DNA of 64,000 bases from a virus (taxonomy: Duplodnaviria > Caudoviricetes), in the IMG/VR virus record IMGVR_UViG_3300037400_002261, positions 32,001-96,000 of that record; one strand, 5' to 3'. The translations under genes were made by a program, and so were the position numbers. The notes under the pieces were generated by a model, which worked only from the letters and a program-made list of their open reading frames with translations, was not told the DNA's origin and searched no databases. This document shows, in pieces, positions 1-64,000 of the stretch. Numbering within the stretch: position 1 is the first letter of the stretch; every line of letters starts with the position of its first letter.

Positions 1-1122
1 TATCTATGTGGTATTCGCAACCCCCACAATTCAGCAAATAATATTGGTTATTTTAAAAATGTTCACCATCCATTAATGGAAGAATATTTTGAATTTAGTA
101 ATAATATAATGGCTGTCAATTGTATCCATACTGATATACAGTCACGTATGAATGGCGAAGATTTTGATTCAGATTTTAATTTTGTTACAAATCAACCGCA
201 GATGGTTGAAGCTGCCAGAATAGCTTATAGAGATTATCCTACTGTTGTTAATGAAGTTGGCGAAAGCGGTTTATCATATAATAACACAATGTCTGAATAT
301 GCGAGAATGGACTCAAATATGCAGAGTGCGCAGAAAGCTATAGGTGGAGCAAGTGATACTGCTCAGTTGTCTCAAAGTTATTATTGGTCTAAGGTTGATA
401 AAAAAGAATTTGATGATGATTGTAAGCAATATTATGAGAATACTGTAATACTGGCTGTTGCAGCTCAGTTGGCAATAGATGGATGTAAGAGAGTTTATGA
501 GGTTGATGTTAACGATGATATTGCCAGAATAAGATCTCAGCCGTGTATGAAAAAAGCGAATGATTATCCGAATTTTATGAGGTGGACTCATGAGATTCCA
601 GTTACTAAAAATGGTAAAGAAAGACCTCAAGAGGATATTGCTAAAGATAAGGATAGAGTTAAAAGAAGAATAGATGAAAGTATTGTATGTCCTATGAACT
701 GGTTACAAAACTGTTTAGATAAAATACAAGGTTCTGAAAAAAAAGATATCGTAGATACTCAAAAATATTTTATCAATTTTCCAGGATGGGCTAATAATCG
801 GCAAATGTCCAAGATACGTCAGTTGATTGAAGATTATGATGGTTATACAAAAAGAATTATGTTATTAATGAAAGATGATAATGATAATGATGATTATATT
901 AATTTGTTAGGATTAAAAACGGAAGAAGTTCTATCTGAATTAAAAAAATATAAATTATCAAAATATACAATGAATAGATTAATAGGTAGTGTATTAGGAA
1001 TTGATTTAGGTGTTGGTAATCAATATAAATATCACCAATCTTCAAAGTATGTAAGAAAGACTTTAAATTTAATGTATCGAACTAACAGAGAATTATTCTT
1101 ACAAAATTTTATTAAAGCTTAA
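1..1122 (+). CDS. yonO: YonO-like single-subunit (two-barrel, RdRP-like) DNA-dependent RNA polymerase, C-terminal part (5'-truncated by window)
   Basis: Frame is open from base 1 (YLCGIRNPHN...). Contains RNPH and the catalytic-type RMNGEDFDSD (DxDxD) motif. Lies directly upstream of HU, as yonO-yonN in SPbeta. No in-frame TAG; ends TAA. Confidence 0.8.
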   Translation, partial: YLCGIRNPHNSANNIGYFKNVHHPLMEEYFEFSNNIMAVNCIHTDIQSRMNGEDFDSDFNFVTNQPQMVEAARIAYRDYPTVVNEVGESGLSYNNTMSEYARMDSNMQSAQKAIGGASDTAQLSQSYYWSKVDKKEFDDDCKQYYENTVILAVAAQLAIDGCKRVYEVDVNDDIARIRSQPCMKKANDYPNFMRWTHEIPVTKNGKERPQEDIAKDKDRVKRRIDESIVCPMNWLQNCLDKIQGSEKKDIVDTQKYFINFPGWANNRQMSKIRQLIEDYDGYTKRIMLLMKDDNDNDDYINLLGLKTEEVLSELKKYKLSKYTMNRLIGSVLGIDLGVGNQYKYHQSSKYVRKTLNLMYRTNRELFLQNFIKA

Positions 1123-1381
1123 AATACTTAAGGGTATATGATTTGAATTTATTATTTTTCAATAAATGCTTGCATTTTCGTATTTTTATTAAATTCTTTT
1201 ATATGAGGGAAAAGCGATATTTTCTTATCTACCGCTATTGCCGAGTGCGGTATAAATAAATATGGGTTCATGAATAAAAGCTAATAATACCTTTGGATGT
1301 GGGTTTAGGTTAAACATCTATTGCGCAATTTCTATATAAAAAATTATTAAACTATTACTTGATTAAAAGGAGAAAAAGGAT

Positions 1382-1654
1382 ATGAAGAAAATTGATTTTA
1401 TTAAGTTATTTGCAGAAAAGGCTAATATTACCCAGAAGGATGCAAGAGAAATTAGTGCAGCTTATTGGGATGCTATTTTTGAAGCTATGAAGGACGAAGA
1501 TGGAGTGTCTCCTGTTCAGGGTGTTAAGTTTGTAACAGTACACAAGGATTCACGTACTGCAAGAAATCCGCTTACTGGAGAATCAATCGTAGTTCCTGAG
1601 AAGGATGTGCCGAAGGTTAAGTTCGGTGCTAGTGTAAAAGATATGTTTAAGTAA
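1382..1654 (+). CDS. hup: HU family DNA-binding protein (YonN-like)
   Basis: MKKIDFIKLFAEKANIT...RTARNPLTGESIVVPEKDVPKVKFG is the HU/IHF signature; AGGAG RBS. Confidence 0.95.
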   Translation: MKKIDFIKLFAEKANITQKDAREISAAYWDAIFEAMKDEDGVSPVQGVKFVTVHKDSRTARNPLTGESIVVPEKDVPKVKFGASVKDMFK

Positions 1655-1756
1655 TTAGGTTGTTTAAGTAATTTGAATATTACTGACTACTCCAACCTCT
1701 CCCCAAACTGGGGTAGTCAGATAATATATTATTCCCAGTATAACTGCTGGGATTAA

Positions 1757-1829
1757 TGAGTATGTGGTGTAATCAGGTAGCACAGGTCATTTGGGATGAT
1801 CAGGAGGCGTTCAAATCGCACATATTCAA
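1757..1829 (+). tRNA. tRNA-Pro(UGG), atypical or possibly degenerate
   Basis: Acceptor TGAGTATG/CATATTCA, D arm GTGT/GCAC, anticodon stem GGTCA/TGATC with loop TT-TGG-GA, T loop TTCAAAT. T stem has only 3 good pairs; no CCA encoded. Confidence 0.65.
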
Positions 1830-1872
1830 CTATCAGTGATGATGCTGATTACAAAACTAAAATACAATTTTT

Positions 1873-1899
1873 AGGAGAGTCTCCCCACTCTCCTTTTTT
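1873..1899 (+). terminator. intrinsic terminator
   Basis: AGGAGAGT-CTCCCC-ACTCTCCT hairpin followed by a T run. Confidence 0.75.
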
Positions 1900-1921
1900 A
1901 TTGTAAATAAATAATAAGGAT

Positions 1922-2119
1922 GTGAAAAAGTTGATTGATATTACAAAAGACGAAATGGAATATCTTGTAAGTAAAGGAAGACTTAATGATATCCATCTTG
2001 CTTCTGCTACCCACAAGTCAGGATATAAAACAAGGTTTGTAACTGAATCTCCAAAAACATTGAAACTTTTGGAAGAGTATAGAAAAAATCAAATTGTCAT
2101 GACTTATGATGGGCGGTGA
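1922..2119 (+). CDS. hypothetical protein
   Basis: 65-aa ORF, GTG start after AAGGA, overlapping the next gene's start region. Confidence 0.7.
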   Translation: MKKLIDITKDEMEYLVSKGRLNDIHLASATHKSGYKTRFVTESPKTLKLLEEYRKNQIVMTYDGR

Positions 2120-2124
2120 ATTGC

Positions 2125-3339
2125 ATGAAGTATTTTCTTGATACAAATGTTTTATTAGAAGATATAAGTTATTATTCTTCTCTTCAATTTTTATTATCTT
2201 CTGAAACATTGATTGAACTTGAGAGAATCAAAACTAATAGAAATAGAACTGAAGATATTCGGGCTGCGGCTCGTAATGCTATAAAATGGCTTGCCGACAA
2301 TCCTAACGGATACGAGGTTATTCAATATTGTGATGCTATATATCACGAACTATGTAAACTTGAAATTGGTTATTCAGATGATGTAACTGATATTAGGATA
2401 TGCGGTTGTGTATGGTTGGCAACAAAATTATATCCAGATGAAGAAATAATATTTGTAACTCACGATCTTAGCTGTAGAAATATAGCTGAGAAAATTTTTA
2501 AATTAAACGTTGAATGGTTTGATAGTAAGGAACAAATATATAAGGGTTATAAAGAAATATCTGGTAATACTGAGTATATTAATGAATATATGGCTAATAT
2601 AGATTTATCAACTTGGTATACTAATGAATATTGTTTAATTAATAATACTGATGATAATACTCATAAAGAAATGAGATTTGATGGTACAATGTTCGTTCCG
2701 CTAAAATTACCACCTTCTAAATATATAAAAGGTAAGAACTCATTACAACGTTGTGCTCTGGATATGTTAAATAATCCATCTATAACCATATGTGCTATTT
2801 TGGGTGGATATGGTTCTGGAAAGACTATGTTAAGTACAAAGTGTGCTTTAATGTCTGTTCAGGAAAAAGGGTGGCAATCAAAAATAATAACCCTTAGAGA
2901 AATAGTTTCTGAGGGAAAAGAAATTGGTTATCTTCCAGGAGAGAAAGACACAAAGATTCTAGATTTCATGTTACCTTTTGCTGATCAGCTTGATGGCGGG
3001 GAATTCGAATTAGAATCTTTAAAACAGCGTGGAGTTATTGAAGCAAATACTCCTTATTTTATTAAAGGTAGAACTTTTAACGAAAGTATCCTGCTTGTCG
3101 ATGAAGCGGAAGATTTAACTGAAAAACAAATTAGATTAATTGGTACGAGGGTCGGACAGAACTCTCGTGTTTTTTATACTGGTGATTATTCGCAAAGTGT
3201 TATTAACCCAACAAAAAATAATGCTTTAACAAAAATGTGTAATGAATTAAAAGGGAATGAAATGTTTGCTTGTATTTATTTGGAAGATGATGTTCGCAGT
3301 GAAACAAGTAAACTTTTTGCAAATTTATTTAAAAAATAA
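2125..3339 (+). CDS. phoH: PIN-domain + PhoH-family ATPase (PhoH2-like)
   Basis: N-terminal YFLDTNVLL PIN motif; Walker A GGYGSGKT; GYLPG, FIKGRTF, LVDEAEDL and TGDYSQ PhoH motifs. Confidence 0.92.
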   Translation: MKYFLDTNVLLEDISYYSSLQFLLSSETLIELERIKTNRNRTEDIRAAARNAIKWLADNPNGYEVIQYCDAIYHELCKLEIGYSDDVTDIRICGCVWLATKLYPDEEIIFVTHDLSCRNIAEKIFKLNVEWFDSKEQIYKGYKEISGNTEYINEYMANIDLSTWYTNEYCLINNTDDNTHKEMRFDGTMFVPLKLPPSKYIKGKNSLQRCALDMLNNPSITICAILGGYGSGKTMLSTKCALMSVQEKGWQSKIITLREIVSEGKEIGYLPGEKDTKILDFMLPFADQLDGGEFELESLKQRGVIEANTPYFIKGRTFNESILLVDEAEDLTEKQIRLIGTRVGQNSRVFYTGDYSQSVINPTKNNALTKMCNELKGNEMFACIYLEDDVRSETSKLFANLFKK

Positions 3340-3362
3340 AAATATAAGGAGAATAAAAGAAT

Positions 3363-3689
3363 ATGGTTATTAGAAGTATTGAAGATAATGCAATTGAAAA
3401 AAACAATGATATTAATGGTAAGGTAGTAAGAAATCCGAGACTTGCTCGTCAGATACTTGCAAAAGGTGGAAAAGATGTATGGCTTTTTGATATTAAGCCA
3501 GATAGAGATAATCCGCAAAAGTCAGTATATATCTTTGAAAATACCGACAAGTTTCAGGAAGTACTTTCTTCTGTTTTAGATGAAAACAGACAGTCTCGCA
3601 AATCTAACGAAGATGACCTTATTCGTAAGATGGAAGAAATGCAGAAGAAACTTGATGAACTTACAAAACTTAACGAAGCAAAGGAGTGA
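3363..3689 (+). CDS. hypothetical protein
   Basis: 108-aa ORF with AGGAG RBS and a C-terminal coiled coil. Confidence 0.8.
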   Translation: MVIRSIEDNAIEKNNDINGKVVRNPRLARQILAKGGKDVWLFDIKPDRDNPQKSVYIFENTDKFQEVLSSVLDENRQSRKSNEDDLIRKMEEMQKKLDELTKLNEAKE

Positions 3690-3695
3690 TTGCGG

Positions 3696-4307
3696 ATGGA
3701 AGAATTTTTAATCTCTAGCAATGGAGATCAGATGTCTATTTATGAAGAAACATATCGTTCTTTTTTAAGTGATAGATGTATTATTTTTTGCGGAGAAATT
3801 GGTGATGGTGTAATTGATGATGCCATTATGTATATCTTAAAATGGAATAAAGAAGATAAAGATCTTCCTATTGAAAAGAGAAAGAAAATCCGCTTATATA
3901 TTAGTTCTGTTGGTGGTTCAACATTTTCTGCTAATATGTTAATAGATGTTATTGCACAAAGTAAGACTCCAGTAATTGGTGTAGCACTTGATCTTGTAGC
4001 ATCAGCAGCTTATCTTTGCTATCTTGCTTGTCATGAGCGTTATGCATTTGAGAATAGTTCATTCCTTCAACACGAGGGAGATCTTTCAATTGGAAATTCT
4101 AGATCGAAATTTAAACAAACAGCTGAGTTCTTTGATATGATGGAAAACCGTTCTAAAGAATTTATTTTGAGTAGAACTAAAATGACAAGTGAATTTTACG
4201 ATTCTGTTTATGAACAGGAATATTGGCTTTATGCTGATAAAGCGCAAGAACTCGGTATTGTTGATAAGATCGTGGGAAAAGATTGTAGTATTGATGAAGT
4301 ATTATAA
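3696..4307 (+). CDS. clpP: ClpP-family serine protease
   Basis: DRCIIF, IRLYISSVGGS, VASAAY (catalytic Ser), FLQHE (His), EYWLYADKAQELGIVDKI. Confidence 0.92.
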   Translation: MEEFLISSNGDQMSIYEETYRSFLSDRCIIFCGEIGDGVIDDAIMYILKWNKEDKDLPIEKRKKIRLYISSVGGSTFSANMLIDVIAQSKTPVIGVALDLVASAAYLCYLACHERYAFENSSFLQHEGDLSIGNSRSKFKQTAEFFDMMENRSKEFILSRTKMTSEFYDSVYEQEYWLYADKAQELGIVDKIVGKDCSIDEVL

Positions 4308-4309
4308 TG

Positions 4310-4339
4310 ATGGAGAGTAATTACTACTCTCCATTTTTT
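4310..4339 (+). terminator. intrinsic terminator
   Basis: ATGGAGAGTA-ATTAC-TACTCTCCAT hairpin plus T run right after the clpP stop. Confidence 0.8.
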
Positions 4340-4356
4340 ATATTGGAGTATAAATA

Positions 4357-4557
4357 ATGACAGATTTTATTTTAGGTAAGATTGATTGTGTAGAAGTATT
4401 AAATGCTATGAAGCAAAATACTTTTAGACCTAGCTTTCAACATTGTTATAACGTAAAACACAGACCAACATATACATTTGTCAATTGTTGTGATGAAAAT
4501 GGGAATATTATAATAAAAAGATTTGATGTAATAAAAGGCGTGTTTGTTGATAACTAA
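4357..4557 (+). CDS. hypothetical protein
   Basis: 66-aa ORF with GGAG RBS. Confidence 0.65.
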   Translation: MTDFILGKIDCVEVLNAMKQNTFRPSFQHCYNVKHRPTYTFVNCCDENGNIIIKRFDVIKGVFVDN

Positions 4558-4585
4558 ATAAATCTTATGGAGGTAAAAGGATTAA

Positions 4586-4903
4586 ATGGAGATAGATAAA
4601 TTAATTGAATTATTAACTGCTAGTCCAGAGATTGCTAATGCAACTATCACTGGGATTTTTAATCAGTATAAACCAATATTATATTTAGTTCTTAATGAAA
4701 TATTTAAGATGTATAGTGATTTGGCATATAATGATGAATACTTTAAAACATCTGCTCATTATACACGTAATAGATTTAATGCGCTTGTTAATGAGGGATT
4801 TACCGAAGATCAGGCAATGGAAATTATGTTGGCTGAAATGAGACAAGTTCGTGAAAGTGCTCAAAGGGTAACTTCTAGAACTTCAACAAGAAATAATAAA
4901 TGA
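4586..4903 (+). CDS. hypothetical protein
   Basis: 105-aa ORF with RBS; GFTEDQAMEI helical motif. Confidence 0.8.
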   Translation: MEIDKLIELLTASPEIANATITGIFNQYKPILYLVLNEIFKMYSDLAYNDEYFKTSAHYTRNRFNALVNEGFTEDQAMEIMLAEMRQVRESAQRVTSRTSTRNNK

Positions 4904-4923
4904 TGAAAAGGAGATAAAAGGAT

Positions 4924-5142
4924 ATGCAGAATTATAAGTATAATAAAGTAACAACTGAAAAATTTAATATTAAAGGCGAACTTTCTGATGATTGCAAAAC
5001 AATCAGATATATTGATGGTGACAAGGAAGAACAGGAAATTTCAGTGGCAAAATGTTTTGAGAAATTTGCTGGTCAGGAAATTGCACTTTCTCTTATGCTT
5101 AAGACAGATGAGGATCTTTCGGACGAATTTGAGGAGGAATAA
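4924..5142 (+). CDS. YonK-like small protein
   Basis: FNIKGEL...FEKFAGQEIALSL resembles SPbeta YonK; same position, before a YonJ-like gene. Confidence 0.6.
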   Translation: MQNYKYNKVTTEKFNIKGELSDDCKTIRYIDGDKEEQEISVAKCFEKFAGQEIALSLMLKTDEDLSDEFEEE

Positions 5143-5145
5143 TCC

Positions 5146-6348
5146 ATGACTCCTGATGAATTAAATAAAAAGCCAGACGAAAGTGAGTTGGCTTATATAT
5201 TACGGATTGGCAGTGCAAAAGCTGCTGGTCTGTTAGATATGACTTGGGCTGAGTTGGCAAATATATTTAATAAAAATTTGAGAGAACCTGGGCAAGAATA
5301 TAACGAGAGTACTTATAGAAAGAAGTTCGCTTCTATTCGTCAGTTTGGCGATGAATTTGGTAATAGTGATGATTACGAAGAATTAAGAAAGCTTAAAGAT
5401 GAAATCTATAAGGAAAAGCGTAAACTATTTGACCAGCGTAGAGAATATAATAAGCTTCTTACATCTGATGCGAGAGCTGAACATCTTACAGAATATATGA
5501 TTGAAGCTGCTAATAATCTTAATAAACAATATCCGTTATTGGATATTTCTGATAAGATAAATGATGGGAAAAAGGAAGCTTTAATATGTTTATCTGATTG
5601 GCATTATGGTATGGAAACTGATAATATTTGGAATAAGTATAATACATGTGTATGCCGTAATCGCATAACAATATTTATTAAATATGCCAAGAAATATCTT
5701 ACTGAACATAATATTAACACTGCGAGAATTATTCTTCTCGGTGATGCAGCCAATGGTGCTATTCATACAACTTGTCGTATAAAGTCAGAGGAGGACACTT
5801 GTGACCAAATTATGCAAGTATCTGAAATATTGGCACAAGTAATTAATGAAATTTCGTCTGTTGTTAACAATGTGATTGTTTATTCTTGTTATGGGAATCA
5901 TCTTAGAAGTGTTCAAAAAAAGGAAGATTCTATTCATTCTGATAACATGGAAAAAATTATTCCGTGGTGGCTTGAGCAACGTCTCAAAGATAATAAAAAA
6001 GTAAAAGTTGAGTATTCTAATTATAAAGAATTTACTTATATGAATATACTTGGAAAGAACATAGTTTGTATTCATGGTGATGAGTTTAATTTTAAAGATA
6101 TTGGACCAACTGTAAACACATTGTTTACTAAACTATTCGGGTGTTCTATTGATTATACAGTTTCTGGAGATAAACATCATCTTGAAGAATATGGTCAGTA
6201 TGGTATAGAGAGTATCCTTGTAAGATCTCTTTGCGGAACTGATGATTATGCTAACGGGAAACATTTATATGATAAGCCTGGGCAAACTATTATTATATTT
6301 AATGATGATTATGGTAGAGAATGTACCTACCATATTCCGTTGGATTAA
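5146..6348 (+). CDS. calcineurin-like metallophosphoesterase (YonJ-like)
   Basis: SDWHYG, LLGD, GNH, HGD and GDKHH motifs with an N-terminal coiled coil; SPbeta synteny. Confidence 0.85.
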   Translation: MTPDELNKKPDESELAYILRIGSAKAAGLLDMTWAELANIFNKNLREPGQEYNESTYRKKFASIRQFGDEFGNSDDYEELRKLKDEIYKEKRKLFDQRREYNKLLTSDARAEHLTEYMIEAANNLNKQYPLLDISDKINDGKKEALICLSDWHYGMETDNIWNKYNTCVCRNRITIFIKYAKKYLTEHNINTARIILLGDAANGAIHTTCRIKSEEDTCDQIMQVSEILAQVINEISSVVNNVIVYSCYGNHLRSVQKKEDSIHSDNMEKIIPWWLEQRLKDNKKVKVEYSNYKEFTYMNILGKNIVCIHGDEFNFKDIGPTVNTLFTKLFGCSIDYTVSGDKHHLEEYGQYGIESILVRSLCGTDDYANGKHLYDKPGQTIIIFNDDYGRECTYHIPLD

Positions 6349-6360
6349 AAGGTGTGAAAT

Positions 6361-6462
6361 ATGAAAGATATAGATTTATATTGTTGTTATTCAATAAAAC
6401 TTAGAAATTATTTAACAAATAATGATTTTAGTAAATATGAATTACCAAATATTAAATTTTAA
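6361..6462 (+). CDS. small hypothetical protein (33 aa), possibly a remnant
   Basis: AGGTG RBS; MKDIDLYCCYSIKLRNYLTNNDFSKYELPNIKF-TAA. Confidence 0.4.
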   Translation: MKDIDLYCCYSIKLRNYLTNNDFSKYELPNIKF

Positions 6463-6475
6463 GGAGAAGATAAAT

Positions 6476-7021
6476 ATGGAAAAGATTAATGTGTTAAGCA
6501 TTGAACATTTAGAAGATATCATGATTGAAAATTTAGAGGAAAATAAATCAGTGTCTTTGGTTTCAGATTTTGAAACTGTTTGGGAAATTGCTATGGATTT
6601 TCATAGGTATGAGGATGTTGAATTTGAGTATGTTGATATCAATACCGACTATGACAAGGAGTATTATCTTACTCTCATGATGGATGATGATAACAATGCT
6701 ACTATGGCAATTGAAAAAGCATTTTGTGAAGAAATTGATAATTATCTTGCCACAGATGGTATTGTATTTATTGAAGATACTGTTGATTATAAATATCTTA
6801 CTGATGTGAAAAATAATAAGCATTTAAAAGATGGCGATTTTACACCTATTATCTTTACATTTGATACAGATGATGAAAAAGATAATAAATGTGATGATTG
6901 TTTGTTTGGAAAAGAAGTTACTGATAGTCAGGTACGATTTTTTGTTCCAGCTTGTATGGATGAATTAGTTAAGGCTATTGATAACTTAATGGATAAATAT
7001 ATTGTGGATAATTATAGATAA
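6476..7021 (+). CDS. acidic hypothetical protein
   Basis: AAGGAG RBS before ATG 6476; last TAG-free gene before the suppressor tRNA. Confidence 0.8.
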   Translation: MEKINVLSIEHLEDIMIENLEENKSVSLVSDFETVWEIAMDFHRYEDVEFEYVDINTDYDKEYYLTLMMDDDNNATMAIEKAFCEEIDNYLATDGIVFIEDTVDYKYLTDVKNNKHLKDGDFTPIIFTFDTDDEKDNKCDDCLFGKEVTDSQVRFFVPACMDELVKAIDNLMDKYIVDNYR

Positions 7022-7066
7022 CTTCCCGTCTCCACTCTCCCACAGGTTATCTATATTATATTTATT

Positions 7067-7096
7067 GCCGCTGACATTTTGTTGGCGGCTTGTTTT
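7067..7096 (+). terminator. terminator-like hairpin immediately 5' of the suppressor tRNA
   Basis: GCCGCTGACA-TTT-TGTTGGCGGC followed by TTGTTTT, ending 2 nt before the tRNA. Confidence 0.6.
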
Positions 7097-7098
7097 AT

Positions 7099-7171
7099 AG
7101 GGGTGTGGTGTAATGGTTCAGCACAGGTGGCTCTAACCCACTTGATCTGGGTTCGAATCCTAGCACCCCCG
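7099..7171 (+). tRNA. amber suppressor tRNA, anticodon CUA, Gln-type
   Basis: Cloverleaf: acceptor AGGGGTG/CACCCCC (A1:C72 mismatch, G2:C71, G3:C70, G73), D arm GTGT/GCAC, anticodon stem GGTGG/CCACT with loop CT-CTA-AC (CTA at 7133-7135), T arm CTGGG-TTCGAAT-CCTAG. Confidence 0.95.
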
Positions 7172-7179
7172 TTATTTAT

Positions 7180-7252
7180 GCTGATGTAGCGCAATAGGCA
7201 GCGCAACTGATTTGTAATCAGTGGGTTGGAAGTTCAATTCTTCTCATCAGCT
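7180..7252 (+). tRNA. tRNA-Thr(UGU)
   Basis: GCTGATG/CATCAGC acceptor; ACTGA-TT-TGT-AA-TCAGT anticodon arm; TTCAATT T loop. Confidence 0.92.
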
Positions 7253-7256
7253 TTAT

Positions 7257-7331
7257 GGGAATATAGCTCAGTTTGGTGGTAGCGAGTGACTGTTAATCAC
7301 TAGGTCGTTGGTTCAAGTCCATCTATTCCCG
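7257..7331 (+). tRNA. tRNA-Asn(GUU)
   Basis: GGGAATA/TATTCCC acceptor, G73; AGTGA-CT-GTT-AA-TCACT anticodon arm; TTCAAGT T loop. Confidence 0.9.
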
Positions 7332-7336
7332 TCATC

Positions 7337-7446
7337 GGAACGGAAACATTTCGGAGTAGCTACCGAGATGTGAGTGCATTACACCTGCAGCACTCTTCCG
7401 TTCTTTTTTATTATGTAATTTGCAGGTGAGAAAGACAGGTGAGAAA
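7337..7446 (+). ncRNA. candidate structured leader RNA (three-way junction + T run + RBS-pairing loop) of the GIY-YIG gene
   Basis: P1 GGAACGGAA/TTCCGTTCT, P2 ACATTTCGG/CCGAGATGT, P3 GAGTGC/GCACTC. P3 loop CACCTGCA is complementary to TGCAGGTG (7421-7428) and to the duplicated CAGGTG RBS. Confidence 0.55.
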
Positions 7447-8581
7447 ATGATTGGAATATATAAAATAACTAATTTAGAGAATGGAAAAATGTATGTTGGT
7501 CAATCTGTTGATATAAATAGAAGATGGAAAAATCATAAAAGGTTATTAAATAATAATAAACATCAAAATAAACATTTGCAGAGTTCTTGGAATATTTATG
7601 GATCTGAAAAATTTGAATTTTCAATTATTGAGTTATGCAATGAAAATGAATTGGATGAGAAAGAAATATATTGGATAGATAAACTAAGAACTTATCATGG
7701 TTTTCCAGATTGTAATGGATATAATGATGCGCTTGGTGGAAAAGGTGCTTCATGTATTCATCCTGTATTACAATTTAATTTATCTGGTGATTTAATTAAA
7801 AAATGGTAGAATGCTCTATATGCTGCTAGAGAACTTAATATTGATGCTAGTATCATATATTTATGTATACACAGAAAAATTAAACGGGCTGGAAAATATA
7901 TTTTTTGTTATATTGAGGATTATAATAATTCAGATAGTCTAAAATGGTATTTTGATGATAGAAAAGTCGCTCCAGTATTACAATGTGATTTATTTGGAAA
8001 TATTATTAATAAATGGGATACTTGTCAAATAGCTAAATCTGAATTGGGGTATAATCCTATTAGATCTAGAGAAAATAATACTTTGGTTTCTCATGGATAT
8101 ATCTATATTTATGAAGATGATTATAATCAATTGACTGATGAATATTTACAATATATTCGTAGTGCATATAATAAAGTAAAGGTAAAAAAAAGTTATTCAA
8201 TTAGATCAGAATGGAGTTATTGTTCAATCATTTGATTCTATGCATGATGCAGCCAGAAATGGCTTTCATATTAGAATGGTGAGAGAATGCTGTCAACATA
8301 AGCGAAATACATTAAAAGGATTTGTGTTTTGTTATGATGATGAAATAGATAATTATACTCCAGAAAAATGTTATGAATTATGTAATTCTAGAAGAAAAAA
8401 TAATCGTGGGAAAAAAATTATTCAAATTGATAAAGATAATACAATTGTAAAAATTTATGATAAATTATCTGATGTTTTAGTTGATGGTTTTAATATGAGT
8501 AATGTAAGTGATTGCTGTAATGGTTTAGTTGATAACTATAAAGGATATAAATGGATTTATGAAAAGGATGGTGCTATATGA
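7447..8581 (+). pseudogene. free-standing GIY-YIG homing endonuclease with NUMOD1-like repeats; one TAG (Gln) and a frameshift at an A8 run
   Basis: MIGIYKITNLENGKMYVGQS is the GIY-YIG motif. Reads through TAG 7807. At A8 (8184-8191) the repeat VIQLDQNGVIVQSFDSMHDAA continues in the +1 frame to TGA 8581. Confidence 0.8.
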
Positions 8582-9624
8582 TAAGATTAAGACCAGCACT
8601 TACAGAAGAAGAAGTGAGAAAAACTGGCGTTGCATAGATAAGGCAGGAATATAATAAATTAGCCAAAGATTATAATCGTATAATTAATGGGGATGTATAT
8701 TTATGTCAAAAATGTAACGAATTTCACAGTGTTGATGCTTTCTATAGTGATAAAAAATATGCAAGTGGTTTATTCCCTATATGTAAAAAATGTTTAATAG
8801 GTATGGCTTGTGACTATGATAAAAAAACAAATCAATATACTGATAATCGTGAAAAGACAATGAAGGTTTTGGAAATGATGGATTTGCCATATATTGATTC
8901 TATGTATCAATCCGCTCTTACTTCTTGTGCGGAAGATGTTCAAGACAAACATCGGAATACTGCATGGTCACATTATATTACTGTTATTAAATCTCTTCCA
9001 AATTGGCGTGGTAAAGGATGGGCAGATTCAGAATTACCATCAGATCAATTTGAGGAAGAAGTAAAAATAAATAATAAAACTCTTAAAAACGCAGTTAAAA
9101 GATTTGGACCAGGTTACACAAATGAAGATTATATGTTTCTTGAAAATGAATATCAAGATTGGATAACAAGATATGAGTGTAATACAAAGGCTCAAGAAGC
9201 TGCATTCGAAAGATTGAGTTTTAAAAAGTGGGAAATTAATAATGCTACCAAGAAAGGTCTTCCAACCAAGGATTTGGATAAGACTTATCAAGAATGGCTA
9301 GGTACTGCTAACATACAACCAAGGCAGACAAGTATGGATGCTACTGCTGATGCTCAAACGTTTGGAACATTAATTCAAAAATATGAAGAAACTAGACCTC
9401 TTCCAGAAATTGATCCCGACTTGGAAGATGTTGATAAGATAGGCTTGCTGATTGATGTGTTTTTCCGTGGACACGCAAGCAAGATGTTAGGATTAAAAAA
9501 CACGTTTTCGCATTTATATGAAAGATTTATGAAAAAATATACAGTAAACAAACCAGAATATGATGAGGATACTGATAGCGAAACTGTTTTTGAAAAAGTA
9601 TTTGGTAGTATGGAGGATGATTAA
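8578..9624 (+). CDS. terS: probable terminase small subunit (YonG-like, Zn finger); TAG=Gln
   Basis: ATGA overlap start; one TAG at codon 20; CQKC...CKKC zinc finger; directly upstream of terL with TAATG coupling. Confidence 0.7.
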
Positions 9625-11390
9625 TGCCACCAAAAAATAAAAAGACATTAGCAGATGTTCAGAAAGAAAAGTCTGAGCGTTTAATGGACGGGATCGCATA
9701 TTGGGCAGCTTTCTATAGAAAGAATGCTCATAGATTTGTAAATGATTTTTTAAATATTAAGCTGAAAACATTTTAGAAAATTTTAGTGTACATGATGATG
9801 GTTAGCACTAATTTTCTATATATTGCAAGCCGTGGTTCTGGTAAGACTTGGCTTACAGCTTTATATTGTGTAGTCCGTTGTATTTTATATCCAGGCACAA
9901 AGATTTGTGTTGCATCTGGTGTAAAATCATAGGCTGTTGAAGTAATTACGAAAATTGATACAGACTTCTTGAAAAATTATTCATGGGGTTCTTAGAATTT
10001 AAGAAATGAAATAGAATATATATCAACGAGTGTTAATAATGCTCGTGTAGATTTTAAGAATGGTTCTTGGATTACTGTTGTTACTAGTAATGATAATGCT
10101 CGTCATAATCGTGCGAATATTGTTGTTGTAGATGAATTTAGGATGGTTGATTTAAATGTGATCAATACTGTATTGAGAAAATTCTTAACAACATCAAGAA
10201 TGCCTGGATATTTAAGTAAACCAGAGTATGCTCACTTACAAGAGCGTAACTCTGAAATATATATGAGTTCAGCTTTTTATCAAAGTCATTGGAGTTTTGA
10301 TAAGACAAAATCATATTTTGCAAATATGTTGGATGATAAAAGGCGATATTTTTGTTGTAGCCTACCTTATTAGCTTGCTATTAAAGAGGGATTATTATCT
10401 CGTGAACAAGTTGAAGATGAAATGAGTGAGGCAGATTTTGATCCTATTGCATTCTCTATGGAGATGGGTGCTGAATTTTATGGAGATTCTGATGGGGCAT
10501 TTTTCAGATATGATGATATATCTAAATGCAGAAAAATAAAAACTCCATATTATCCTATTGATTTTTATGATAAGCGTGGTATCAATGTACCAGAATTAGC
10601 AATAGGGGAAAGAAGAATATTGTCGGTTGACGTAGCTCTTATGGCATCAAGAAAACATAATAATGACGCTGCTGCTATCACAATTAATGTAGCATTACCG
10701 AATAGTGATACTTCTTATATAAGTAATATTGTATATGTTGAAACATTTGAGGGATTAACAACAGATGAATTAGGACTTACTATAATGAGATATTTTTACC
10801 ATTATAAATGTACTGATTTAGTTCTGGATAGTTCTGGCAATGGTTTAGGTGTTTATGATGTTATTATTAAAGAAACATATGATCCATAGCTTGGTATAAC
10901 GTATGATGCGTTATGCGCATGTAATGATGATAATATGGCAAGTCGTTGTAAAGTTAAAAATGCAAGAAAATGTGTTTGGTGTATTAAAGCATCTGCGGAT
11001 TTTAACTCAAATGCTGCTACTGCTTTGAGGGCTGGTTTTAAAAATGGAAATATTAATCTTCTTGTTTCAGAATTTGATGCCGAGGAAATTATAAAAAAGA
11101 CAAAAGGATATTCTAAGTTATCTGCCAAAGAATAGGCTACATTAAGTTTGCCATATTTATAGACAAGTCTTTTGATTAATGAAATGATAAATTTGGAACA
11201 TGAGATAAATAATAACAAGGTAAAATTAAAAGAGCGGTCAGGAATGAGAAAGGATAGATTCAGTTCTATTGAATATAATTATTGGATTGCACAAGAACTT
11301 GGTTTAAAACTTAGACCTAAACAATCATCTAATGATTTATTAAAATATATATCTATTACTCCACCTTGCCGTTCAAAAACTTATGATTAA
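9624..11390 (+). CDS. terL: terminase large subunit (588 aa); TAG=Gln
   Basis: One frame across 7 TAGs. LKTF[TAG]KIL Q-motif, Walker A ASRGSGKT, Walker B VVVDEF, nuclease motifs SVDVA, LVLDSSG and RKDRFSS. Confidence 0.95.
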
Positions 11391-11409
11391 TTAAGAAAGG
11401 AGGCGCTTC

Positions 11410-13002
11410 ATGCCCAGAAAACCTAAAGCGCAAGAGGCGCTTACTGATAGTCGTGAAGGTGTTATGAGCCAACAACTTGTTCCAAAAAAGAAAAAGGATG
11501 AAGTTGAGGTTATAAATAGACCTACGGCTTTAGATTTTGAAAAAACCAAAAAACTGAAAGAGTTGATTTTGTAGGATGTTTCCAGAGGTAGGACGCAGAC
11601 TGCAATGCAATATACAAAAAGTTTGGTTTCTACTTATTTATAGAATCCATATAACTTCAGAAGTTAGATAATTGGTGTATCCAGATTTTTATGGAGAGTT
11701 AGTGCGATTTATCGTAAGATAATTTTTTATTATGCTACAATGCCTAAATATAATTATTGTATTGTTGAAAGACCAGAATTTACAAAAACTCCTAATGTTA
11801 AAAAAATGTTGAATGATTATGAGACAGTTCTTCGCAGAGTACATCAATTTAATTTTAAAGAAGAATTTGCCACTGCTATTGCTCTTGCAATACGTGATGG
11901 TTCATATGTTGGTTATATGTATGATAATGAAAATGAAGGGTCTTTTCTTCATATGCTACCAGTGGAGTATTATAAAATACGTGGTAAGAATGAAGCTGGA
12001 CAATGGGTGGTATTTTTTGATGCTACATATTTTGCAGTTGGTCAGAATAGAATATTTGTAGAAGGTATTGATGGTGACACTTCTGGGTGTTGGGCAGATG
12101 AGTTTATACAAGGATGGAAAGATTATAATTCTAACAGGGATTTAAGATGGTTTATGTTAGATCCATCTAAGACTATAACTCTTCTTGGTGGACTTCAAGA
12201 TGAATTTGATAATCCATTACCTTTTTTTACTGGGTTGTTTCCGTCTATTCTTAATATGTTATCTGCTGAAGAACTGGTAGCTGATAGAACAGAATTAGAC
12301 AACTTCTATCTTCTTCTGTTAAAGATTGATACTTTTGATGAAAATACTGTTGATGATTTTGAAGTAAGCCTTGAATTGGCTAATGCTTATAAAGATGCTC
12401 TTGAGGGTATTATGCCGAAATTAAGTGGCGTAGGTCTGGCTCCAGGTATGGTGCCTGAACTTATTACGTTTAATAAGGCTAATTCAACTAATGACGAAAG
12501 TATTGTTCAGGAAAATATAAATAATATTTTTGCTCAATCTGGAGCAAGTCAAACAGTTGTTTCTTCTGGAGATTCACAAAGTGCATTGAGTATTAAATAT
12601 TCGCTAATTAATGATTTTAGCTATGTTGCTCTTCTTCTTTCTCGCCTTGAAAAAAATTATCAATATTATATTGATAAAAATATTTCCGAGAATACTATTT
12701 TCACCATTCATCATCAAACACATTATAATGAAGATGAATATCTTGAAAAGTTAAAAACTTCAGCGACTCTTGGTGGTTCTGCCATGAAGTATGGCACAGC
12801 AATGAATATGACACCATATGAATTTTATTGCACTATAAAATTTGAGTCTGCAATTGGTTTAAAATCTATGATGGAGCCTCTTGAGTCTAGTTATCAAAAG
12901 TCAGCGAATGATAATGATGATGCAGGTAGACCAAGGGCTTCTGATGATGAGATATCTGGAAGCGCAGAGAGAACGAGAAATATAGTTGATGATAATGTAT
13001 AA
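11410..13002 (+). CDS. portal protein (YonE-like, 530 aa); TAG=Gln
   Basis: AGGAGG RBS; 3 TAGs in the first 90 codons; follows terL; acidic C-terminus with the GRP motif typical of portals. Confidence 0.85.
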
Positions 13003-13024
13003 AAATATAAAGGAGTTGATGCAT

Positions 13025-13201
13025 ATGAAGAATGCCAACTTTATCAACACTACTGATGAACAGACTGCGGAGACTCTTAGGTCTTTAGGTTTTAAAGAAT
13101 TGCCAAAGTCTGGAAATAGATATGTGTTTATTAATGACAATAAAATGATGTTTTCATCTGATGATATGAAAATTAATTTTACAGATATTTTAACGTTTTA
13201 A
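13025..13201 (+). CDS. small hypothetical protein
   Basis: AGGAG RBS; MKNANFINTTDEQTAETLRSLGFKEL... Confidence 0.7.
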   Translation: MKNANFINTTDEQTAETLRSLGFKELPKSGNRYVFINDNKMMFSSDDMKINFTDILTF

Positions 13202-13237
13202 TTTTTTATCACGAAACGCCATACTTTTACATATTAA

Positions 13238-13266
13238 ATTATATACTATTGACAATCAAATGTCAA
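13238..13266 (-). promoter_or_regulatory. perfect sigma70/sigmaA consensus promoter on the minus strand, overlapping a TTGACA-N6-TGTCAA palindrome
   Basis: Reverse complement of 13238-13266 is TTGACA-tttgattgtcaatagta (17 nt)-TATAAT. Confidence 0.75.
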
Positions 13267-13572
13267 GCATTACTCTCCTATCTTCAGGAGAGAATTTAGT
13301 TGCCATACTCATGTTGGGATTACGTCCCCAACTGGCAACAGAAGAATATGGTGGATAATTGCCACCCCTCTTTTATTTTATTTAAGAGACTGCGAAATGT
13401 GGTTTTTGTTTTGGTTTCTTTGGTCAACCTGTGGGTTGTTAATGAACATTATATTTAATGAGATAGTTCGCCATAATGAGGTCAGATGGAGAATCTGATA
13501 AGGAGCTAAAGTGGGACGGCTACTGCTCTCCCATCTCTGCCTCTTATTAATTTATTAAAGGAGGAATTTGTT

Positions 13573-14748
13573 ATGGCTTATAATAAAGAAACTGGAATGT
13601 ATGAAGGGTTTATATATAAAATAACAAATAATATTAATGGTCATTTTTATATTGGACAAACTCGTACAACTGTTGAAGAAAGATTTTATAATCATACAAA
13701 AGATTATTCAATAAGTAAATATCAAAAATACGGTTTATACAAAGCTTTTAAAAAGTATGGCGTTGATAATTTTAGTGTTGATACAATAGAAACTCATCAA
13801 GCATTTACACTTACAGAATTAAATAATATATTAAATGAAAGGGAAATGTTGTTAATAGCAGAAAATCGTAATATATATGGTAAAGATTTTTTATATAATC
13901 ATTCTCGTGGTGGGGACTATGATGGTTGTGCAACTGAAAATATACCTGTGATACAATATAATTATATAGGTGAAGAAATTAATAGATTTGATTCTATTGT
14001 TGATGCTAAAAGAATCACTGGGGTTTCTGGTATTAGTGGAGTTATTAATAAAAAACCATAGAATTTATCTTCTGGTGGATATATTTGGAGAAAACAAAAT
14101 GATCCTTTGACAAATGAAGAAATTCGTTTTATTATGATTCATTTTAATACAATGCCGATTAGATAGTATGGATATAATAATACATTTATTAAACAATATG
14201 ATTCAGTTAAAGAAGCTTCTGAATCTATTGCCAATGATAGATACAATAATAATGATATTGTATCACATATAAAAATGTGTTGTGAACATAAAAGTAAAAC
14301 GGCATACGGATATATATGGAGATATGAATTTGATAATTCTTTTGATGATGTAGATTATAAAAACTGTCAATTTGCAATTGAACAAAGAGAAAACGGCACT
14401 GGTAAATTACTTAATACGTTTATCTCTACTATAGAAGCAGAAAAAATAACTGGTGTTGATGATAGTATTATTTCACAATGTTGTAATCATAATTTAGATT
14501 CAGCGGGTGGTTATTTGTGGAATAAAGTAGGGGATTATAATCCGAATATTCTTAAAACTATAACAATTAAACCAGTTGTTCAATTATCAAAACAAGGTGA
14601 ATATATAGCCACTTACGATTCTCCGACTTGTGCTCAAAATGCAACTGGTATTTATTCTAAAAGTATTAGCAGAGTATGTAGAGGCTTTTTAAAATCTACT
14701 GGTGGATATAATTGGCAATATTTATATGATTATTTAAAAATATTATAA
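13573..14748 (+). CDS. free-standing GIY-YIG homing endonuclease with NUMOD1-like repeats (391 aa); TAG=Gln
   Basis: GFIYKITNNINGHFYIGQT; repeats PVIQY, PIR[TAG]Y and PVVQL with GGYxW ends; 2 TAGs join the track fragments. Confidence 0.9.
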
Positions 14749-14761
14749 TAGGGGGTGAAAT

Positions 14762-16552
14762 ATGCGTAAGAAAAAACTTTTATTTATGGAAGATCTTTTA
14801 CAACTCTTCCGTGAAAATAATCTTACAAAATTTTCCTCTTCTGATTCAGGTTATAGATTATGTGTGTAGGTTCCAGCAACTTTCGAAGTTGAGGACGAAG
14901 TTGATGATGATCATCGTGGAATGATGCGTTTAAAAATTAGGGTTTTCCATATAGATGCTAATCGTAATGGAAGTTTTGTATCCAAGAAAGCTGCGAAAGA
15001 TGCAATGCCTACTATTAAAAATAGACCAGTTATGGCTTACATTCATTAGCGTGATGATGGTGAATGGGATTTTGAAGCACATAATATGACTATTGAAACA
15101 GATGAAAATGGAAATAATTATTTTGATTATTAGGAAAAATAGGTCGGTTCATTTGACGAAAGTGAACCGTTTTTTGAATATGATAAAGAGTTAGACAAAA
15201 CGTATGTGTGTGCATATGCATACATAAGTGAGGATTATACTCGCGCCTGTGATATTATTCGCAGAAAAGGCGGGACGAAAAATTCAGTGGAATTGTCCAT
15301 TGAGGAATTAGCATACAATGCTAAAGAAAATTATCTTGAACTTCAAAAATTCTACGTATCAGCTTCGACGTTGCTCGGATCTTATAATGATGGTACAGAA
15401 GTAGCGGAGGGGATGATTGGCTCTCGTGCTGATATCGTAGATTTTAGCGAAAAGAATAATTCTGTTTTATCTGATAGACAAGAATTAATTAATGAAGTAG
15501 CTACTGCTGTTATTAAACAGCTTAGTGATAAAAAGGCAAATTTTGCTGACTATAACTACGGAAAGGAGGAAATTCCAGTGGACAAAGAAAACGTAAATGT
15601 TGAATTTGAAGAGGCAAATACTGATGAAGTCGAAGTAAAAGAAGAAATGGCTGAAACAGTTGAAGTCGAAACCACTGAAGAGGAAACTCTGGTACTTGAA
15701 GCAGAAACTTCTGATGAAGATTCTGTAAAGAATACTGACGAAACTCCCGAAGTGGTTAATGAATTTGCAGATGATGATCCTGCTGACGATCTTGTCGATG
15801 AAGGTGGCTCTGAAAGTGATCCAACTGATAATCCAACCGAGGAAACAACTGAGGATGAGCATCAGTCTACTTCTGCTATTGAAGATGAAGATTCTACGGG
15901 CACTAGAGTTGAGAATAGTTTAGAGTATTCCGCTACTTTTAATGGTAAAACACGTTCTTGTTTTGCAACATTAAATGAGCAGCTTGAAGCTCTTTGGGTT
16001 CTTGTTAATGATACGTATGGCGAATCTGATAATGAGTGGTACTCGATTGACGCAGATCCAGAAAAAAAGTTGGTATATATGCATGGATGGAATAATAATT
16101 ATCGCCAGTCATACAAAGTTAAGAATGATGTGTTTAGTCTTACTGGGGACAGAGTTCGTATATATCCTATATGGGTTTCAGAAGACGAGAAGAAAGAGAT
16201 TGAAAACATGAAGTTTAATTACTCTTCTATCGAGTCTGAACTTAATTCTTATAAAGCTAAAGAACTTCATTCTGCTCGTGAAGCAGTACTTGCATCTGAT
16301 GATTATTCTGTAATGGCAGATTTTGAAGAGTTTAAAGATCTTAAATCTCATATGGATGAGTATTCTGTCGAGGAACTTACAAATAAGGCTGACCTCGTTT
16401 ATGCTAAGTTTATGAAATCCAACTACAGTACTTTTGCTGCTAATGAGCAATCAAAGAAACGTAGTATGGTATTTATGGCTTCAAGCGAAAATACAGAAGA
16501 AGAAAGACTTCCTTACGGTGGTCTTTTTAAAAATTTTAAAAGTAAAAAGTAA
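14762..16552 (+). CDS. prohead protease/scaffold (YonD-like, 596 aa); TAG=Gln
   Basis: FHIDANRNGS and NSVEL protease-like motifs, then a long acidic scaffold; 4 TAGs near the N-terminus; lies between portal and capsid. Confidence 0.8.
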
Positions 16553-16578
16553 ATAATAATTACATAGTCTATTTTACT

Positions 16579-16606
16579 TGGCGGGGATAATATCCCTGTT
16601 ATTTTT
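16579..16606 (+). terminator. terminator-like hairpin
   Basis: TGGCGGGGAT-AAT-ATCCCTGTTA followed by TTTTT. Confidence 0.5.
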
Positions 16607-16637
16607 GCAAAAATTTAAGAAAGGAGAAATGATAGCT

Positions 16638-17159
16638 ATGATTAATGCATTTTTACAGGCTGTAAATAAGCACATTGTTGCTGAAAGTACTAATCTTCAG
16701 GCTACATATGATGCTAAACACATTTTCAATGTAAAAGCTGGTGCTGACATTGATAATGGTCGTGTTGTTAATCTGGATGATATGGCTTGGGAAGCTAATG
16801 AGTATTTTACCATGGTTGAGCCTACTGCTACTTCCAGAGTTGGTCTGGTACTGAGTGTACCGATTGGTTATGATGAAAGACCGAAAGCTGCTACTTATGA
16901 GCATAACTTCTATAATGGTCAGGGAGAGATCATGAGAGTTTATGATCTTCTGATTGGTGATAAGTTCACTGTTTCTGCTAATGGTATTGACGGCGGTGAC
17001 GCTGTTCAGAAGGGTGCTTATATTGTTGCAGATGGTTATAATCTGAAAGCATAGGCTGCAAAACCCGCTGCAAGTGCTGGTTTCGTTGGCGAAATCGTTG
17101 AGGAAATCAACCGCACCAATGGTAAGTTCTATAAGATTTTTGTTCGCAAGAATGGTTAA
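16638..17159 (+). CDS. capsid decoration/cement protein (YonC-like); TAG=Gln
   Basis: 173 aa with one TAG at 17052; highly biased codon usage; immediately upstream of the major capsid gene. Confidence 0.7.
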
Positions 17160-17177
17160 TGAAAGGAGGGAAATGTA

Positions 17178-18281
17178 ATGAGTAAATTTATGAATTTTGC
17201 TGCTAATACTAAAGCTGCATTTGATAATAACGAGTCTGCGTACATGAACTTCTCTCAGCTTCTTGCTGATTATAATCGTGGAGTATTCCAGTCTGGAATT
17301 ACCAAGGCTGATGCAGATGAAATGATTAAGGAAAAATTCCGTCTTATTATGGGTATTGACGAGACTGCTTCTAAGAAAGAAATTCGTAGAGCAATCAATC
17401 GTCATAAAAATGAGATTTTCGAAGTCATAGAAGATACTGTTGACAATATGTTGACATCTGGATGGACAGATAATGAATTTTTCAGGGACTTCGTGGAAAC
17501 CAAAAATCTCGCTCTTGGTGATACCAACGAGTTTGAAACAGAAGATGAAACCGTTCTGACAGTTGGTAAACTTAGCGGCGATCACTGGGATATTGATAGA
17601 CAACGCCTCGGAATTGGAGAGGTGTTCCGTGTACCGACTTATTGGGTTGGTCTTGGTGTATACGAGGAATTCGAGCGTGTTATGCTCGGAAGAGCAGACT
17701 GGACTCGTCTTGTAAATGCTATCTATGAAGCTATGGATAAGTATGTTGATGAGGTTGTATATCAGGCCGTTATGGAAGCTGGACAGAAGGTTCTTCCTGG
17801 TTCTGAACAGTTCTATAAGACTGCTGCTCTTGATGCTGCTGCTCATGATGCCTTTATCACTATGGTAGAGGATGTGTAGGCCGCAAATAGGGGGACTGAG
17901 GTAGTTATTATGGGTACGAAGACTGCTCTTTCTAAGCTGAAGAATCTGGCTGATGTTAACTGGATTGCTAAGGAAGATCGTACAGACCATAGAAACCTTG
18001 GTCATGTTGGTATCTTTGAGGGTACTCGTGTTGTTGAGATTCCGCAGGTATTTGCTAAGAATGATACTACTACAAAGATGGTAGATCCTAACGTTCTGCT
18101 GATTATGCCTGTAGCTGATAATAAGTTCATCAAACTCGTTTATGAGGGTGATGCTATGATTAAAGAGGTTACTGATAATACTGTTAACCAAGATATGACT
18201 TATGAAGTTAAGTATATGACCAAGCTTGGTGTGAGCACCATCATTGGCAGATATTTTGGCACCTGGAATATCACGACCTAA
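17178..18281 (+). CDS. major capsid protein (YonB-like, 367 aa); TAG=Gln
   Basis: Track fragments 17178-17879 and 17910-18281 are in frame and joined by one TAG (17877); AGGAGG RBS; size and position fit. Confidence 0.88.
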
Positions 18282-18310
18282 TTTATTAAATTTGAAAGGA
18301 TTAAAAGGAT

Positions 18311-18898
18311 ATGGCTACGACCACAAAAAGGAGAGTTGTCAAGACTGCACCAAAGGAAACTGTTGATGAGAAAGTTACTTTGAATGAAGAGCCTGTTGCC
18401 GAGAAAGTGGTTAAGAAAGAAGCAAAGAAAGAACCACGCCAGTTTAATCAGAACGATCTCATCCTTTGTCGTTCTGTAACTGCTGGTTGGCTTGGTTGCA
18501 GTGGTAAGTCTGGACAATATTATGTATTTGAAAACTTTGGAGATGAATGTGAAATCGAATATCAGGATTTGTTTGCGCTTAAAAGTAGGCATTCTAACTA
18601 CATCTATGCACCCCATTTTGTAATTGAGGATGAAGAGTTGCTTGAAAATCCTCGCTGGGCAGATGTAGCTAAGTTCTATGATGAAAAAGTATATACTATG
18701 GAAGATGTTGAAGAGGTACTTAATCTTCCAATTAATAACTTTGAAGCTGCTCTTAAAAAGCTTCCAAAGGGATTGGCTAAATCTCTTCAAGTGCGTGTTG
18801 CGCAAAAAATTGAAGATGGAACATTTGATTCTCTCAAAAAAATAAAAATCATCGATGATGTTTATGGAACTGATTTCAGAAGTATTATCGCTGATTAA
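18311..18898 (+). CDS. hypothetical head-associated protein (YonA-like)
   Basis: 195 aa, no TAG, directly after the major capsid gene. Confidence 0.75.
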   Translation: MATTTKRRVVKTAPKETVDEKVTLNEEPVAEKVVKKEAKKEPRQFNQNDLILCRSVTAGWLGCSGKSGQYYVFENFGDECEIEYQDLFALKSRHSNYIYAPHFVIEDEELLENPRWADVAKFYDEKVYTMEDVEEVLNLPINNFEAALKKLPKGLAKSLQVRVAQKIEDGTFDSLKKIKIIDDVYGTDFRSIIAD

Positions 18899-18913
18899 GA
18901 GGAGGGTTGAATC

Positions 18914-19381
18914 ATGACCACCTCAGAATATGATGAAATCTACTCACGCTTTTATTTGCGTGTTAAAGATTATGAAATGTCTGGATTAAAGGAAAGTTTA
19001 GTAAAGGAAATATTAAACGGATATTTGCGGTCTGTTATTTCCAAACCTATGGTTAGAAGATTATTCACTTCTATCTCAATGGACGATGATATAGAAGAGA
19101 TTGATTATGAACTCCGTGATTAGTTAGACGAAGAATCGGATAAAGATTTTGTTGAAGAAGTTTTGGCGGTTGGAATGGTTGAGAGATGGGTTAATCCAAG
19201 ATATCAATCAACTTTATTAACTAGTCAACTTCTTACAAATTCTGAGCAAAAATTTTATAGTTAGGCTCCTCACTTAGCTGAGATGCGAGAAATGTATAAA
19301 AAGGCTCAAACCGACCTTCGCAAACTTATCCGTGATAGAGCTTATTCTTTAAGTATTATTAATGGAGTTGAAACAACGTGA
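18914..19381 (+). CDS. putative head-tail adaptor; TAG=Gln
   Basis: 155 aa across 2 TAGs (KFYS[TAG]APHL); GGAGG RBS; position. Confidence 0.7.
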
Positions 19382-19710
19382 AAACAAAATATGGTTGTTA
19401 TTCTTCTAACTAGATTCGTTCTACTAAACTTAATATTCGCAAATCTATCTATTTTTTATTGCTCTATGTTGACCCAAAAACTAGAGATGAATATTCAGGC
19501 GTAAATGTTGCAGACGCTTTTTATAGTTTGCAAAAAAAACTTAATGGGTTAAATAGTATTTTACTTGAGCCGATTGAACTTGTTGAGACAATGAGTTTAT
19601 TAGAATCGGCATATATGGAATATAATAGTGATTGTTTTGATTTTTAGAAATATAGAAAATTAATATTAGATGCTGGGTCTAAGATTATGAAAATAAAGGA
19701 AGGTGATTAA
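19378..19710 (+). CDS. hypothetical virion-module protein; TAG=Gln
   Basis: GTGA-coupled start; 110 aa across 2 TAGs; ends TAA. Confidence 0.7.
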
Positions 19711-19711
19711 T

Positions 19712-20902
19712 ATGATTACCTTTAAAAATTTTCAAAGTCTTCATGAGTCTTCTCTCCCAGGAAGGGCGAGAAAAATGCAGAGTGACTAGATAATGCTTAA
19801 TACTTGGAATCAAGATATCCAAGCATAGACTGCTTATATTTATGATTATTATCATGATTAGCAATCAGATGAAGCATTACAATTAAATAATCTTCATCCG
19901 TATGATGACCCGCAAAAAACCGCATTGTCGATTAAATTTATACGTCATGAAAGTTAGACATATAATAAAGATCAAATTACATTTTGGTTACAAATGTAGC
20001 CAAATCAAGAATGCAATCAGGATTATTATGATGAAGTTCTTGGTAATCGTTATGGGGCAACTTTCCCAATTGGAAATTATGTTGATATAATGCATGAGGA
20101 TGGTTCTTATAATAAATGGCTTATTGTTGATAAGGCAAATTATAATGGTAATCAATTTCCAACGTTTGAGATATTAAGATGTGATTATGTTATGTAGTGG
20201 ATTTTTAATGGATATAAATATTAGTGTCCAGCTGTTTTAAGAAGCCAGAATTCGTATAATTCTGGAATTTGGTTGGATTATAAAATTCAATCAGTAGAAG
20301 ATTAGCAAAAATTCGCTGTTCCGATGACTAGAGATACTGAGACATTATTCTATAATATCAGAATGATTATTGATGCAAAGGTAGAAACAGAACCTCGTGC
20401 ATGGCTTATATCAAAAATAAATCGAATATCTCCTAATGGAATATGTAGGGTAACACTTGCATAGGATACTTTTGATCAACACAATGATTATATTGAGAAA
20501 GATGAAGATGGGAATATTGTTGGAATGTGGGCAAATTATTTCAATCATAATATTGAGCCAATACCAGCAGTTTAGGATGATGATATAATAACATCTTCTA
20601 TTAATGCTAAGATTATATGTTCTGGTCGTTAGCAAATTAAAGTTGGTGGTTCAGCTAAAACATTCACTGTTACTTATTATGATTATAATAATGAAGAGTT
20701 ACCAGATTATACAATTGGTAATTGGTCATTTGAAATTGATGGTACTGTTGTGCCTGATGATTTATTAACATTAACATCATCAGAAAATAAGATTAAAGTT
20801 AAATTTTTAGGTGACGATTCATATATAGGTAAAATACTTACTGTAAAAAACACATCGGAGAATGCAGTCGCAGAACTCCAAATTGAAATCATCGCATTAT
20901 AA
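19712..20902 (+). CDS. putative head-closure protein with beta-rich C-terminus (396 aa); TAG=Gln
   Basis: Absent from the standard-code track. The frame has 11 TAGs and no TAA/TGA, and exactly fills the gap between flanking genes with an RBS. Confidence 0.8.
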
Positions 20903-20914
20903 GGAGGGATTTGT

Positions 20915-21481
20915 ATGGAACTTACGCAAGAACAATTACAAGAACTCCGACAGTACAAAGCTGTAATGGATGATGATAACATTAGGTTTAAAGAGATAAT
21001 AAAGAGGAATTTAATAGAAGACCCTCTTATAATTTATCTTTTAAATAATAAAGAGTTGGAAGAATAGGATGCCGATCCAAGTGATTATCTTGGAGTAAAT
21101 ATTCTTCCATAGTTTTTAATTCATCCTACTCAACACAATGTACAAAATTTTATTTGTTATGAAGTATCATTTAAAGAAACACCAAGATATAATGATGTTT
21201 TAAAATATATTAACGTTATTTTTTATATTCTTTGTGAAGAAAAAAATAATATTGAAAAGCAAACTGGTATTGCACGACATGATTTAATTGCTGCAAGAAT
21301 TAAGCATATATTTAATTGGACAAATCTTTTTGGTACACAATGCCATATTGTTTCTAATATTCCATCTGTAACGGATAATGATTATTCCACTCGTACTCTT
21401 ACATTTGAATTAACAATGCCATTAGATGTTGTTAAAACAAAAGATGGTTCTTCTATGGTTATTAATAAATTAGGTGGTTGA
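20915..21481 (+). CDS. putative tail terminator/completion protein; TAG=Gln
   Basis: AAGGAGG RBS; 188 aa across 2 TAGs; ends TGA. Confidence 0.7.
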
Positions 21482-21490
21482 GTTAGCGAA

Positions 21491-22264
21491 GTGCAGTTTG
21501 ACCGTTTAAAGATGTATTTTGGAGAACCATTTGATGTTGGTAATGGCATGAAAATATTAACTCCAACTGTTGGTGATATTCTAGAACTCCCAAATTCTGA
21601 TATAACTTTTTATCAGACACTTTATATATGGGTTGCAAACCCAACTACATATAGATTAATGCTTTGGGAAAATGGAATAGACTGGAATAAAATATCTAAT
21701 TATGAGTTGTTTTTGATGATATATAAATCCGAGAATCCAGTAGTTAGTAAAATGATTTTTGGAGATGTTGATTTTCAAGGATTTTAGTTATACACAAAAA
21801 CAATTCCAGATAAAGATGAAGATGGAAATGATATAGAAAAAACTGAAGTGACATTATATAATCCAGAAATTGATATTGAGATATCAAAAGATCATTATAA
21901 TTTAATTTCAGAATATTTGAAGGCAGCATTCAATATATATCCAAAAGTAGAATTGGTAAGAGGTAAATCTGCTAAAGAATGGATAATTGACGAAGAAAGA
22001 CAAGCATTAAACAATAAGAAAGATGATGAAAATCATTCTACTCTTCTTCCTCTTGTTTCTAGCTGTATAAATCATCCTGGATTTAAATATAATCTTTAGG
22101 AACTAAAAAATGTCAATTTTGTTTAGTTTATGGATAGTGTTCAAAGATTGCAAATATATGAAAATAGTACTGCTTTATTAAAAGGATCTATGAGTGGATT
22201 CGTTGATACTTCCAAGATAGATAAGGATGAATTTAATTTTATGAGAGAAATATCTCATAAATGA
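21491..22264 (+). CDS. hypothetical tail-module protein; TAG=Gln
   Basis: 257 aa across 3 TAGs (FV[TAG]FMDSVQRLQ); GTG start is uncertain. Confidence 0.75.
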
Positions 22265-22328
22265 AACTGTATTTAAGCCCATAATTGGCTTTTATATTAA
22301 AAAAATATTATGAAAGGAGAAAAATATT

Positions 22329-23105
22329 ATGGCATTTAAGTTAGATGATATTATTATTGATCGTATTTAGATGGCAATTGCTACTGATACTAATGATACT
22401 GAAATGTACTATGTTCTGACACAGCTTTCTGAGGCTAATATTGAGATTACTGCGGAGTCTAAAGAAGCTCGTGACAAAGACGGGACACTGATTAAAAAGT
22501 TCTGGACGGGTAAGAGTGGTACGTTTACGGCTACTAATGCAATGATTAATCTGAATGTTATTGGTGAAGCTTCTGGTTCTAAGAAACAGGCTCTTGCTGC
22601 TTCAGATCTTTTCCCAGCAATTAAGACTGGTAAGCCTGGTGAAGTTGTTGCAACTCCTTATCTGAGCGAAGGTACTCTTAAGGTTCACGTAATTGGTAAT
22701 AATGGTACTATGGGTGATAATGTTACCTCTAAAGCTACTGCTACTGGTTATGGCACAGAAGGTGCAACTGTAACACTTCCGCAGGATATTGAAGGTGCAA
22801 CGAAGTTCGTTATGGAATATCAGAGAACTAATCCTAGCGCAGTTGTTATTAGAAATCAGGCCGACAAATTCCCTGGAACTGTTCGTCTTGTTATGAAGGT
22901 TCTGGCTATTGAGCCTTGCTCTCCTGATAAACTTCGTGCTGGTTATCTTGTTCTTCCGTCCTTCCAGGTTAGTCCTGAAGTAAATGTTTCTCTGACTACT
23001 GATGCTACCCTTGATTATACTGGTGACCTTCAGGTTAATTATTGTGGTACTGAAAAGACTCTGTATGAGTTCTATTGGGCAGAGGATGATATTGAGGAAG
23101 AGTAA
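22329..23105 (+). CDS. major tail (tube) protein; TAG=Gln
   Basis: AAAGGAG RBS; one TAG at codon 14; Thr/Gly-rich, biased codons, followed by a strong terminator. Confidence 0.8.
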
Positions 23106-23132
23106 TTATTAAAATTATTCTAAATAAATATT

Positions 23133-23163
23133 GGTTGCCAGAGTAAAATCTGGCAACCTTTTT
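23133..23163 (+). terminator. intrinsic terminator
   Basis: GGTTGCCAGA-GTAAAA-TCTGGCAACC followed by TTTTT. Confidence 0.85.
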
Positions 23164-23266
23164 ACTGTAACCAAATAACAATAGTTTCGTTTTATGAATT
23201 TGAAAATAATTGGATAATAGTCCGTTTATATAAATTAACTATATTCTAAAAAAGGAGGAAATATTT

Positions 23267-23686
23267 ATGAAGTATATTCCACACGAAAGAAAATGTTTAA
23301 TATGTAGGGCATCTTATAGTTATTGCCCTCATTGTGCAGAATACTCAGACCAACCTTCGTGGAGAGCAGGTTTTGATACTGAATCATGTAGATCTATTTA
23401 TGATGTAATTAATAAATTTAGACTTCATATTTTGGATGCCAAGGATGCAAAAGCAATATTGGATACATGTGATCTTTCTGGTATAAATAATTTTGACCCA
23501 GTATATAAATCTGATATTGAAAATATTTTAAGTCAGGCTATTGTAACAGCAGATGTCATTGATGATGCGAAAGATGCAGAGATAGTCGAACCAGTAGAAG
23601 TAGAGGAAAAAGTTGTTAATGAAAAATCTTCTACTATTGAGCAAGCTGAAAGATTAATAGCTAATAAAAATAGAAAGAAAAAATAA
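23267..23686 (+). CDS. hypothetical Zn-ribbon protein
   Basis: CLIC...YCPHC motif; AAGGAGG RBS; no TAG. Confidence 0.8.
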   Translation: MKYIPHERKCLICRASYSYCPHCAEYSDQPSWRAGFDTESCRSIYDVINKFRLHILDAKDAKAILDTCDLSGINNFDPVYKSDIENILSQAIVTADVIDDAKDAEIVEPVEVEEKVVNEKSSTIEQAERLIANKNRKKK

Positions 23687-23740
23687 TATTATGAATGTGA
23701 TTAAAAAATACTATGCCGTAAATAGTTCGGCATTTTTATA

Positions 23741-23781
23741 AGGGGTTCAGACCACATTCACAGGTTTGAACCCCTTTTTTT
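23741..23781 (+). terminator. intrinsic terminator with loop complementary to upstream sequence
   Basis: AGGGGTTCAGACC-ACATTCACA-GGTTTGAACCCCT plus T run. Confidence 0.8.
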
Positions 23782-23893
23782 ACCATTTTTTAATATTTCT
23801 ATAAGTCTGTAACTATTTATTCAATTTCAACGGGCTTATTAAAAGTAATGATATTTTTATATTATTAAATATATAAAAGAAGGAGAATAACAT

Positions 23894-24118
23894 ATGAGAG
23901 ATTTTTATAAAACAACTAGAAGCTGCATAGATAAATATAATGAAATATGTGATAAGGTAACAAATGGTTCTTAGGAGATATCAAATGATGAAGATGAATA
24001 TCTTACAAATTTTTGCCTATATCTTGCTCATGCATTAATTAAAGATACTGGTGAGGGACAATTAGCTCGTGAAGAACTTGAAAAAGTTGCGGATATTATA
24101 AATGATGTAATAAGATGA
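23894..24118 (+). CDS. hypothetical protein; TAG=Gln
   Basis: AAGGAG RBS; 74 aa across 1 TAG. Confidence 0.65.
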
Positions 24119-24129
24119 GGGAAAGTAAT

Positions 24130-24408
24130 ATGGATAGAGTAGATTTGATACATTCGGATATTACTGGAAAAGATTATTACCCTAAAGATGTAGTAAGGTT
24201 AATTAATATTCGATAGATATGTAGTTATTTGCAGATGAATAAAAAGCCTGTTGATATATATGCTTCTATTGATTTCAAATCAAGTGATCCAGTTCTTGTG
24301 GTTTTATTTGATAGGGAAGATACTAAAGATGTATATAAGAGATGGTGTGAAAGCGAAAATTTATGGAAGGAAATACAAGATGAAAAAATCAATAGAGAAA
24401 ATAAATAA
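24130..24408 (+). CDS. hypothetical protein; TAG=Gln
   Basis: 92 aa; LINIR[TAG]ICSYL...VLFDREDTKDVYKRW. Confidence 0.7.
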
Positions 24409-24634
24409 ATTATATGTGATATGTTCTATAGATTTATCTGGTAAGACAGTATATCTTAATTCACTTCATAACCATAAATGGGAAATAACTCCAGATATTG
24501 AAAGAGCAAGTAAAACACTTTCAAGAAAAGTTGCAAATATGGTTCTTGAAGGATATTATCAAGATATGGGAAATGAAAGTGAATTTGTGATTATACCAAT
24601 GGAAGTAGAATATAGATTAATAGATGAAAGTTAA
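24380..24634 (+). CDS. hypothetical protein
   Basis: 84 aa from ATG 24380 (MKKSIEKINKLYVICS...). Confidence 0.6.
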   Translation: MKKSIEKINKLYVICSIDLSGKTVYLNSLHNHKWEITPDIERASKTLSRKVANMVLEGYYQDMGNESEFVIIPMEVEYRLIDES

Positions 24635-24659
24635 TTAATTATAGAAAGGAAGTGATTAG

Positions 24660-25664
24660 ATGGCTCGTAGCCGAGGAGTTTACAACAGAATTTATAGTGA
24701 CGAAAAATGGTTATAGGTTAATCCTGAAAATAAAGCCATAATGGATGACTTCCTCACAGAGTTGCGACAATAGAAAAAAAGTCCAAATACTATTGAAGCA
24801 TATAGACATGATTTAAAATTAATATTTATAAAAATTCTTGAAGACTTTAATAATAAGTCAGTTTTAGAAATGACAAAGAAAGATTTTCGCCGTTTAAATA
24901 TTTGGTTTGATGATTCTGGAATGTCTCCAGCGAGATGTAATAGGCTTCACTCTTCTATCAATTCAATGTTAACATTTTGCGAAGAAGATGATGATTATGA
25001 TTATGAAGTTAATTATAGTAAGAAAGTGCGTGGAGTTCCTAACGAAAAAGTAAAAACAAATGATGATGATTTCTTCTTTACATTTGATGAATTTATTAAA
25101 ACAAGGAATATTCTTGTAGAACAAGGTAGATTGTAGGATGCTGTGTTATGGTCTTTAATGTATGATTCTGGTGCGAGACGTAATGAAGTATATCAAGTAA
25201 AGAAACAAGGTCTTCTTGATGGTAACAAAACAAATATTGTTAGAGGTAAACGTGGAAAACAATTTCCACTTATTTATTTAAATGATACGAAAGAACTTAT
25301 TCGCCAATATCTTGAATGGCGTGGTGATGATGGAATTGATTCATTATGGATTAAAGGACATGGAGAAACTGCTTCTGAGATTGATTGTTCTACATTATAT
25401 GATCGTATTGTAAGTATTAGTAAAATACTTTCTGAGGTTCGTGGTGAAGAAGTTAATATTTTTCCGCATAGTTGCCGCCATAGTAGATTGCAAGCATTAA
25501 AAAAGGGATGGGATGACCGTCTTAAGGATGATGGAGGGAAAAATAAAGTATTTGAATTAGATCAAATATAGGCATTTGCACATCATTCAGATTTAACAAC
25601 TACTTCTGGGTATCTTAAAGATGAAACTGAAGACAAAATAAATGAAATGTTTGGAATTTCATAA
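24660..25664 (+). CDS. tyrosine recombinase (YomM-like, 334 aa); TAG=Gln
   Basis: SGARRNE (R), VRGKRGK (K), PHSCRHSR (HxxR), I[TAG]AFAHHSDLTTTSGY (H and catalytic Y); 4 TAGs. Confidence 0.92.
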
Positions 25665-25678
25665 AAGGAAGGTGACAT

Positions 25679-26650
25679 ATGAAACGTGGAATAAAATTGA
25701 TGATTGTATTAATGTTATTGATGTTGATATCTCCTGTTTGTGAAGCAAAAATTGTAATTAACAAGCAACCTAAATCTTAGTATTCTCGTATTTCTGGAGA
25801 AGTAACTTTTACTGTTGAAGCAACTGGTAAAAATTTAAAGTATCAATGGTATGTTAGTAAAGATAAAAAGAAGACTTGGAATAAGATTAAATATCAAACA
25901 TCTAGATCTATCATTATTAGATGTAAAAAATCAAATAGAGGATATTATTATCGTTGTCGTATGGTGGACACATCTGGTAGATATAAAACAACTAAACCAG
26001 TGCGAGTATATGTTACAGATATTGGTAAGAAATATTCATACTTAATTGATAAGAAAAGAGCTAAAAACCTTTTCTATCCGAAAGCTGCTGATGGTTATTG
26101 TTATGTGTATTGTCATGATAGAACCTATGAGCAGCAAGTGATTGATGCTATAAATATCATTAATAAAAAAATTGGAACTACTTTTATATATACAAAAACG
26201 GGATGTATAGCAGATATTATCATATTCAACTTTTATGATTATTATGTGGAAGATAATATTTGGTTTAGAGAATTAGAGAGATATTATATTTACATGGAAG
26301 GTTATGATTTAGCTGGAATTACTTTTAATGATGAAGGGATTCATTATCTTGTTGGATTAAACAGCAGTTATTTTGACTATATTATGGATGATGCAATTCG
26401 TGGAGTAATTATACACGAACTAGGACATTGTATTGGAGTTGCACATTCAAATAATAGAAATGATATTATGTATTATATAAGTAAATTTAATGATAAGATG
26501 TCAAAAAATGATATTAAAATGTTTAAAAAACAAAGAACAAAAATTAAGAATATTGGTTCTGTTAATGTTGTTTCTAAAAAATCTGGTATAACAGATAGTA
26601 TTAGAAAAAGATGTTTGGATAATTATTAGAACTAGATTCGAGGTAGATAA
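25679..26650 (+). CDS. secreted Ig-like domain + matrixin (M10/metzincin) Zn metalloprotease; TAG=Gln
   Basis: Signal peptide MKRGIKLMIVLMLLMLISPVCEA; Ig motif KQPKS[TAG]...VTFTVEATG..LKYQWY...YYYRC; HELGHCIGVAH with DIMY Met-turn. Confidence 0.85.
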
Positions 26651-26653
26651 TAT

Positions 26654-27091
26654 ATGGAATATAAATTTATATTGGATTAGGATTTGGTTGATGAATATAA
26701 CAAAATATATTTTAAACAAAATCCTAGAGCCAAAAAACCGTTTTTAACTAAACCTCGTCATCCAACACTTAATGAATGGACAATAATGAAAAGACCATAT
26801 GCTAATGCTCTAAAATAGAAATGGAAAACATTCGGAGTATGGTGGTGTAAAAAATTAGGATATGATGGTTTGATGTTGGAAAAAGTAAAAGTAGATATTA
26901 CTGTATATCAACCACATCACAGGCGTGGAGATATTGATAATTTTTGCACTCAGAAATTTCTTTGGGATGCGTTTACTGAAGCCAGATTTTGGGTAGATGA
27001 TGATTACACTCATGTTACTGAGATTACATCTAGAATGGGTTATGATAAAGATAATCCACGAACTGAAATAATTATTAAAACAGTTGATTAA
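26654..27091 (+). CDS. rusA: RusA-family Holliday junction resolvase; TAG=Gln
   Basis: PTLNEW, RRGDIDNF..KFLWDA....DDD, DKDNPRTEIII; 2 TAGs. Confidence 0.85.
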
Positions 27092-27119
27092 TCTAAATAC
27101 TTCTTTGGAGGTGATTCTA

Positions 27120-27500
27120 TTGGGATATGTATATTATAATCCAAATCCAGCTGGAAAAATGGTTGGAGATTGTGTTATAAGAGCTATTTCAAAAGTAGAA
27201 AACAAATCGTGGGAAGATGTCTTTGTTGAATTAATGACTACTGCATATAGTTTGTCGGACATGCCGTCTTCAAATTATGTAGTAGATTAGTATTTAAAAT
27301 CAAAAGGATTTGTTCATCGTAATCTTCCGAATACTTGTCCTGATTGTTATACGGTTAGAGATTTTGTTAATGAACATTAGGATAAACCGTATATAGTTGC
27401 CACTGGATCTCATATGATTGGTGTAAATAAAAATATATATGATTCGTGGGATTCAAGTGATGAGATTGTAACTTATTATTATGAAAAGGAGGAATCTTAA
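27120..27500 (+). CDS. small papain-fold-like protein (Cys/His/Asp); TAG=Gln
   Basis: GGAGGTG RBS and TTG start; NPNP...GDCVIRAI...GSHMI...YDSWDS; 2 TAGs. Confidence 0.7.
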
Positions 27501-27501
27501 A

Positions 27502-28074
27502 ATGGATAATTTTTATGGATATCCAATTGGCTATCAACCAGTAAATCAAAATATTACATACCCAAATGTGCCTACAACTTATCGTGGTTGGCAAAATAGT
27601 ACTACTGCTCTTCCATCTTATACTCCTAATACTCAGAATGTAAGTGGAAATATTATTTGGATTTAGGGCGGGTTGGCTGGAGCAAAAGCATATTCTAATC
27701 TTCAACCTGGAATTCCAGTTGCTCTTTGGGATTCTGATGAGAAGGTTATTTATATAAAATCTCTTGACCAAACTGGGAAACCAAGTATCACTATTATTGA
27801 TTATACTGAGAGAGATTCTGACGAACAAGATAATAAGCAATCATCGGTTGAATATGCAACTAAAGATTAGATTAATGAATTAACAAAGTAGTTTAAGTCT
27901 TTTGGTGAAAAGTTGAACTCATTAAATAAGTATGTTACAAAAGATTAGTTTGATACTCTTAATGGACATCTTGATGACCTTAGTGGTCAAATTGAAGATA
28001 TTGAAGATAGGATTACAAGTTTTGGCAAACCATAGCAAAACTCAAATTCTAATAATAGACGAGGTGGTAAATAA
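27502..28074 (+). CDS. hypothetical protein (Q/P/Y-rich N-terminus); TAG=Gln
   Basis: AGGAGG RBS; IIWI[TAG]GGLAGAKAY; open to TAA 28074. Confidence 0.75.
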
Positions 28075-28367
28075 TGCCTAATAATTTGTTTAATAGATTT
28101 GGTAATATGAATTCAAATCAAAATTATGCAAATACTGGTAATAACATTATATCTCAATTAGCACAGTTACGGAGAAATCCTAGTGCTATTTTAGATATAT
28201 TATTTTAGAATGGTAAAATAAATCAGTAGCAATACTCTGATTTACAACAATATAGAAATAATCCTGAAATGATTGGTAGATATTTGATTAATAATGGTAA
28301 AGCCAGTGAAATTAGTCAAGCACAACAAGTTGCTAATCAGATTGGAAATAATAGTAACTTTAGATAA
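28074..28367 (+). CDS. N/Q-rich hypothetical protein; TAG=Gln
   Basis: TAATG coupling; LF[TAG]NGKINQ[TAG]QY. Confidence 0.7.
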
Positions 28368-28482
28368 TAATTAAAATGCGAACATAATATATTTAATTCT
28401 CCGTATCTGAGAAAAAGGAATAAATGGATAATAACATTATATAACTTTAAATTATTTTTATTCCAATAAGGAGGATATTATT

Positions 28483-29253
28483 ATGATGAATTCAGAAGGT
28501 TTTAGTGCAGCTGATCTTGCGGCGGTAGTTGGAAATAATAATGATGGTTTTGGTAATGGTGGAAATGGAGCCTGGTGGTTACTTATTCTTCTCCTCTTCG
28601 CAAATAATGGATGAGGAAATGGATGGGGTGGAAATAACGGTTCTGCTATGATGGGATATGCTACATAGCAAGATGTTTAGAACGGTTTTGATCAGGCAGC
28701 AGTTATGAGTGGCATTAATGGTATTAATAATGTCCTGAGCAATGGATTTGCAAATGCAGAAATATCTCGTGCCAATACTCTTGCAAGTATTACCAGTATG
28801 ATGAATACCATTGCTATGAATCAGCAACAGGCTTCTTGTAATAATCAATTACAGGTTGCCAATCTTGGAGCGCAGATTGCTTCGGAAGCATGTGCTGACC
28901 GCCAGTCTGTAAATGATGGTGTTCGTGATATTATGGCTGCTAACACTGCTAATACTCAAGCTCTTCTTAATACTATTAATGGTGGAATTCAGTCTATTCA
29001 AGATAAATTATGCCAGCAAGAAATCAATGCACTTAAAACTCAGAATGAAAATCTTCAGACTCAACTCAATCTTGCAAATCTTCGTGGTTCTCAGGATGCT
29101 CAGACAGCGGCTATCTTAGCTAGTAATGAAGCGCAGACGGCTGCCATTGAAAGGTATCTTGCCCCGAATCCAGTTCCCGCATATATCGTACCTCAGCCAT
29201 TTGGGTGTAATTGCAACAATAATTATGGTTGCGGTTGTGGAATGAATGGTTGA
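28483..29253 (+). pseudogene. Gly/Asn-rich membrane-anchored coiled-coil protein with Cys-rich tail; TAG=Gln plus one in-frame TGA
   Basis: AAGGAGG RBS; GAWWLLILLLFANNG[TGA 28612]GNGWGG, where Trp is expected; frame continues to CGCGMNG-TGA. Confidence 0.65.
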
Positions 29254-29268
29254 TTGGAGGTGGTGTAT

Positions 29269-29742
29269 ATGGCTGAATACTCAGCAAACACTGTACAGAC
29301 AGTAAATCCAGGTGAAACTATAATTTTCACCGAATCTCCTGTTCCATGTACTCGTGGTTTTGTTCGTCATCGTGATGATACTGGAAATTTTCTTTTGAGC
29401 GGTTATGTACCGAATAGTTTTAATAGAGGATGTTGCTGTAATAGAAAAAATAGTGCTACTTATTTAGTTGATTTTGGAGCAAATATAGCTATTCCTACTG
29501 GTGGTACTCCAGAAGCAATATCTGTTGCTATAACTATTGATGGCTCTACTATACCAGCCTCTACAATGATTGTGACTCCAGCTGCTGTTGAATAGTTTTT
29601 CAATGTATCTTGTGCAATTAATGCATAGATTTGGCGTGGATGCTGTGAGACAATCGCTATAAGAAATACGAGTGATTAGCCAATATTAGTCCAGAATGCG
29701 AATGTGATTTTTTCGCGTCCTGACTTAAATGTTACACGGTAA
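29269..29742 (+). CDS. Cys-rich beta-sandwich protein (possibly BclA-CTD-like); TAG=Gln
   Basis: GGAGGTG RBS; 157 aa across 3 TAGs; fold assignment is tentative. Confidence 0.7.
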
Positions 29743-29756
29743 GGAGGGAAATGGTA

Positions 29757-30179
29757 ATGCAAGAGTTTGATAATATTAAAGATATGGTTTATTGTGAACT
29801 TGATGAAATTTCTCGCCAAGGTAAAATGGATATGAACACTGTTAAAGTGCTCGGCGAGTTGACAGATATACTTAAAGATATCGGCAGTATAGAAATGTTC
29901 GAAGAAGGTATTAATATTCAGGAAGATGATTTTATGTAGACTAATGGATATAGTCGTAATGGCGGTTATTCATAGAGAAGAATGCCAGTTTATTATGATG
30001 GTAACAGTTATAACTCTCGTGGTATGAGTAATGGTGGCTATTCTCGCAGAAGTCGTGGTTATAGTTACGATGATAGTAAATCTCATATGATCGAAAAGTT
30101 AAATCATCTTATGATGGAAGCTTCTGATCAATAGGATAAAGATGCTATTCAGCGTCTTATTGATTAGATGTAGAGATAA
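29757..30179 (+). CDS. hypothetical protein with GYSR-rich low-complexity segment; TAG=Gln
   Basis: AAGGAGG RBS; 140 aa across 5 TAGs. Confidence 0.7.
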
Positions 30180-30228
30180 TAGATATTGAGATGAATTAAA
30201 TATATGGTTCGTATTTTGATTAATATAA

Positions 30229-30259
30229 GGGGAACAAGATTTTTTGTTCCCCATTTTTT
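30229..30259 (+). terminator. intrinsic terminator
   Basis: GGGGAACAAGA/TTTTGTTCCCC followed by ATTTTTT. Confidence 0.8.
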
Positions 30260-30292
30260 ACGATTTATGATTTTGAAAAGGAGAAAAAGAAT

Positions 30293-30808
30293 ATGGAAAA
30301 TAATAAAATCTCAGCAATAGAATATATAAATAATAATGAGTTACTCGAAGTAAGTTATATACCATTTGATCAAAAAATGCAAGTGGTTAGTGATGTTTTG
30401 TCTGAAGTTATTAATTCTGTGGGTGGATTAAATACTACTCTTTTGCGTAGAGTTTCTACTGAAGTCTTTATTGAAACTATTACTAATATTGATATGGGAA
30501 TTGTTGATGAAAATGGTTTAAGCGGTTTTGATCAATTGTGTTATTATAATCAACTTAATACACTTAAAACAGTTATTGGTAATGAATATATTGAATTTGA
30601 AACTATTTTAAAAGAAAGAATATCTGACTATATTCGTATTGAAACAAATCCAGCTGTTACTATTAGTTCTATATATAATCAACTTAAAAATAATACGGAT
30701 AAAGTTTTAGATTATGTTAGTAACCAAATTCAAAATTTAGATATTGATGATTTTGTTAATAGGATTTCAGAAACTGCTACTGCTTTGAACGGTGGTGGTG
30801 ATGAATGA
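30293..30808 (+). CDS. hypothetical protein, possible tail assembly chaperone
   Basis: 171 aa, upstream of the tape measure gene; YIPFDQK motif. Confidence 0.75.
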   Translation: MENNKISAIEYINNNELLEVSYIPFDQKMQVVSDVLSEVINSVGGLNTTLLRRVSTEVFIETITNIDMGIVDENGLSGFDQLCYYNQLNTLKTVIGNEYIEFETILKERISDYIRIETNPAVTISSIYNQLKNNTDKVLDYVSNQIQNLDIDDFVNRISETATALNGGGDE

Positions 30809-31179
30809 AACCTAGTTCATTTTTAACTTTATATAATTCAAGAGTAAAGAATGATTCTTTGGATAGAGATAAAATTATTTCGACAATTACAGAGTTGATA
30901 AAACCTGTTGATTATATACCGTATGATGATAAAGTCAAATTAGTAAGCACTACTATTTTGTAGTCAAAAGACTCAGACTATCCAACAGCAACTCTTCATA
31001 GAAATTTTATTATTAATATAATTTCTGCTTATACTATTTTGGAAATGGATAAAGAAGGGTTTGACTTGTTAAGTAAAACTAAAATGATTGATTTGATCTT
31101 ATCATTGTTTTAGTCTGAGTTTACTATATGTGATAGCTTGTTGAATATGTGTCTTAATGACCTTGGAAAGAAGGTGTAA
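30805..31179 (+). CDS. paralogue of the preceding protein; TAG=Gln
   Basis: ATGA coupling; YIPYDDK motif; 124 aa across 2 TAGs. Confidence 0.7.
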
Positions 31180-31180
31180 T

Positions 31181-31753
31181 ATGGCATATACGAGTTTTTA
31201 TTAGTTGATACAAGATATTAAACGTGATATTGGTAAAATTGGAAATAAGATAGCAAGGGGTGTTGCAGAAATTGCTCATGAAGATATGTGTGAGGCACAC
31301 TCTTCTATTATTGAAAGTTATTATGGTGGCTATACTCCAGTTAGTAGTTATACTTACTATTATTATTCTCCAAGTGGAAAATTTTATTCTGGTCGTTCTC
31401 ATGGATATAGACGAACTGGAAATTTGAAAAATAGTATTATTCCACAGGGTGTAACAGGTAGTGGTCATTCTTTTACTGCACGAATACAAGTTGGTCCAAT
31501 GTAGATGGATGGATATATTAATTCTACTGGGAGAGTTTTTCCAGCTGAAGGTGTTTTTGATTTGATTTGGGATCAAGGAATTCGTGGTTTACCAGAAGGT
31601 TATAGAGGGCATATAGGTAATGTAAGTATATCTGCTGCGCCAGTTGGAATTGGAATATCTGGAAAACCAGATGAAGCTATGAATGAATTTATGGATAATT
31701 GGTGGGCATAGCGTGGACAACAAATGGCTGATATGATTGCAGGAAGTGTATGA
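31181..31753 (+). CDS. HK97 gp10-like tail component; TAG=Gln
   Basis: YRRTGNLKNSI motif; 190 aa across 3 TAGs. Confidence 0.7.
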
Positions 31754-31754
31754 T

Positions 31755-31785
31755 GGGAAGTGCAATATTGTACTTCCTATTTTTT
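31755..31785 (+). terminator. terminator-like hairpin before the tape measure gene
   Basis: GGGAAGTGCAA/TTGTACTTCCT followed by ATTTTTT. Confidence 0.65.
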
Positions 31786-31814
31786 ACTTTTTATTATAAA
31801 AAGGGAGGTATAAT

Positions 31815-34800
31815 ATGGCCGATATTAAAGAATATATTATAAAAATAACGGCGAATGTTGATGATGCCAAATAGAAGTTAGATAGTTTGGCAAATTCTAT
31901 GTCAAAAGTAAATCTTAATAATGGACTTGATTTAGATTTAAAAAAGTCTACAAGCGAAATTACTGGTTCTATAGGAAAAGTTGCTGAAGAAGTAGGAAAA
32001 TTATAGAAAGCATTTGATAAACTAAATGCTGATAAAATTACTAGTGAAGTAAAAGATCTTTCAAATGATTTAAAAAGTTCTATTGATTCAATGAAATCTT
32101 CATTCGAGGGTTTTCAAAAAACATTTGAAGGTTTAAGTGGTGCTGGAGATAAAGGTTTTGGTCAGATATTTAAAGATTTTTCTGAACAAATGAAAGAAAT
32201 GATAGATTCGTATAGAGAAGCTATTAGGGTTATTGATGGACTTAATAATGGAACTATTGCACCCAATCTTTAGGAAAAGGTAGAAGATGCTGTATAGAAA
32301 AATAATAATAGAACGAAGCAAAATGTGTAGAAATAGACCAATGCAATAACAGAAGCATTAAGAGAAAGTAGAACAAAAATAAATAATGCTATTAAAGATT
32401 TTAATGATAATATTGATAGTATAACAGTTGCCCAAATTGGTTCATTTACTGATGAAAATGGTAAGCAAAAATTTGTTCCTGAAGAAGAATTAAGAAGAAT
32501 GGAATTATATGTTTCCAATTTAATTGGAATAATTAAAAAAACAAAACATATCAAAGGTGTTGATCTTAATAAATTAATTTTTTCAAAAATTGGGATGTCT
32601 GAAGATAGCTTAAACGATATTAGAGATGACATACAGAGTAAAATCACCGCTTCTATTGAAAGACGGGAAACAAAAGCTGAATCTATAATCAAAGAACAAA
32701 ATGCAAAAGATAAAGGTGTTAAATAGCCAGTATCAGTCAATATTGATGTTGTTTTAGATGAGGCTTCTATATCAAATGATTCAATAGATGCTATGGTTAA
32801 TAGAATTCGTGAAGAAGTAGTATTTAGAGTTAATGAAAGAATCAAGAATCATCCAATAAAAATACCTATTAGCTTATCAACAGAAGAAGAAATAGTTAAT
32901 GACGAAAAATTAACTGATAAACAACTTGAAAAAAAGACTGAAGAAAAATAGAACAAAAAGTTTGTTAAACAATTAACTGTTGAGGTTAGAGCTATTACTG
33001 ATGGAATGCTCGATGATATTAACACAAAAATAAAAGAACTTAATAAAAAAATAACTTAGACAATTGATATTAAACTTCGACCAGTTTTATTTAGTGAATA
33101 GGAATTGGAAGATGTTGTGTTGCAAACAGAAGAAGATATTAGTGGTATTATTGACGGAAAACATGGTAAACGTGGTATACCAACTGATGCATCAAAATTA
33201 ATATTATCTTCAAATACTTTTGATGAACAATCTCATGCTGTATTAGTTGATATTAGAGATATCGTAGGTAGAATTCTTGCTGCAATAAGTGGAAACATTC
33301 CACCATCTGGTGGTCATCCGATGTCACCGACATCAAATATTCCTCCTACTCCACCTACTCCTCCTACTCCACCATCTGGTGGCGGTGGTACACCTCCAGT
33401 ATCTCAACAGAAACCAATTAAAACTGTAACTATTAATAAACCAAATGTTGTGATGTAGAATTCTGGAAATGTTAATACTGGTAGAACAATTGGTGTTACA
33501 CCAAATTAGACACCATAGCAAGAAATTCCAAAAGGTGGTTCATCTTCTACTCCTACTCCAGTAACGGTTGTAGATAATGAGCCAAAGTAGAAAAAACCAT
33601 TTTCGTTTGAAAAATATGCAAGATATTTAACAATTGGTAGATTATTAAATAAAGAAAGGGCTGGAGAATTAACTCAAAATGAAATTGAATATGCAAAAAG
33701 TTATGGAAGGGAATTATTACAAAGAGCCGCAAATGCATTAGTATCTGATATAAAAGGGAAATCTATAGGCAATGAAAAAAATATAGTTGTTGGAGCTGCC
33801 AAAAGAAATTATGATAGATTTACTATTGCAAGAAATAATTTAATCGAAAGAGAAAATAAAAGAGAAGATTTATCAAATAAATTATCATCGATTGGTTATT
33901 CTCCAAAACCTGTGATTAAAAGTTCTTCAGTAAAAGCGTTGGATTTTATTTTATCGAAACTCAATAATATAAAAAAAACGACAGAACCATTATCTGAATC
34001 TTATAGAACTGGATTAAGTGATAGAAATTATTTTACTCAAACTGTTGGTGATAGTAATTTAGCATTTTGGGGAAGAGCAAATCAAAATATTGAGGATTTT
34101 CAAAATGAAGTATTTGATGTCTTTGTAAAAGGAAAAGATTCAATAGCAAAAATGAATACTAGAATTAATAAGCAATTTGAACGTGAAATGAATGCTACTT
34201 ATCTTGTAAATTCTGGCATTGGCGGCGAAAAGGTTACACCATAGATAAAACGTCTTATTGATTATGATATTATAAATGAAGGTAGAGATCTTAAAGGGCA
34301 AAGATTAGCACAAAGACTTGCTGAAGAACATGAAACCCCAACAAGAATATCTGAAATGCGGGCAAATTTTATTAGAAAAAGAATGAGCGAATTATAGATG
34401 ACACCATAGCAATTGGATGCCTTGAAAAAAGAAAAAGAAGAATTGTCAGCTATATATATGCCTGCTATTCTTGGTTCTAATGATGAAAAGTCTCCATTAA
34501 GTATGGAACTTTTAGCAATTGAGCAACGCTTAAAATATCTTAATGATACAATTGATAAAGTTGAAAATGACGCTGAAATAGTACGTTATAGAGGAAGTTC
34601 TGATGAAGATATAGTTAAAGAACAAATTCGTAGAGAACATATGGCTAGGAGAGTTTCATTAGTAAGGCAAACTTCTCCGTTAACAGATGATCAAAAAGGT
34701 GAACTTGATAAATATAGAAAAGAATTAATTGAAAAAGAAGCTGAAAAGATTGCTATGTCTGTTGTAAAAGAAGGTTTTGGAAATAATATTTTCAAAACGT

Positions 34801-37800
34801 TTAATTATGGAACTGCAAAGTCTGATGTTAAAAAAGGCGGTAATAATAGTGATCAAAAGCGTATAAGAAAACTTGAAAGTTATGGTCTTGAAGTTGATGA
34901 AAAAACTGGAAGATTAATTTCATTTAAAACACCAGAAATTGCGAAAAAATGGGGTGTTGATGATTTAGAAGAAAGGCTTCTTGAAGTTGGTTCATATGGT
35001 GAGGAATAGTTAAAAAAACAACGTGATATTACTGAAGTGCTTTCTGAAAATGAAGAAGATTATAGGAAGTATATAGCTGCTTATGATCGTCATAGGGCTG
35101 GAGAAGCAACCAAAGAAGATGAAGAAACTATTAAAATCTTAAAAGGTAAATTAGCCGAACACGCATTATATTTTGATAATCAAGAAAGAATAGATTAGAT
35201 TATTTCAGAAAATATGGAATTAGAAAAAAGATTGAACAAAAAAGGAGCTACTAAAAAAGATAGAGATAAGTACAATCAAAATAATTTAGAACTTAAATAG
35301 ATTGCTCGAATTACTCCAGATAGGTTCTCAGAATTTGATGTATATCAAATGGCTCAACGACAAATTGGTAGAATTGATCATTCAAGAGATTTAGAAAAAG
35401 ATATTATGGAAACTTATAGGAATGCTATGATATCAATGGTTAGTGGTGATACTATAAGAAAGATGAGTAAAAGCACATATAAAAAACATTTATTAGCCAT
35501 TTCTGAATCTGGCAAAGAAATAGGAAAATTAAGTAGTACATTACCAACTGTAATGGGTTCAAGAGATAGAAAAGGTATTTTTGTTTAGAGATTCGATACT
35601 GGATTGCCAGATTGGAGTTATTAGACAGATATTGAAAAAGAATAGCGTTCAAAAGCTTATAACAGATTGCAATATGCAAAGCGACATGCATTGGGATATG
35701 AAATAGGTAATGGTATTCGTGATATTAGTGGTAGATTAGTAAATAAAACAGAAATCCCAGTTGAAAATATGAAAGTCGCAAATCTTGGATTATCTCCTAA
35801 AACTGCTAGAGCATATGCTTCTTTACCAGCAATTCAAGATATCTCTGCTCCATATAAAGATGAACATGGAAGACCTATTTATGGGAAGAATGGCGAGACA
35901 TTGTACAAACCAACGAATACAACCCCTGAATAGCTTAGAATGTTTTCTGATGTCCTTGGCAATGTTATTTCTGAATTAAATACTACTATTGCTTCTCTTC
36001 CAACTGACGAAGCTGAAATTGCTAAATTAGCTGAAGATAGACTTAGTAAAGCTACTGTAGTTCCATGGTTAGAACGTATTGAGTTATTAGATAAAGAAAT
36101 CGATGAAAGGGAAGAATATAATAAAAAACTTGAAAGTGGAGAAATTCAGGGACAAAAACGTGCTACATATAGTCTTAAAAAAGAAAGAGATGCATTACAA
36201 AGATCAGTTGAACAATTAGAAGGAGGTGCTTATAGTTCTAAGTATAAAAAAGATAAAAAAACTGGCGAATGGGTTTTAACTGGTGGTGAAAAATTAATAC
36301 AAGATAGAGAAGAACTTGCTAAATCTATATAGGATGAGTAGAAATTAATAACAGCTGTTTAGAAAGCAACTGGTATAAATGATGAAGCAGTTAGATTAAT
36401 AGAAACCATAAAATGGGCCAGAGAAGAAAAACGAAAACTTGGATTACATACTATAAGTAAAGGTGAAGATAGTTAGTATGCTATTGCAAAATAGGATTAT
36501 GACACAAAGAAAGGAATTTATGATAGAGCATAGACTACTATTAGAAATGGTGGAAGTGTTCCTGATATAAAAAATATTGAAGCGGAATATAAATAGGCAG
36601 AGGCTGCATATCAAAAGATATTAGGTGTTAGATTAATTGAAGCATGGGTGGAAAAAAATCTTGGTGGCAAAATATCAGAATTTACACCAGATAGTAATTA
36701 TGCTGTTAGTACATTAGATGATGCTAATGCGTTATATGAGCAGTACGATGATATTATAAGAGAATCTACAGAAGCGTTAAGAAAAATAATATCTAAAAAA
36801 TCAATCAATGATTTATTATAGGATCTTGATGTTCTAACTGCTGACAAATATGGAGAAAAAATTAAAGCGAATCCTATTAGTGATATGCTTGAAGAATTAA
36901 GGGAAATAAGAGAAAGACAAGAAGTTCTCCGTGGAGAAATAAGAGAACAGGAATATCAAATGTCAAGAACTGGAGAAGAATTACAGCCCATTAAAGAAGC
37001 TCGTCTTAAAAAGATTAGAGAAGATATTAAGAAGAAACGCACAGATGCAATTTCTATAAGAGATACTAATGTAAGATCAAAACAAATTATTGATAGTATG
37101 ATAAATGTATCTGATGTTATTGCTGCTGATGAGTAGATAAGAGCACAAGAAAAGGCTAATATAGAAGAAAAACAAAAAGAAATTGATAGTATAATGGCAA
37201 AATCTACTGATGATAGAATTGCTGATATAACTGAAAGTTTTGCTAATCAAACTTCTGAAATATAGACATAGTTATCTGAAGAAAACAAATTGTTAATTGA
37301 ACAACGGAATGCAATTGTTAATGAATATGTCGAAAGTACAAGAGAATTAAAACAAAGAAGAACTGCATTTAATCAAGCTGATTTGGAATTAGAAGAAGCA
37401 GTTGATGAAAGAGATAAATTATTATCTGTAAAATCTAGAGAGGAAATATTAAGTGAAGATTCTGAATATCAAAGAATTCAGAATGACATTAGTCAACTTG
37501 AAGAAGAAATTGCTAAATCTCCTGCTTCTGAAAGAAAAAAATTAAGATTAGAAAAATTAGGACCTTTAAAAGAACAACTTCAACAAAGAATTGAAGATAT
37601 TAGATATGGTTATATTGACCCAATACAAGAATCCTTTGATGAGTTAAAAGATGCATTCGAAGTAAAGGGTATAAGAGGTGAAGAGCTTAGAAGAAAAGCA
37701 ATTGCTTTTAAACAATTAGAGGGAGAAGGAAGAAATATTGGTGCAAGAGTTGATTGGTATGAAGAAGATACGATAAATGGTGCTTCTCCAATAGATTTTG

Positions 37801-40800
37801 CTGATTCTGTTATTAATGAGGAAGTAAATGCAAAACAAGAAGTTGTTGATCTTGCAAAAGAAGAATTGGAAATTGCTGCTCAAAGATAGGAAATCGCAAG
37901 AAAAGCTTTAACTATTGCTTCAACAAGCACACCAGAACGTACTGAAATTGAAGCTGATTATAATGCTGCTACTAATAGGTATATTTCTTCAAAAACAAGA
38001 TATGAATCAGTTGAAGAAAAATATTTAAAAGCTAAGAATAATTATGATAATGCATTAGAAAAGATTGCAAAAGGTGAAAACGTTGCAAAATTTGATAAAA
38101 TAAAAATGGAATTTGAAAAAATATCTCCTGAGTATGACAGAGTTAAAGCACTTTATGAATCTTCTAAAGAAGCATATTTTAGATTTGGTGGATTATTAGA
38201 TGCTATTAATGGGTCAAATATTGTACCAGAAATTGATGAAGCTGCTTCTCAATTTATGAGAACTCAGAGTTCGATTGAAAATCTTGAAAATGCATAGCAT
38301 AGATTAATTGAAACTAGAAAAAGAGAAATAGAATTAGCAAAAAACGATAATAAATATATGGAATATTTGTATAATCAAGCTGGTATTCCAGTACCTAAAG
38401 GAGCAAGAGTATATGATGAAAAAACAAAAGAAGCAATAAGAAGAAGAGATGCTGAAGAAAGAGAAAGAAAAAAAAGACAAGCTAAAGAACAAGAATAGAT
38501 TGATACAGCAGCAATTAGTAGATGGCGTTTTGGACTTGGTGGTGTTGAAGAAGAAAAAATGAATGCAAGAAGAAAAGCTAGAGCTAATATAAAAGCTTCA
38601 TCAACATAGAATAAGCCGAGAGAAATGTTCGATTGGCGTTTTGCAGATATGAACAAAGATCAAGCCGTTATTGCAAAATTAATTCAACGATTTGCTGTAA
38701 AAAAATATAGGACTGAAAGATAGGATAGATATTTAAAATCTCTTCAAATTCAGGCATAGAACATTGGCTTGAAAATTAATGCAAAAGGATATGTAGAGCC
38801 ACTCGTTTCTAAAGAAGAATATGAAGCTAATACAGAAGCTCATCCTATTCCTAAATTTACTTAGCAAGAACTTATACAACGTGGGTTATTAACGGCAAGT
38901 AACAAATATAATTCGCAAAGCAGTTAGCAATCACAGCAATCTGGAAATCAACCTGATAATGTTTTTGAACCTGAAAAGAAACGTCAACAAGCACCAATGG
39001 AAGGTGTAGTTGATTATGGAACGGAAGAAGAATATTATCGTCAGATGGGAATGCAAGTACAAGATATTGAAAGTGAAGTAGATAATATTGGTGAAAATAT
39101 CAATGCAAACACAAGAAAAGGAAATACTCAACAAGGAAATGATTTTATAAGTTATGCTACTGGTAAATTAAATAAATTGAATCTTGGAGCACATAAGAAT
39201 GAAGCTGTAGCATTATGGAATTCATTAAAGCCTACAATATCAAGTCGTGAAACTGCTGATACAGTTATTGCTACTATTACTTCAAAACTCAAGGAATGGA
39301 GTTCAAAAGATAATCAATCACAAAAAGAAACTTCTGCTTAGAAAAGACAAGAAAATGATTTTGTAAATCAGGCTGCTATAAAATTAAATAAATTATAGCT
39401 TGGTGGGTTTAAAGAACAAGCTGTTGCGCTTTGGAATTCTTTAAAACCGTCTATTATAGATCAGGAATCTGCGGATAATGTTGTTGCTGTTATTTCAAAT
39501 CAATTAAAAGAATTTAATGAAAAAAATGGCCCACAAGGGTTTGTTGAATATGCTAAAGGTAAATTAAATAAATTAGATTTAGGTAATTATAAGGAACAAG
39601 CTGTTGGTATATGGAATTCTTTAAAACCATCTATTATAGACTAGCAGTCAGCAGATAATGTGATATCAGCTATTACTTCTAAATTGTAGGAATGGAAATC
39701 GAATGATGAAAAAGCACCTCAAGCCACTCCTGGATCTGGTCAAGCAAGCGATTCTTTGGAAAATGTTGCAACAGAAGGTCAAGCCGCTGCTTCTGCTGAA
39801 TCTCAAGTAGCAGAAAATGGATAGGCTGCTGCATAGGCATTGGAAAATATTGCATCTATGGGTGATCGTTTTAAATCTTTAAAAGATCAATAGGTTGAAA
39901 ATGAAGTTCTTACAATGGAAGAAACGCCAAATAACAATAGTGTAGATCAATAGTCAGACACTATTGAAAATCAAATTAAATTATATGATAACCTTGGTAG
40001 AAAAATTGATGATAATAAAGCCAAAGTGTTATAGGGAACGAAAGCTATAGATGCATAGAATCAAGGCATTCTTACATTATTCCATTCGTCAGATGATGTT
40101 TTTGATAAATTTGATCCATAGAAAATGGGTGTATCTGGTGCTAAGTTTGGTAAAGGTGCATATTTTAGTACAACTCCCCAAAAAATATATGGCAATAAAA
40201 TGACAGAATGGTATGCATATGTAAATAAAATATTTGACATAATGTATACTTAGCTGAATAATGAAGAAATCGAAAATATAATTTCAACTTGGTATAAAAA
40301 TTTTTCAGAAGAAATAATTGCAAATGCAAGAAAAGCTTTATCAACAAGGGATTATAAATCATTATATAGCGATGAATTACCCAAAAGAGATAATGAAGTG
40401 TTATTACGAGATAAGAAAATTAAATATATAGCTGGTTCGCCATTTTATGATGATTAGGATTTTATTGACAAAGCAATTAAAGGTCTTGGATATGATGCTC
40501 TTCAAGTACCAGGTGGAGGTATTGTTGTTTTTAATTTAGACAATATTATTCGTGCAAACAATTTAGTACATGATACAATTGATGAATTATAGTAGTTAGT
40601 AGAAAATCGTCCTATTAATAGTAAAAGTGGCATGTATATGATTCCTGCAACGATTGATGTAAATGATTTATCAAATGAAAGTCCGATTTCATCGGGTACT
40701 GTGCCACAAAATGTTGGTTCTATTACAGATAGTTTACACGATATGTAGATGGCTGGAAGTAGTGCTACAGAATCTATTGTTTCAGGTATGTCTGATATTA

Positions 40801-43800
40801 GTGATAATTCTGAACAAGCTATTACATCAGTTAAACGTGTAGTAGAAGCATTTAGAGGAGTAAATGAAGCTAGTGATTCTAATGGGTATTGGTCATCTGA
40901 TTACGATGAGGCAAAATGGTATGCAGAATATGGCGAAAATGTTAAAGAATTATATAAAGGTAAAATCAAATTTGATAAAGCTTACTATACAGATAATTTA
41001 GGTAGAGATAATAATAATGTGAGATATTTAGGTGCTGGTTTTGATGATATATCCAAATAGTTAATAGAATAGGATAGAATATAGAAAGAAGCACATGATA
41101 TAATACAATCTGCATTTTAGAAACATGGTATTGATATTGATTTTGGTACATTTACTAGTGGTTTATCTGGAGATCTTGAAGATAGTTTAAGAAGTGTTGA
41201 AGATTTATTCTAGGGTTAGTTAGACACTATATTAAATGAATGTAAAGAATAGATTAAAATATTTAATGAAGCTGGTTTAAAAATATAGCAATTATTCACT
41301 GAAAGTAATGGGCGATATTTTCAAGGATAGACAGATGATGTTAGTAAGGCAATTTTAGAATCTGGGTTATTTGACGGGGAAATATTTGATAGAATATAGG
41401 ATACTACAAATGGACTTACAACTCATTATAGACCAATTGATGAAAGTCAAATTTTTGATAAGATTTTGTTAGAATCAAATCAAAATCCTGTTTTATCGGA
41501 TGATATTGTAACATTGTATCGTGGAGTAGGTGCAAAAGGTACAAATGGTGCGAAGTCATTGTATCATGATGAAGCGGGGACATTCTTTACTGATAATTTT
41601 GAAGCCGCATTATAGTATGCAGAAGAACTTGAAAATGATATTTATAAGCTGTAGATATCAAGGTCAAAATTAAATGAGATGCTGAATGTTGATGCTTTAG
41701 GATCTTAGTATACAGATATATCATTAGATGGTGTAATATAGACAACCGATGAAATTGCAGAAAAAACAAAAGCGGATGGATAGAAATTAGGCGTTGTATT
41801 CTCTAATGTTAGAGATGGAATAGAGTCAGCTATAACAAGCGTTTCTATCTTTTCAGAGGAGTTGTTGGACTCCGCTCAAAAAATGTCTGATACAGAAATA
41901 TTATATTAGCTTGAAAAAATAGATCCAGAGTTAGCTAAATAGTATCGAGATGAAGGTGGTATCTCCGATAAAACTCCAGTTTCAACTACTACTCTTCCAC
42001 TCCAAGAACAAGACGAAAAACAACAAGAAATTGGTTCTTCTGCTGAATAGTCAGCTTCTTAGGTTCAAGCTGCCGAATCAAAAAAACAATCTGCAATTGA
42101 ACAAACAACAGAAAAGTTAAAAGAACAATCTTAGGTTGAAAGCCAAGTAGTAAAAAATGCTAATCGTCCAGAAAAATATCGTGAATATGATTTAAGTACT
42201 CTTCCAGAGAAAGACTTATATAAGCATTTAGGGTATTCTCGTACTGCATTACGTTCAAACAGATCTAAAGAAAAAGATGCACAATGGAGATATTATAAGA
42301 GTGAGTTAGAGCAAGAATTAACACGTAGAGAATTACCATTAGAAAGAGGTAAATCAAAACCAGAATATTCAGATAGAGATATATCATTAGAAGCAGATAG
42401 TGTTGTTCGATTAGCTGCATCTGAAAGTAATTTAAGTGATCAAACACAAATTGCTAATCAAGAATTATCAAGGTAGGGAGAATTACTTGCAGAAAATTCA
42501 TCAATACAACAACAATAGCCAGAGCAAGATCAAAGTCATATTGTTGAAGGTTTATAGTAGAAAACAAAAGCATAGAGAGAATATAATGATGCGATAGCCG
42601 CATAGCCATCTGCTCCAGATAACGAATATGGTCCAGAAGCAGCTGCTATTGCAAAAGAAGTTGAAAAAAGCAAGTATAAAAGTTAGTCTTAGAGGGCAAT
42701 TCCTGTTATAAATCCAGAAGAAATAGCAATGCCTATGTCTTCTCCTGTTGTTAGTGGAATAGCTGCCCAAGAATCTTCAACAGAATAGATTGCTCAAAAT
42801 ATGTCTGAAGCTACTGCTAGTGCTAGTAGTCTTGCTGGTGCATTAGGCGATGTTGCGCAAAAATCAAGTGAAGTAGCCAATAATACTGCATAGGCAAAAG
42901 ATAATATTGCATTGACAGATGCTCAGAAATCTTCCGCAGAAAATGCAACTTAGTTTACAGGTGAAGAACAAGGTTCATTTAGTAGTTTAGCGAGTGAAAT
43001 TAGAACAGATGTTATTGCAGCTATTGAAGAAAAGAATAGAGCATTATAGGAAGAAGCAAATCTTGTTGCAAAATTAACATCGGGCGAAGGAAATGATTTT
43101 ACTACTCTTGCTAGTAAAATAAAGGAAATAGCTGAATAGGCTGAGAGAATAAAGATTGAATTTGATTTTAGCAATATTGATAAACTTGATAAAAACTTTA
43201 TTTAGCAATTTAAAGAACTTGCTAAAATTATTAGTGAAGTCGATCCTAGTAAATTTATTGCTGTTGGTGAAGCGTTTAAAGGACTTAATATTGATAAAAG
43301 TCTTGGTGATAGTTTTGCTTCTCTTGCTGATGGTATTACCGCTTTTAATGAAAAAGTTTCTGATGAGGGAATTGGTGGTAATAATTTTAATGATTTAATG
43401 AATTTAATTAATCGTATTTCTGATGCTGGCAAACATATTTCTGACATGGCAGAAGTTTTAAAGGCAAGCGGAAAAGCTGGTCGTGGCGTATTTGGAATGA
43501 AATATTCCAAAGATTTCGATACAGAAGAATAGATGCGTGAATATATGGATTTAATGAAATATCTTTCTAATCCAAGCAATATGGTTAAATCATAGAAATT
43601 AACACTTCAAGGATTAGAAGGTGGTAGCATTTAGGCTAAAGATATGATATGGGCGCAGGATTATTTGCAAAAATTAGATCAAGCAAGAGAACTTCATAGA
43701 ATATTAGAAGAAAATAATCAATTAGAAGAATCTGGAAGAAAAGCACTTGATAGAACGTGGGAAAATTTTGGTATCAATCAAGCGTCTTCTTTGGATGCTG

Positions 43801-46800
43801 CCAGAAGAGAGATTAATGATGCAATAGATGAAACGTTAAATAATTACAATAAGCTTGCGAAAAATAATCCAGTATTAGTAGAAGAATTTTCAAAAGGTTA
43901 TGACCAATTAGGTGAAGCTATAAAATCAGCAAATGCCGAACTTAGAAATGATGCAGATATAAAAAAATATAAATAGAATATTAGAAGCGCATATGATGAA
44001 TTTAATAAATTTAGCAAAATGAATCGTGTAGCTTTTGGAAAAGATTAGAGCATGAAGATTTTAGATACTGAGGGGCAGAGTTTCAACTCTGATAGTGCGA
44101 AAGAATTTATATCTAACTATGTAAAAGATAATTATAAAAAAGTATTAAAAGATGTAACACAATCCACCAAGGTTGTAGATGGTGATGAGATGTCTGTATT
44201 TACTGCGCAAGTACAAGATGCTAATGGGGTTGTTCAGACATTAAAATTCTCATGGTCTGAAGTAACAGAATAGATTCGTATGTCTGCTAATGAAGTAGAT
44301 TAGAGCAAAACTGGTATTGGTGGTATTATTGATTCTATTACTGGAAAAGTAAAACAACTTTCAACATATTGGACTGCTCAGTTATTTAATCCATATAGAC
44401 TTATTGGATATGTAAAACAAATAATGAACGTGGTAAAAGAATATGATACAGCAATGATGGAAATTAGAAAAGTATCAACAGAATCTGCTAAGTCTTTAGA
44501 TAACCTTAGATTAGATAGTTTTTCGATGGGAGAACAAGTCGGTTCTACTGGGAAAGATATACTTAGCAGTGTTGCTGCTTGGAAACGTCTCGGTAAAACA
44601 TTTGAAGAAGCACAAGAAGCTGCGGTAGCATCCAACTGGTTATTAAATGTTTCTGAATTTACTAATATAGATGATGCTACAAAATCTCTTGTATCAATGA
44701 CATAGGCTTTTGATGATTTAAGTTATGAAAGTGCTATTGATAAATTAAATGGTGTTGGTGATGCATTTAGTTCATCAACAGACCAAATTGCTTCTGGTAT
44801 GTAGAATGTTGCTTCTGTATTACAAGTTGCTGGAAATGATGTAGATCAAAGTATTGCATTATTAGCGGCGGCTAATGACGTTACATAGGATATGAGTAAA
44901 GCATCTATGGGTGTTCGTACAGTTGCTCTTCGAATGGCTGGTACACAAGAAGCAAAATAGCAATTGGAAGAATTGGGTGAAGATACTAGTGATTTTATTG
45001 TTCAAACTCAATCAAAAGTTGATGCTCAAGTAAGAAAATATACTGCTACTGCTGCTAATCCAAATGGTATTAGTGTACTTGAAGATAATGGAAGATTAAG
45101 AGATACTTATTCAGTATTGCTTGATATAGCAAAAGTTTGGGATTAGATTGTAGAAAAAGATAATAAGTCTGGAACAAATACATCAAATGCTTTACTTGAA
45201 TTGCTTGCAGGTAAAACTCGTTCTAATGTCCTTGCTTCTATTCTTCAAGCTCCAGATATTTTAGAGAGTGCATATGAAACTTCAAAAAATTCAGCTGGTA
45301 TTGGATAGAAAGAGCTTGACATTTATCTTGATTCTGTCGAAGCAAAGTCAAAACAATTAACTAATAATTTTCATGAATTGGCAAATATTACAATTAATTC
45401 AGATGGTCTTAAAACAATGCTCGATATAATTAACTCTATTCTTTCGGCTGTTAATTCTCTTGCAAAATCATTTGGAGCGTTAAAAACTGTAATTGGTGGA
45501 ATTGCTAGTTTTGCTTTATAGAAAAACGGTTTAGGTATTTTAAATTATGATATAAAAAAGGGTGCAGCAATAAATGGTTAGAGTTTCGTTAGTACTTTTA
45601 TAAAATCAATTAAAACTGGTTTTGTTAAAGATGAAACAAGTTATTTATTTAAAGACATTTTAAAACCAGATTAGGGATTTGAGGATCAAATTAGGACAAT
45701 ATGGGGAGGAAGTATAGATTCATTTACTAAATCATTTAGTGATGCTAATTTTGCCAATTTTATTAATAATTATGATAAAGCGAAATTAGCTACAATGTCA
45801 GCGCAACAAGTATAGACTGAATATAATGCTGCACTTACGGCAACAGGCAATACATTAGGCAAAGTTGGGACAAATCTTGTATCATTTGTAGGAAACATGT
45901 TAACTGTAATGGCTGTTGTAAAAGGTATTGAATTATTATTTAAAGGTATTTATACAATAGCTACATGGGATGAGAATTTAATCAAAAAAGGACAAGAAGC
46001 AAAGAAAAATATTGACGATATAAATAAATCATATACAGAAGCTAACAAATTAGTGGAAGATTTTGATGAAAAAGAGTATCGTAAGCTACAATCAAAAAAA
46101 GATAATGAAACTATTTCAACAGAAGAATATGAAAGATTGGCATCTATCAATAATCGACTTGCTGAAACGTTTCCGTCTCTAGTATCTGGTTTTGATGAAC
46201 AAGGTAATGCAATTATTAACATGGGGGATAAAGCTGGTGACGCTTCAAACAAATTAAACGAACTATTAGAACAAGAAAGAGAACTTGCTAATTTCCAAGT
46301 ATCTTAGAATTTAAAAGATGTTGCTGCTGGAGTGAAAACTAGATCAAAATAGATAGCTAATGATATTATAAAATAGAATAATGTAATAGATTCATTAGGT
46401 CCAATATCTGAATAGATTGGGAATATAAAAGATGAATTATCTGGCAGTCTTAGTGCATTCAATGTTCAACTTGGAAGTAATGCTGATGATTTATTAAAAT
46501 ATGATATGAGTACAGCAGCCATGTTATATCAAACAGCTTTAAACGATGCTGGAATTTTTACAAAGACACCAATAATTGAACCAGAAGTTGGGAAATATTA
46601 TATAGAACCAGTTCTTGATGATGTAACAAATGAGTAGATCGAAGATGCACAAGGAAGATTTCTTAATATGCTAGAAAAAGCTAATTTGGATAGTACAATA
46701 TCTGAAAAATATTTGGATGCATTAAAAATTAAGGCGATAGATGAAAAAGAATTAAAAGCAGAATGGAATTCAATTGTTCCATCAATTATATCATCTATGG

Positions 46801-49800
46801 AACTTTATGATGAATTCGATAATATTGGCGAAGATTTTCAGAAGGTTATTAGAGATGGTATAGCTAAATTAGATATTACTAGTCTTTCAACTGATAGACA
46901 AAATGAATTTGCGAGTGATCCAAGAGCGTTTATAAGAAAAATGTTTTTAGATCCTATTTCTGATGGTATGTTGAATTCTAAAGGTACTATAAAATAGGAA
47001 AAACTAAAACTTTTTAATTAGCTTTTATCTTTTGATGGTAATGATTTAAAAAATAGTGATTATACTAATCAAATAAATCAAATTATATCTCAAATTACAG
47101 ATATTCCAAATAAATAGGCTGAAATTCGTATTGCATTAGGATTTACATATGAAGATAAATAGGGGAACGAGATTTGGAATGTAGACGATGCTAGAGAAAA
47201 ATTATTTGAAAATATTGGTGGTTCGATTGATTATGTAGATGGCATCAAAAGAATTAATAATACTATTGGAGGTATTTCATTTGAAGATTTTTCAACATTA
47301 GGTCAATCTGATTTTGAAGCCATTGATTATGCTTTAAAAAATATGAAAATACCTGATGATATTGAACTTTCGTGGGAAAAGCTCCTTAATATTATATAGA
47401 AAGCAAAAGAGGAAATGAAAAATTCTCCGAAGGTTGAAAAAGATGGAAGCCTTGCATCACTTTTTAATGATGATAAATACCAATCAGATAGTGAAAAGTA
47501 TGAAAAATCTCTTTCTTCACTTACTTCTGCCCTTGAAACATTACGTACAGAGGGTGAATTAAGTAAAGATGCTACCAAAGAATTAATAGAGCAATTTCCA
47601 GAGTTGGCTTCAAAAATAGATGATACTGGAAGAATTACAGAAGATTTATTGAGTAATGCTATGGCAGATGAACTTGCTAATTGGGTTAAATTAATAAAAG
47701 ATGCAATGAAAGAAGCATCACCAGAAGAGTAGAAAGGTATGCAAAAATATATAGATACATTAATAGCAAGTTATGGAGAATTGGGAATATCTGCTGAAAA
47801 AGCAAAAGAACAAGTATACAAATCGCTTGTAGATACTGATGCTTTAGGTGGCACAACTAATTAGATGGCATAGGTACAAGATATAATATCTGCGCTTGAA
47901 GGAAAATATAGAAAAGATTTAAATTGGGAAATTGTATGGACACTTGCAGTAAATGATATGTTATCTCCAGATCTTGAATCTACATTTAATGCATATGATG
48001 GTTTAGAACTTGAATGGAATATAAATATTAATGAAAGAAAGTTATAGGATATTCAAAGAAAATTAGGTTTAGGTCAAGCAACCAAAGGTCGAATATAGGC
48101 TGATTAGTCAAAAAAAGATGCATCTGGTCATATTCTTACTGAATAGGATTATGCTACTCTTGGAAGGAATCTAGCATAGGAAGTTAAATATAATAAGGAT
48201 GCAGAAAAAATTGCATTTGATGAATTTACTGAAGCTGAAAGAAAAGCTAATGAAAATCCTTTACTCAATGAAAACCTAGTTAATTATCAAAATAAGATGA
48301 AAGCATATGAAGAATCAAGAACAGCTACTGCTAATGCTGAAACAGAAGAACTTCAAAACACTGTAAAACAATATCAGTCTGAATCTGAAATATTACAAAA
48401 CGCATATCAGAATTTACAAAATGAATCTAAAGAACTTGATAATGAAATAACTGAACGTACTAATCTTGGTCTTGAAGCGACTGCTAATCAAATTCAAAAC
48501 AGAATCCAAGGTTCGCAAGCGCAAATTGAATCTCTTGATGCTCAAATTCTCGCAAAGCAAGAAGAAGCTAATAAATTTGCAAGTGATACCAGATTTGGAA
48601 CTGATAGTCAGTTTTATAAAGATGCTGTTTCTGCCCAAGATGATCTTCGTAGTCAACAAATAGAACTTGAAAATAAAATTCTTGATGACAATCTTCTTCT
48701 TAATGGTGGAATGAGAATTAATGAACTTTCAGCCGAACTTACTGATTTACAATCGGTTGCAACAGATGTTCAAGATGCAATGTCGTTTAGAGAGGCTCGT
48801 GGAATAAAACCAACTGTAAAAGATTATCAGAAACTTACTAAGAATAGTAAAGATTAGATTAAGAATATTAAAGAACAAAATGATAAATTAAAAGACCAAC
48901 AAAGATATCTTGTTGATAATTATGGAGAAGTTGCTAGAACATCTTAGAGATATCGTGATATTCAATCACAAATTGATAGTAACAATGCTTCTCTCCGTTC
49001 TCTCGCATAGAGTCAATTCGAATGGGGAAATCAAATGGCACTTGGTTCTATTTAGAATATTATGGATTCTTTCAGTGCTGCACAGTCTGCTATGGGTAAA
49101 GGTCATTTAGATGATACTTCTACATTATTGAGTCTTATTGATGCAAATCGTAATTATGCAGAAGCATTAATGACAACTACAACTGGCACATATGTTGATG
49201 CATAGGCTATGGCTGAATTAGCGCAAGAACAAGGTGAGCTTACTATCTCGATGATTGATGCCGAAAAAGCCGCTGAAGCTATGAACTATCAAAAGAATGA
49301 AAGTGAAATTTTATCACTTGCTAAATCTATTGATCCAACTATCAATTCTATTGAAGACCTTAATAGAGAAATTGCACAAAATCCAGATTCACCACAATGG
49401 TCTGAGATACTCAACCTTCAAGATGCTAATAAAGATATTCAAAGTACAATTGATAATCTCCAAGCAATGAAAGAGCAAATGCTTGCTACTACTTCTGCTC
49501 TTGGAAGATATCAAATGGCACAATCTACAGCAAATATGTCAGACCCAATGCAGACTATTCGTAATGGAATGGAAAATGCTTAGAAACTTTATGATTAGGG
49601 TTGGTGGGGAATGGATGATTTCACTACCTATGCTGATTTATTGGCAACTAATGAATAGCTTGCTAATGGTACTGCTGTTGATTTCTTTGAAGAGAATAAG
49701 AAAGCGAGAAGTAAATATCTTACAGAAGATCGAAAAGGTGTTGATAAATGGGTCGATGATATGATCGCTAAATCAGAAGAACTTGGAACTAGCTGGGCAA

Positions 49801-52800
49801 AATTGACTGATAAAGGATACAAATTTGACATAGATAGTATGGAAGAGTTTGCTGATGCTATGGGTACTTCGACTGAGTTTGCTGAATATATGCTTATGGC
49901 GATGAAGGATGCTGCTTATGATGTTGATATATCTCGTATTGGTGATCGTTATGCAGAAACATTTGATAAAATTGTTGGAACAGAAGCTAATGCTGGATAG
50001 CAAATTTCGAATTTATTAAATGATATGGAAGCTACTGCTTCTGCTGGTGGAGATATTACTCAAGCTGCTGAATCTGCTGGATAGGCTATTTAGAGGATGC
50101 ATGATGCAGGAGCAAGTGATGCTACAATTAATAAACTTGTTGAAACATATAATGAACTTGGTGAATTGAATGGTTTCCGTATTGACCCGAAAACATTAGA
50201 GATTACCACTAATGTGGATAAATCTGAATTAGAAGTAACTGAAAAAGAAGCTGAGAAACCTATTGATAAATGGATTAAGATTAAAACTAAATATGATATT
50301 TCCGAAGAAGATATCACAAACACAAATAATGCAATTCAAAGGGCATTTTAGGGAAATAAAGCAAATGCTGAATAGTATTTAAAAGATTCTGGTATAAGTG
50401 ATAATACTGCTGCTGAGTTATTTGAGATTGATTTTGAAGATGGGGAATATAAAATTGAAACAGCTGATGCAGAAGCAGCTATTGAAAATCTTGCAGTTAA
50501 AATTGGATTAATAAATGATAAATCTGAAATTACAAATGAGACTGCCCAAGCACTTATTGCTACTCTTGCTGAACTTGGTCTTATTGATATTGAAACAGAT
50601 GTTGATATAAATGATATTAAAGAAGCTGAAGAAAATATTGATAATCTTCACAAGAAGTCTGAGAAACCAGTTAAAATTAAAACTGAAATAGAAAGTGAAT
50701 AGAATCGTGATACAAGTGCTTATTATTCTTCTATTGAACCATTATCTCGCAGAGTTCAATCTGAGCATCAATAGAATTTAGATACGAGTGCTCACTATAC
50801 TATGCCAGAAGCTGGTGAATTAGAACAACATCGTAGAATTGTTTATCAAATTCAAACAGAACTTGCAGACGGTGGAACTACGATTAATAAACTTGAGAAT
50901 TTAACTGACCAAGAAATTGTGGAACGTTTTAATGTCGAAGGTGCTGAAGAAATTCAAATGGTTCGTGATACTATATCTGAAATATCATCATCTGAGGGTT
51001 ATGATCTTGTTGTGAAAATAGATCAAGAATAGCTTGATTCTATAACAGAAGCATTAAACCCAACTGAACAAGAACCAATTATTCCAGAAGTTGATAATAC
51101 TCAAGCACTTGATGCTATAGAAGAAGTGTCTGAAAAAGTAGAAGAACTTGCTTAGAGAATGTCTGAGTTGAAACTTACAGTAGATAATGGTAATGGTATA
51201 GAAGAAGGTGGGTCTGCATCAATAGAATTAGAAACACCAGATAAAACAACATCATCTGGTTCATCGACTTAGGAATAGGTTGTAACTCCTACTGCTATTA
51301 ACTATGCTGATAATATGGTTATTAGTGCTCAAGCCGTAGTAGATAATGTTGATACTTCACAATATGATGGTATACAACTTGATGATAAAGAAGCACAAGT
51401 AAATGTAAAAGCTGATACATCTGAAGCTGAAGGTGAAATTAATACGTTTACAAGTAATCCATTTACTGCAATTGTTAATTTTATCACTGGTAAAAAAGCC
51501 GATACTCCCGAAGAATCATCACAAAGTTCAGAAACAATTACTATGAATTATGAACCTGGTTCAACTGGTGAAGTTGAAGGTGCAATAGATAACGTTAAGG
51601 GTTATGCAGAAAGTAATCCAGCAGAAATACCAATAAATGGAAATAATGATGATGCAAAAGCAAGTGCTGATGAAGCTGAATCATATGCTAGTGGCAAAAC
51701 TCCGCAAATGAGAATTACTGGTAATGCTTCGGCTGCATTAGGTTCAGCTGATGCTGCTGTAAGTGTAATTAATGCTAAAACAGCACAAATTAAAGTATCT
51801 GCTGATACATCTACGCTTGTGAATAGTGTTAGTAATGCTCTTTCTAATAGGACATTTACTGCTAATGTAGTAGCAAATATAACTGGTACGCTGATGAATG
51901 TTGCTGTTTAGAAACCAAGTGCTTCTGCTCCAGTTAAAGGTGATTCTGGAGCAAAAGATGCGCCATTTTATACTGGTACTCTCCTCTCTCATGCTCGTGC
52001 AACTGGTACATTAAAAGATTTTGATGATTATATTATTGGTGGTAAAGCACACGCAAATGGTGATGTTACTATTCCTCAAGATGAAGATTCATTAGTAAAT
52101 GAACTCGGTACAGAATCAATTATAAGGGATGGTATTTGGAGATTAATTCCAGGTGGAATGCATGTAGAACATTTGAAAAAGGGAGATATTGTTCTGAACC
52201 ATTTGTAGACTCGTGATCTTATTGAAGACGGGAAAGCATTTGGTAATGGTAAACTTATAGGTAATGCATTTGCTAAAGGTACTGCATTTAATGGAATGCC
52301 AGCACATGCTACTAAACGAGACTCAGAAGCTCATAGCAATGGCGATAGTTCAAGAGTAAATCCTGCTCGTCAACATGTTGGAACTTTACCTCAATCTACT
52401 GGTACTGGAAATCTTGGTAAAACAATAGGAGATGCTGGCAATCAAGCACAGGGTGCTGGTCAAGATATTAAAGACGCAGCTGAAAACACTGAAACCGCTC
52501 TTGATAGATTCAAGAAATGGGCAGACTCACTCTTCGACTGGATTGAAGTCCGTATGGAACGTCTGCAACATTCTATTGATAAGTCAACAGCATAGGCTGA
52601 ACTTGCAAGAACATTCTAGAAGAAGAATTCACATATTGAAGACGCAATGACAGTTCTTCAAGGTCGCAATACTAAAGCTGAACAGAAACAAGTCACGAAA
52701 GAAATAAAAGAAGAAAAAGCTGCTGCAAAGAAAGCGGGAGCAAATCTTAAAAAGACCACTTATGGTAATATAGATATGAATAATCGCCAGACGATTACTT

Positions 52801-55800
52801 GGGATAATAAGAGTCTTAAGAAGAATAAGAAAGCACTTCAATCTCTCGATCCAGATGCAAAGAAGAATTGGAAACAATATTCTAAAGACCTTAAGGGTAC
52901 TACTTCTACTGTATTTGGTGCGTCAAGTACATATAAGTTTGACGGCAAATCTATAGATATTGCTTTTAGTCCGATGCTTCAAACAGATAAGGGTGCTGAG
53001 ATGTTAACTCAAGATACCATAGATAAATACATTAGCACTCTTATTAAAAATGCAAATGGAGATACTTCTAAACTGATAGAACTCGATGTTGAGGGTGCTG
53101 ATGTCGGCGGTAAGAGAATTAAAGGTATTCTTGCCGATGTTGGTAAGTCTGCACGAAAAACAGCTGAACAAATGCATTATGTTGGATCTTTTGGCTCTAT
53201 AGAAATGGCTAAACAAGAACGTCAATCTCTCAAGGATCAAATGACTGGTAAGGTTAAACAAGATGAGCAAGGTGCTACTCGTTATTATAAACAAGCTAAT
53301 AATGTACAGAATAAAGCAATAAATGAGGGTGTTCTTTCTGCTGACAAGATTGCTGAACTTGTTAAGTTAATAAAGAATGGTAAAATTGATATTGAAGAAT
53401 ATAAAGCTATAAAACATACTGAAAATGGAAAAGAAGTTGAAGAAACTCCAGAATCTGAATTTATTGCAGCTTATAAAAACTGGTATGATAAAGCTCAAGA
53501 AATGGAACTTCAATATTATGAAGACCGTCAGTCTCTTATTGAGATGGAGCAAACTCAGCTTGATAATATTACTGAAGAGTTTGATAGTCGTAGTGATTTA
53601 TTTGAATCAAGGTAGTCAAGGATTGATTCTGAAAAACAATTAAGTCTTGCTAATGGAGAAGATCCGAGATCTAAATCAATTAAACAAAATGTAAGCAAAT
53701 AGTTAGCACAACAAGACTTTTTGAGAAATAATCTTGATGAGGAAGCTTATGCTTATAAACAAGAAATGGAAGATGCGATAAAAGCATTTGGAAAAGATAG
53801 TAATCAATATCGTTAGGCATAGGCTCAGTATAATGAAATTATTTAGCGTAAAAATGAAGCTGATTTAAAATATATTGAAATGCAAAAAGATTATGAAAAA
53901 GAACGCCTTGACTTTATTCAAAAAAGATATGAAACTGATGTGAATTATGCTGAATCTGTAAAAGCAACATCAGAATCTCTTACTTCTTTATATAGAGCAC
54001 AGGGTAAGGCAGAAGACAGTAAAGATATAAAAAAGACTTATAATAAATAGATAGATTAGCAGGAAAAAGTCACTAGTCTTCTTTCAGAAGAAATGGAAAA
54101 TTATAGAACTGAATTAAAACGTGCTAAAAAGATTTATGGCGAAGGTAGTGACGAATATAAAGAAGCACTTACAACATATAAGGGAATGAGTAAGGCTTTA
54201 AATGAAAGCAAAGAAGCTACCATTCAATTAAAGCGTGACCTTATGGAACTTGATATTACTGTTATTGGATATGGTATTGATAGACTTCAGCATAAAGTTG
54301 GATAGATGGGTTCTATAACAGATCTTATTGCAAAACGTGGAAAACGAGCCAACGATTCTACTTCTGGTGTAAAAGAATCGGATTATACAAATCAAATTAG
54401 TATTAATAATGACATCAAAAAGAAATTACAAGAAAGAATTGATGCATTACGAGAAGAACAAAAAGGTTTAGATGAAAATAGTCAAGCATATATGGATCTT
54501 GAAAATAGAATTTGGGCTGATAGTGACGCAATGATTGACCTTATGTCTCGTAATGAAGATTTGGCTCAACAAGTCCGAGAACTTCGTTGGAAACCGTTTA
54601 ATGAACTTTCTGATAAAATCGATGACGCTATTGGTGACTATGACCACCTTATATCTCTTATGAACGAACAATCATTCTTTGATGATTTTGGTGATGGATA
54701 TAAATTAACAATTGATGGTCTTAGCGCACTTGCTCTGTATGGCGAATAGATTGATGCTAATGAAAGAAAGATTGCTCTGTATCGGGAAGGTTTAAAAGCA
54801 CTTTCTGAAGAATATAAGAATCGTAATATTGGCGAAGAACAATATATTCAGTAGTCAAGAGAATTTAAGGGAGTTATTCAAAGTTCTGCTTCTGCTATTA
54901 AACAGGAACGTGAGCAAATAATAGCACTTTATAAGACTCAAATGACCAATGAAGCTAATGCTCTTAAGAAAAATATTGATGCTTATAAGGAATTGCTAAA
55001 TCGTAAAAAGGGGTACTACGATTATGATAGACAATTAAGTGATAAGAATAAGAATATCCAAATGCTTGAACGTGAACTTCGTGCATTAGAAGGTGTTGCT
55101 GGTGCTGAAGCTGCCGCTGAAAGAGCTAAAATTGAAGCAGATCTTTATGAAGCAAAACGTGATAGAGATGATACTGTACAAGAGCATACATATAATCTTC
55201 GCACACAAGGTCTTGATGATTTAGAGAAAGATATTGATGAAACGCTTGATAGAAATCTGAGAGCAGTTGAAGCAAGCACATCTGTTTAGGATTAGGTTGT
55301 ATCTGATATGTTAGGCAAAGTATTACTTAATTACAATACCGCTTACGAAGGTGCTGGTGGCATAAATGAAGTGATTGGTTCTGCTGGGACAAAGACAACT
55401 GAAACTACTACAAAACAAACGGAAGACAATAATAAGATGCTTAATGAAACTCGTAAAAAATATGCAACAGATGTTCAATTAATGAAAAACGAACTTGACT
55501 CATTGATGGCTAAAAATGCCGCCAATAATACTGAGCAATATAAAGCTACCGATAAAATGCTAACAGATACAAAAACTGATTATAATACTGTCTATGGCAA
55601 TATTCAACAATTAATAACAGAGACTGGAACTAAAGTGGGTACGGAAGCGGAAACTTCTATGGGAAAAATGAAAGAAACTATTTCCACTGCCATGAAAACA
55701 ACAGAAGAAGGTATTGATAAGTGGATTGAAAAGAATAAAGATAAAGGATTTACAATTGAAACTAAACTTATAGAAACTGGAAACGAAGGTAAAACAGACG

Positions 55801-56747
55801 GAGAAACAGACAGATGGCGTAATGCCGCTAATCCAGATAATGGCGGTGGAACTAAAAGTGCTAGCGGTGGAGGTACTAAAGGCGGTTCTACTGGAGGTGG
55901 TACTAAAGCTAGTGCTAATGCTGGTGGTGGTGCTAAAAAGGATACTAAAGATACTAAGAATGCTGGAGGTGCTAAACCTGCTGCAACTGGTGGTGGTGAT
56001 AAAAAAGATACGGAAGTTAAAACTGTTGCGAGTAATACAAAATCCGTTGATGCTGTTATTAAATCTTTATCTAGTAGAAGCAAAACATTAACAGAAGCAG
56101 AAAAGAAAGCACATTCTGGTTTATGGGAATATGTCGCAAAGAATTATGGAAAATCAATCACTGGTAAAGGAATTATTGAATTAGCTGATGCGCTTGGTGT
56201 ATATGTTTCTGCTACTTCTAGAAAAGCAAATAAACCTACTAGTGTAGAAAAGATTACAGTATTAGATGCTTTAAAACGTTATGATAAGACTACATTAAAG
56301 ACTGGTATTTCATCTGCGATTGGCATTGGTTTAAAGACTGGTGTTTCATCTGCTATTAATAAGAAAGGTTATGCAAAAGGAACTCTTGGTACTAAGCAAG
56401 ATGAACTTAACTGGACTCATGATGGTGAAATCATCCGCATGGCAGATGGGGCAATTCTCAGACAGTTACCGCAAGGTACGCAAGTAATACCAAGACTTGA
56501 AAGTCAGAACCTTATGAAGTGGGCATAGATGGACCCGAATAAGTGGACACATGAAGGAATTAATTTGGAAGTAGTTAAGTCAACTCCGAATCAGGAAATT
56601 AATCCTGTGCTTAACTATTCTCCGACTATAAACGGAACTGGATTAAACGAACAACAAGTATTAGATCTTCTTAAGAAAGATCGTGAAGATGCATTCAGAG
56701 ACTTTACTAATCGTATTAGAAAAGACCTTAGAATGTCAGGTAGGTAA
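31815..56747 (+). CDS. giant tape measure protein (8,310 aa) with N-terminal extension and three ART-like domains; TAG=Gln
   Basis: GGGAGG RBS. All major + strand track fragments share one frame. Manual translation of the gaps found only TAG (about 164), never TAA/TGA. TP901-type TMP core at ~44400-45400 (EYDTAMMEIRKV, IDKLNGVG, GVRTVALR, AGKTRSN). C-terminal motifs AHANG...LVNELGTE and GYAKGT. Followed by Dit. Confidence 0.92.
39138..39694 (+). repeat. three imperfect ~55-aa tandem repeats inside the TMP
   Basis: KLNKL.LG..K..AV..WNSLKP.I.....AD.V...I...L.E occurs three times. Confidence 0.9.
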
Positions 56748-56755
56748 CTATTGTT

Positions 56756-56788
56756 TAGGGTGGGAGATATACTCTCCCATCCTATTTT
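56756..56788 (+). terminator. terminator-like hairpin
   Basis: TAGGGTGGGAGA/TCTCCCATCCTA followed by TTTT. Confidence 0.7.
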
Positions 56789-56808
56789 ATTAAACGAGGT
56801 GCCATGAT

Positions 56809-57651
56809 ATGAGTGGATTTATATATAGAAATCAATCTACTGAAAATATTATTGGACGTAGATTAATATTATGCAGTTTTGACGGTGCGGTCAGCTCTAT
56901 CACTGGTGTACAGCGTCAAAACCAAATTGGGGAAGTGACTATCACTCGGCATATCCCCAATGAATATGGTGTGATTAATTCAAATCTTCAATTTCAATAC
57001 TCTCTCACTCTCGACCCTTGCTATAAGGACGCAGCACCGTTTATTACAAACGAAGAACAAATTGTAATTGAAAGGTGGTTAACTTCACCAAAATTTTCGA
57101 GTGATTTATATATTATTAATGACAACGATGAAATAACATGTACATATTGCGGGAAATTTACTGAAACAACTTGGATACCTAGTCGTGAAGGATTTTCGGG
57201 TGTAACTTTTACATTTGAAAATAATTCCGCTTACGCAAAGGAACATAGAGAATTTACATTTAGTAGTGATACAAACAATTGGAGTTTTGTATTAGATTGT
57301 GATTCGGATGAACTGGAAGAATATGTTTATCCTGTTATTACATTTATAAATCCTAATAGTACAACAGAAATAAAAATTACAAATCATACAGACATTGGTG
57401 AAATAAATAATAACACTCTTAACGTTGAAAAAGATATTCCTCTTATTATGGATTGCCGACATTGTATTTTAACAAATGGTGTGACAAATGGTACGTTTTC
57501 ATTTGATGATGTTGGTTGGGCTGATGTTGGAAATATCTATTGGCCCAGATTGATACCTGGGGAAAATGAAATCTGGATTGATAAACCATGCACAATAAAA
57601 GTCTCGTATGATGTAGTAAGAAAGAAAGTGGGTGGATGGTTAAATGATTGA
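56809..57651 (+). CDS. distal tail protein (Dit, YomH-like)
   Basis: Directly after the TMP; IERWLTSP, YVYPVI and WPRLIPGENEI motifs; no TAG. Confidence 0.85.
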   Translation: MSGFIYRNQSTENIIGRRLILCSFDGAVSSITGVQRQNQIGEVTITRHIPNEYGVINSNLQFQYSLTLDPCYKDAAPFITNEEQIVIERWLTSPKFSSDLYIINDNDEITCTYCGKFTETTWIPSREGFSGVTFTFENNSAYAKEHREFTFSSDTNNWSFVLDCDSDELEEYVYPVITFINPNSTTEIKITNHTDIGEINNNTLNVEKDIPLIMDCRHCILTNGVTNGTFSFDDVGWADVGNIYWPRLIPGENEIWIDKPCTIKVSYDVVRKKVGGWLND

Positions 57652-60600
57652 AGCCCAAAAGAAAATATATTTATGTAGACCAAATGGTAAAATACTTACA
57701 TAGCTTAATGGTGTTGATACTGAATCGGTTGAATACGGTGTTCATGTAAAAGATTTTAATGATATATCATTTACTGTGTAGAGATATATTCTTGTTGATG
57801 GTGAACAAGTTGAAACTAATGGCTATAATGATCTTCATGTTGGAATGAATATTCTTCTTGAAGGAAAAGATATGTTTTAGATACAAGAGCCTACTATTTC
57901 TAATGATGGTGTTAAAGAATATAAAACTGTAAAAGGTTATTCTCTTGAACATGAATTTATGGAGAAAAGTTGGATTGGATTAAAAGTTAATACTGGCGAA
58001 GACGGTTCACTTGAATATCAATCAAAATCTAATCTTGATGATTTTGGATTTTCAAAACAGTACGTCACATTTTATAAGCCTAATAATTCTGGACAAACGG
58101 AATATTCGCTTATTCACCGTATTCTTGAGAAAGTACCAGGCTGGTCTGTAGACGATAAGGATATAGATGGTGTTCTTTATGATAAGAAGATTAAGATTGA
58201 TGAAGAGAATATAAATCTTTATGCTTTATTAACATCAGTGATTGCACCAAAGGCAGAATGTATATTCTTGTTTGATACTATTAATAAAAAGATAAAAGCT
58301 GTTGCTAAAGAAAGTCTTGATGCTACGTATTATGATACTAATATATTTGTTTCAATGAGAAACTTAGTCAGAACTTTAGATGTTTAGACAAATGAAGATT
58401 CGGTATATACTGTATTTAATGTTTCTGGTGAAGATGATTTAAATATCAGATATGTAAATTATAATGATAGATATATTTATGACTTATCTTATTTTATGGC
58501 TGAACCGTGGATGAACCAAACACTCATTGATAAAATAGCGGCTTGGTAGCAATGGCGAGAAGATAATCATGATTTATATATTTAGAAATCAAAGCAAGTC
58601 GAAGAACTGAATGATCGAATTTATATGATTACCTATCAAACTCCCAATGATGGTGATGATTGGTAGCAATGGGATACAATGAGTTTGGAAGGATTGAATG
58701 GAGCATATAGAATGTTCTATGCATATTTAGTTGCTATTCTTGCAAGTGCTGATGGTGACCCATCTTATGATGAAAATGGTGATTATATTATTCGCCGTAA
58801 CGGTGCTGGCGAAATAGATGATGATTATTATAAACCGAGATTATTATCTGACTCTCTTGGATACTACACATATTATGAAATAAAAACTTATATTCTTCCA
58901 AATATTCAAATAGCAGTTGATAATAAGGCTAAGGTAGAAGATAAAAAAACTGATTATGTTAAAGAATATGAAACTAATTGGGAATTATATGGGTTGAATC
59001 TTCTTGACGAAAAGAAGAAACAAATTTCAGATTAGATATTAAATTTAGCTGATTATGAAAAAAATTGGGATGATATGACTAATCAAGAAAAAGCACAATA
59101 TAATGAGATGTCATACAAAACACATCATCAATAGCTTATGGAACGTATTGAATGGTATGATGGTTTGGTTGAGAGGGAAGATGAACTTAATGAAGAAAAG
59201 GCATCTATTTAGAATTAGATTGATGCCCTTAAACCCGAACTTGAAGAGTTTAGAAACAAGGCTTTAATCACACACAGTGATTGGGGTCTTACCGAGGATG
59301 AACTTGAATTATTTAATATCCTTTGTAAATATACTGATTACACAAATAGTAATATAGTGACTACTTCTCTCACAACAACTACGAGTAAGTTTGAGAACCA
59401 AGAGGAATTATATAAAGACTCTGTATCAAAACTTTCTGAAGTTTCTTAGCCACAATATAGTTTTAATGTAGATATTGATAATTTCTTTGATATACCTGAG
59501 TTCGCAGCTTGGAAAGAAAAATTCCATCTATTGAGATTTATGAGAGTTGGAATTCGTGATGATTATTCTGTTAAGTTGAGACTTATTGGATATACTACAA
59601 ATCCTTGTGAAATTGACCCGATGTTAACTGTAGAATTCTCTAACTTTATTACATCAAAATCTGGAAGAAGTGATCTTACAGAATTGTTATAGTTGGAAAG
59701 TGGTTCTTCAAGTCCAAACTCTATATCAATTGGTAAAGGTAATGCTAGTGATGCCGAAGAATATGCCACAAATTTATTTTATATGTTATCTAAAAGCGGA
59801 ATGTTTAAATCTGGTGCTAGTAATACTGCAAGTGGAACTACTAATTCTACATTCTCTGGTGTTAGTACTGCTAATCTTATTAATCTTTATACAACAACTG
59901 GATATATTACTGATGCTGTTATGAGTGAAGCTAAAGTAACTGACTATCTTGATGCTGTTAAAGTTAATGCCGCCACGGTTTAGGCGGGAACTGTTATTGC
60001 CGACAGAATTCTTCTTAAAGGTAATGGGAGTGGAATCCTTTATTAGTTAAATAATCTTGGTGGTCTTGAGAGCGAAAATATGAGTACGCTTGATGGATTT
60101 ATATTAACTGATCGTACTATTCTTGCTGATAAGATTGTTGCGGATACTATTACGGCACGAGAAATTACAACTGACAAGTTACGTGGTACTGGTGGATGGA
60201 TTAATCTTAGAGATGGTTCATTTTGGTATGGGCGAGGTGCTTATACTAATAATGATAATTTTGTAAGTTATAAAGAAGATCCAGTTGAAAAAGCTGCCGA
60301 GGAAGCATTAGCCGCACAGATAAATAATAGTGATAATTCTATTTCTTGGATAAACGGTGTTTTAAATATTGATGGTATTATTACTGCTAGGGATGGTGGA
60401 GATATTGGTGGTTTCAAGGTTTCAACTACTGCCAATATTGGCACTACTGCATAGGGTGGGCATCGATTCCCGAAATCTCTCTATCACCAAACAAGTGATA
60501 ATACTTATGAATATGAGACTGGTATTACTGATGGATTAATTAGCGGAAACCTTCTCCCAACTCAAAAGGCATTTTATATTAAGAGAATTGCTAAAGGTGC

Positions 60601-61936
60601 TGCTTGGTCAACTGCTACCGATTCAGCTGATGCTGCTACAAATTCTGATATGTTTTATGTAAGACATGACGGTAAATTATATGCTAAAGATGCAGATATA
60701 GAGGGTAAAATAACAGCCACATCTGGTAGTTTTTCTGGTACTATTACAGCTAAGTCTGGATATATTGGGTATCTAAATGAATCGAATAAAGGTTGGTATA
60801 TTAGTACTGGTGCAATATATTCTGGCCCAACATCTGTTACTGATGCTAAAGCTGGAACATATATTGGTACAGGTGGTATATAGAATTATTAGAGTAGTAC
60901 ATCTTATGTAAGAATAACTGGTGGTAAAATTACTGCTAATAATGCAGATATAAAAGGAACTATTGATTCAATTAATGGAAATATAGGTGGTTTTAAAATA
61001 GAAGAAAAATCTTTAAGTAATGGCAACATTAGAATATAGACTGTTAATACTACCGATCATAAAATTGGTATTTGGTAGTATTAGGATGGATATGCGACTG
61101 AAAATCCACCTGAACATTACTCTAATTTATATTACGGTGGATTAATAGTTGAAAATGGAACTAATAATTGGATGGAAATAAATGGCATGACAGGAACTAT
61201 AAATTGTAGTAGTTAGATTTTATGTGGCTCAATTTTATGTACTGGTGAAGCAAGTATTGGTGGTAGTATAAAAGAAGGAGGAACTGCTCTTTCAGATAAG
61301 TATGCTCCAAAATCCCATACACATCCTTACGTTTCAACCAGTGGTAATGGTACTATTAATGGCAATTTAACTATTAATAATACACTATAGTCTAATGGTA
61401 CATTAAAACTTACTGCGGACGCTGATAATACAAAATGTACAATTAATTATAGTGGTAATGGTAATTTTTATACTGTTATTCCTGGTACTCAAAATAATCT
61501 TGGAGTGCCAGATTATAGATGGAATATTGTATATACAAATAATGGTGTTAATAGTGATTCAGATAAAAAACTTAAAGATAATATAAATGAACTATCATTT
61601 GCTACGGATTTGATTATGTCACTTAATCCAATAACATTTATGTGGAAAAAAGGCGATCACCGAAGAAAGCGAATGGGATTTATAGCTCAAGATGTAGCAA
61701 TTGTTTGTAATAATATAGGAGAAAATTTATCTTTAGTAACTGCCTCATATAAAGATAAACCAGAGGGCGAAGACGGGTATTTTGGTGAAAGTGTCGATGA
61801 TGAATTACTTAATTGGAGTCTTTCATATGAGTAGTTAATAGCCCCTACAATAAAGGTCGTACAAGACCTTTATAACCAAGTCCAACAACTTAACCAAGAA
61901 ATTAAACAACTCAAACAACAATTACAAGAGAGATAA
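57644..61936 (+). CDS. tail spike/central fibre (Tal, YomG-like; 1,430 aa) with C-terminal peptidase S74 intramolecular chaperone; TAG=Gln
   Basis: Single frame interrupted only by TAG. IYLCRPNGK N-terminus, G.IGGF repeats, HTH metal motif, SDKKLKDNI...GFIAQDV...LSYE[TAG]LIAPTIKVVQDL. Confidence 0.88.
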
Positions 61937-61979
61937 CTCTCTTATTATAAATATTATGATTAAAAGGAGATATTAAATT

Positions 61980-62483
61980 ATGAAGAAAGAATTATTTTTA
62001 ATTGAAGCGATCAATATTACAAGTTTTTATAACAATATGGCAGAAGAGAAAAAGAATGCTCTTCCACTTAAAGTATATTATGGATTAAAGAAAGTCGTAA
62101 ACAAACTTCAAGGTGATGTTAAACAATTTGAAGAAGTTCGTGACGAAGAAATCAAGAAAATCCGTGATATCTATTTCTCAGAAGAAAAGAGCGAAGAAAC
62201 TGCTATTCCGAGAGTGGACGAAAATGGCGAACCTGTTCTGGATGAAAACGGCAATCAGTTAACAGATACTGGTCGCAAGGTTAAAGATGAATACATTGAT
62301 GAATACAAAATCGCAATGGACACATTAAATGAGAAGCTTCAAGAAATCGCAATGGAGAAAAATACATATGAATATAATTGGGTAGATATTGGTGAGATGG
62401 TCGAGAATCTCCCAGATGATACCCCGCTTGAAAGGAGCGATATTGATATATTAGATGCTATATTCGAAGAAACTGCTGACTAA
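61980..62483 (+). CDS. hypothetical acidic protein following the tail spike
   Basis: AAGGAG RBS; 167 aa; no TAG. Confidence 0.8.
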   Translation: MKKELFLIEAINITSFYNNMAEEKKNALPLKVYYGLKKVVNKLQGDVKQFEEVRDEEIKKIRDIYFSEEKSEETAIPRVDENGEPVLDENGNQLTDTGRKVKDEYIDEYKIAMDTLNEKLQEIAMEKNTYEYNWVDIGEMVENLPDDTPLERSDIDILDAIFEETAD

Positions 62484-62510
62484 GACTGAGAACTTCTCGG
62501 TCTTCTTTTT
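62482..62510 (+). terminator. terminator-like hairpin
   Basis: AAGACTGAGA/TCTCGGTCTT followed by CTTTTT. Confidence 0.6.
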
Positions 62511-62529
62511 ATGAGAAAGGAAAAAACGA

Positions 62530-64000
62530 ATGGATATTAATGTTAACTTATCTCATCAAACAATGAGGGTTGCAACAGATCTTAAAAAGTTAGTCGCTGG
62601 TACTTAGAAGTTTGTCCGTTTCGTTTTCAAACTGCCTAGTGAGTGGGATGATTTTGATGTTATAACTGCATAGTTTGCCCAGAATGGAAAAGCAAAATAT
62701 GATTAGCTTGATGAAAACCATGCAGTTTATCTCCCATCTGAACTTAAACCTGGCGATTTTACTTTGTTAATATATGGCACAAAAAACAATGGTGAAATTC
62801 GTGCAACGGTAAATGCTCTCTAGCTTACTCTTACTCCAGATGCTTATATCTCTAACGCTAGTGAAGTCACATTCACCGAGAATATGTATGATTAGCTGGT
62901 TCAGATTATTTCTGGTATTGTTGATCATGAGAATCCGATTACAAAGGGTGAAATCTAGGGATGGGTATATGATGATGCTGTTGCGATTCTGCACGATTTT
63001 CTTGAAAGCGGAGATTTGACTGGATTGACTATTTTGCCGAAGACAATTGAGAAACAGCATCTTAATGATGAACTTCAAGCATCTATTGATCGTGCCGACT
63101 CTGCACTTTAGTATATTCCAGATGGTAGTATTACAAGGTCTAAAGTAGATTCCGAGATTGAGGGTATTTTCACTAAAGTTGAAAACCTTGAAATGGTTAT
63201 TCCAGACGCTTCTGTGCCGAGGTCTAAAGTAGACGCAGATTTTGAAGCTACTCTAGTAAAAGCTGATTCTGCGATGCAACCAAGTATATATGATCCAAAC
63301 AATCATGCTACGGATGTTTTTGCTTATACCGATTCAAAGATAGATACTGTTATTACTCCAATTCAGACTACGGTTTCTGGAATGCGTTCTGAGATTTCTA
63401 GTGCATATGTTGTTGATGGAACTACGTATGATAATCTTAGCGGTTCTGTTAATGGTGCGCTCACTAAAGCAAAATCATATACGGATATTAAACTGGCTGA
63501 TTATACTCCATATGATGTTTCTATCATTTCTACTCTTCCACCAGTTAATCTTGGAAAAGATAGAACTTTCTATTTAATTCCTAAAGATTCTGGAAATGGA
63601 TATGATAAATGGTGGTTGGTAGAAAGACAAGACCATACGAAAGTCTGGGATAATTGGGGCGGTTCTGCAACTTTGATTGTAGATGAACTTCCGCAAGAGG
63701 GAGATGTAGATGCCGACTACATTCTTGTAGCAAATGGTGAATATAAATATTATAAATATATTGACGGCGAATGGGCAATGATTGCTGGTGGTAGTGCTGA
63801 GATATTAACTATACCACTTGAAGGCGATCATATTATTATGTTAAGACATGGCGAACCAACTGACGAAGTTAGTGAAGATGATGTTACTAATGGATTAGTA
63901 TATCTTGATATTGATACTATGGATTACTATATTGCTGATGAAACTACTGATTAGGAAACGGAATAGGTTGTTCGTTCTTGGAATAAAGAAGGAAATCTTG
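62530..64000 (+). CDS. baseplate/tail fibre protein (BppU-like N-terminus), 3'-truncated; TAG=Gln
   Basis: LVAGT[TAG]KFVRFVFKLPSEWD...TA[TAG]F; frame is open to the window end with only TAG interruptions. Confidence 0.75.

Follow-up and report, generated by a model that had tools for sequence, protein, structure and literature searches.

The 64,000-nucleotide stretch of viral DNA analyzed here (the window) encodes a giant tape measure protein (TMP) with a very long extension N-terminal to its PhageMin_Tail core, and this extension houses a three-domain module of the ADP-ribosyltransferase (ART) superfamily. The first domain (D1) belongs, as judged by profile comparisons, to the ART-PolyVal superfamily, while the second and third (D2 and D3) represent a rare, divergent branch of the ART fold with an arginine in strand 1 (R-type). 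These domains, of which D1 is apparently intact and the other two are divergent copies, would probably modify host targets, entering the cell aboard the tape measure.

TAG serves as a glutamine codon in this phage instead of a stop. Frame 0 of the TMP gene contains 8310 sense codons, 164 TAG, no TGA, and a sole, terminal TAA, compared to 338 and 1149 TAA plus TGA codons in the other two frames. ARAGORN identified a suppressor tRNA with a CUA anticodon within the window. The assignment of TAG to glutamine is supported by SPbeta YonF, which has glutamine, in conserved context, at four of the seven TAG codons of the terminase gene. Standard-code homologues align unbroken across the TAG positions of the giant TMP, and a contig from a sister phage likewise presents a single open frame when TAG is translated as glutamine. 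At 8310 residues and 164 amber codons, this TMP is an extreme case of late-gene recoding.

This gene codes for a TMP, as the sequence-only reading had proposed, and the phage is an SPbeta-like siphophage. A Pfam profile search matched it to PhageMin_Tail (PF10145) at 53.5 bits (cut-off 33.2), covering profile positions 6-190 of 201, and it also matched phrog_4211 (E 5.5e-64), phrog_10871, and phrog_28. Its position in the tail module agrees with these matches: head genes lie on one side and, on the other, downstream of the TMP gene, are a 280-aa gene and a 1430-aa minor-tail/fibre gene. The terminase (TerL) is 49% identical to SPbeta YonF. In the Pfam search of all 8310 residues we found no domain besides the ART domains and PhageMin_Tail, and in particular no processing protease domain.

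Table 1. Features of the window discussed in the text (positions in nucleotides; residues numbered in the giant TMP).
Feature	Positions	Strand	Residues and remarks
Suppressor tRNA, anticodon CUA, decodes TAG	7098..7172	+	ARAGORN
Giant tape measure protein gene	31815..56747	+	8310 codons, 164 in-frame TAG read as Gln
D1, ART-PolyVal-type domain	40056..40592	+	2748-2926
D1 triad	40083-40085, 40161-40163, 40494-40496	+	H2757, Y2783, D2894
D2, R-type ART-like domain	40836..41480	+	3008-3222
D2 triad	40854, 40887, 41373	+	R3014, Y3025, D3187
Helical hairpin insert within D2	41046..41303	+	about 3078-3163, roughly 85 residues
D3, R-type ART-fold domain, degenerate site	41505..41870	+	3231-3352
D3 triad	41520, 41586, 41787	+	R3236, F3258, L3325
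PhageMin_Tail (PF10145) core	44523..45158	+	4237-4448

Translation of positions 39999-42002 with TAG as glutamine reproduced exactly, and at the coordinates given, the peptides from which three tandem ART-PolyVal-type domains had been proposed: TLFHSS...GKGAYFSTT...GLGYDALQV...IVVFN for D1, EAFRGV...GYWSSDYDEAKWYA...GLFDGEIFDRIQD...HYRPIDESQI for D2, and TLYRGV...GTFFTDNFEAALQYA...GVVFSNVRD for D3. The domain limits proposed from these peptides fall within a few codons of the HMM-defined boundaries (Table 1). Subsequent comparisons retained part of the proposal – D1 by sequence, D3 by its ART fold, and D2 by homology to the D3 type – and removed the implied equivalence of the copies, as D1 is a canonical H-type domain and D2 and D3 form a separate, rare R-type missed by Pfam.

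D1 matched the ART-PolyVal family (PF18760) in a direct Pfam search at 25.9 bits (E 1.9e-5, profile positions 7-114 of 140), which is below the family's gathering cut-off of 31.2 bits; a PARP profile matched over the same strand-1 region. Three homologues exceed this cut-off: P0009 (50.4 bits), which also contains PhageMin_Tail, P0018 (42.0), and P0046 (93.2). Comparing the TMP-borne D1 family to canonical PF18760 domains with hhalign gave a probability of 99.4% (E 4e-20, 165 columns), and a D1-family profile retrieved PF18760 polyvalent proteins at E 3e-15 to 1e-4 in a search of 5.8 billion sequences. The resemblance of D1 to ARTs therefore exceeds chance by both the PF18760 and the hhalign E values, and its family membership suggests that it adopts the ART split beta-sheet fold.

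The sequence-only reading had worried that the usual catalytic glutamate of the last strand is missing. This applied the wrong rule, since the ART-PolyVal active site consists of a histidine in strand 1, a tyrosine in strand 2, and an aspartate in strand 5 (Iyer et al. 2017, PMC5512222); by our alignment this aspartate is that of the GYDG motif. Equating the GYDG aspartate with that of the H-Y-D site draws on our alignment and that paper's description, and its predicted placement in strand 5 on the alignment and the strand positions of the D3 model. H2757, Y2783, and D2894 of D1 align with the conserved histidine, tyrosine, and GYDG aspartate of canonical members. D1 thus has the H-Y-D site of Iyer et al. 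2017 (PMC5512222) and is the likely catalyst of the module.

The ART fold of D3 was recovered by structure prediction, the check that had been proposed as able to refute the idea. The AlphaFold (AF2) model of D3 (pLDDT 76.4, pTM 0.73) aligned mostly with ART-fold proteins among its top 30 rows against the PDB (VIA-align). The best match was ParT (Z 7.4, rmsd 5.2, 124 aligned), and RES toxins, MbcT, diphtheria-toxin homologues, and PARPs were among the other top matches. Foldseek searches returned ART-PolyVal-annotated proteins from BFVD (E 8e-6 to 1e-3) – by annotation, the closest structural neighbours of D3 among viral models – and tankyrases from the PDB (E about 0.01). The model thus supports an ART split beta-sheet fold for D3, with a resemblance beyond chance in these fold searches. 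The matches to ART-fold toxins (ParT, RES/Xre-RES, MbcT) and diphtheria-toxin/PARP catalytic domains (Z 7.4-5.0, 100-138 aligned residues) show fold only, as their Z values are middling, identity to D3 is 7-16%, and D3 lacks their catalytic residues. Unlike toxin-antitoxin ARTs, D3 has no antitoxin-like neighbour. Because its triad reads R-F-L, with the GYDG aspartate lost, D3 is probably non-catalytic, and at least this domain probably serves as a partner that binds a ligand or target.

For D2, resemblance to ARTs comes through homology to D3-type domains. D2 and D3 match each other in BLASTP (E 0.002), and an HMM built from four D3-type domains matched both halves of D2 (total E 8e-7). D2 is of the D3 type but contains a helical hairpin insert that is absent from D3-type copies (alignments A2 and A6), with helices at 79-104, 120-128, and 136-164 of the D2 model. 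The AF2 model of D2 has a pLDDT of 64.8, with C-terminal strands below 50, and the helical insert dominated its fold searches. D2 keeps a GYDG-type aspartate (D3187) and has arginine in place of the histidine of the H-Y-D site.

The arginine in strand 1 is present in all eight R-type copies. A Pfam search matched neither D2 nor D3 to PF18760, even at E values up to 10, so current profile libraries miss the rare ART-like subfamily defined here. Its links to ART-PolyVal are nonetheless detectable: a D3-type HMM matched residues 933-1018 of P0046 (E 4e-6), inside the PF18760 domain at 832-1024 (93 bits), though the reciprocal match was weak (E 1.5e-4) and hhalign gave the two families a probability of only 8-42%. 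R-type domains also occur in other TMPs – P0006/L001, in which the D2 homologue spans 4525-5283, and P0048, both with PF10145 – and the R-type protein P0047 is located in an SPbeta-like tail module.

Fusion of an ART domain to a TMP recurs. The D1-family profile retrieved 28 proteins; about 20 are TMPs (PF10145) and about 10 are polyvalent proteins (PF18760). At least 20 metagenomic TMPs have a D1-type domain. In every TMP case the ART domain lies about 500-1300 residues N-terminal to PhageMin_Tail. Among isolated phages in GenBank we found no TMP with a D1-type domain, and in the literature no paper describing an ART-TMP fusion. In the giant TMP of the sister phage (L011), D1 is present, 56% identical and with its LFHSS, GAYFS, and GYDS motifs intact, yet D2 and D3 are missing, which identifies D2-D3 as an accessory cassette.

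Several known systems resemble this one in part. D1 shares fold family and motifs (strand-1 H, G-x-G-x-Y-F, A..Y, GYDG) with the ART-PolyVal domains of phage and conjugative-element polyvalent proteins, and the carriers are alike in being very large multidomain proteins encoded among late or virion genes. ART-PolyVal domains can occur in several copies per protein, up to 12, and a polyvalent protein, by definition, unites in a single virion-delivered chain several effector domains that are unrelated to each other, such as MPTase, ParB, helicase, and methylase (Iyer et al. 2017, PMC5512222). The system described here differs in that its carrier is a TMP – the phrase 'tape measure' is absent from Iyer et al. 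2017 (PMC5512222) – and in that D2 and D3 carry arginine for histidine and escape the Pfam model. A Pfam search of the giant TMP found no MPTase, ParB, helicase, or other usual partner domain; it plausibly works like a polyvalent protein.

T4 Alt and the MuF-ART (VIP2-like) head proteins provide the functional model proposed here: these virion-packaged ARTs are delivered with the DNA and modify host proteins as soon as infection begins. They differ from the module described here in belonging to the R-S-E clade (Alt/VIP2), in being packed in the head by a head-targeting or MuF domain rather than in the tail, and in being separate proteins of ordinary size. TMPs with embedded enzymatic domains include SPbeta YomI/CwlP (muramidase and peptidase), mycobacteriophage TM4 (Rpf-like motif), and T5 Pb2. 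In these, too, the TMP is the vehicle of an added catalytic domain with a role at entry, and the phage described here is itself SPbeta-like. The cargo domains known from TMPs work on the cell wall: they are cofactor-free and target peptidoglycan or membrane outside the cytoplasm, whereas an ART depends on NAD+ from the cytoplasm and so would have to cross the membrane.

The joint explanation we favour, and consider reasonably probable, is a recoded SPbeta-like TMP with an ART effector module that is delivered to the host and has D1 as its catalyst. Delivery as a pre-early effector had also been proposed in the sequence-only reading. The TMP would be assembled into the virion and, on infection, exit the tail before the DNA does, with the ART module threaded into the cell along with it. 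The module would then refold, and D1 would draw on NAD+ from the cytoplasm to ADP-ribosylate a host target while all phage genes are still silent, by the same logic as T4 Alt and polyvalent proteins. This explanation builds on the reading frame, the TMP identity, the D1 family, the D3 fold, the repeated occurrence of the fusion, and the finding that D2-D3 are accessory; to these we add, by inference, packaging topology, translocation, catalysis, and target. It would place a mid-TMP globular domain in the cytoplasm. Folded domains of 17-25 kDa from three or more chains would find no room in the tail-tube lumen, so the module would have to be unfolded, located elsewhere in the virion, or cleaved off.

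An account that we judge unlikely, though the most serious of the alternatives, is that all three domains are pseudo-enzymes – relics of an ART effector that perform no ADP-ribosylation and that an over-long TMP now retains for structure, spacing, or binding; their role could be that of a plug, a head-proximal knob, or a docking site for a chaperone. The loss of two of three site residues in D3, the arginine of D2, and the dispensability of D2-D3 in the sister phage are consistent with such decay, as are two features of the D1 family: D1 lacks the second acidic residue of the last strand (GGGIVVF, as compared to xE/QxVxF with E/Q in most TMP-borne relatives), and its closest relatives, P0005, P0009, and P0019, have glutamine in place of the GYDG aspartate. 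However, active ARTs normally vary as H-Y-[E/D/Q], the strand-1 histidine is invariant across the D1 family alignment, and histidine, tyrosine, and aspartate are all kept in D1 and in the sister phage despite the modest overall identity. Recurrence of the fusion in 20 or more TMPs further suggests selection on a function.

Less probable is that the module works inside the cell that makes the phage, or on the virion itself (e.g., late modification of virion proteins or phage DNA), and is afterwards removed or inert in the particle. The gene is late and translatable only with active suppressor tRNA, and mid-TMP globular domains would fit the tail lumen poorly, but a free-standing late enzyme would be a simpler solution. 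That the fusion is obligatory and N-terminal to the TMP core across many unrelated phages instead suggests physical co-delivery, and the known relatives in polyvalent proteins have been read as effectors that are delivered (Iyer et al. 2017, PMC5512222). We give slightly less credence still to the second suggestion of the sequence-only reading, in which the domains counter NAD+-based defence by binding NAD+, ADP-ribose, or derived immune signals – as a sponge or sensor – without ADP-ribose transfer. Degenerate ART folds often retain nucleotide binding, and the D3 model resembles the NAD+-utilising toxins RES, MbcT, and ParT. Against this, catalytic residues are kept in D1, and with few TMP chains per virion stoichiometric binding of millimolar NAD+ would be implausible and sequestration of a signal doubtful.

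Delivery of the module into the host, if true, would imply that the N-terminal part of the TMP crosses the membrane and that pre-early host takeover or anti-defence can proceed through the tail lumen, a route distinct from that of head-packaged Alt, MuF, and polyvalent proteins. With an NAD+-dependent enzyme in a TMP, part of the tape measure would enter the cytoplasm and work there before phage gene expression, which bears on the open question of the fate of TMPs after ejection and would extend the virion-delivered ART theme of T4 Alt and polyvalent proteins to siphophage tails. More tentatively, TMPs of uncultivated Firmicutes siphophages could serve as injection vehicles for cytoplasmic NAD+-dependent effectors, pairing an active H-Y-D domain (D1) with R-type pseudo-ARTs (D2-D3) that form an exchangeable cassette and set the specificity for target or ligand.

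That the giant open reading frame is not one protein – with TAG terminating to yield many short peptides, or the frame arising by misassembly – would fit the splitting of this region by standard-code gene callers, but is effectively refuted by the frame counts, the tRNA-CUA, the unbroken homologues, YonF, and the sister contig. Standard-code gene calling hides such TMP architectures in recoded phages: in public protein sets the giant TMP gene is present only as fragments of 36-103 residues (P0002, P0003, P0004, and P0012).

The giant open reading frame (ORF) that carries the three ADP-ribosyltransferase (ART)-like domains, hereafter D1, D2 and D3, is the tape measure protein (TMP) of an SPbeta-like siphophage. 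It matches PhageMin_Tail (PF10145; 53.5 bits, cut-off 33.2) and the TMP families phrog_4211 (E 5.5e-64), phrog_10871 and phrog_28. The surrounding window is a virion module – large terminase (TerL), portal, more head and tail genes, the giant ORF, then a gene for 280 amino acids and a minor-tail/fibre gene for 1430 – and TerL shares 49% identity with the YonF proteins of SPbeta and phi3T. The IMG/VR record spans 107,285 bp, with an estimated completeness of 54%. The corresponding protein of SPbeta, YomI, has 2285 residues, and the TMP of the window is ~3.6 times that length. Pfam found no protease domain in it.

The TMP becomes legible when TAG is read as glutamine. Under the standard code only short ORFs occur across 34-48 kb of the window; with TAG as Gln, a single ORF of 8310 residues contains 164 TAG codons, no TGA and only a terminal TAA, and the other two frames of this stretch hold 338 and 1149 TAA and TGA codons. 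The window encodes a tRNA with a CUA anticodon. TerL contains seven TAG codons, and at four of these the aligned residue in YonF of SPbeta is a Gln within conserved context – an argument also used for the TAG-recoded phAss-1 phages (PMC10607447). In-frame TAG is absent from the left-end genes (1-7021) and present in structural genes. Together, the open frame, the tRNA, the Gln residues of YonF and the distribution of TAG among genes make this translation, the premise of an earlier sequence-only reading, sound. The motifs which that reading quoted for all three domains are likewise in place in the translated region, P0001. Along the TMP gene, the ratio of TAG to CAA codons is 5:3 in D1, 10:4 in D2, 5:0 in D3 and 5:10 in PhageMin_Tail.

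Coordinates of features in the window (nucleotides) and in the TMP (residues)
Feature	Residues	Nucleotides	Basis
tRNA, anticodon CUA		7098-7172	
TerL gene		9624-11390	
Tyrosine recombinase gene		24660-25664	phrog_1
Giant ORF (TMP), + strand		31815-56747	TAG read as Gln
Three tandem repeats	~2443-2640	~39140-39740	
P0001		39999-42002	translation
D1	2748-2926	40056-40592	HMM envelope
D2	3008-3222	40836-41480	HMM envelope
D3	3231-3352	41505-41870	HMM envelope
PhageMin_Tail core	4237-4448	44523-45158	PF10145

We found that D1 is almost certainly a relative of ART-PolyVal (PF18760), to judge by profile comparisons. Direct hmmscan of the recoded translation gave a sub-threshold match (25.9 bits, E 1.9e-5), together with a weak PARP match in the strand-2 G-x-G-A-Y-F region. 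When 1.84 billion cluster representatives were searched exhaustively with HMMER, 18 proteins matched, and homologues of D1 among them exceed the PF18760 cut-off: P0009 (50.4 bits), which also has a PARP match and PhageMin_Tail, and P0018 (42 bits). A D1-family profile retrieved 28 long proteins from a 5.8-billion database; ~20 are TMPs of 1.6-3.7 kaa with PF10145, and ~10 are classical polyvalent proteins with PF18760, which scored lower (E 3e-15 to 1e-4). When the TMP-borne D1 family was aligned to canonical PF18760 domains with hhalign, the probability was 99.4% (E 4e-20, 165 columns), bearing out the ART-PolyVal-type assignment of the earlier reading. A six-frame PF18760 search of the window's own record returned nothing at E up to 1 despite the direct match, and we attribute this null to the limited sensitivity of the six-frame approach. 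Searches of the PDB yielded nothing with P0001 (phmmer) and, with the D1-family profile, non-significant PARP14 rows only (E 0.36-0.4).

The joint alignment of D1 relatives and canonical domains begins with hh[YF]H.[ST]..F..FD, G.G.Y[FL] and Y.n[IV]; beyond a variable helical insert come [LI]GYD[GA] and the last strand, x[EQ]x[VI]xF, which leads into QIK or I.RA. ART-PolyVal, which is grouped with Tox-ART-HYD2, has been described as using a strand-1 His, a strand-2 Tyr and a strand-5 Asp (Iyer et al. 2017, PMC5512222). The GYDG Asp is the only family-conserved Asp C-terminal to the insert and directly precedes the penultimate strand; the matching position in the D3 model is L100, with G101 opening strand 101-109 – the exact place of ART catalytic acids. 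If the GYDG Asp is taken as the strand-5 Asp, the predicted triad of D1 is complete (H2757, Y2783, D2894). The earlier reading had suspected inactive copies because the usual catalytic Glu of the last strand was not evident. That Glu is a second, less conserved position: most relatives have E or Q there, and D1 (GGGIVVF) and the closely related P0009 (SSGLVVF) have G. The lack of this residue in D1 is a caveat that leaves the triad unaffected.

D2 and D3 carry Arg in place of the strand-1 His (R-type, as opposed to the H-type D1). Neither has a Pfam match at E up to 10, and PHROGs and NCBIfam searches with the single domains gave nothing informative. The two resemble each other (BLASTP E 0.002), and each half of D2 is matched by an HMM of D3-type copies (7.8e-4 and 9.3e-4), with E 8e-7 for the whole sequence. 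R-type relatives in the exhaustive search were limited to P0006 (D2-like) and P0016 (two copies), to which a profile search contributed two copies in P0047 and one in P0048. All eight R-type copies have Arg at the ART-PolyVal His position, within [FY]R[GA][VIF]. Their consensus reads [FY]RG. / G.[FW][FS][TS][DN]..A..YA / h[YL]....h / L.VD.KG..W..I.[FY].G / TTDEIA..AK..G[YH].GV.FKNI.D / h.AIF....hK. By the D2 model and alignments, D2 and the copy in locus L001 have an extra helical insert of ~85-100 residues after the YLG.G element.

Several comparisons bear on the relationship between the R-type copies and ART-PolyVal. A single MAFFT alignment for D1+D2 placed the R-type rows onto D1 and was rejected for joint use, but it shows the motifs in register. 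Profile-profile comparison of the two groups was weak (probability 8-42%, P 3e-4 to 5e-3), yet stronger than reversed-sequence controls (P 0.44-0.84). A bridge is provided by P0046, in which a full-length PF18760 match (residues 832-1024, 93 bits) encloses a segment (933-1018) matched by an HMM of four short D3-type copies (E 4e-6 in a 43-sequence set). This protein has a strand-1 His and a D3-type second half, NPMVVDLKG...GNDGIIVRNVED...FVAFEPTQIK; reciprocally, an ART-PolyVal HMM matched the same half of P0016 (E 1.5e-4). Mainly from this bridge and from predicted structure, we infer that the R-type group is a divergent ART-PolyVal offshoot. In the canonical polyvalent protein P0036, the ART-PolyVal domain that Pfam detects is preceded, ~80 residues upstream, by a cryptic D3-type half-domain (LLVIDGQGKNWNDLTY...GYNGVLFKNIVDN, residues 2049-2113), so R-type-like remnants may be under-counted in polyvalent proteins.

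The earlier reading had held that its assignment would fall if structure prediction gave no ART fold; for D3, an ART fold was predicted. The AlphaFold2 model (10-row alignment; pLDDT 76.4, pTM 0.73) has its elements in ART order: beta1, beta2, helix, beta3, beta4, small hairpin, helix, beta5, beta6. Among 48,161 PDB representatives compared with VIA-align, the matches are a near-pure list of the ART superfamily, led by ParT (Z 7.4, rmsd 5.2, 124 aligned) and followed by Xre-RES (6.3), the VPA0770 RES toxin (6.2), MbcT (6.0), diphtheria-toxin homologues (5.8-5.2), anti-CRISPR chain 6kyf (5.4), PARP2, tankyrase and PARP1 (5.3-5.0), and exotoxin A; these Z-scores are individually middling by the tool's own caution, and what counts is that the list is so homogeneous and that the matches cover the whole domain. 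The top Foldseek matches in the PDB were tankyrase PARP domains only (E 0.011-0.08). Against predicted viral structures (BFVD), six matches fell within E 1e-3; those with names are ‘ART-PolyVal-like domain-containing protein’ and ‘PolyVal ADP-ribosyltransferase’, at E values of 3.9e-5 and 3.4e-4 and TM of 0.55 (query) and 0.49 (167-aa target), and many further ART-PolyVal-type names appeared lower in the list. On this model, D3 very probably has an ART fold. The D2 model is poor (pLDDT 64.8, last strands below 50), and VIA-align and Foldseek against BFVD gave helical-hairpin matches or nothing significant; its ART fold, which we regard as likely, is therefore drawn from homology.

The putative active sites of the R-type domains depart from that of D1. 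D2 has R3014, Y3025 and D3187, with LFDGE replacing GYDG. The site of D3 is R3236, F3258 and L3325, and among D3-type copies the Asp is kept only in one copy of P0047, P0047a (GHDG). D3 is most likely non-catalytic, as its residues suggest.

ART-PolyVal domains, single or in multiples of up to 12, form the hub of polyvalent proteins predicted to be packaged and delivered with DNA (Iyer et al. 2017, PMC5512222). We consider it most likely that the TMP carries a virion-borne effector module with D1 as the putative enzyme. Such a particle would have to accommodate at least three chains, with ~600 residues of every chain in globular domains. Because an ART needs NAD+, the module would act only in a cytoplasm: we favour that of the newly infected cell over the rival site, the cytoplasm of the producing cell. 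Delivery and catalysis in the infected cell remains a tentative proposal, slightly short of an even chance; our overall statement on the ART module in the TMP is somewhat more probable than that.

We observed the same architecture in other phages. H-type ARTs occur with PhageMin_Tail in P0007, P0008, P0009, P0014 and about 15 more proteins, and R-type ARTs in P0006 (from L001) and P0048 (91.7 bits); in an SPbeta-like tail module, P0047 follows genes resembling YomU, YomW and YomN. In every case the ART is N-terminal to the TMP core, ~500-1300 residues away. The fusion does not depend on recoding, since several loci that carry it have the standard code. Within the set compared, only the TMP of the window combines H-type and R-type domains. 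A sister metagenomic contig, L011 (1-10097), encodes another giant recoded TMP as one open frame of 3365 codons, including 38 TAG, when TAG is read as Gln. Its core is 70% and its D1 56% identical to those of the window, with LFHSS, GAYFS, GLGYDS and GGGIVVF present; D2 and D3 are missing, and the spacing from D1 to the core is ~450 residues shorter. The comparison shows D1 to be conserved and D2-D3 to be an accessory cassette. Searches of GenBank phage isolates (tblastn with the three-domain region and with D1) found nothing at E 1e-3 and a single match of 0.6 at E up to 1, and IMG/VR scans returned no relatives when either D2+D3 or D1 served as the single query.

Public protein sets do contain the ART-TMP architecture, which seems undescribed. 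The phrase ‘tape measure’ is absent from PMC5512222 and from a 2022 survey of viral NAD+/ADPr systems. According to that survey, only 16% of siphoviruses have NAD+-ADPr components, and Alt, N4-ART and MuF fusions are head-packaged ARTs. Full-text queries for ART-PolyVal, or for TMP with ADP-ribosyltransferase, yielded no paper on the fusion, and the hits examined concern separate genes; absence from the searchable literature is not proof.

The TMP itself has further unusual features. Its length and 164 amber codons are extreme, corresponding at ~0.15 nm per residue to a tail of more than 1 micrometre if the whole length serves as ruler. Two motifs resemble TMP C-termini, NELGTESIIRDG...IPGG...KGDIVLN at nt 52098 and WTHDGEIIRMADG...LPQGTQVIP at nt 56412, so TMP-like units may be joined in this ORF, in tandem or as an extended fusion. 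Just upstream of D1 are three tandem repeats of ~60-70 residues each, with the consensus (D/G)F(I/V)..A..KLNKL.LG...(E/Q)AV..WNSLKP.I...(E/Q)(T/S)AD.V...I...L.E(W/F) and no family match found.

The standard-code TMP homologues in loci L005 (~8932), L006 (~9733) and L001 (~7101) end within PhageMin_Tail, at profile positions ~86-122 of 201, followed by a gap and further ORFs. Reading TAG as sense gave no extension in any of the three. Recoding of TAG, TGA or TAA was rejected as the cause of the apparent split in the L001 TMP, and the breaks there include scaffold gaps (N runs). Rfam found no group I intron at the break sites. L005, from a related phage, does have a full-length group I intron elsewhere (2265-2566; RF00028, 77 bits), at the 3' end of a tyrosine-recombinase-like gene in the tail module. 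The window resembles L005 in that a tyrosine recombinase gene (phrog_1 integrase, E 2.7e-29; four in-frame TAG) sits within the tail module. In L001, the N-terminal part of the ART-bearing TMP contains a JAB/MPN metalloprotease-like motif, VHSHP...SVADLD (~3700-3900, in the frame of ORF 2492-4348), which, if real, could belong to a processing protease for TMP cargo.
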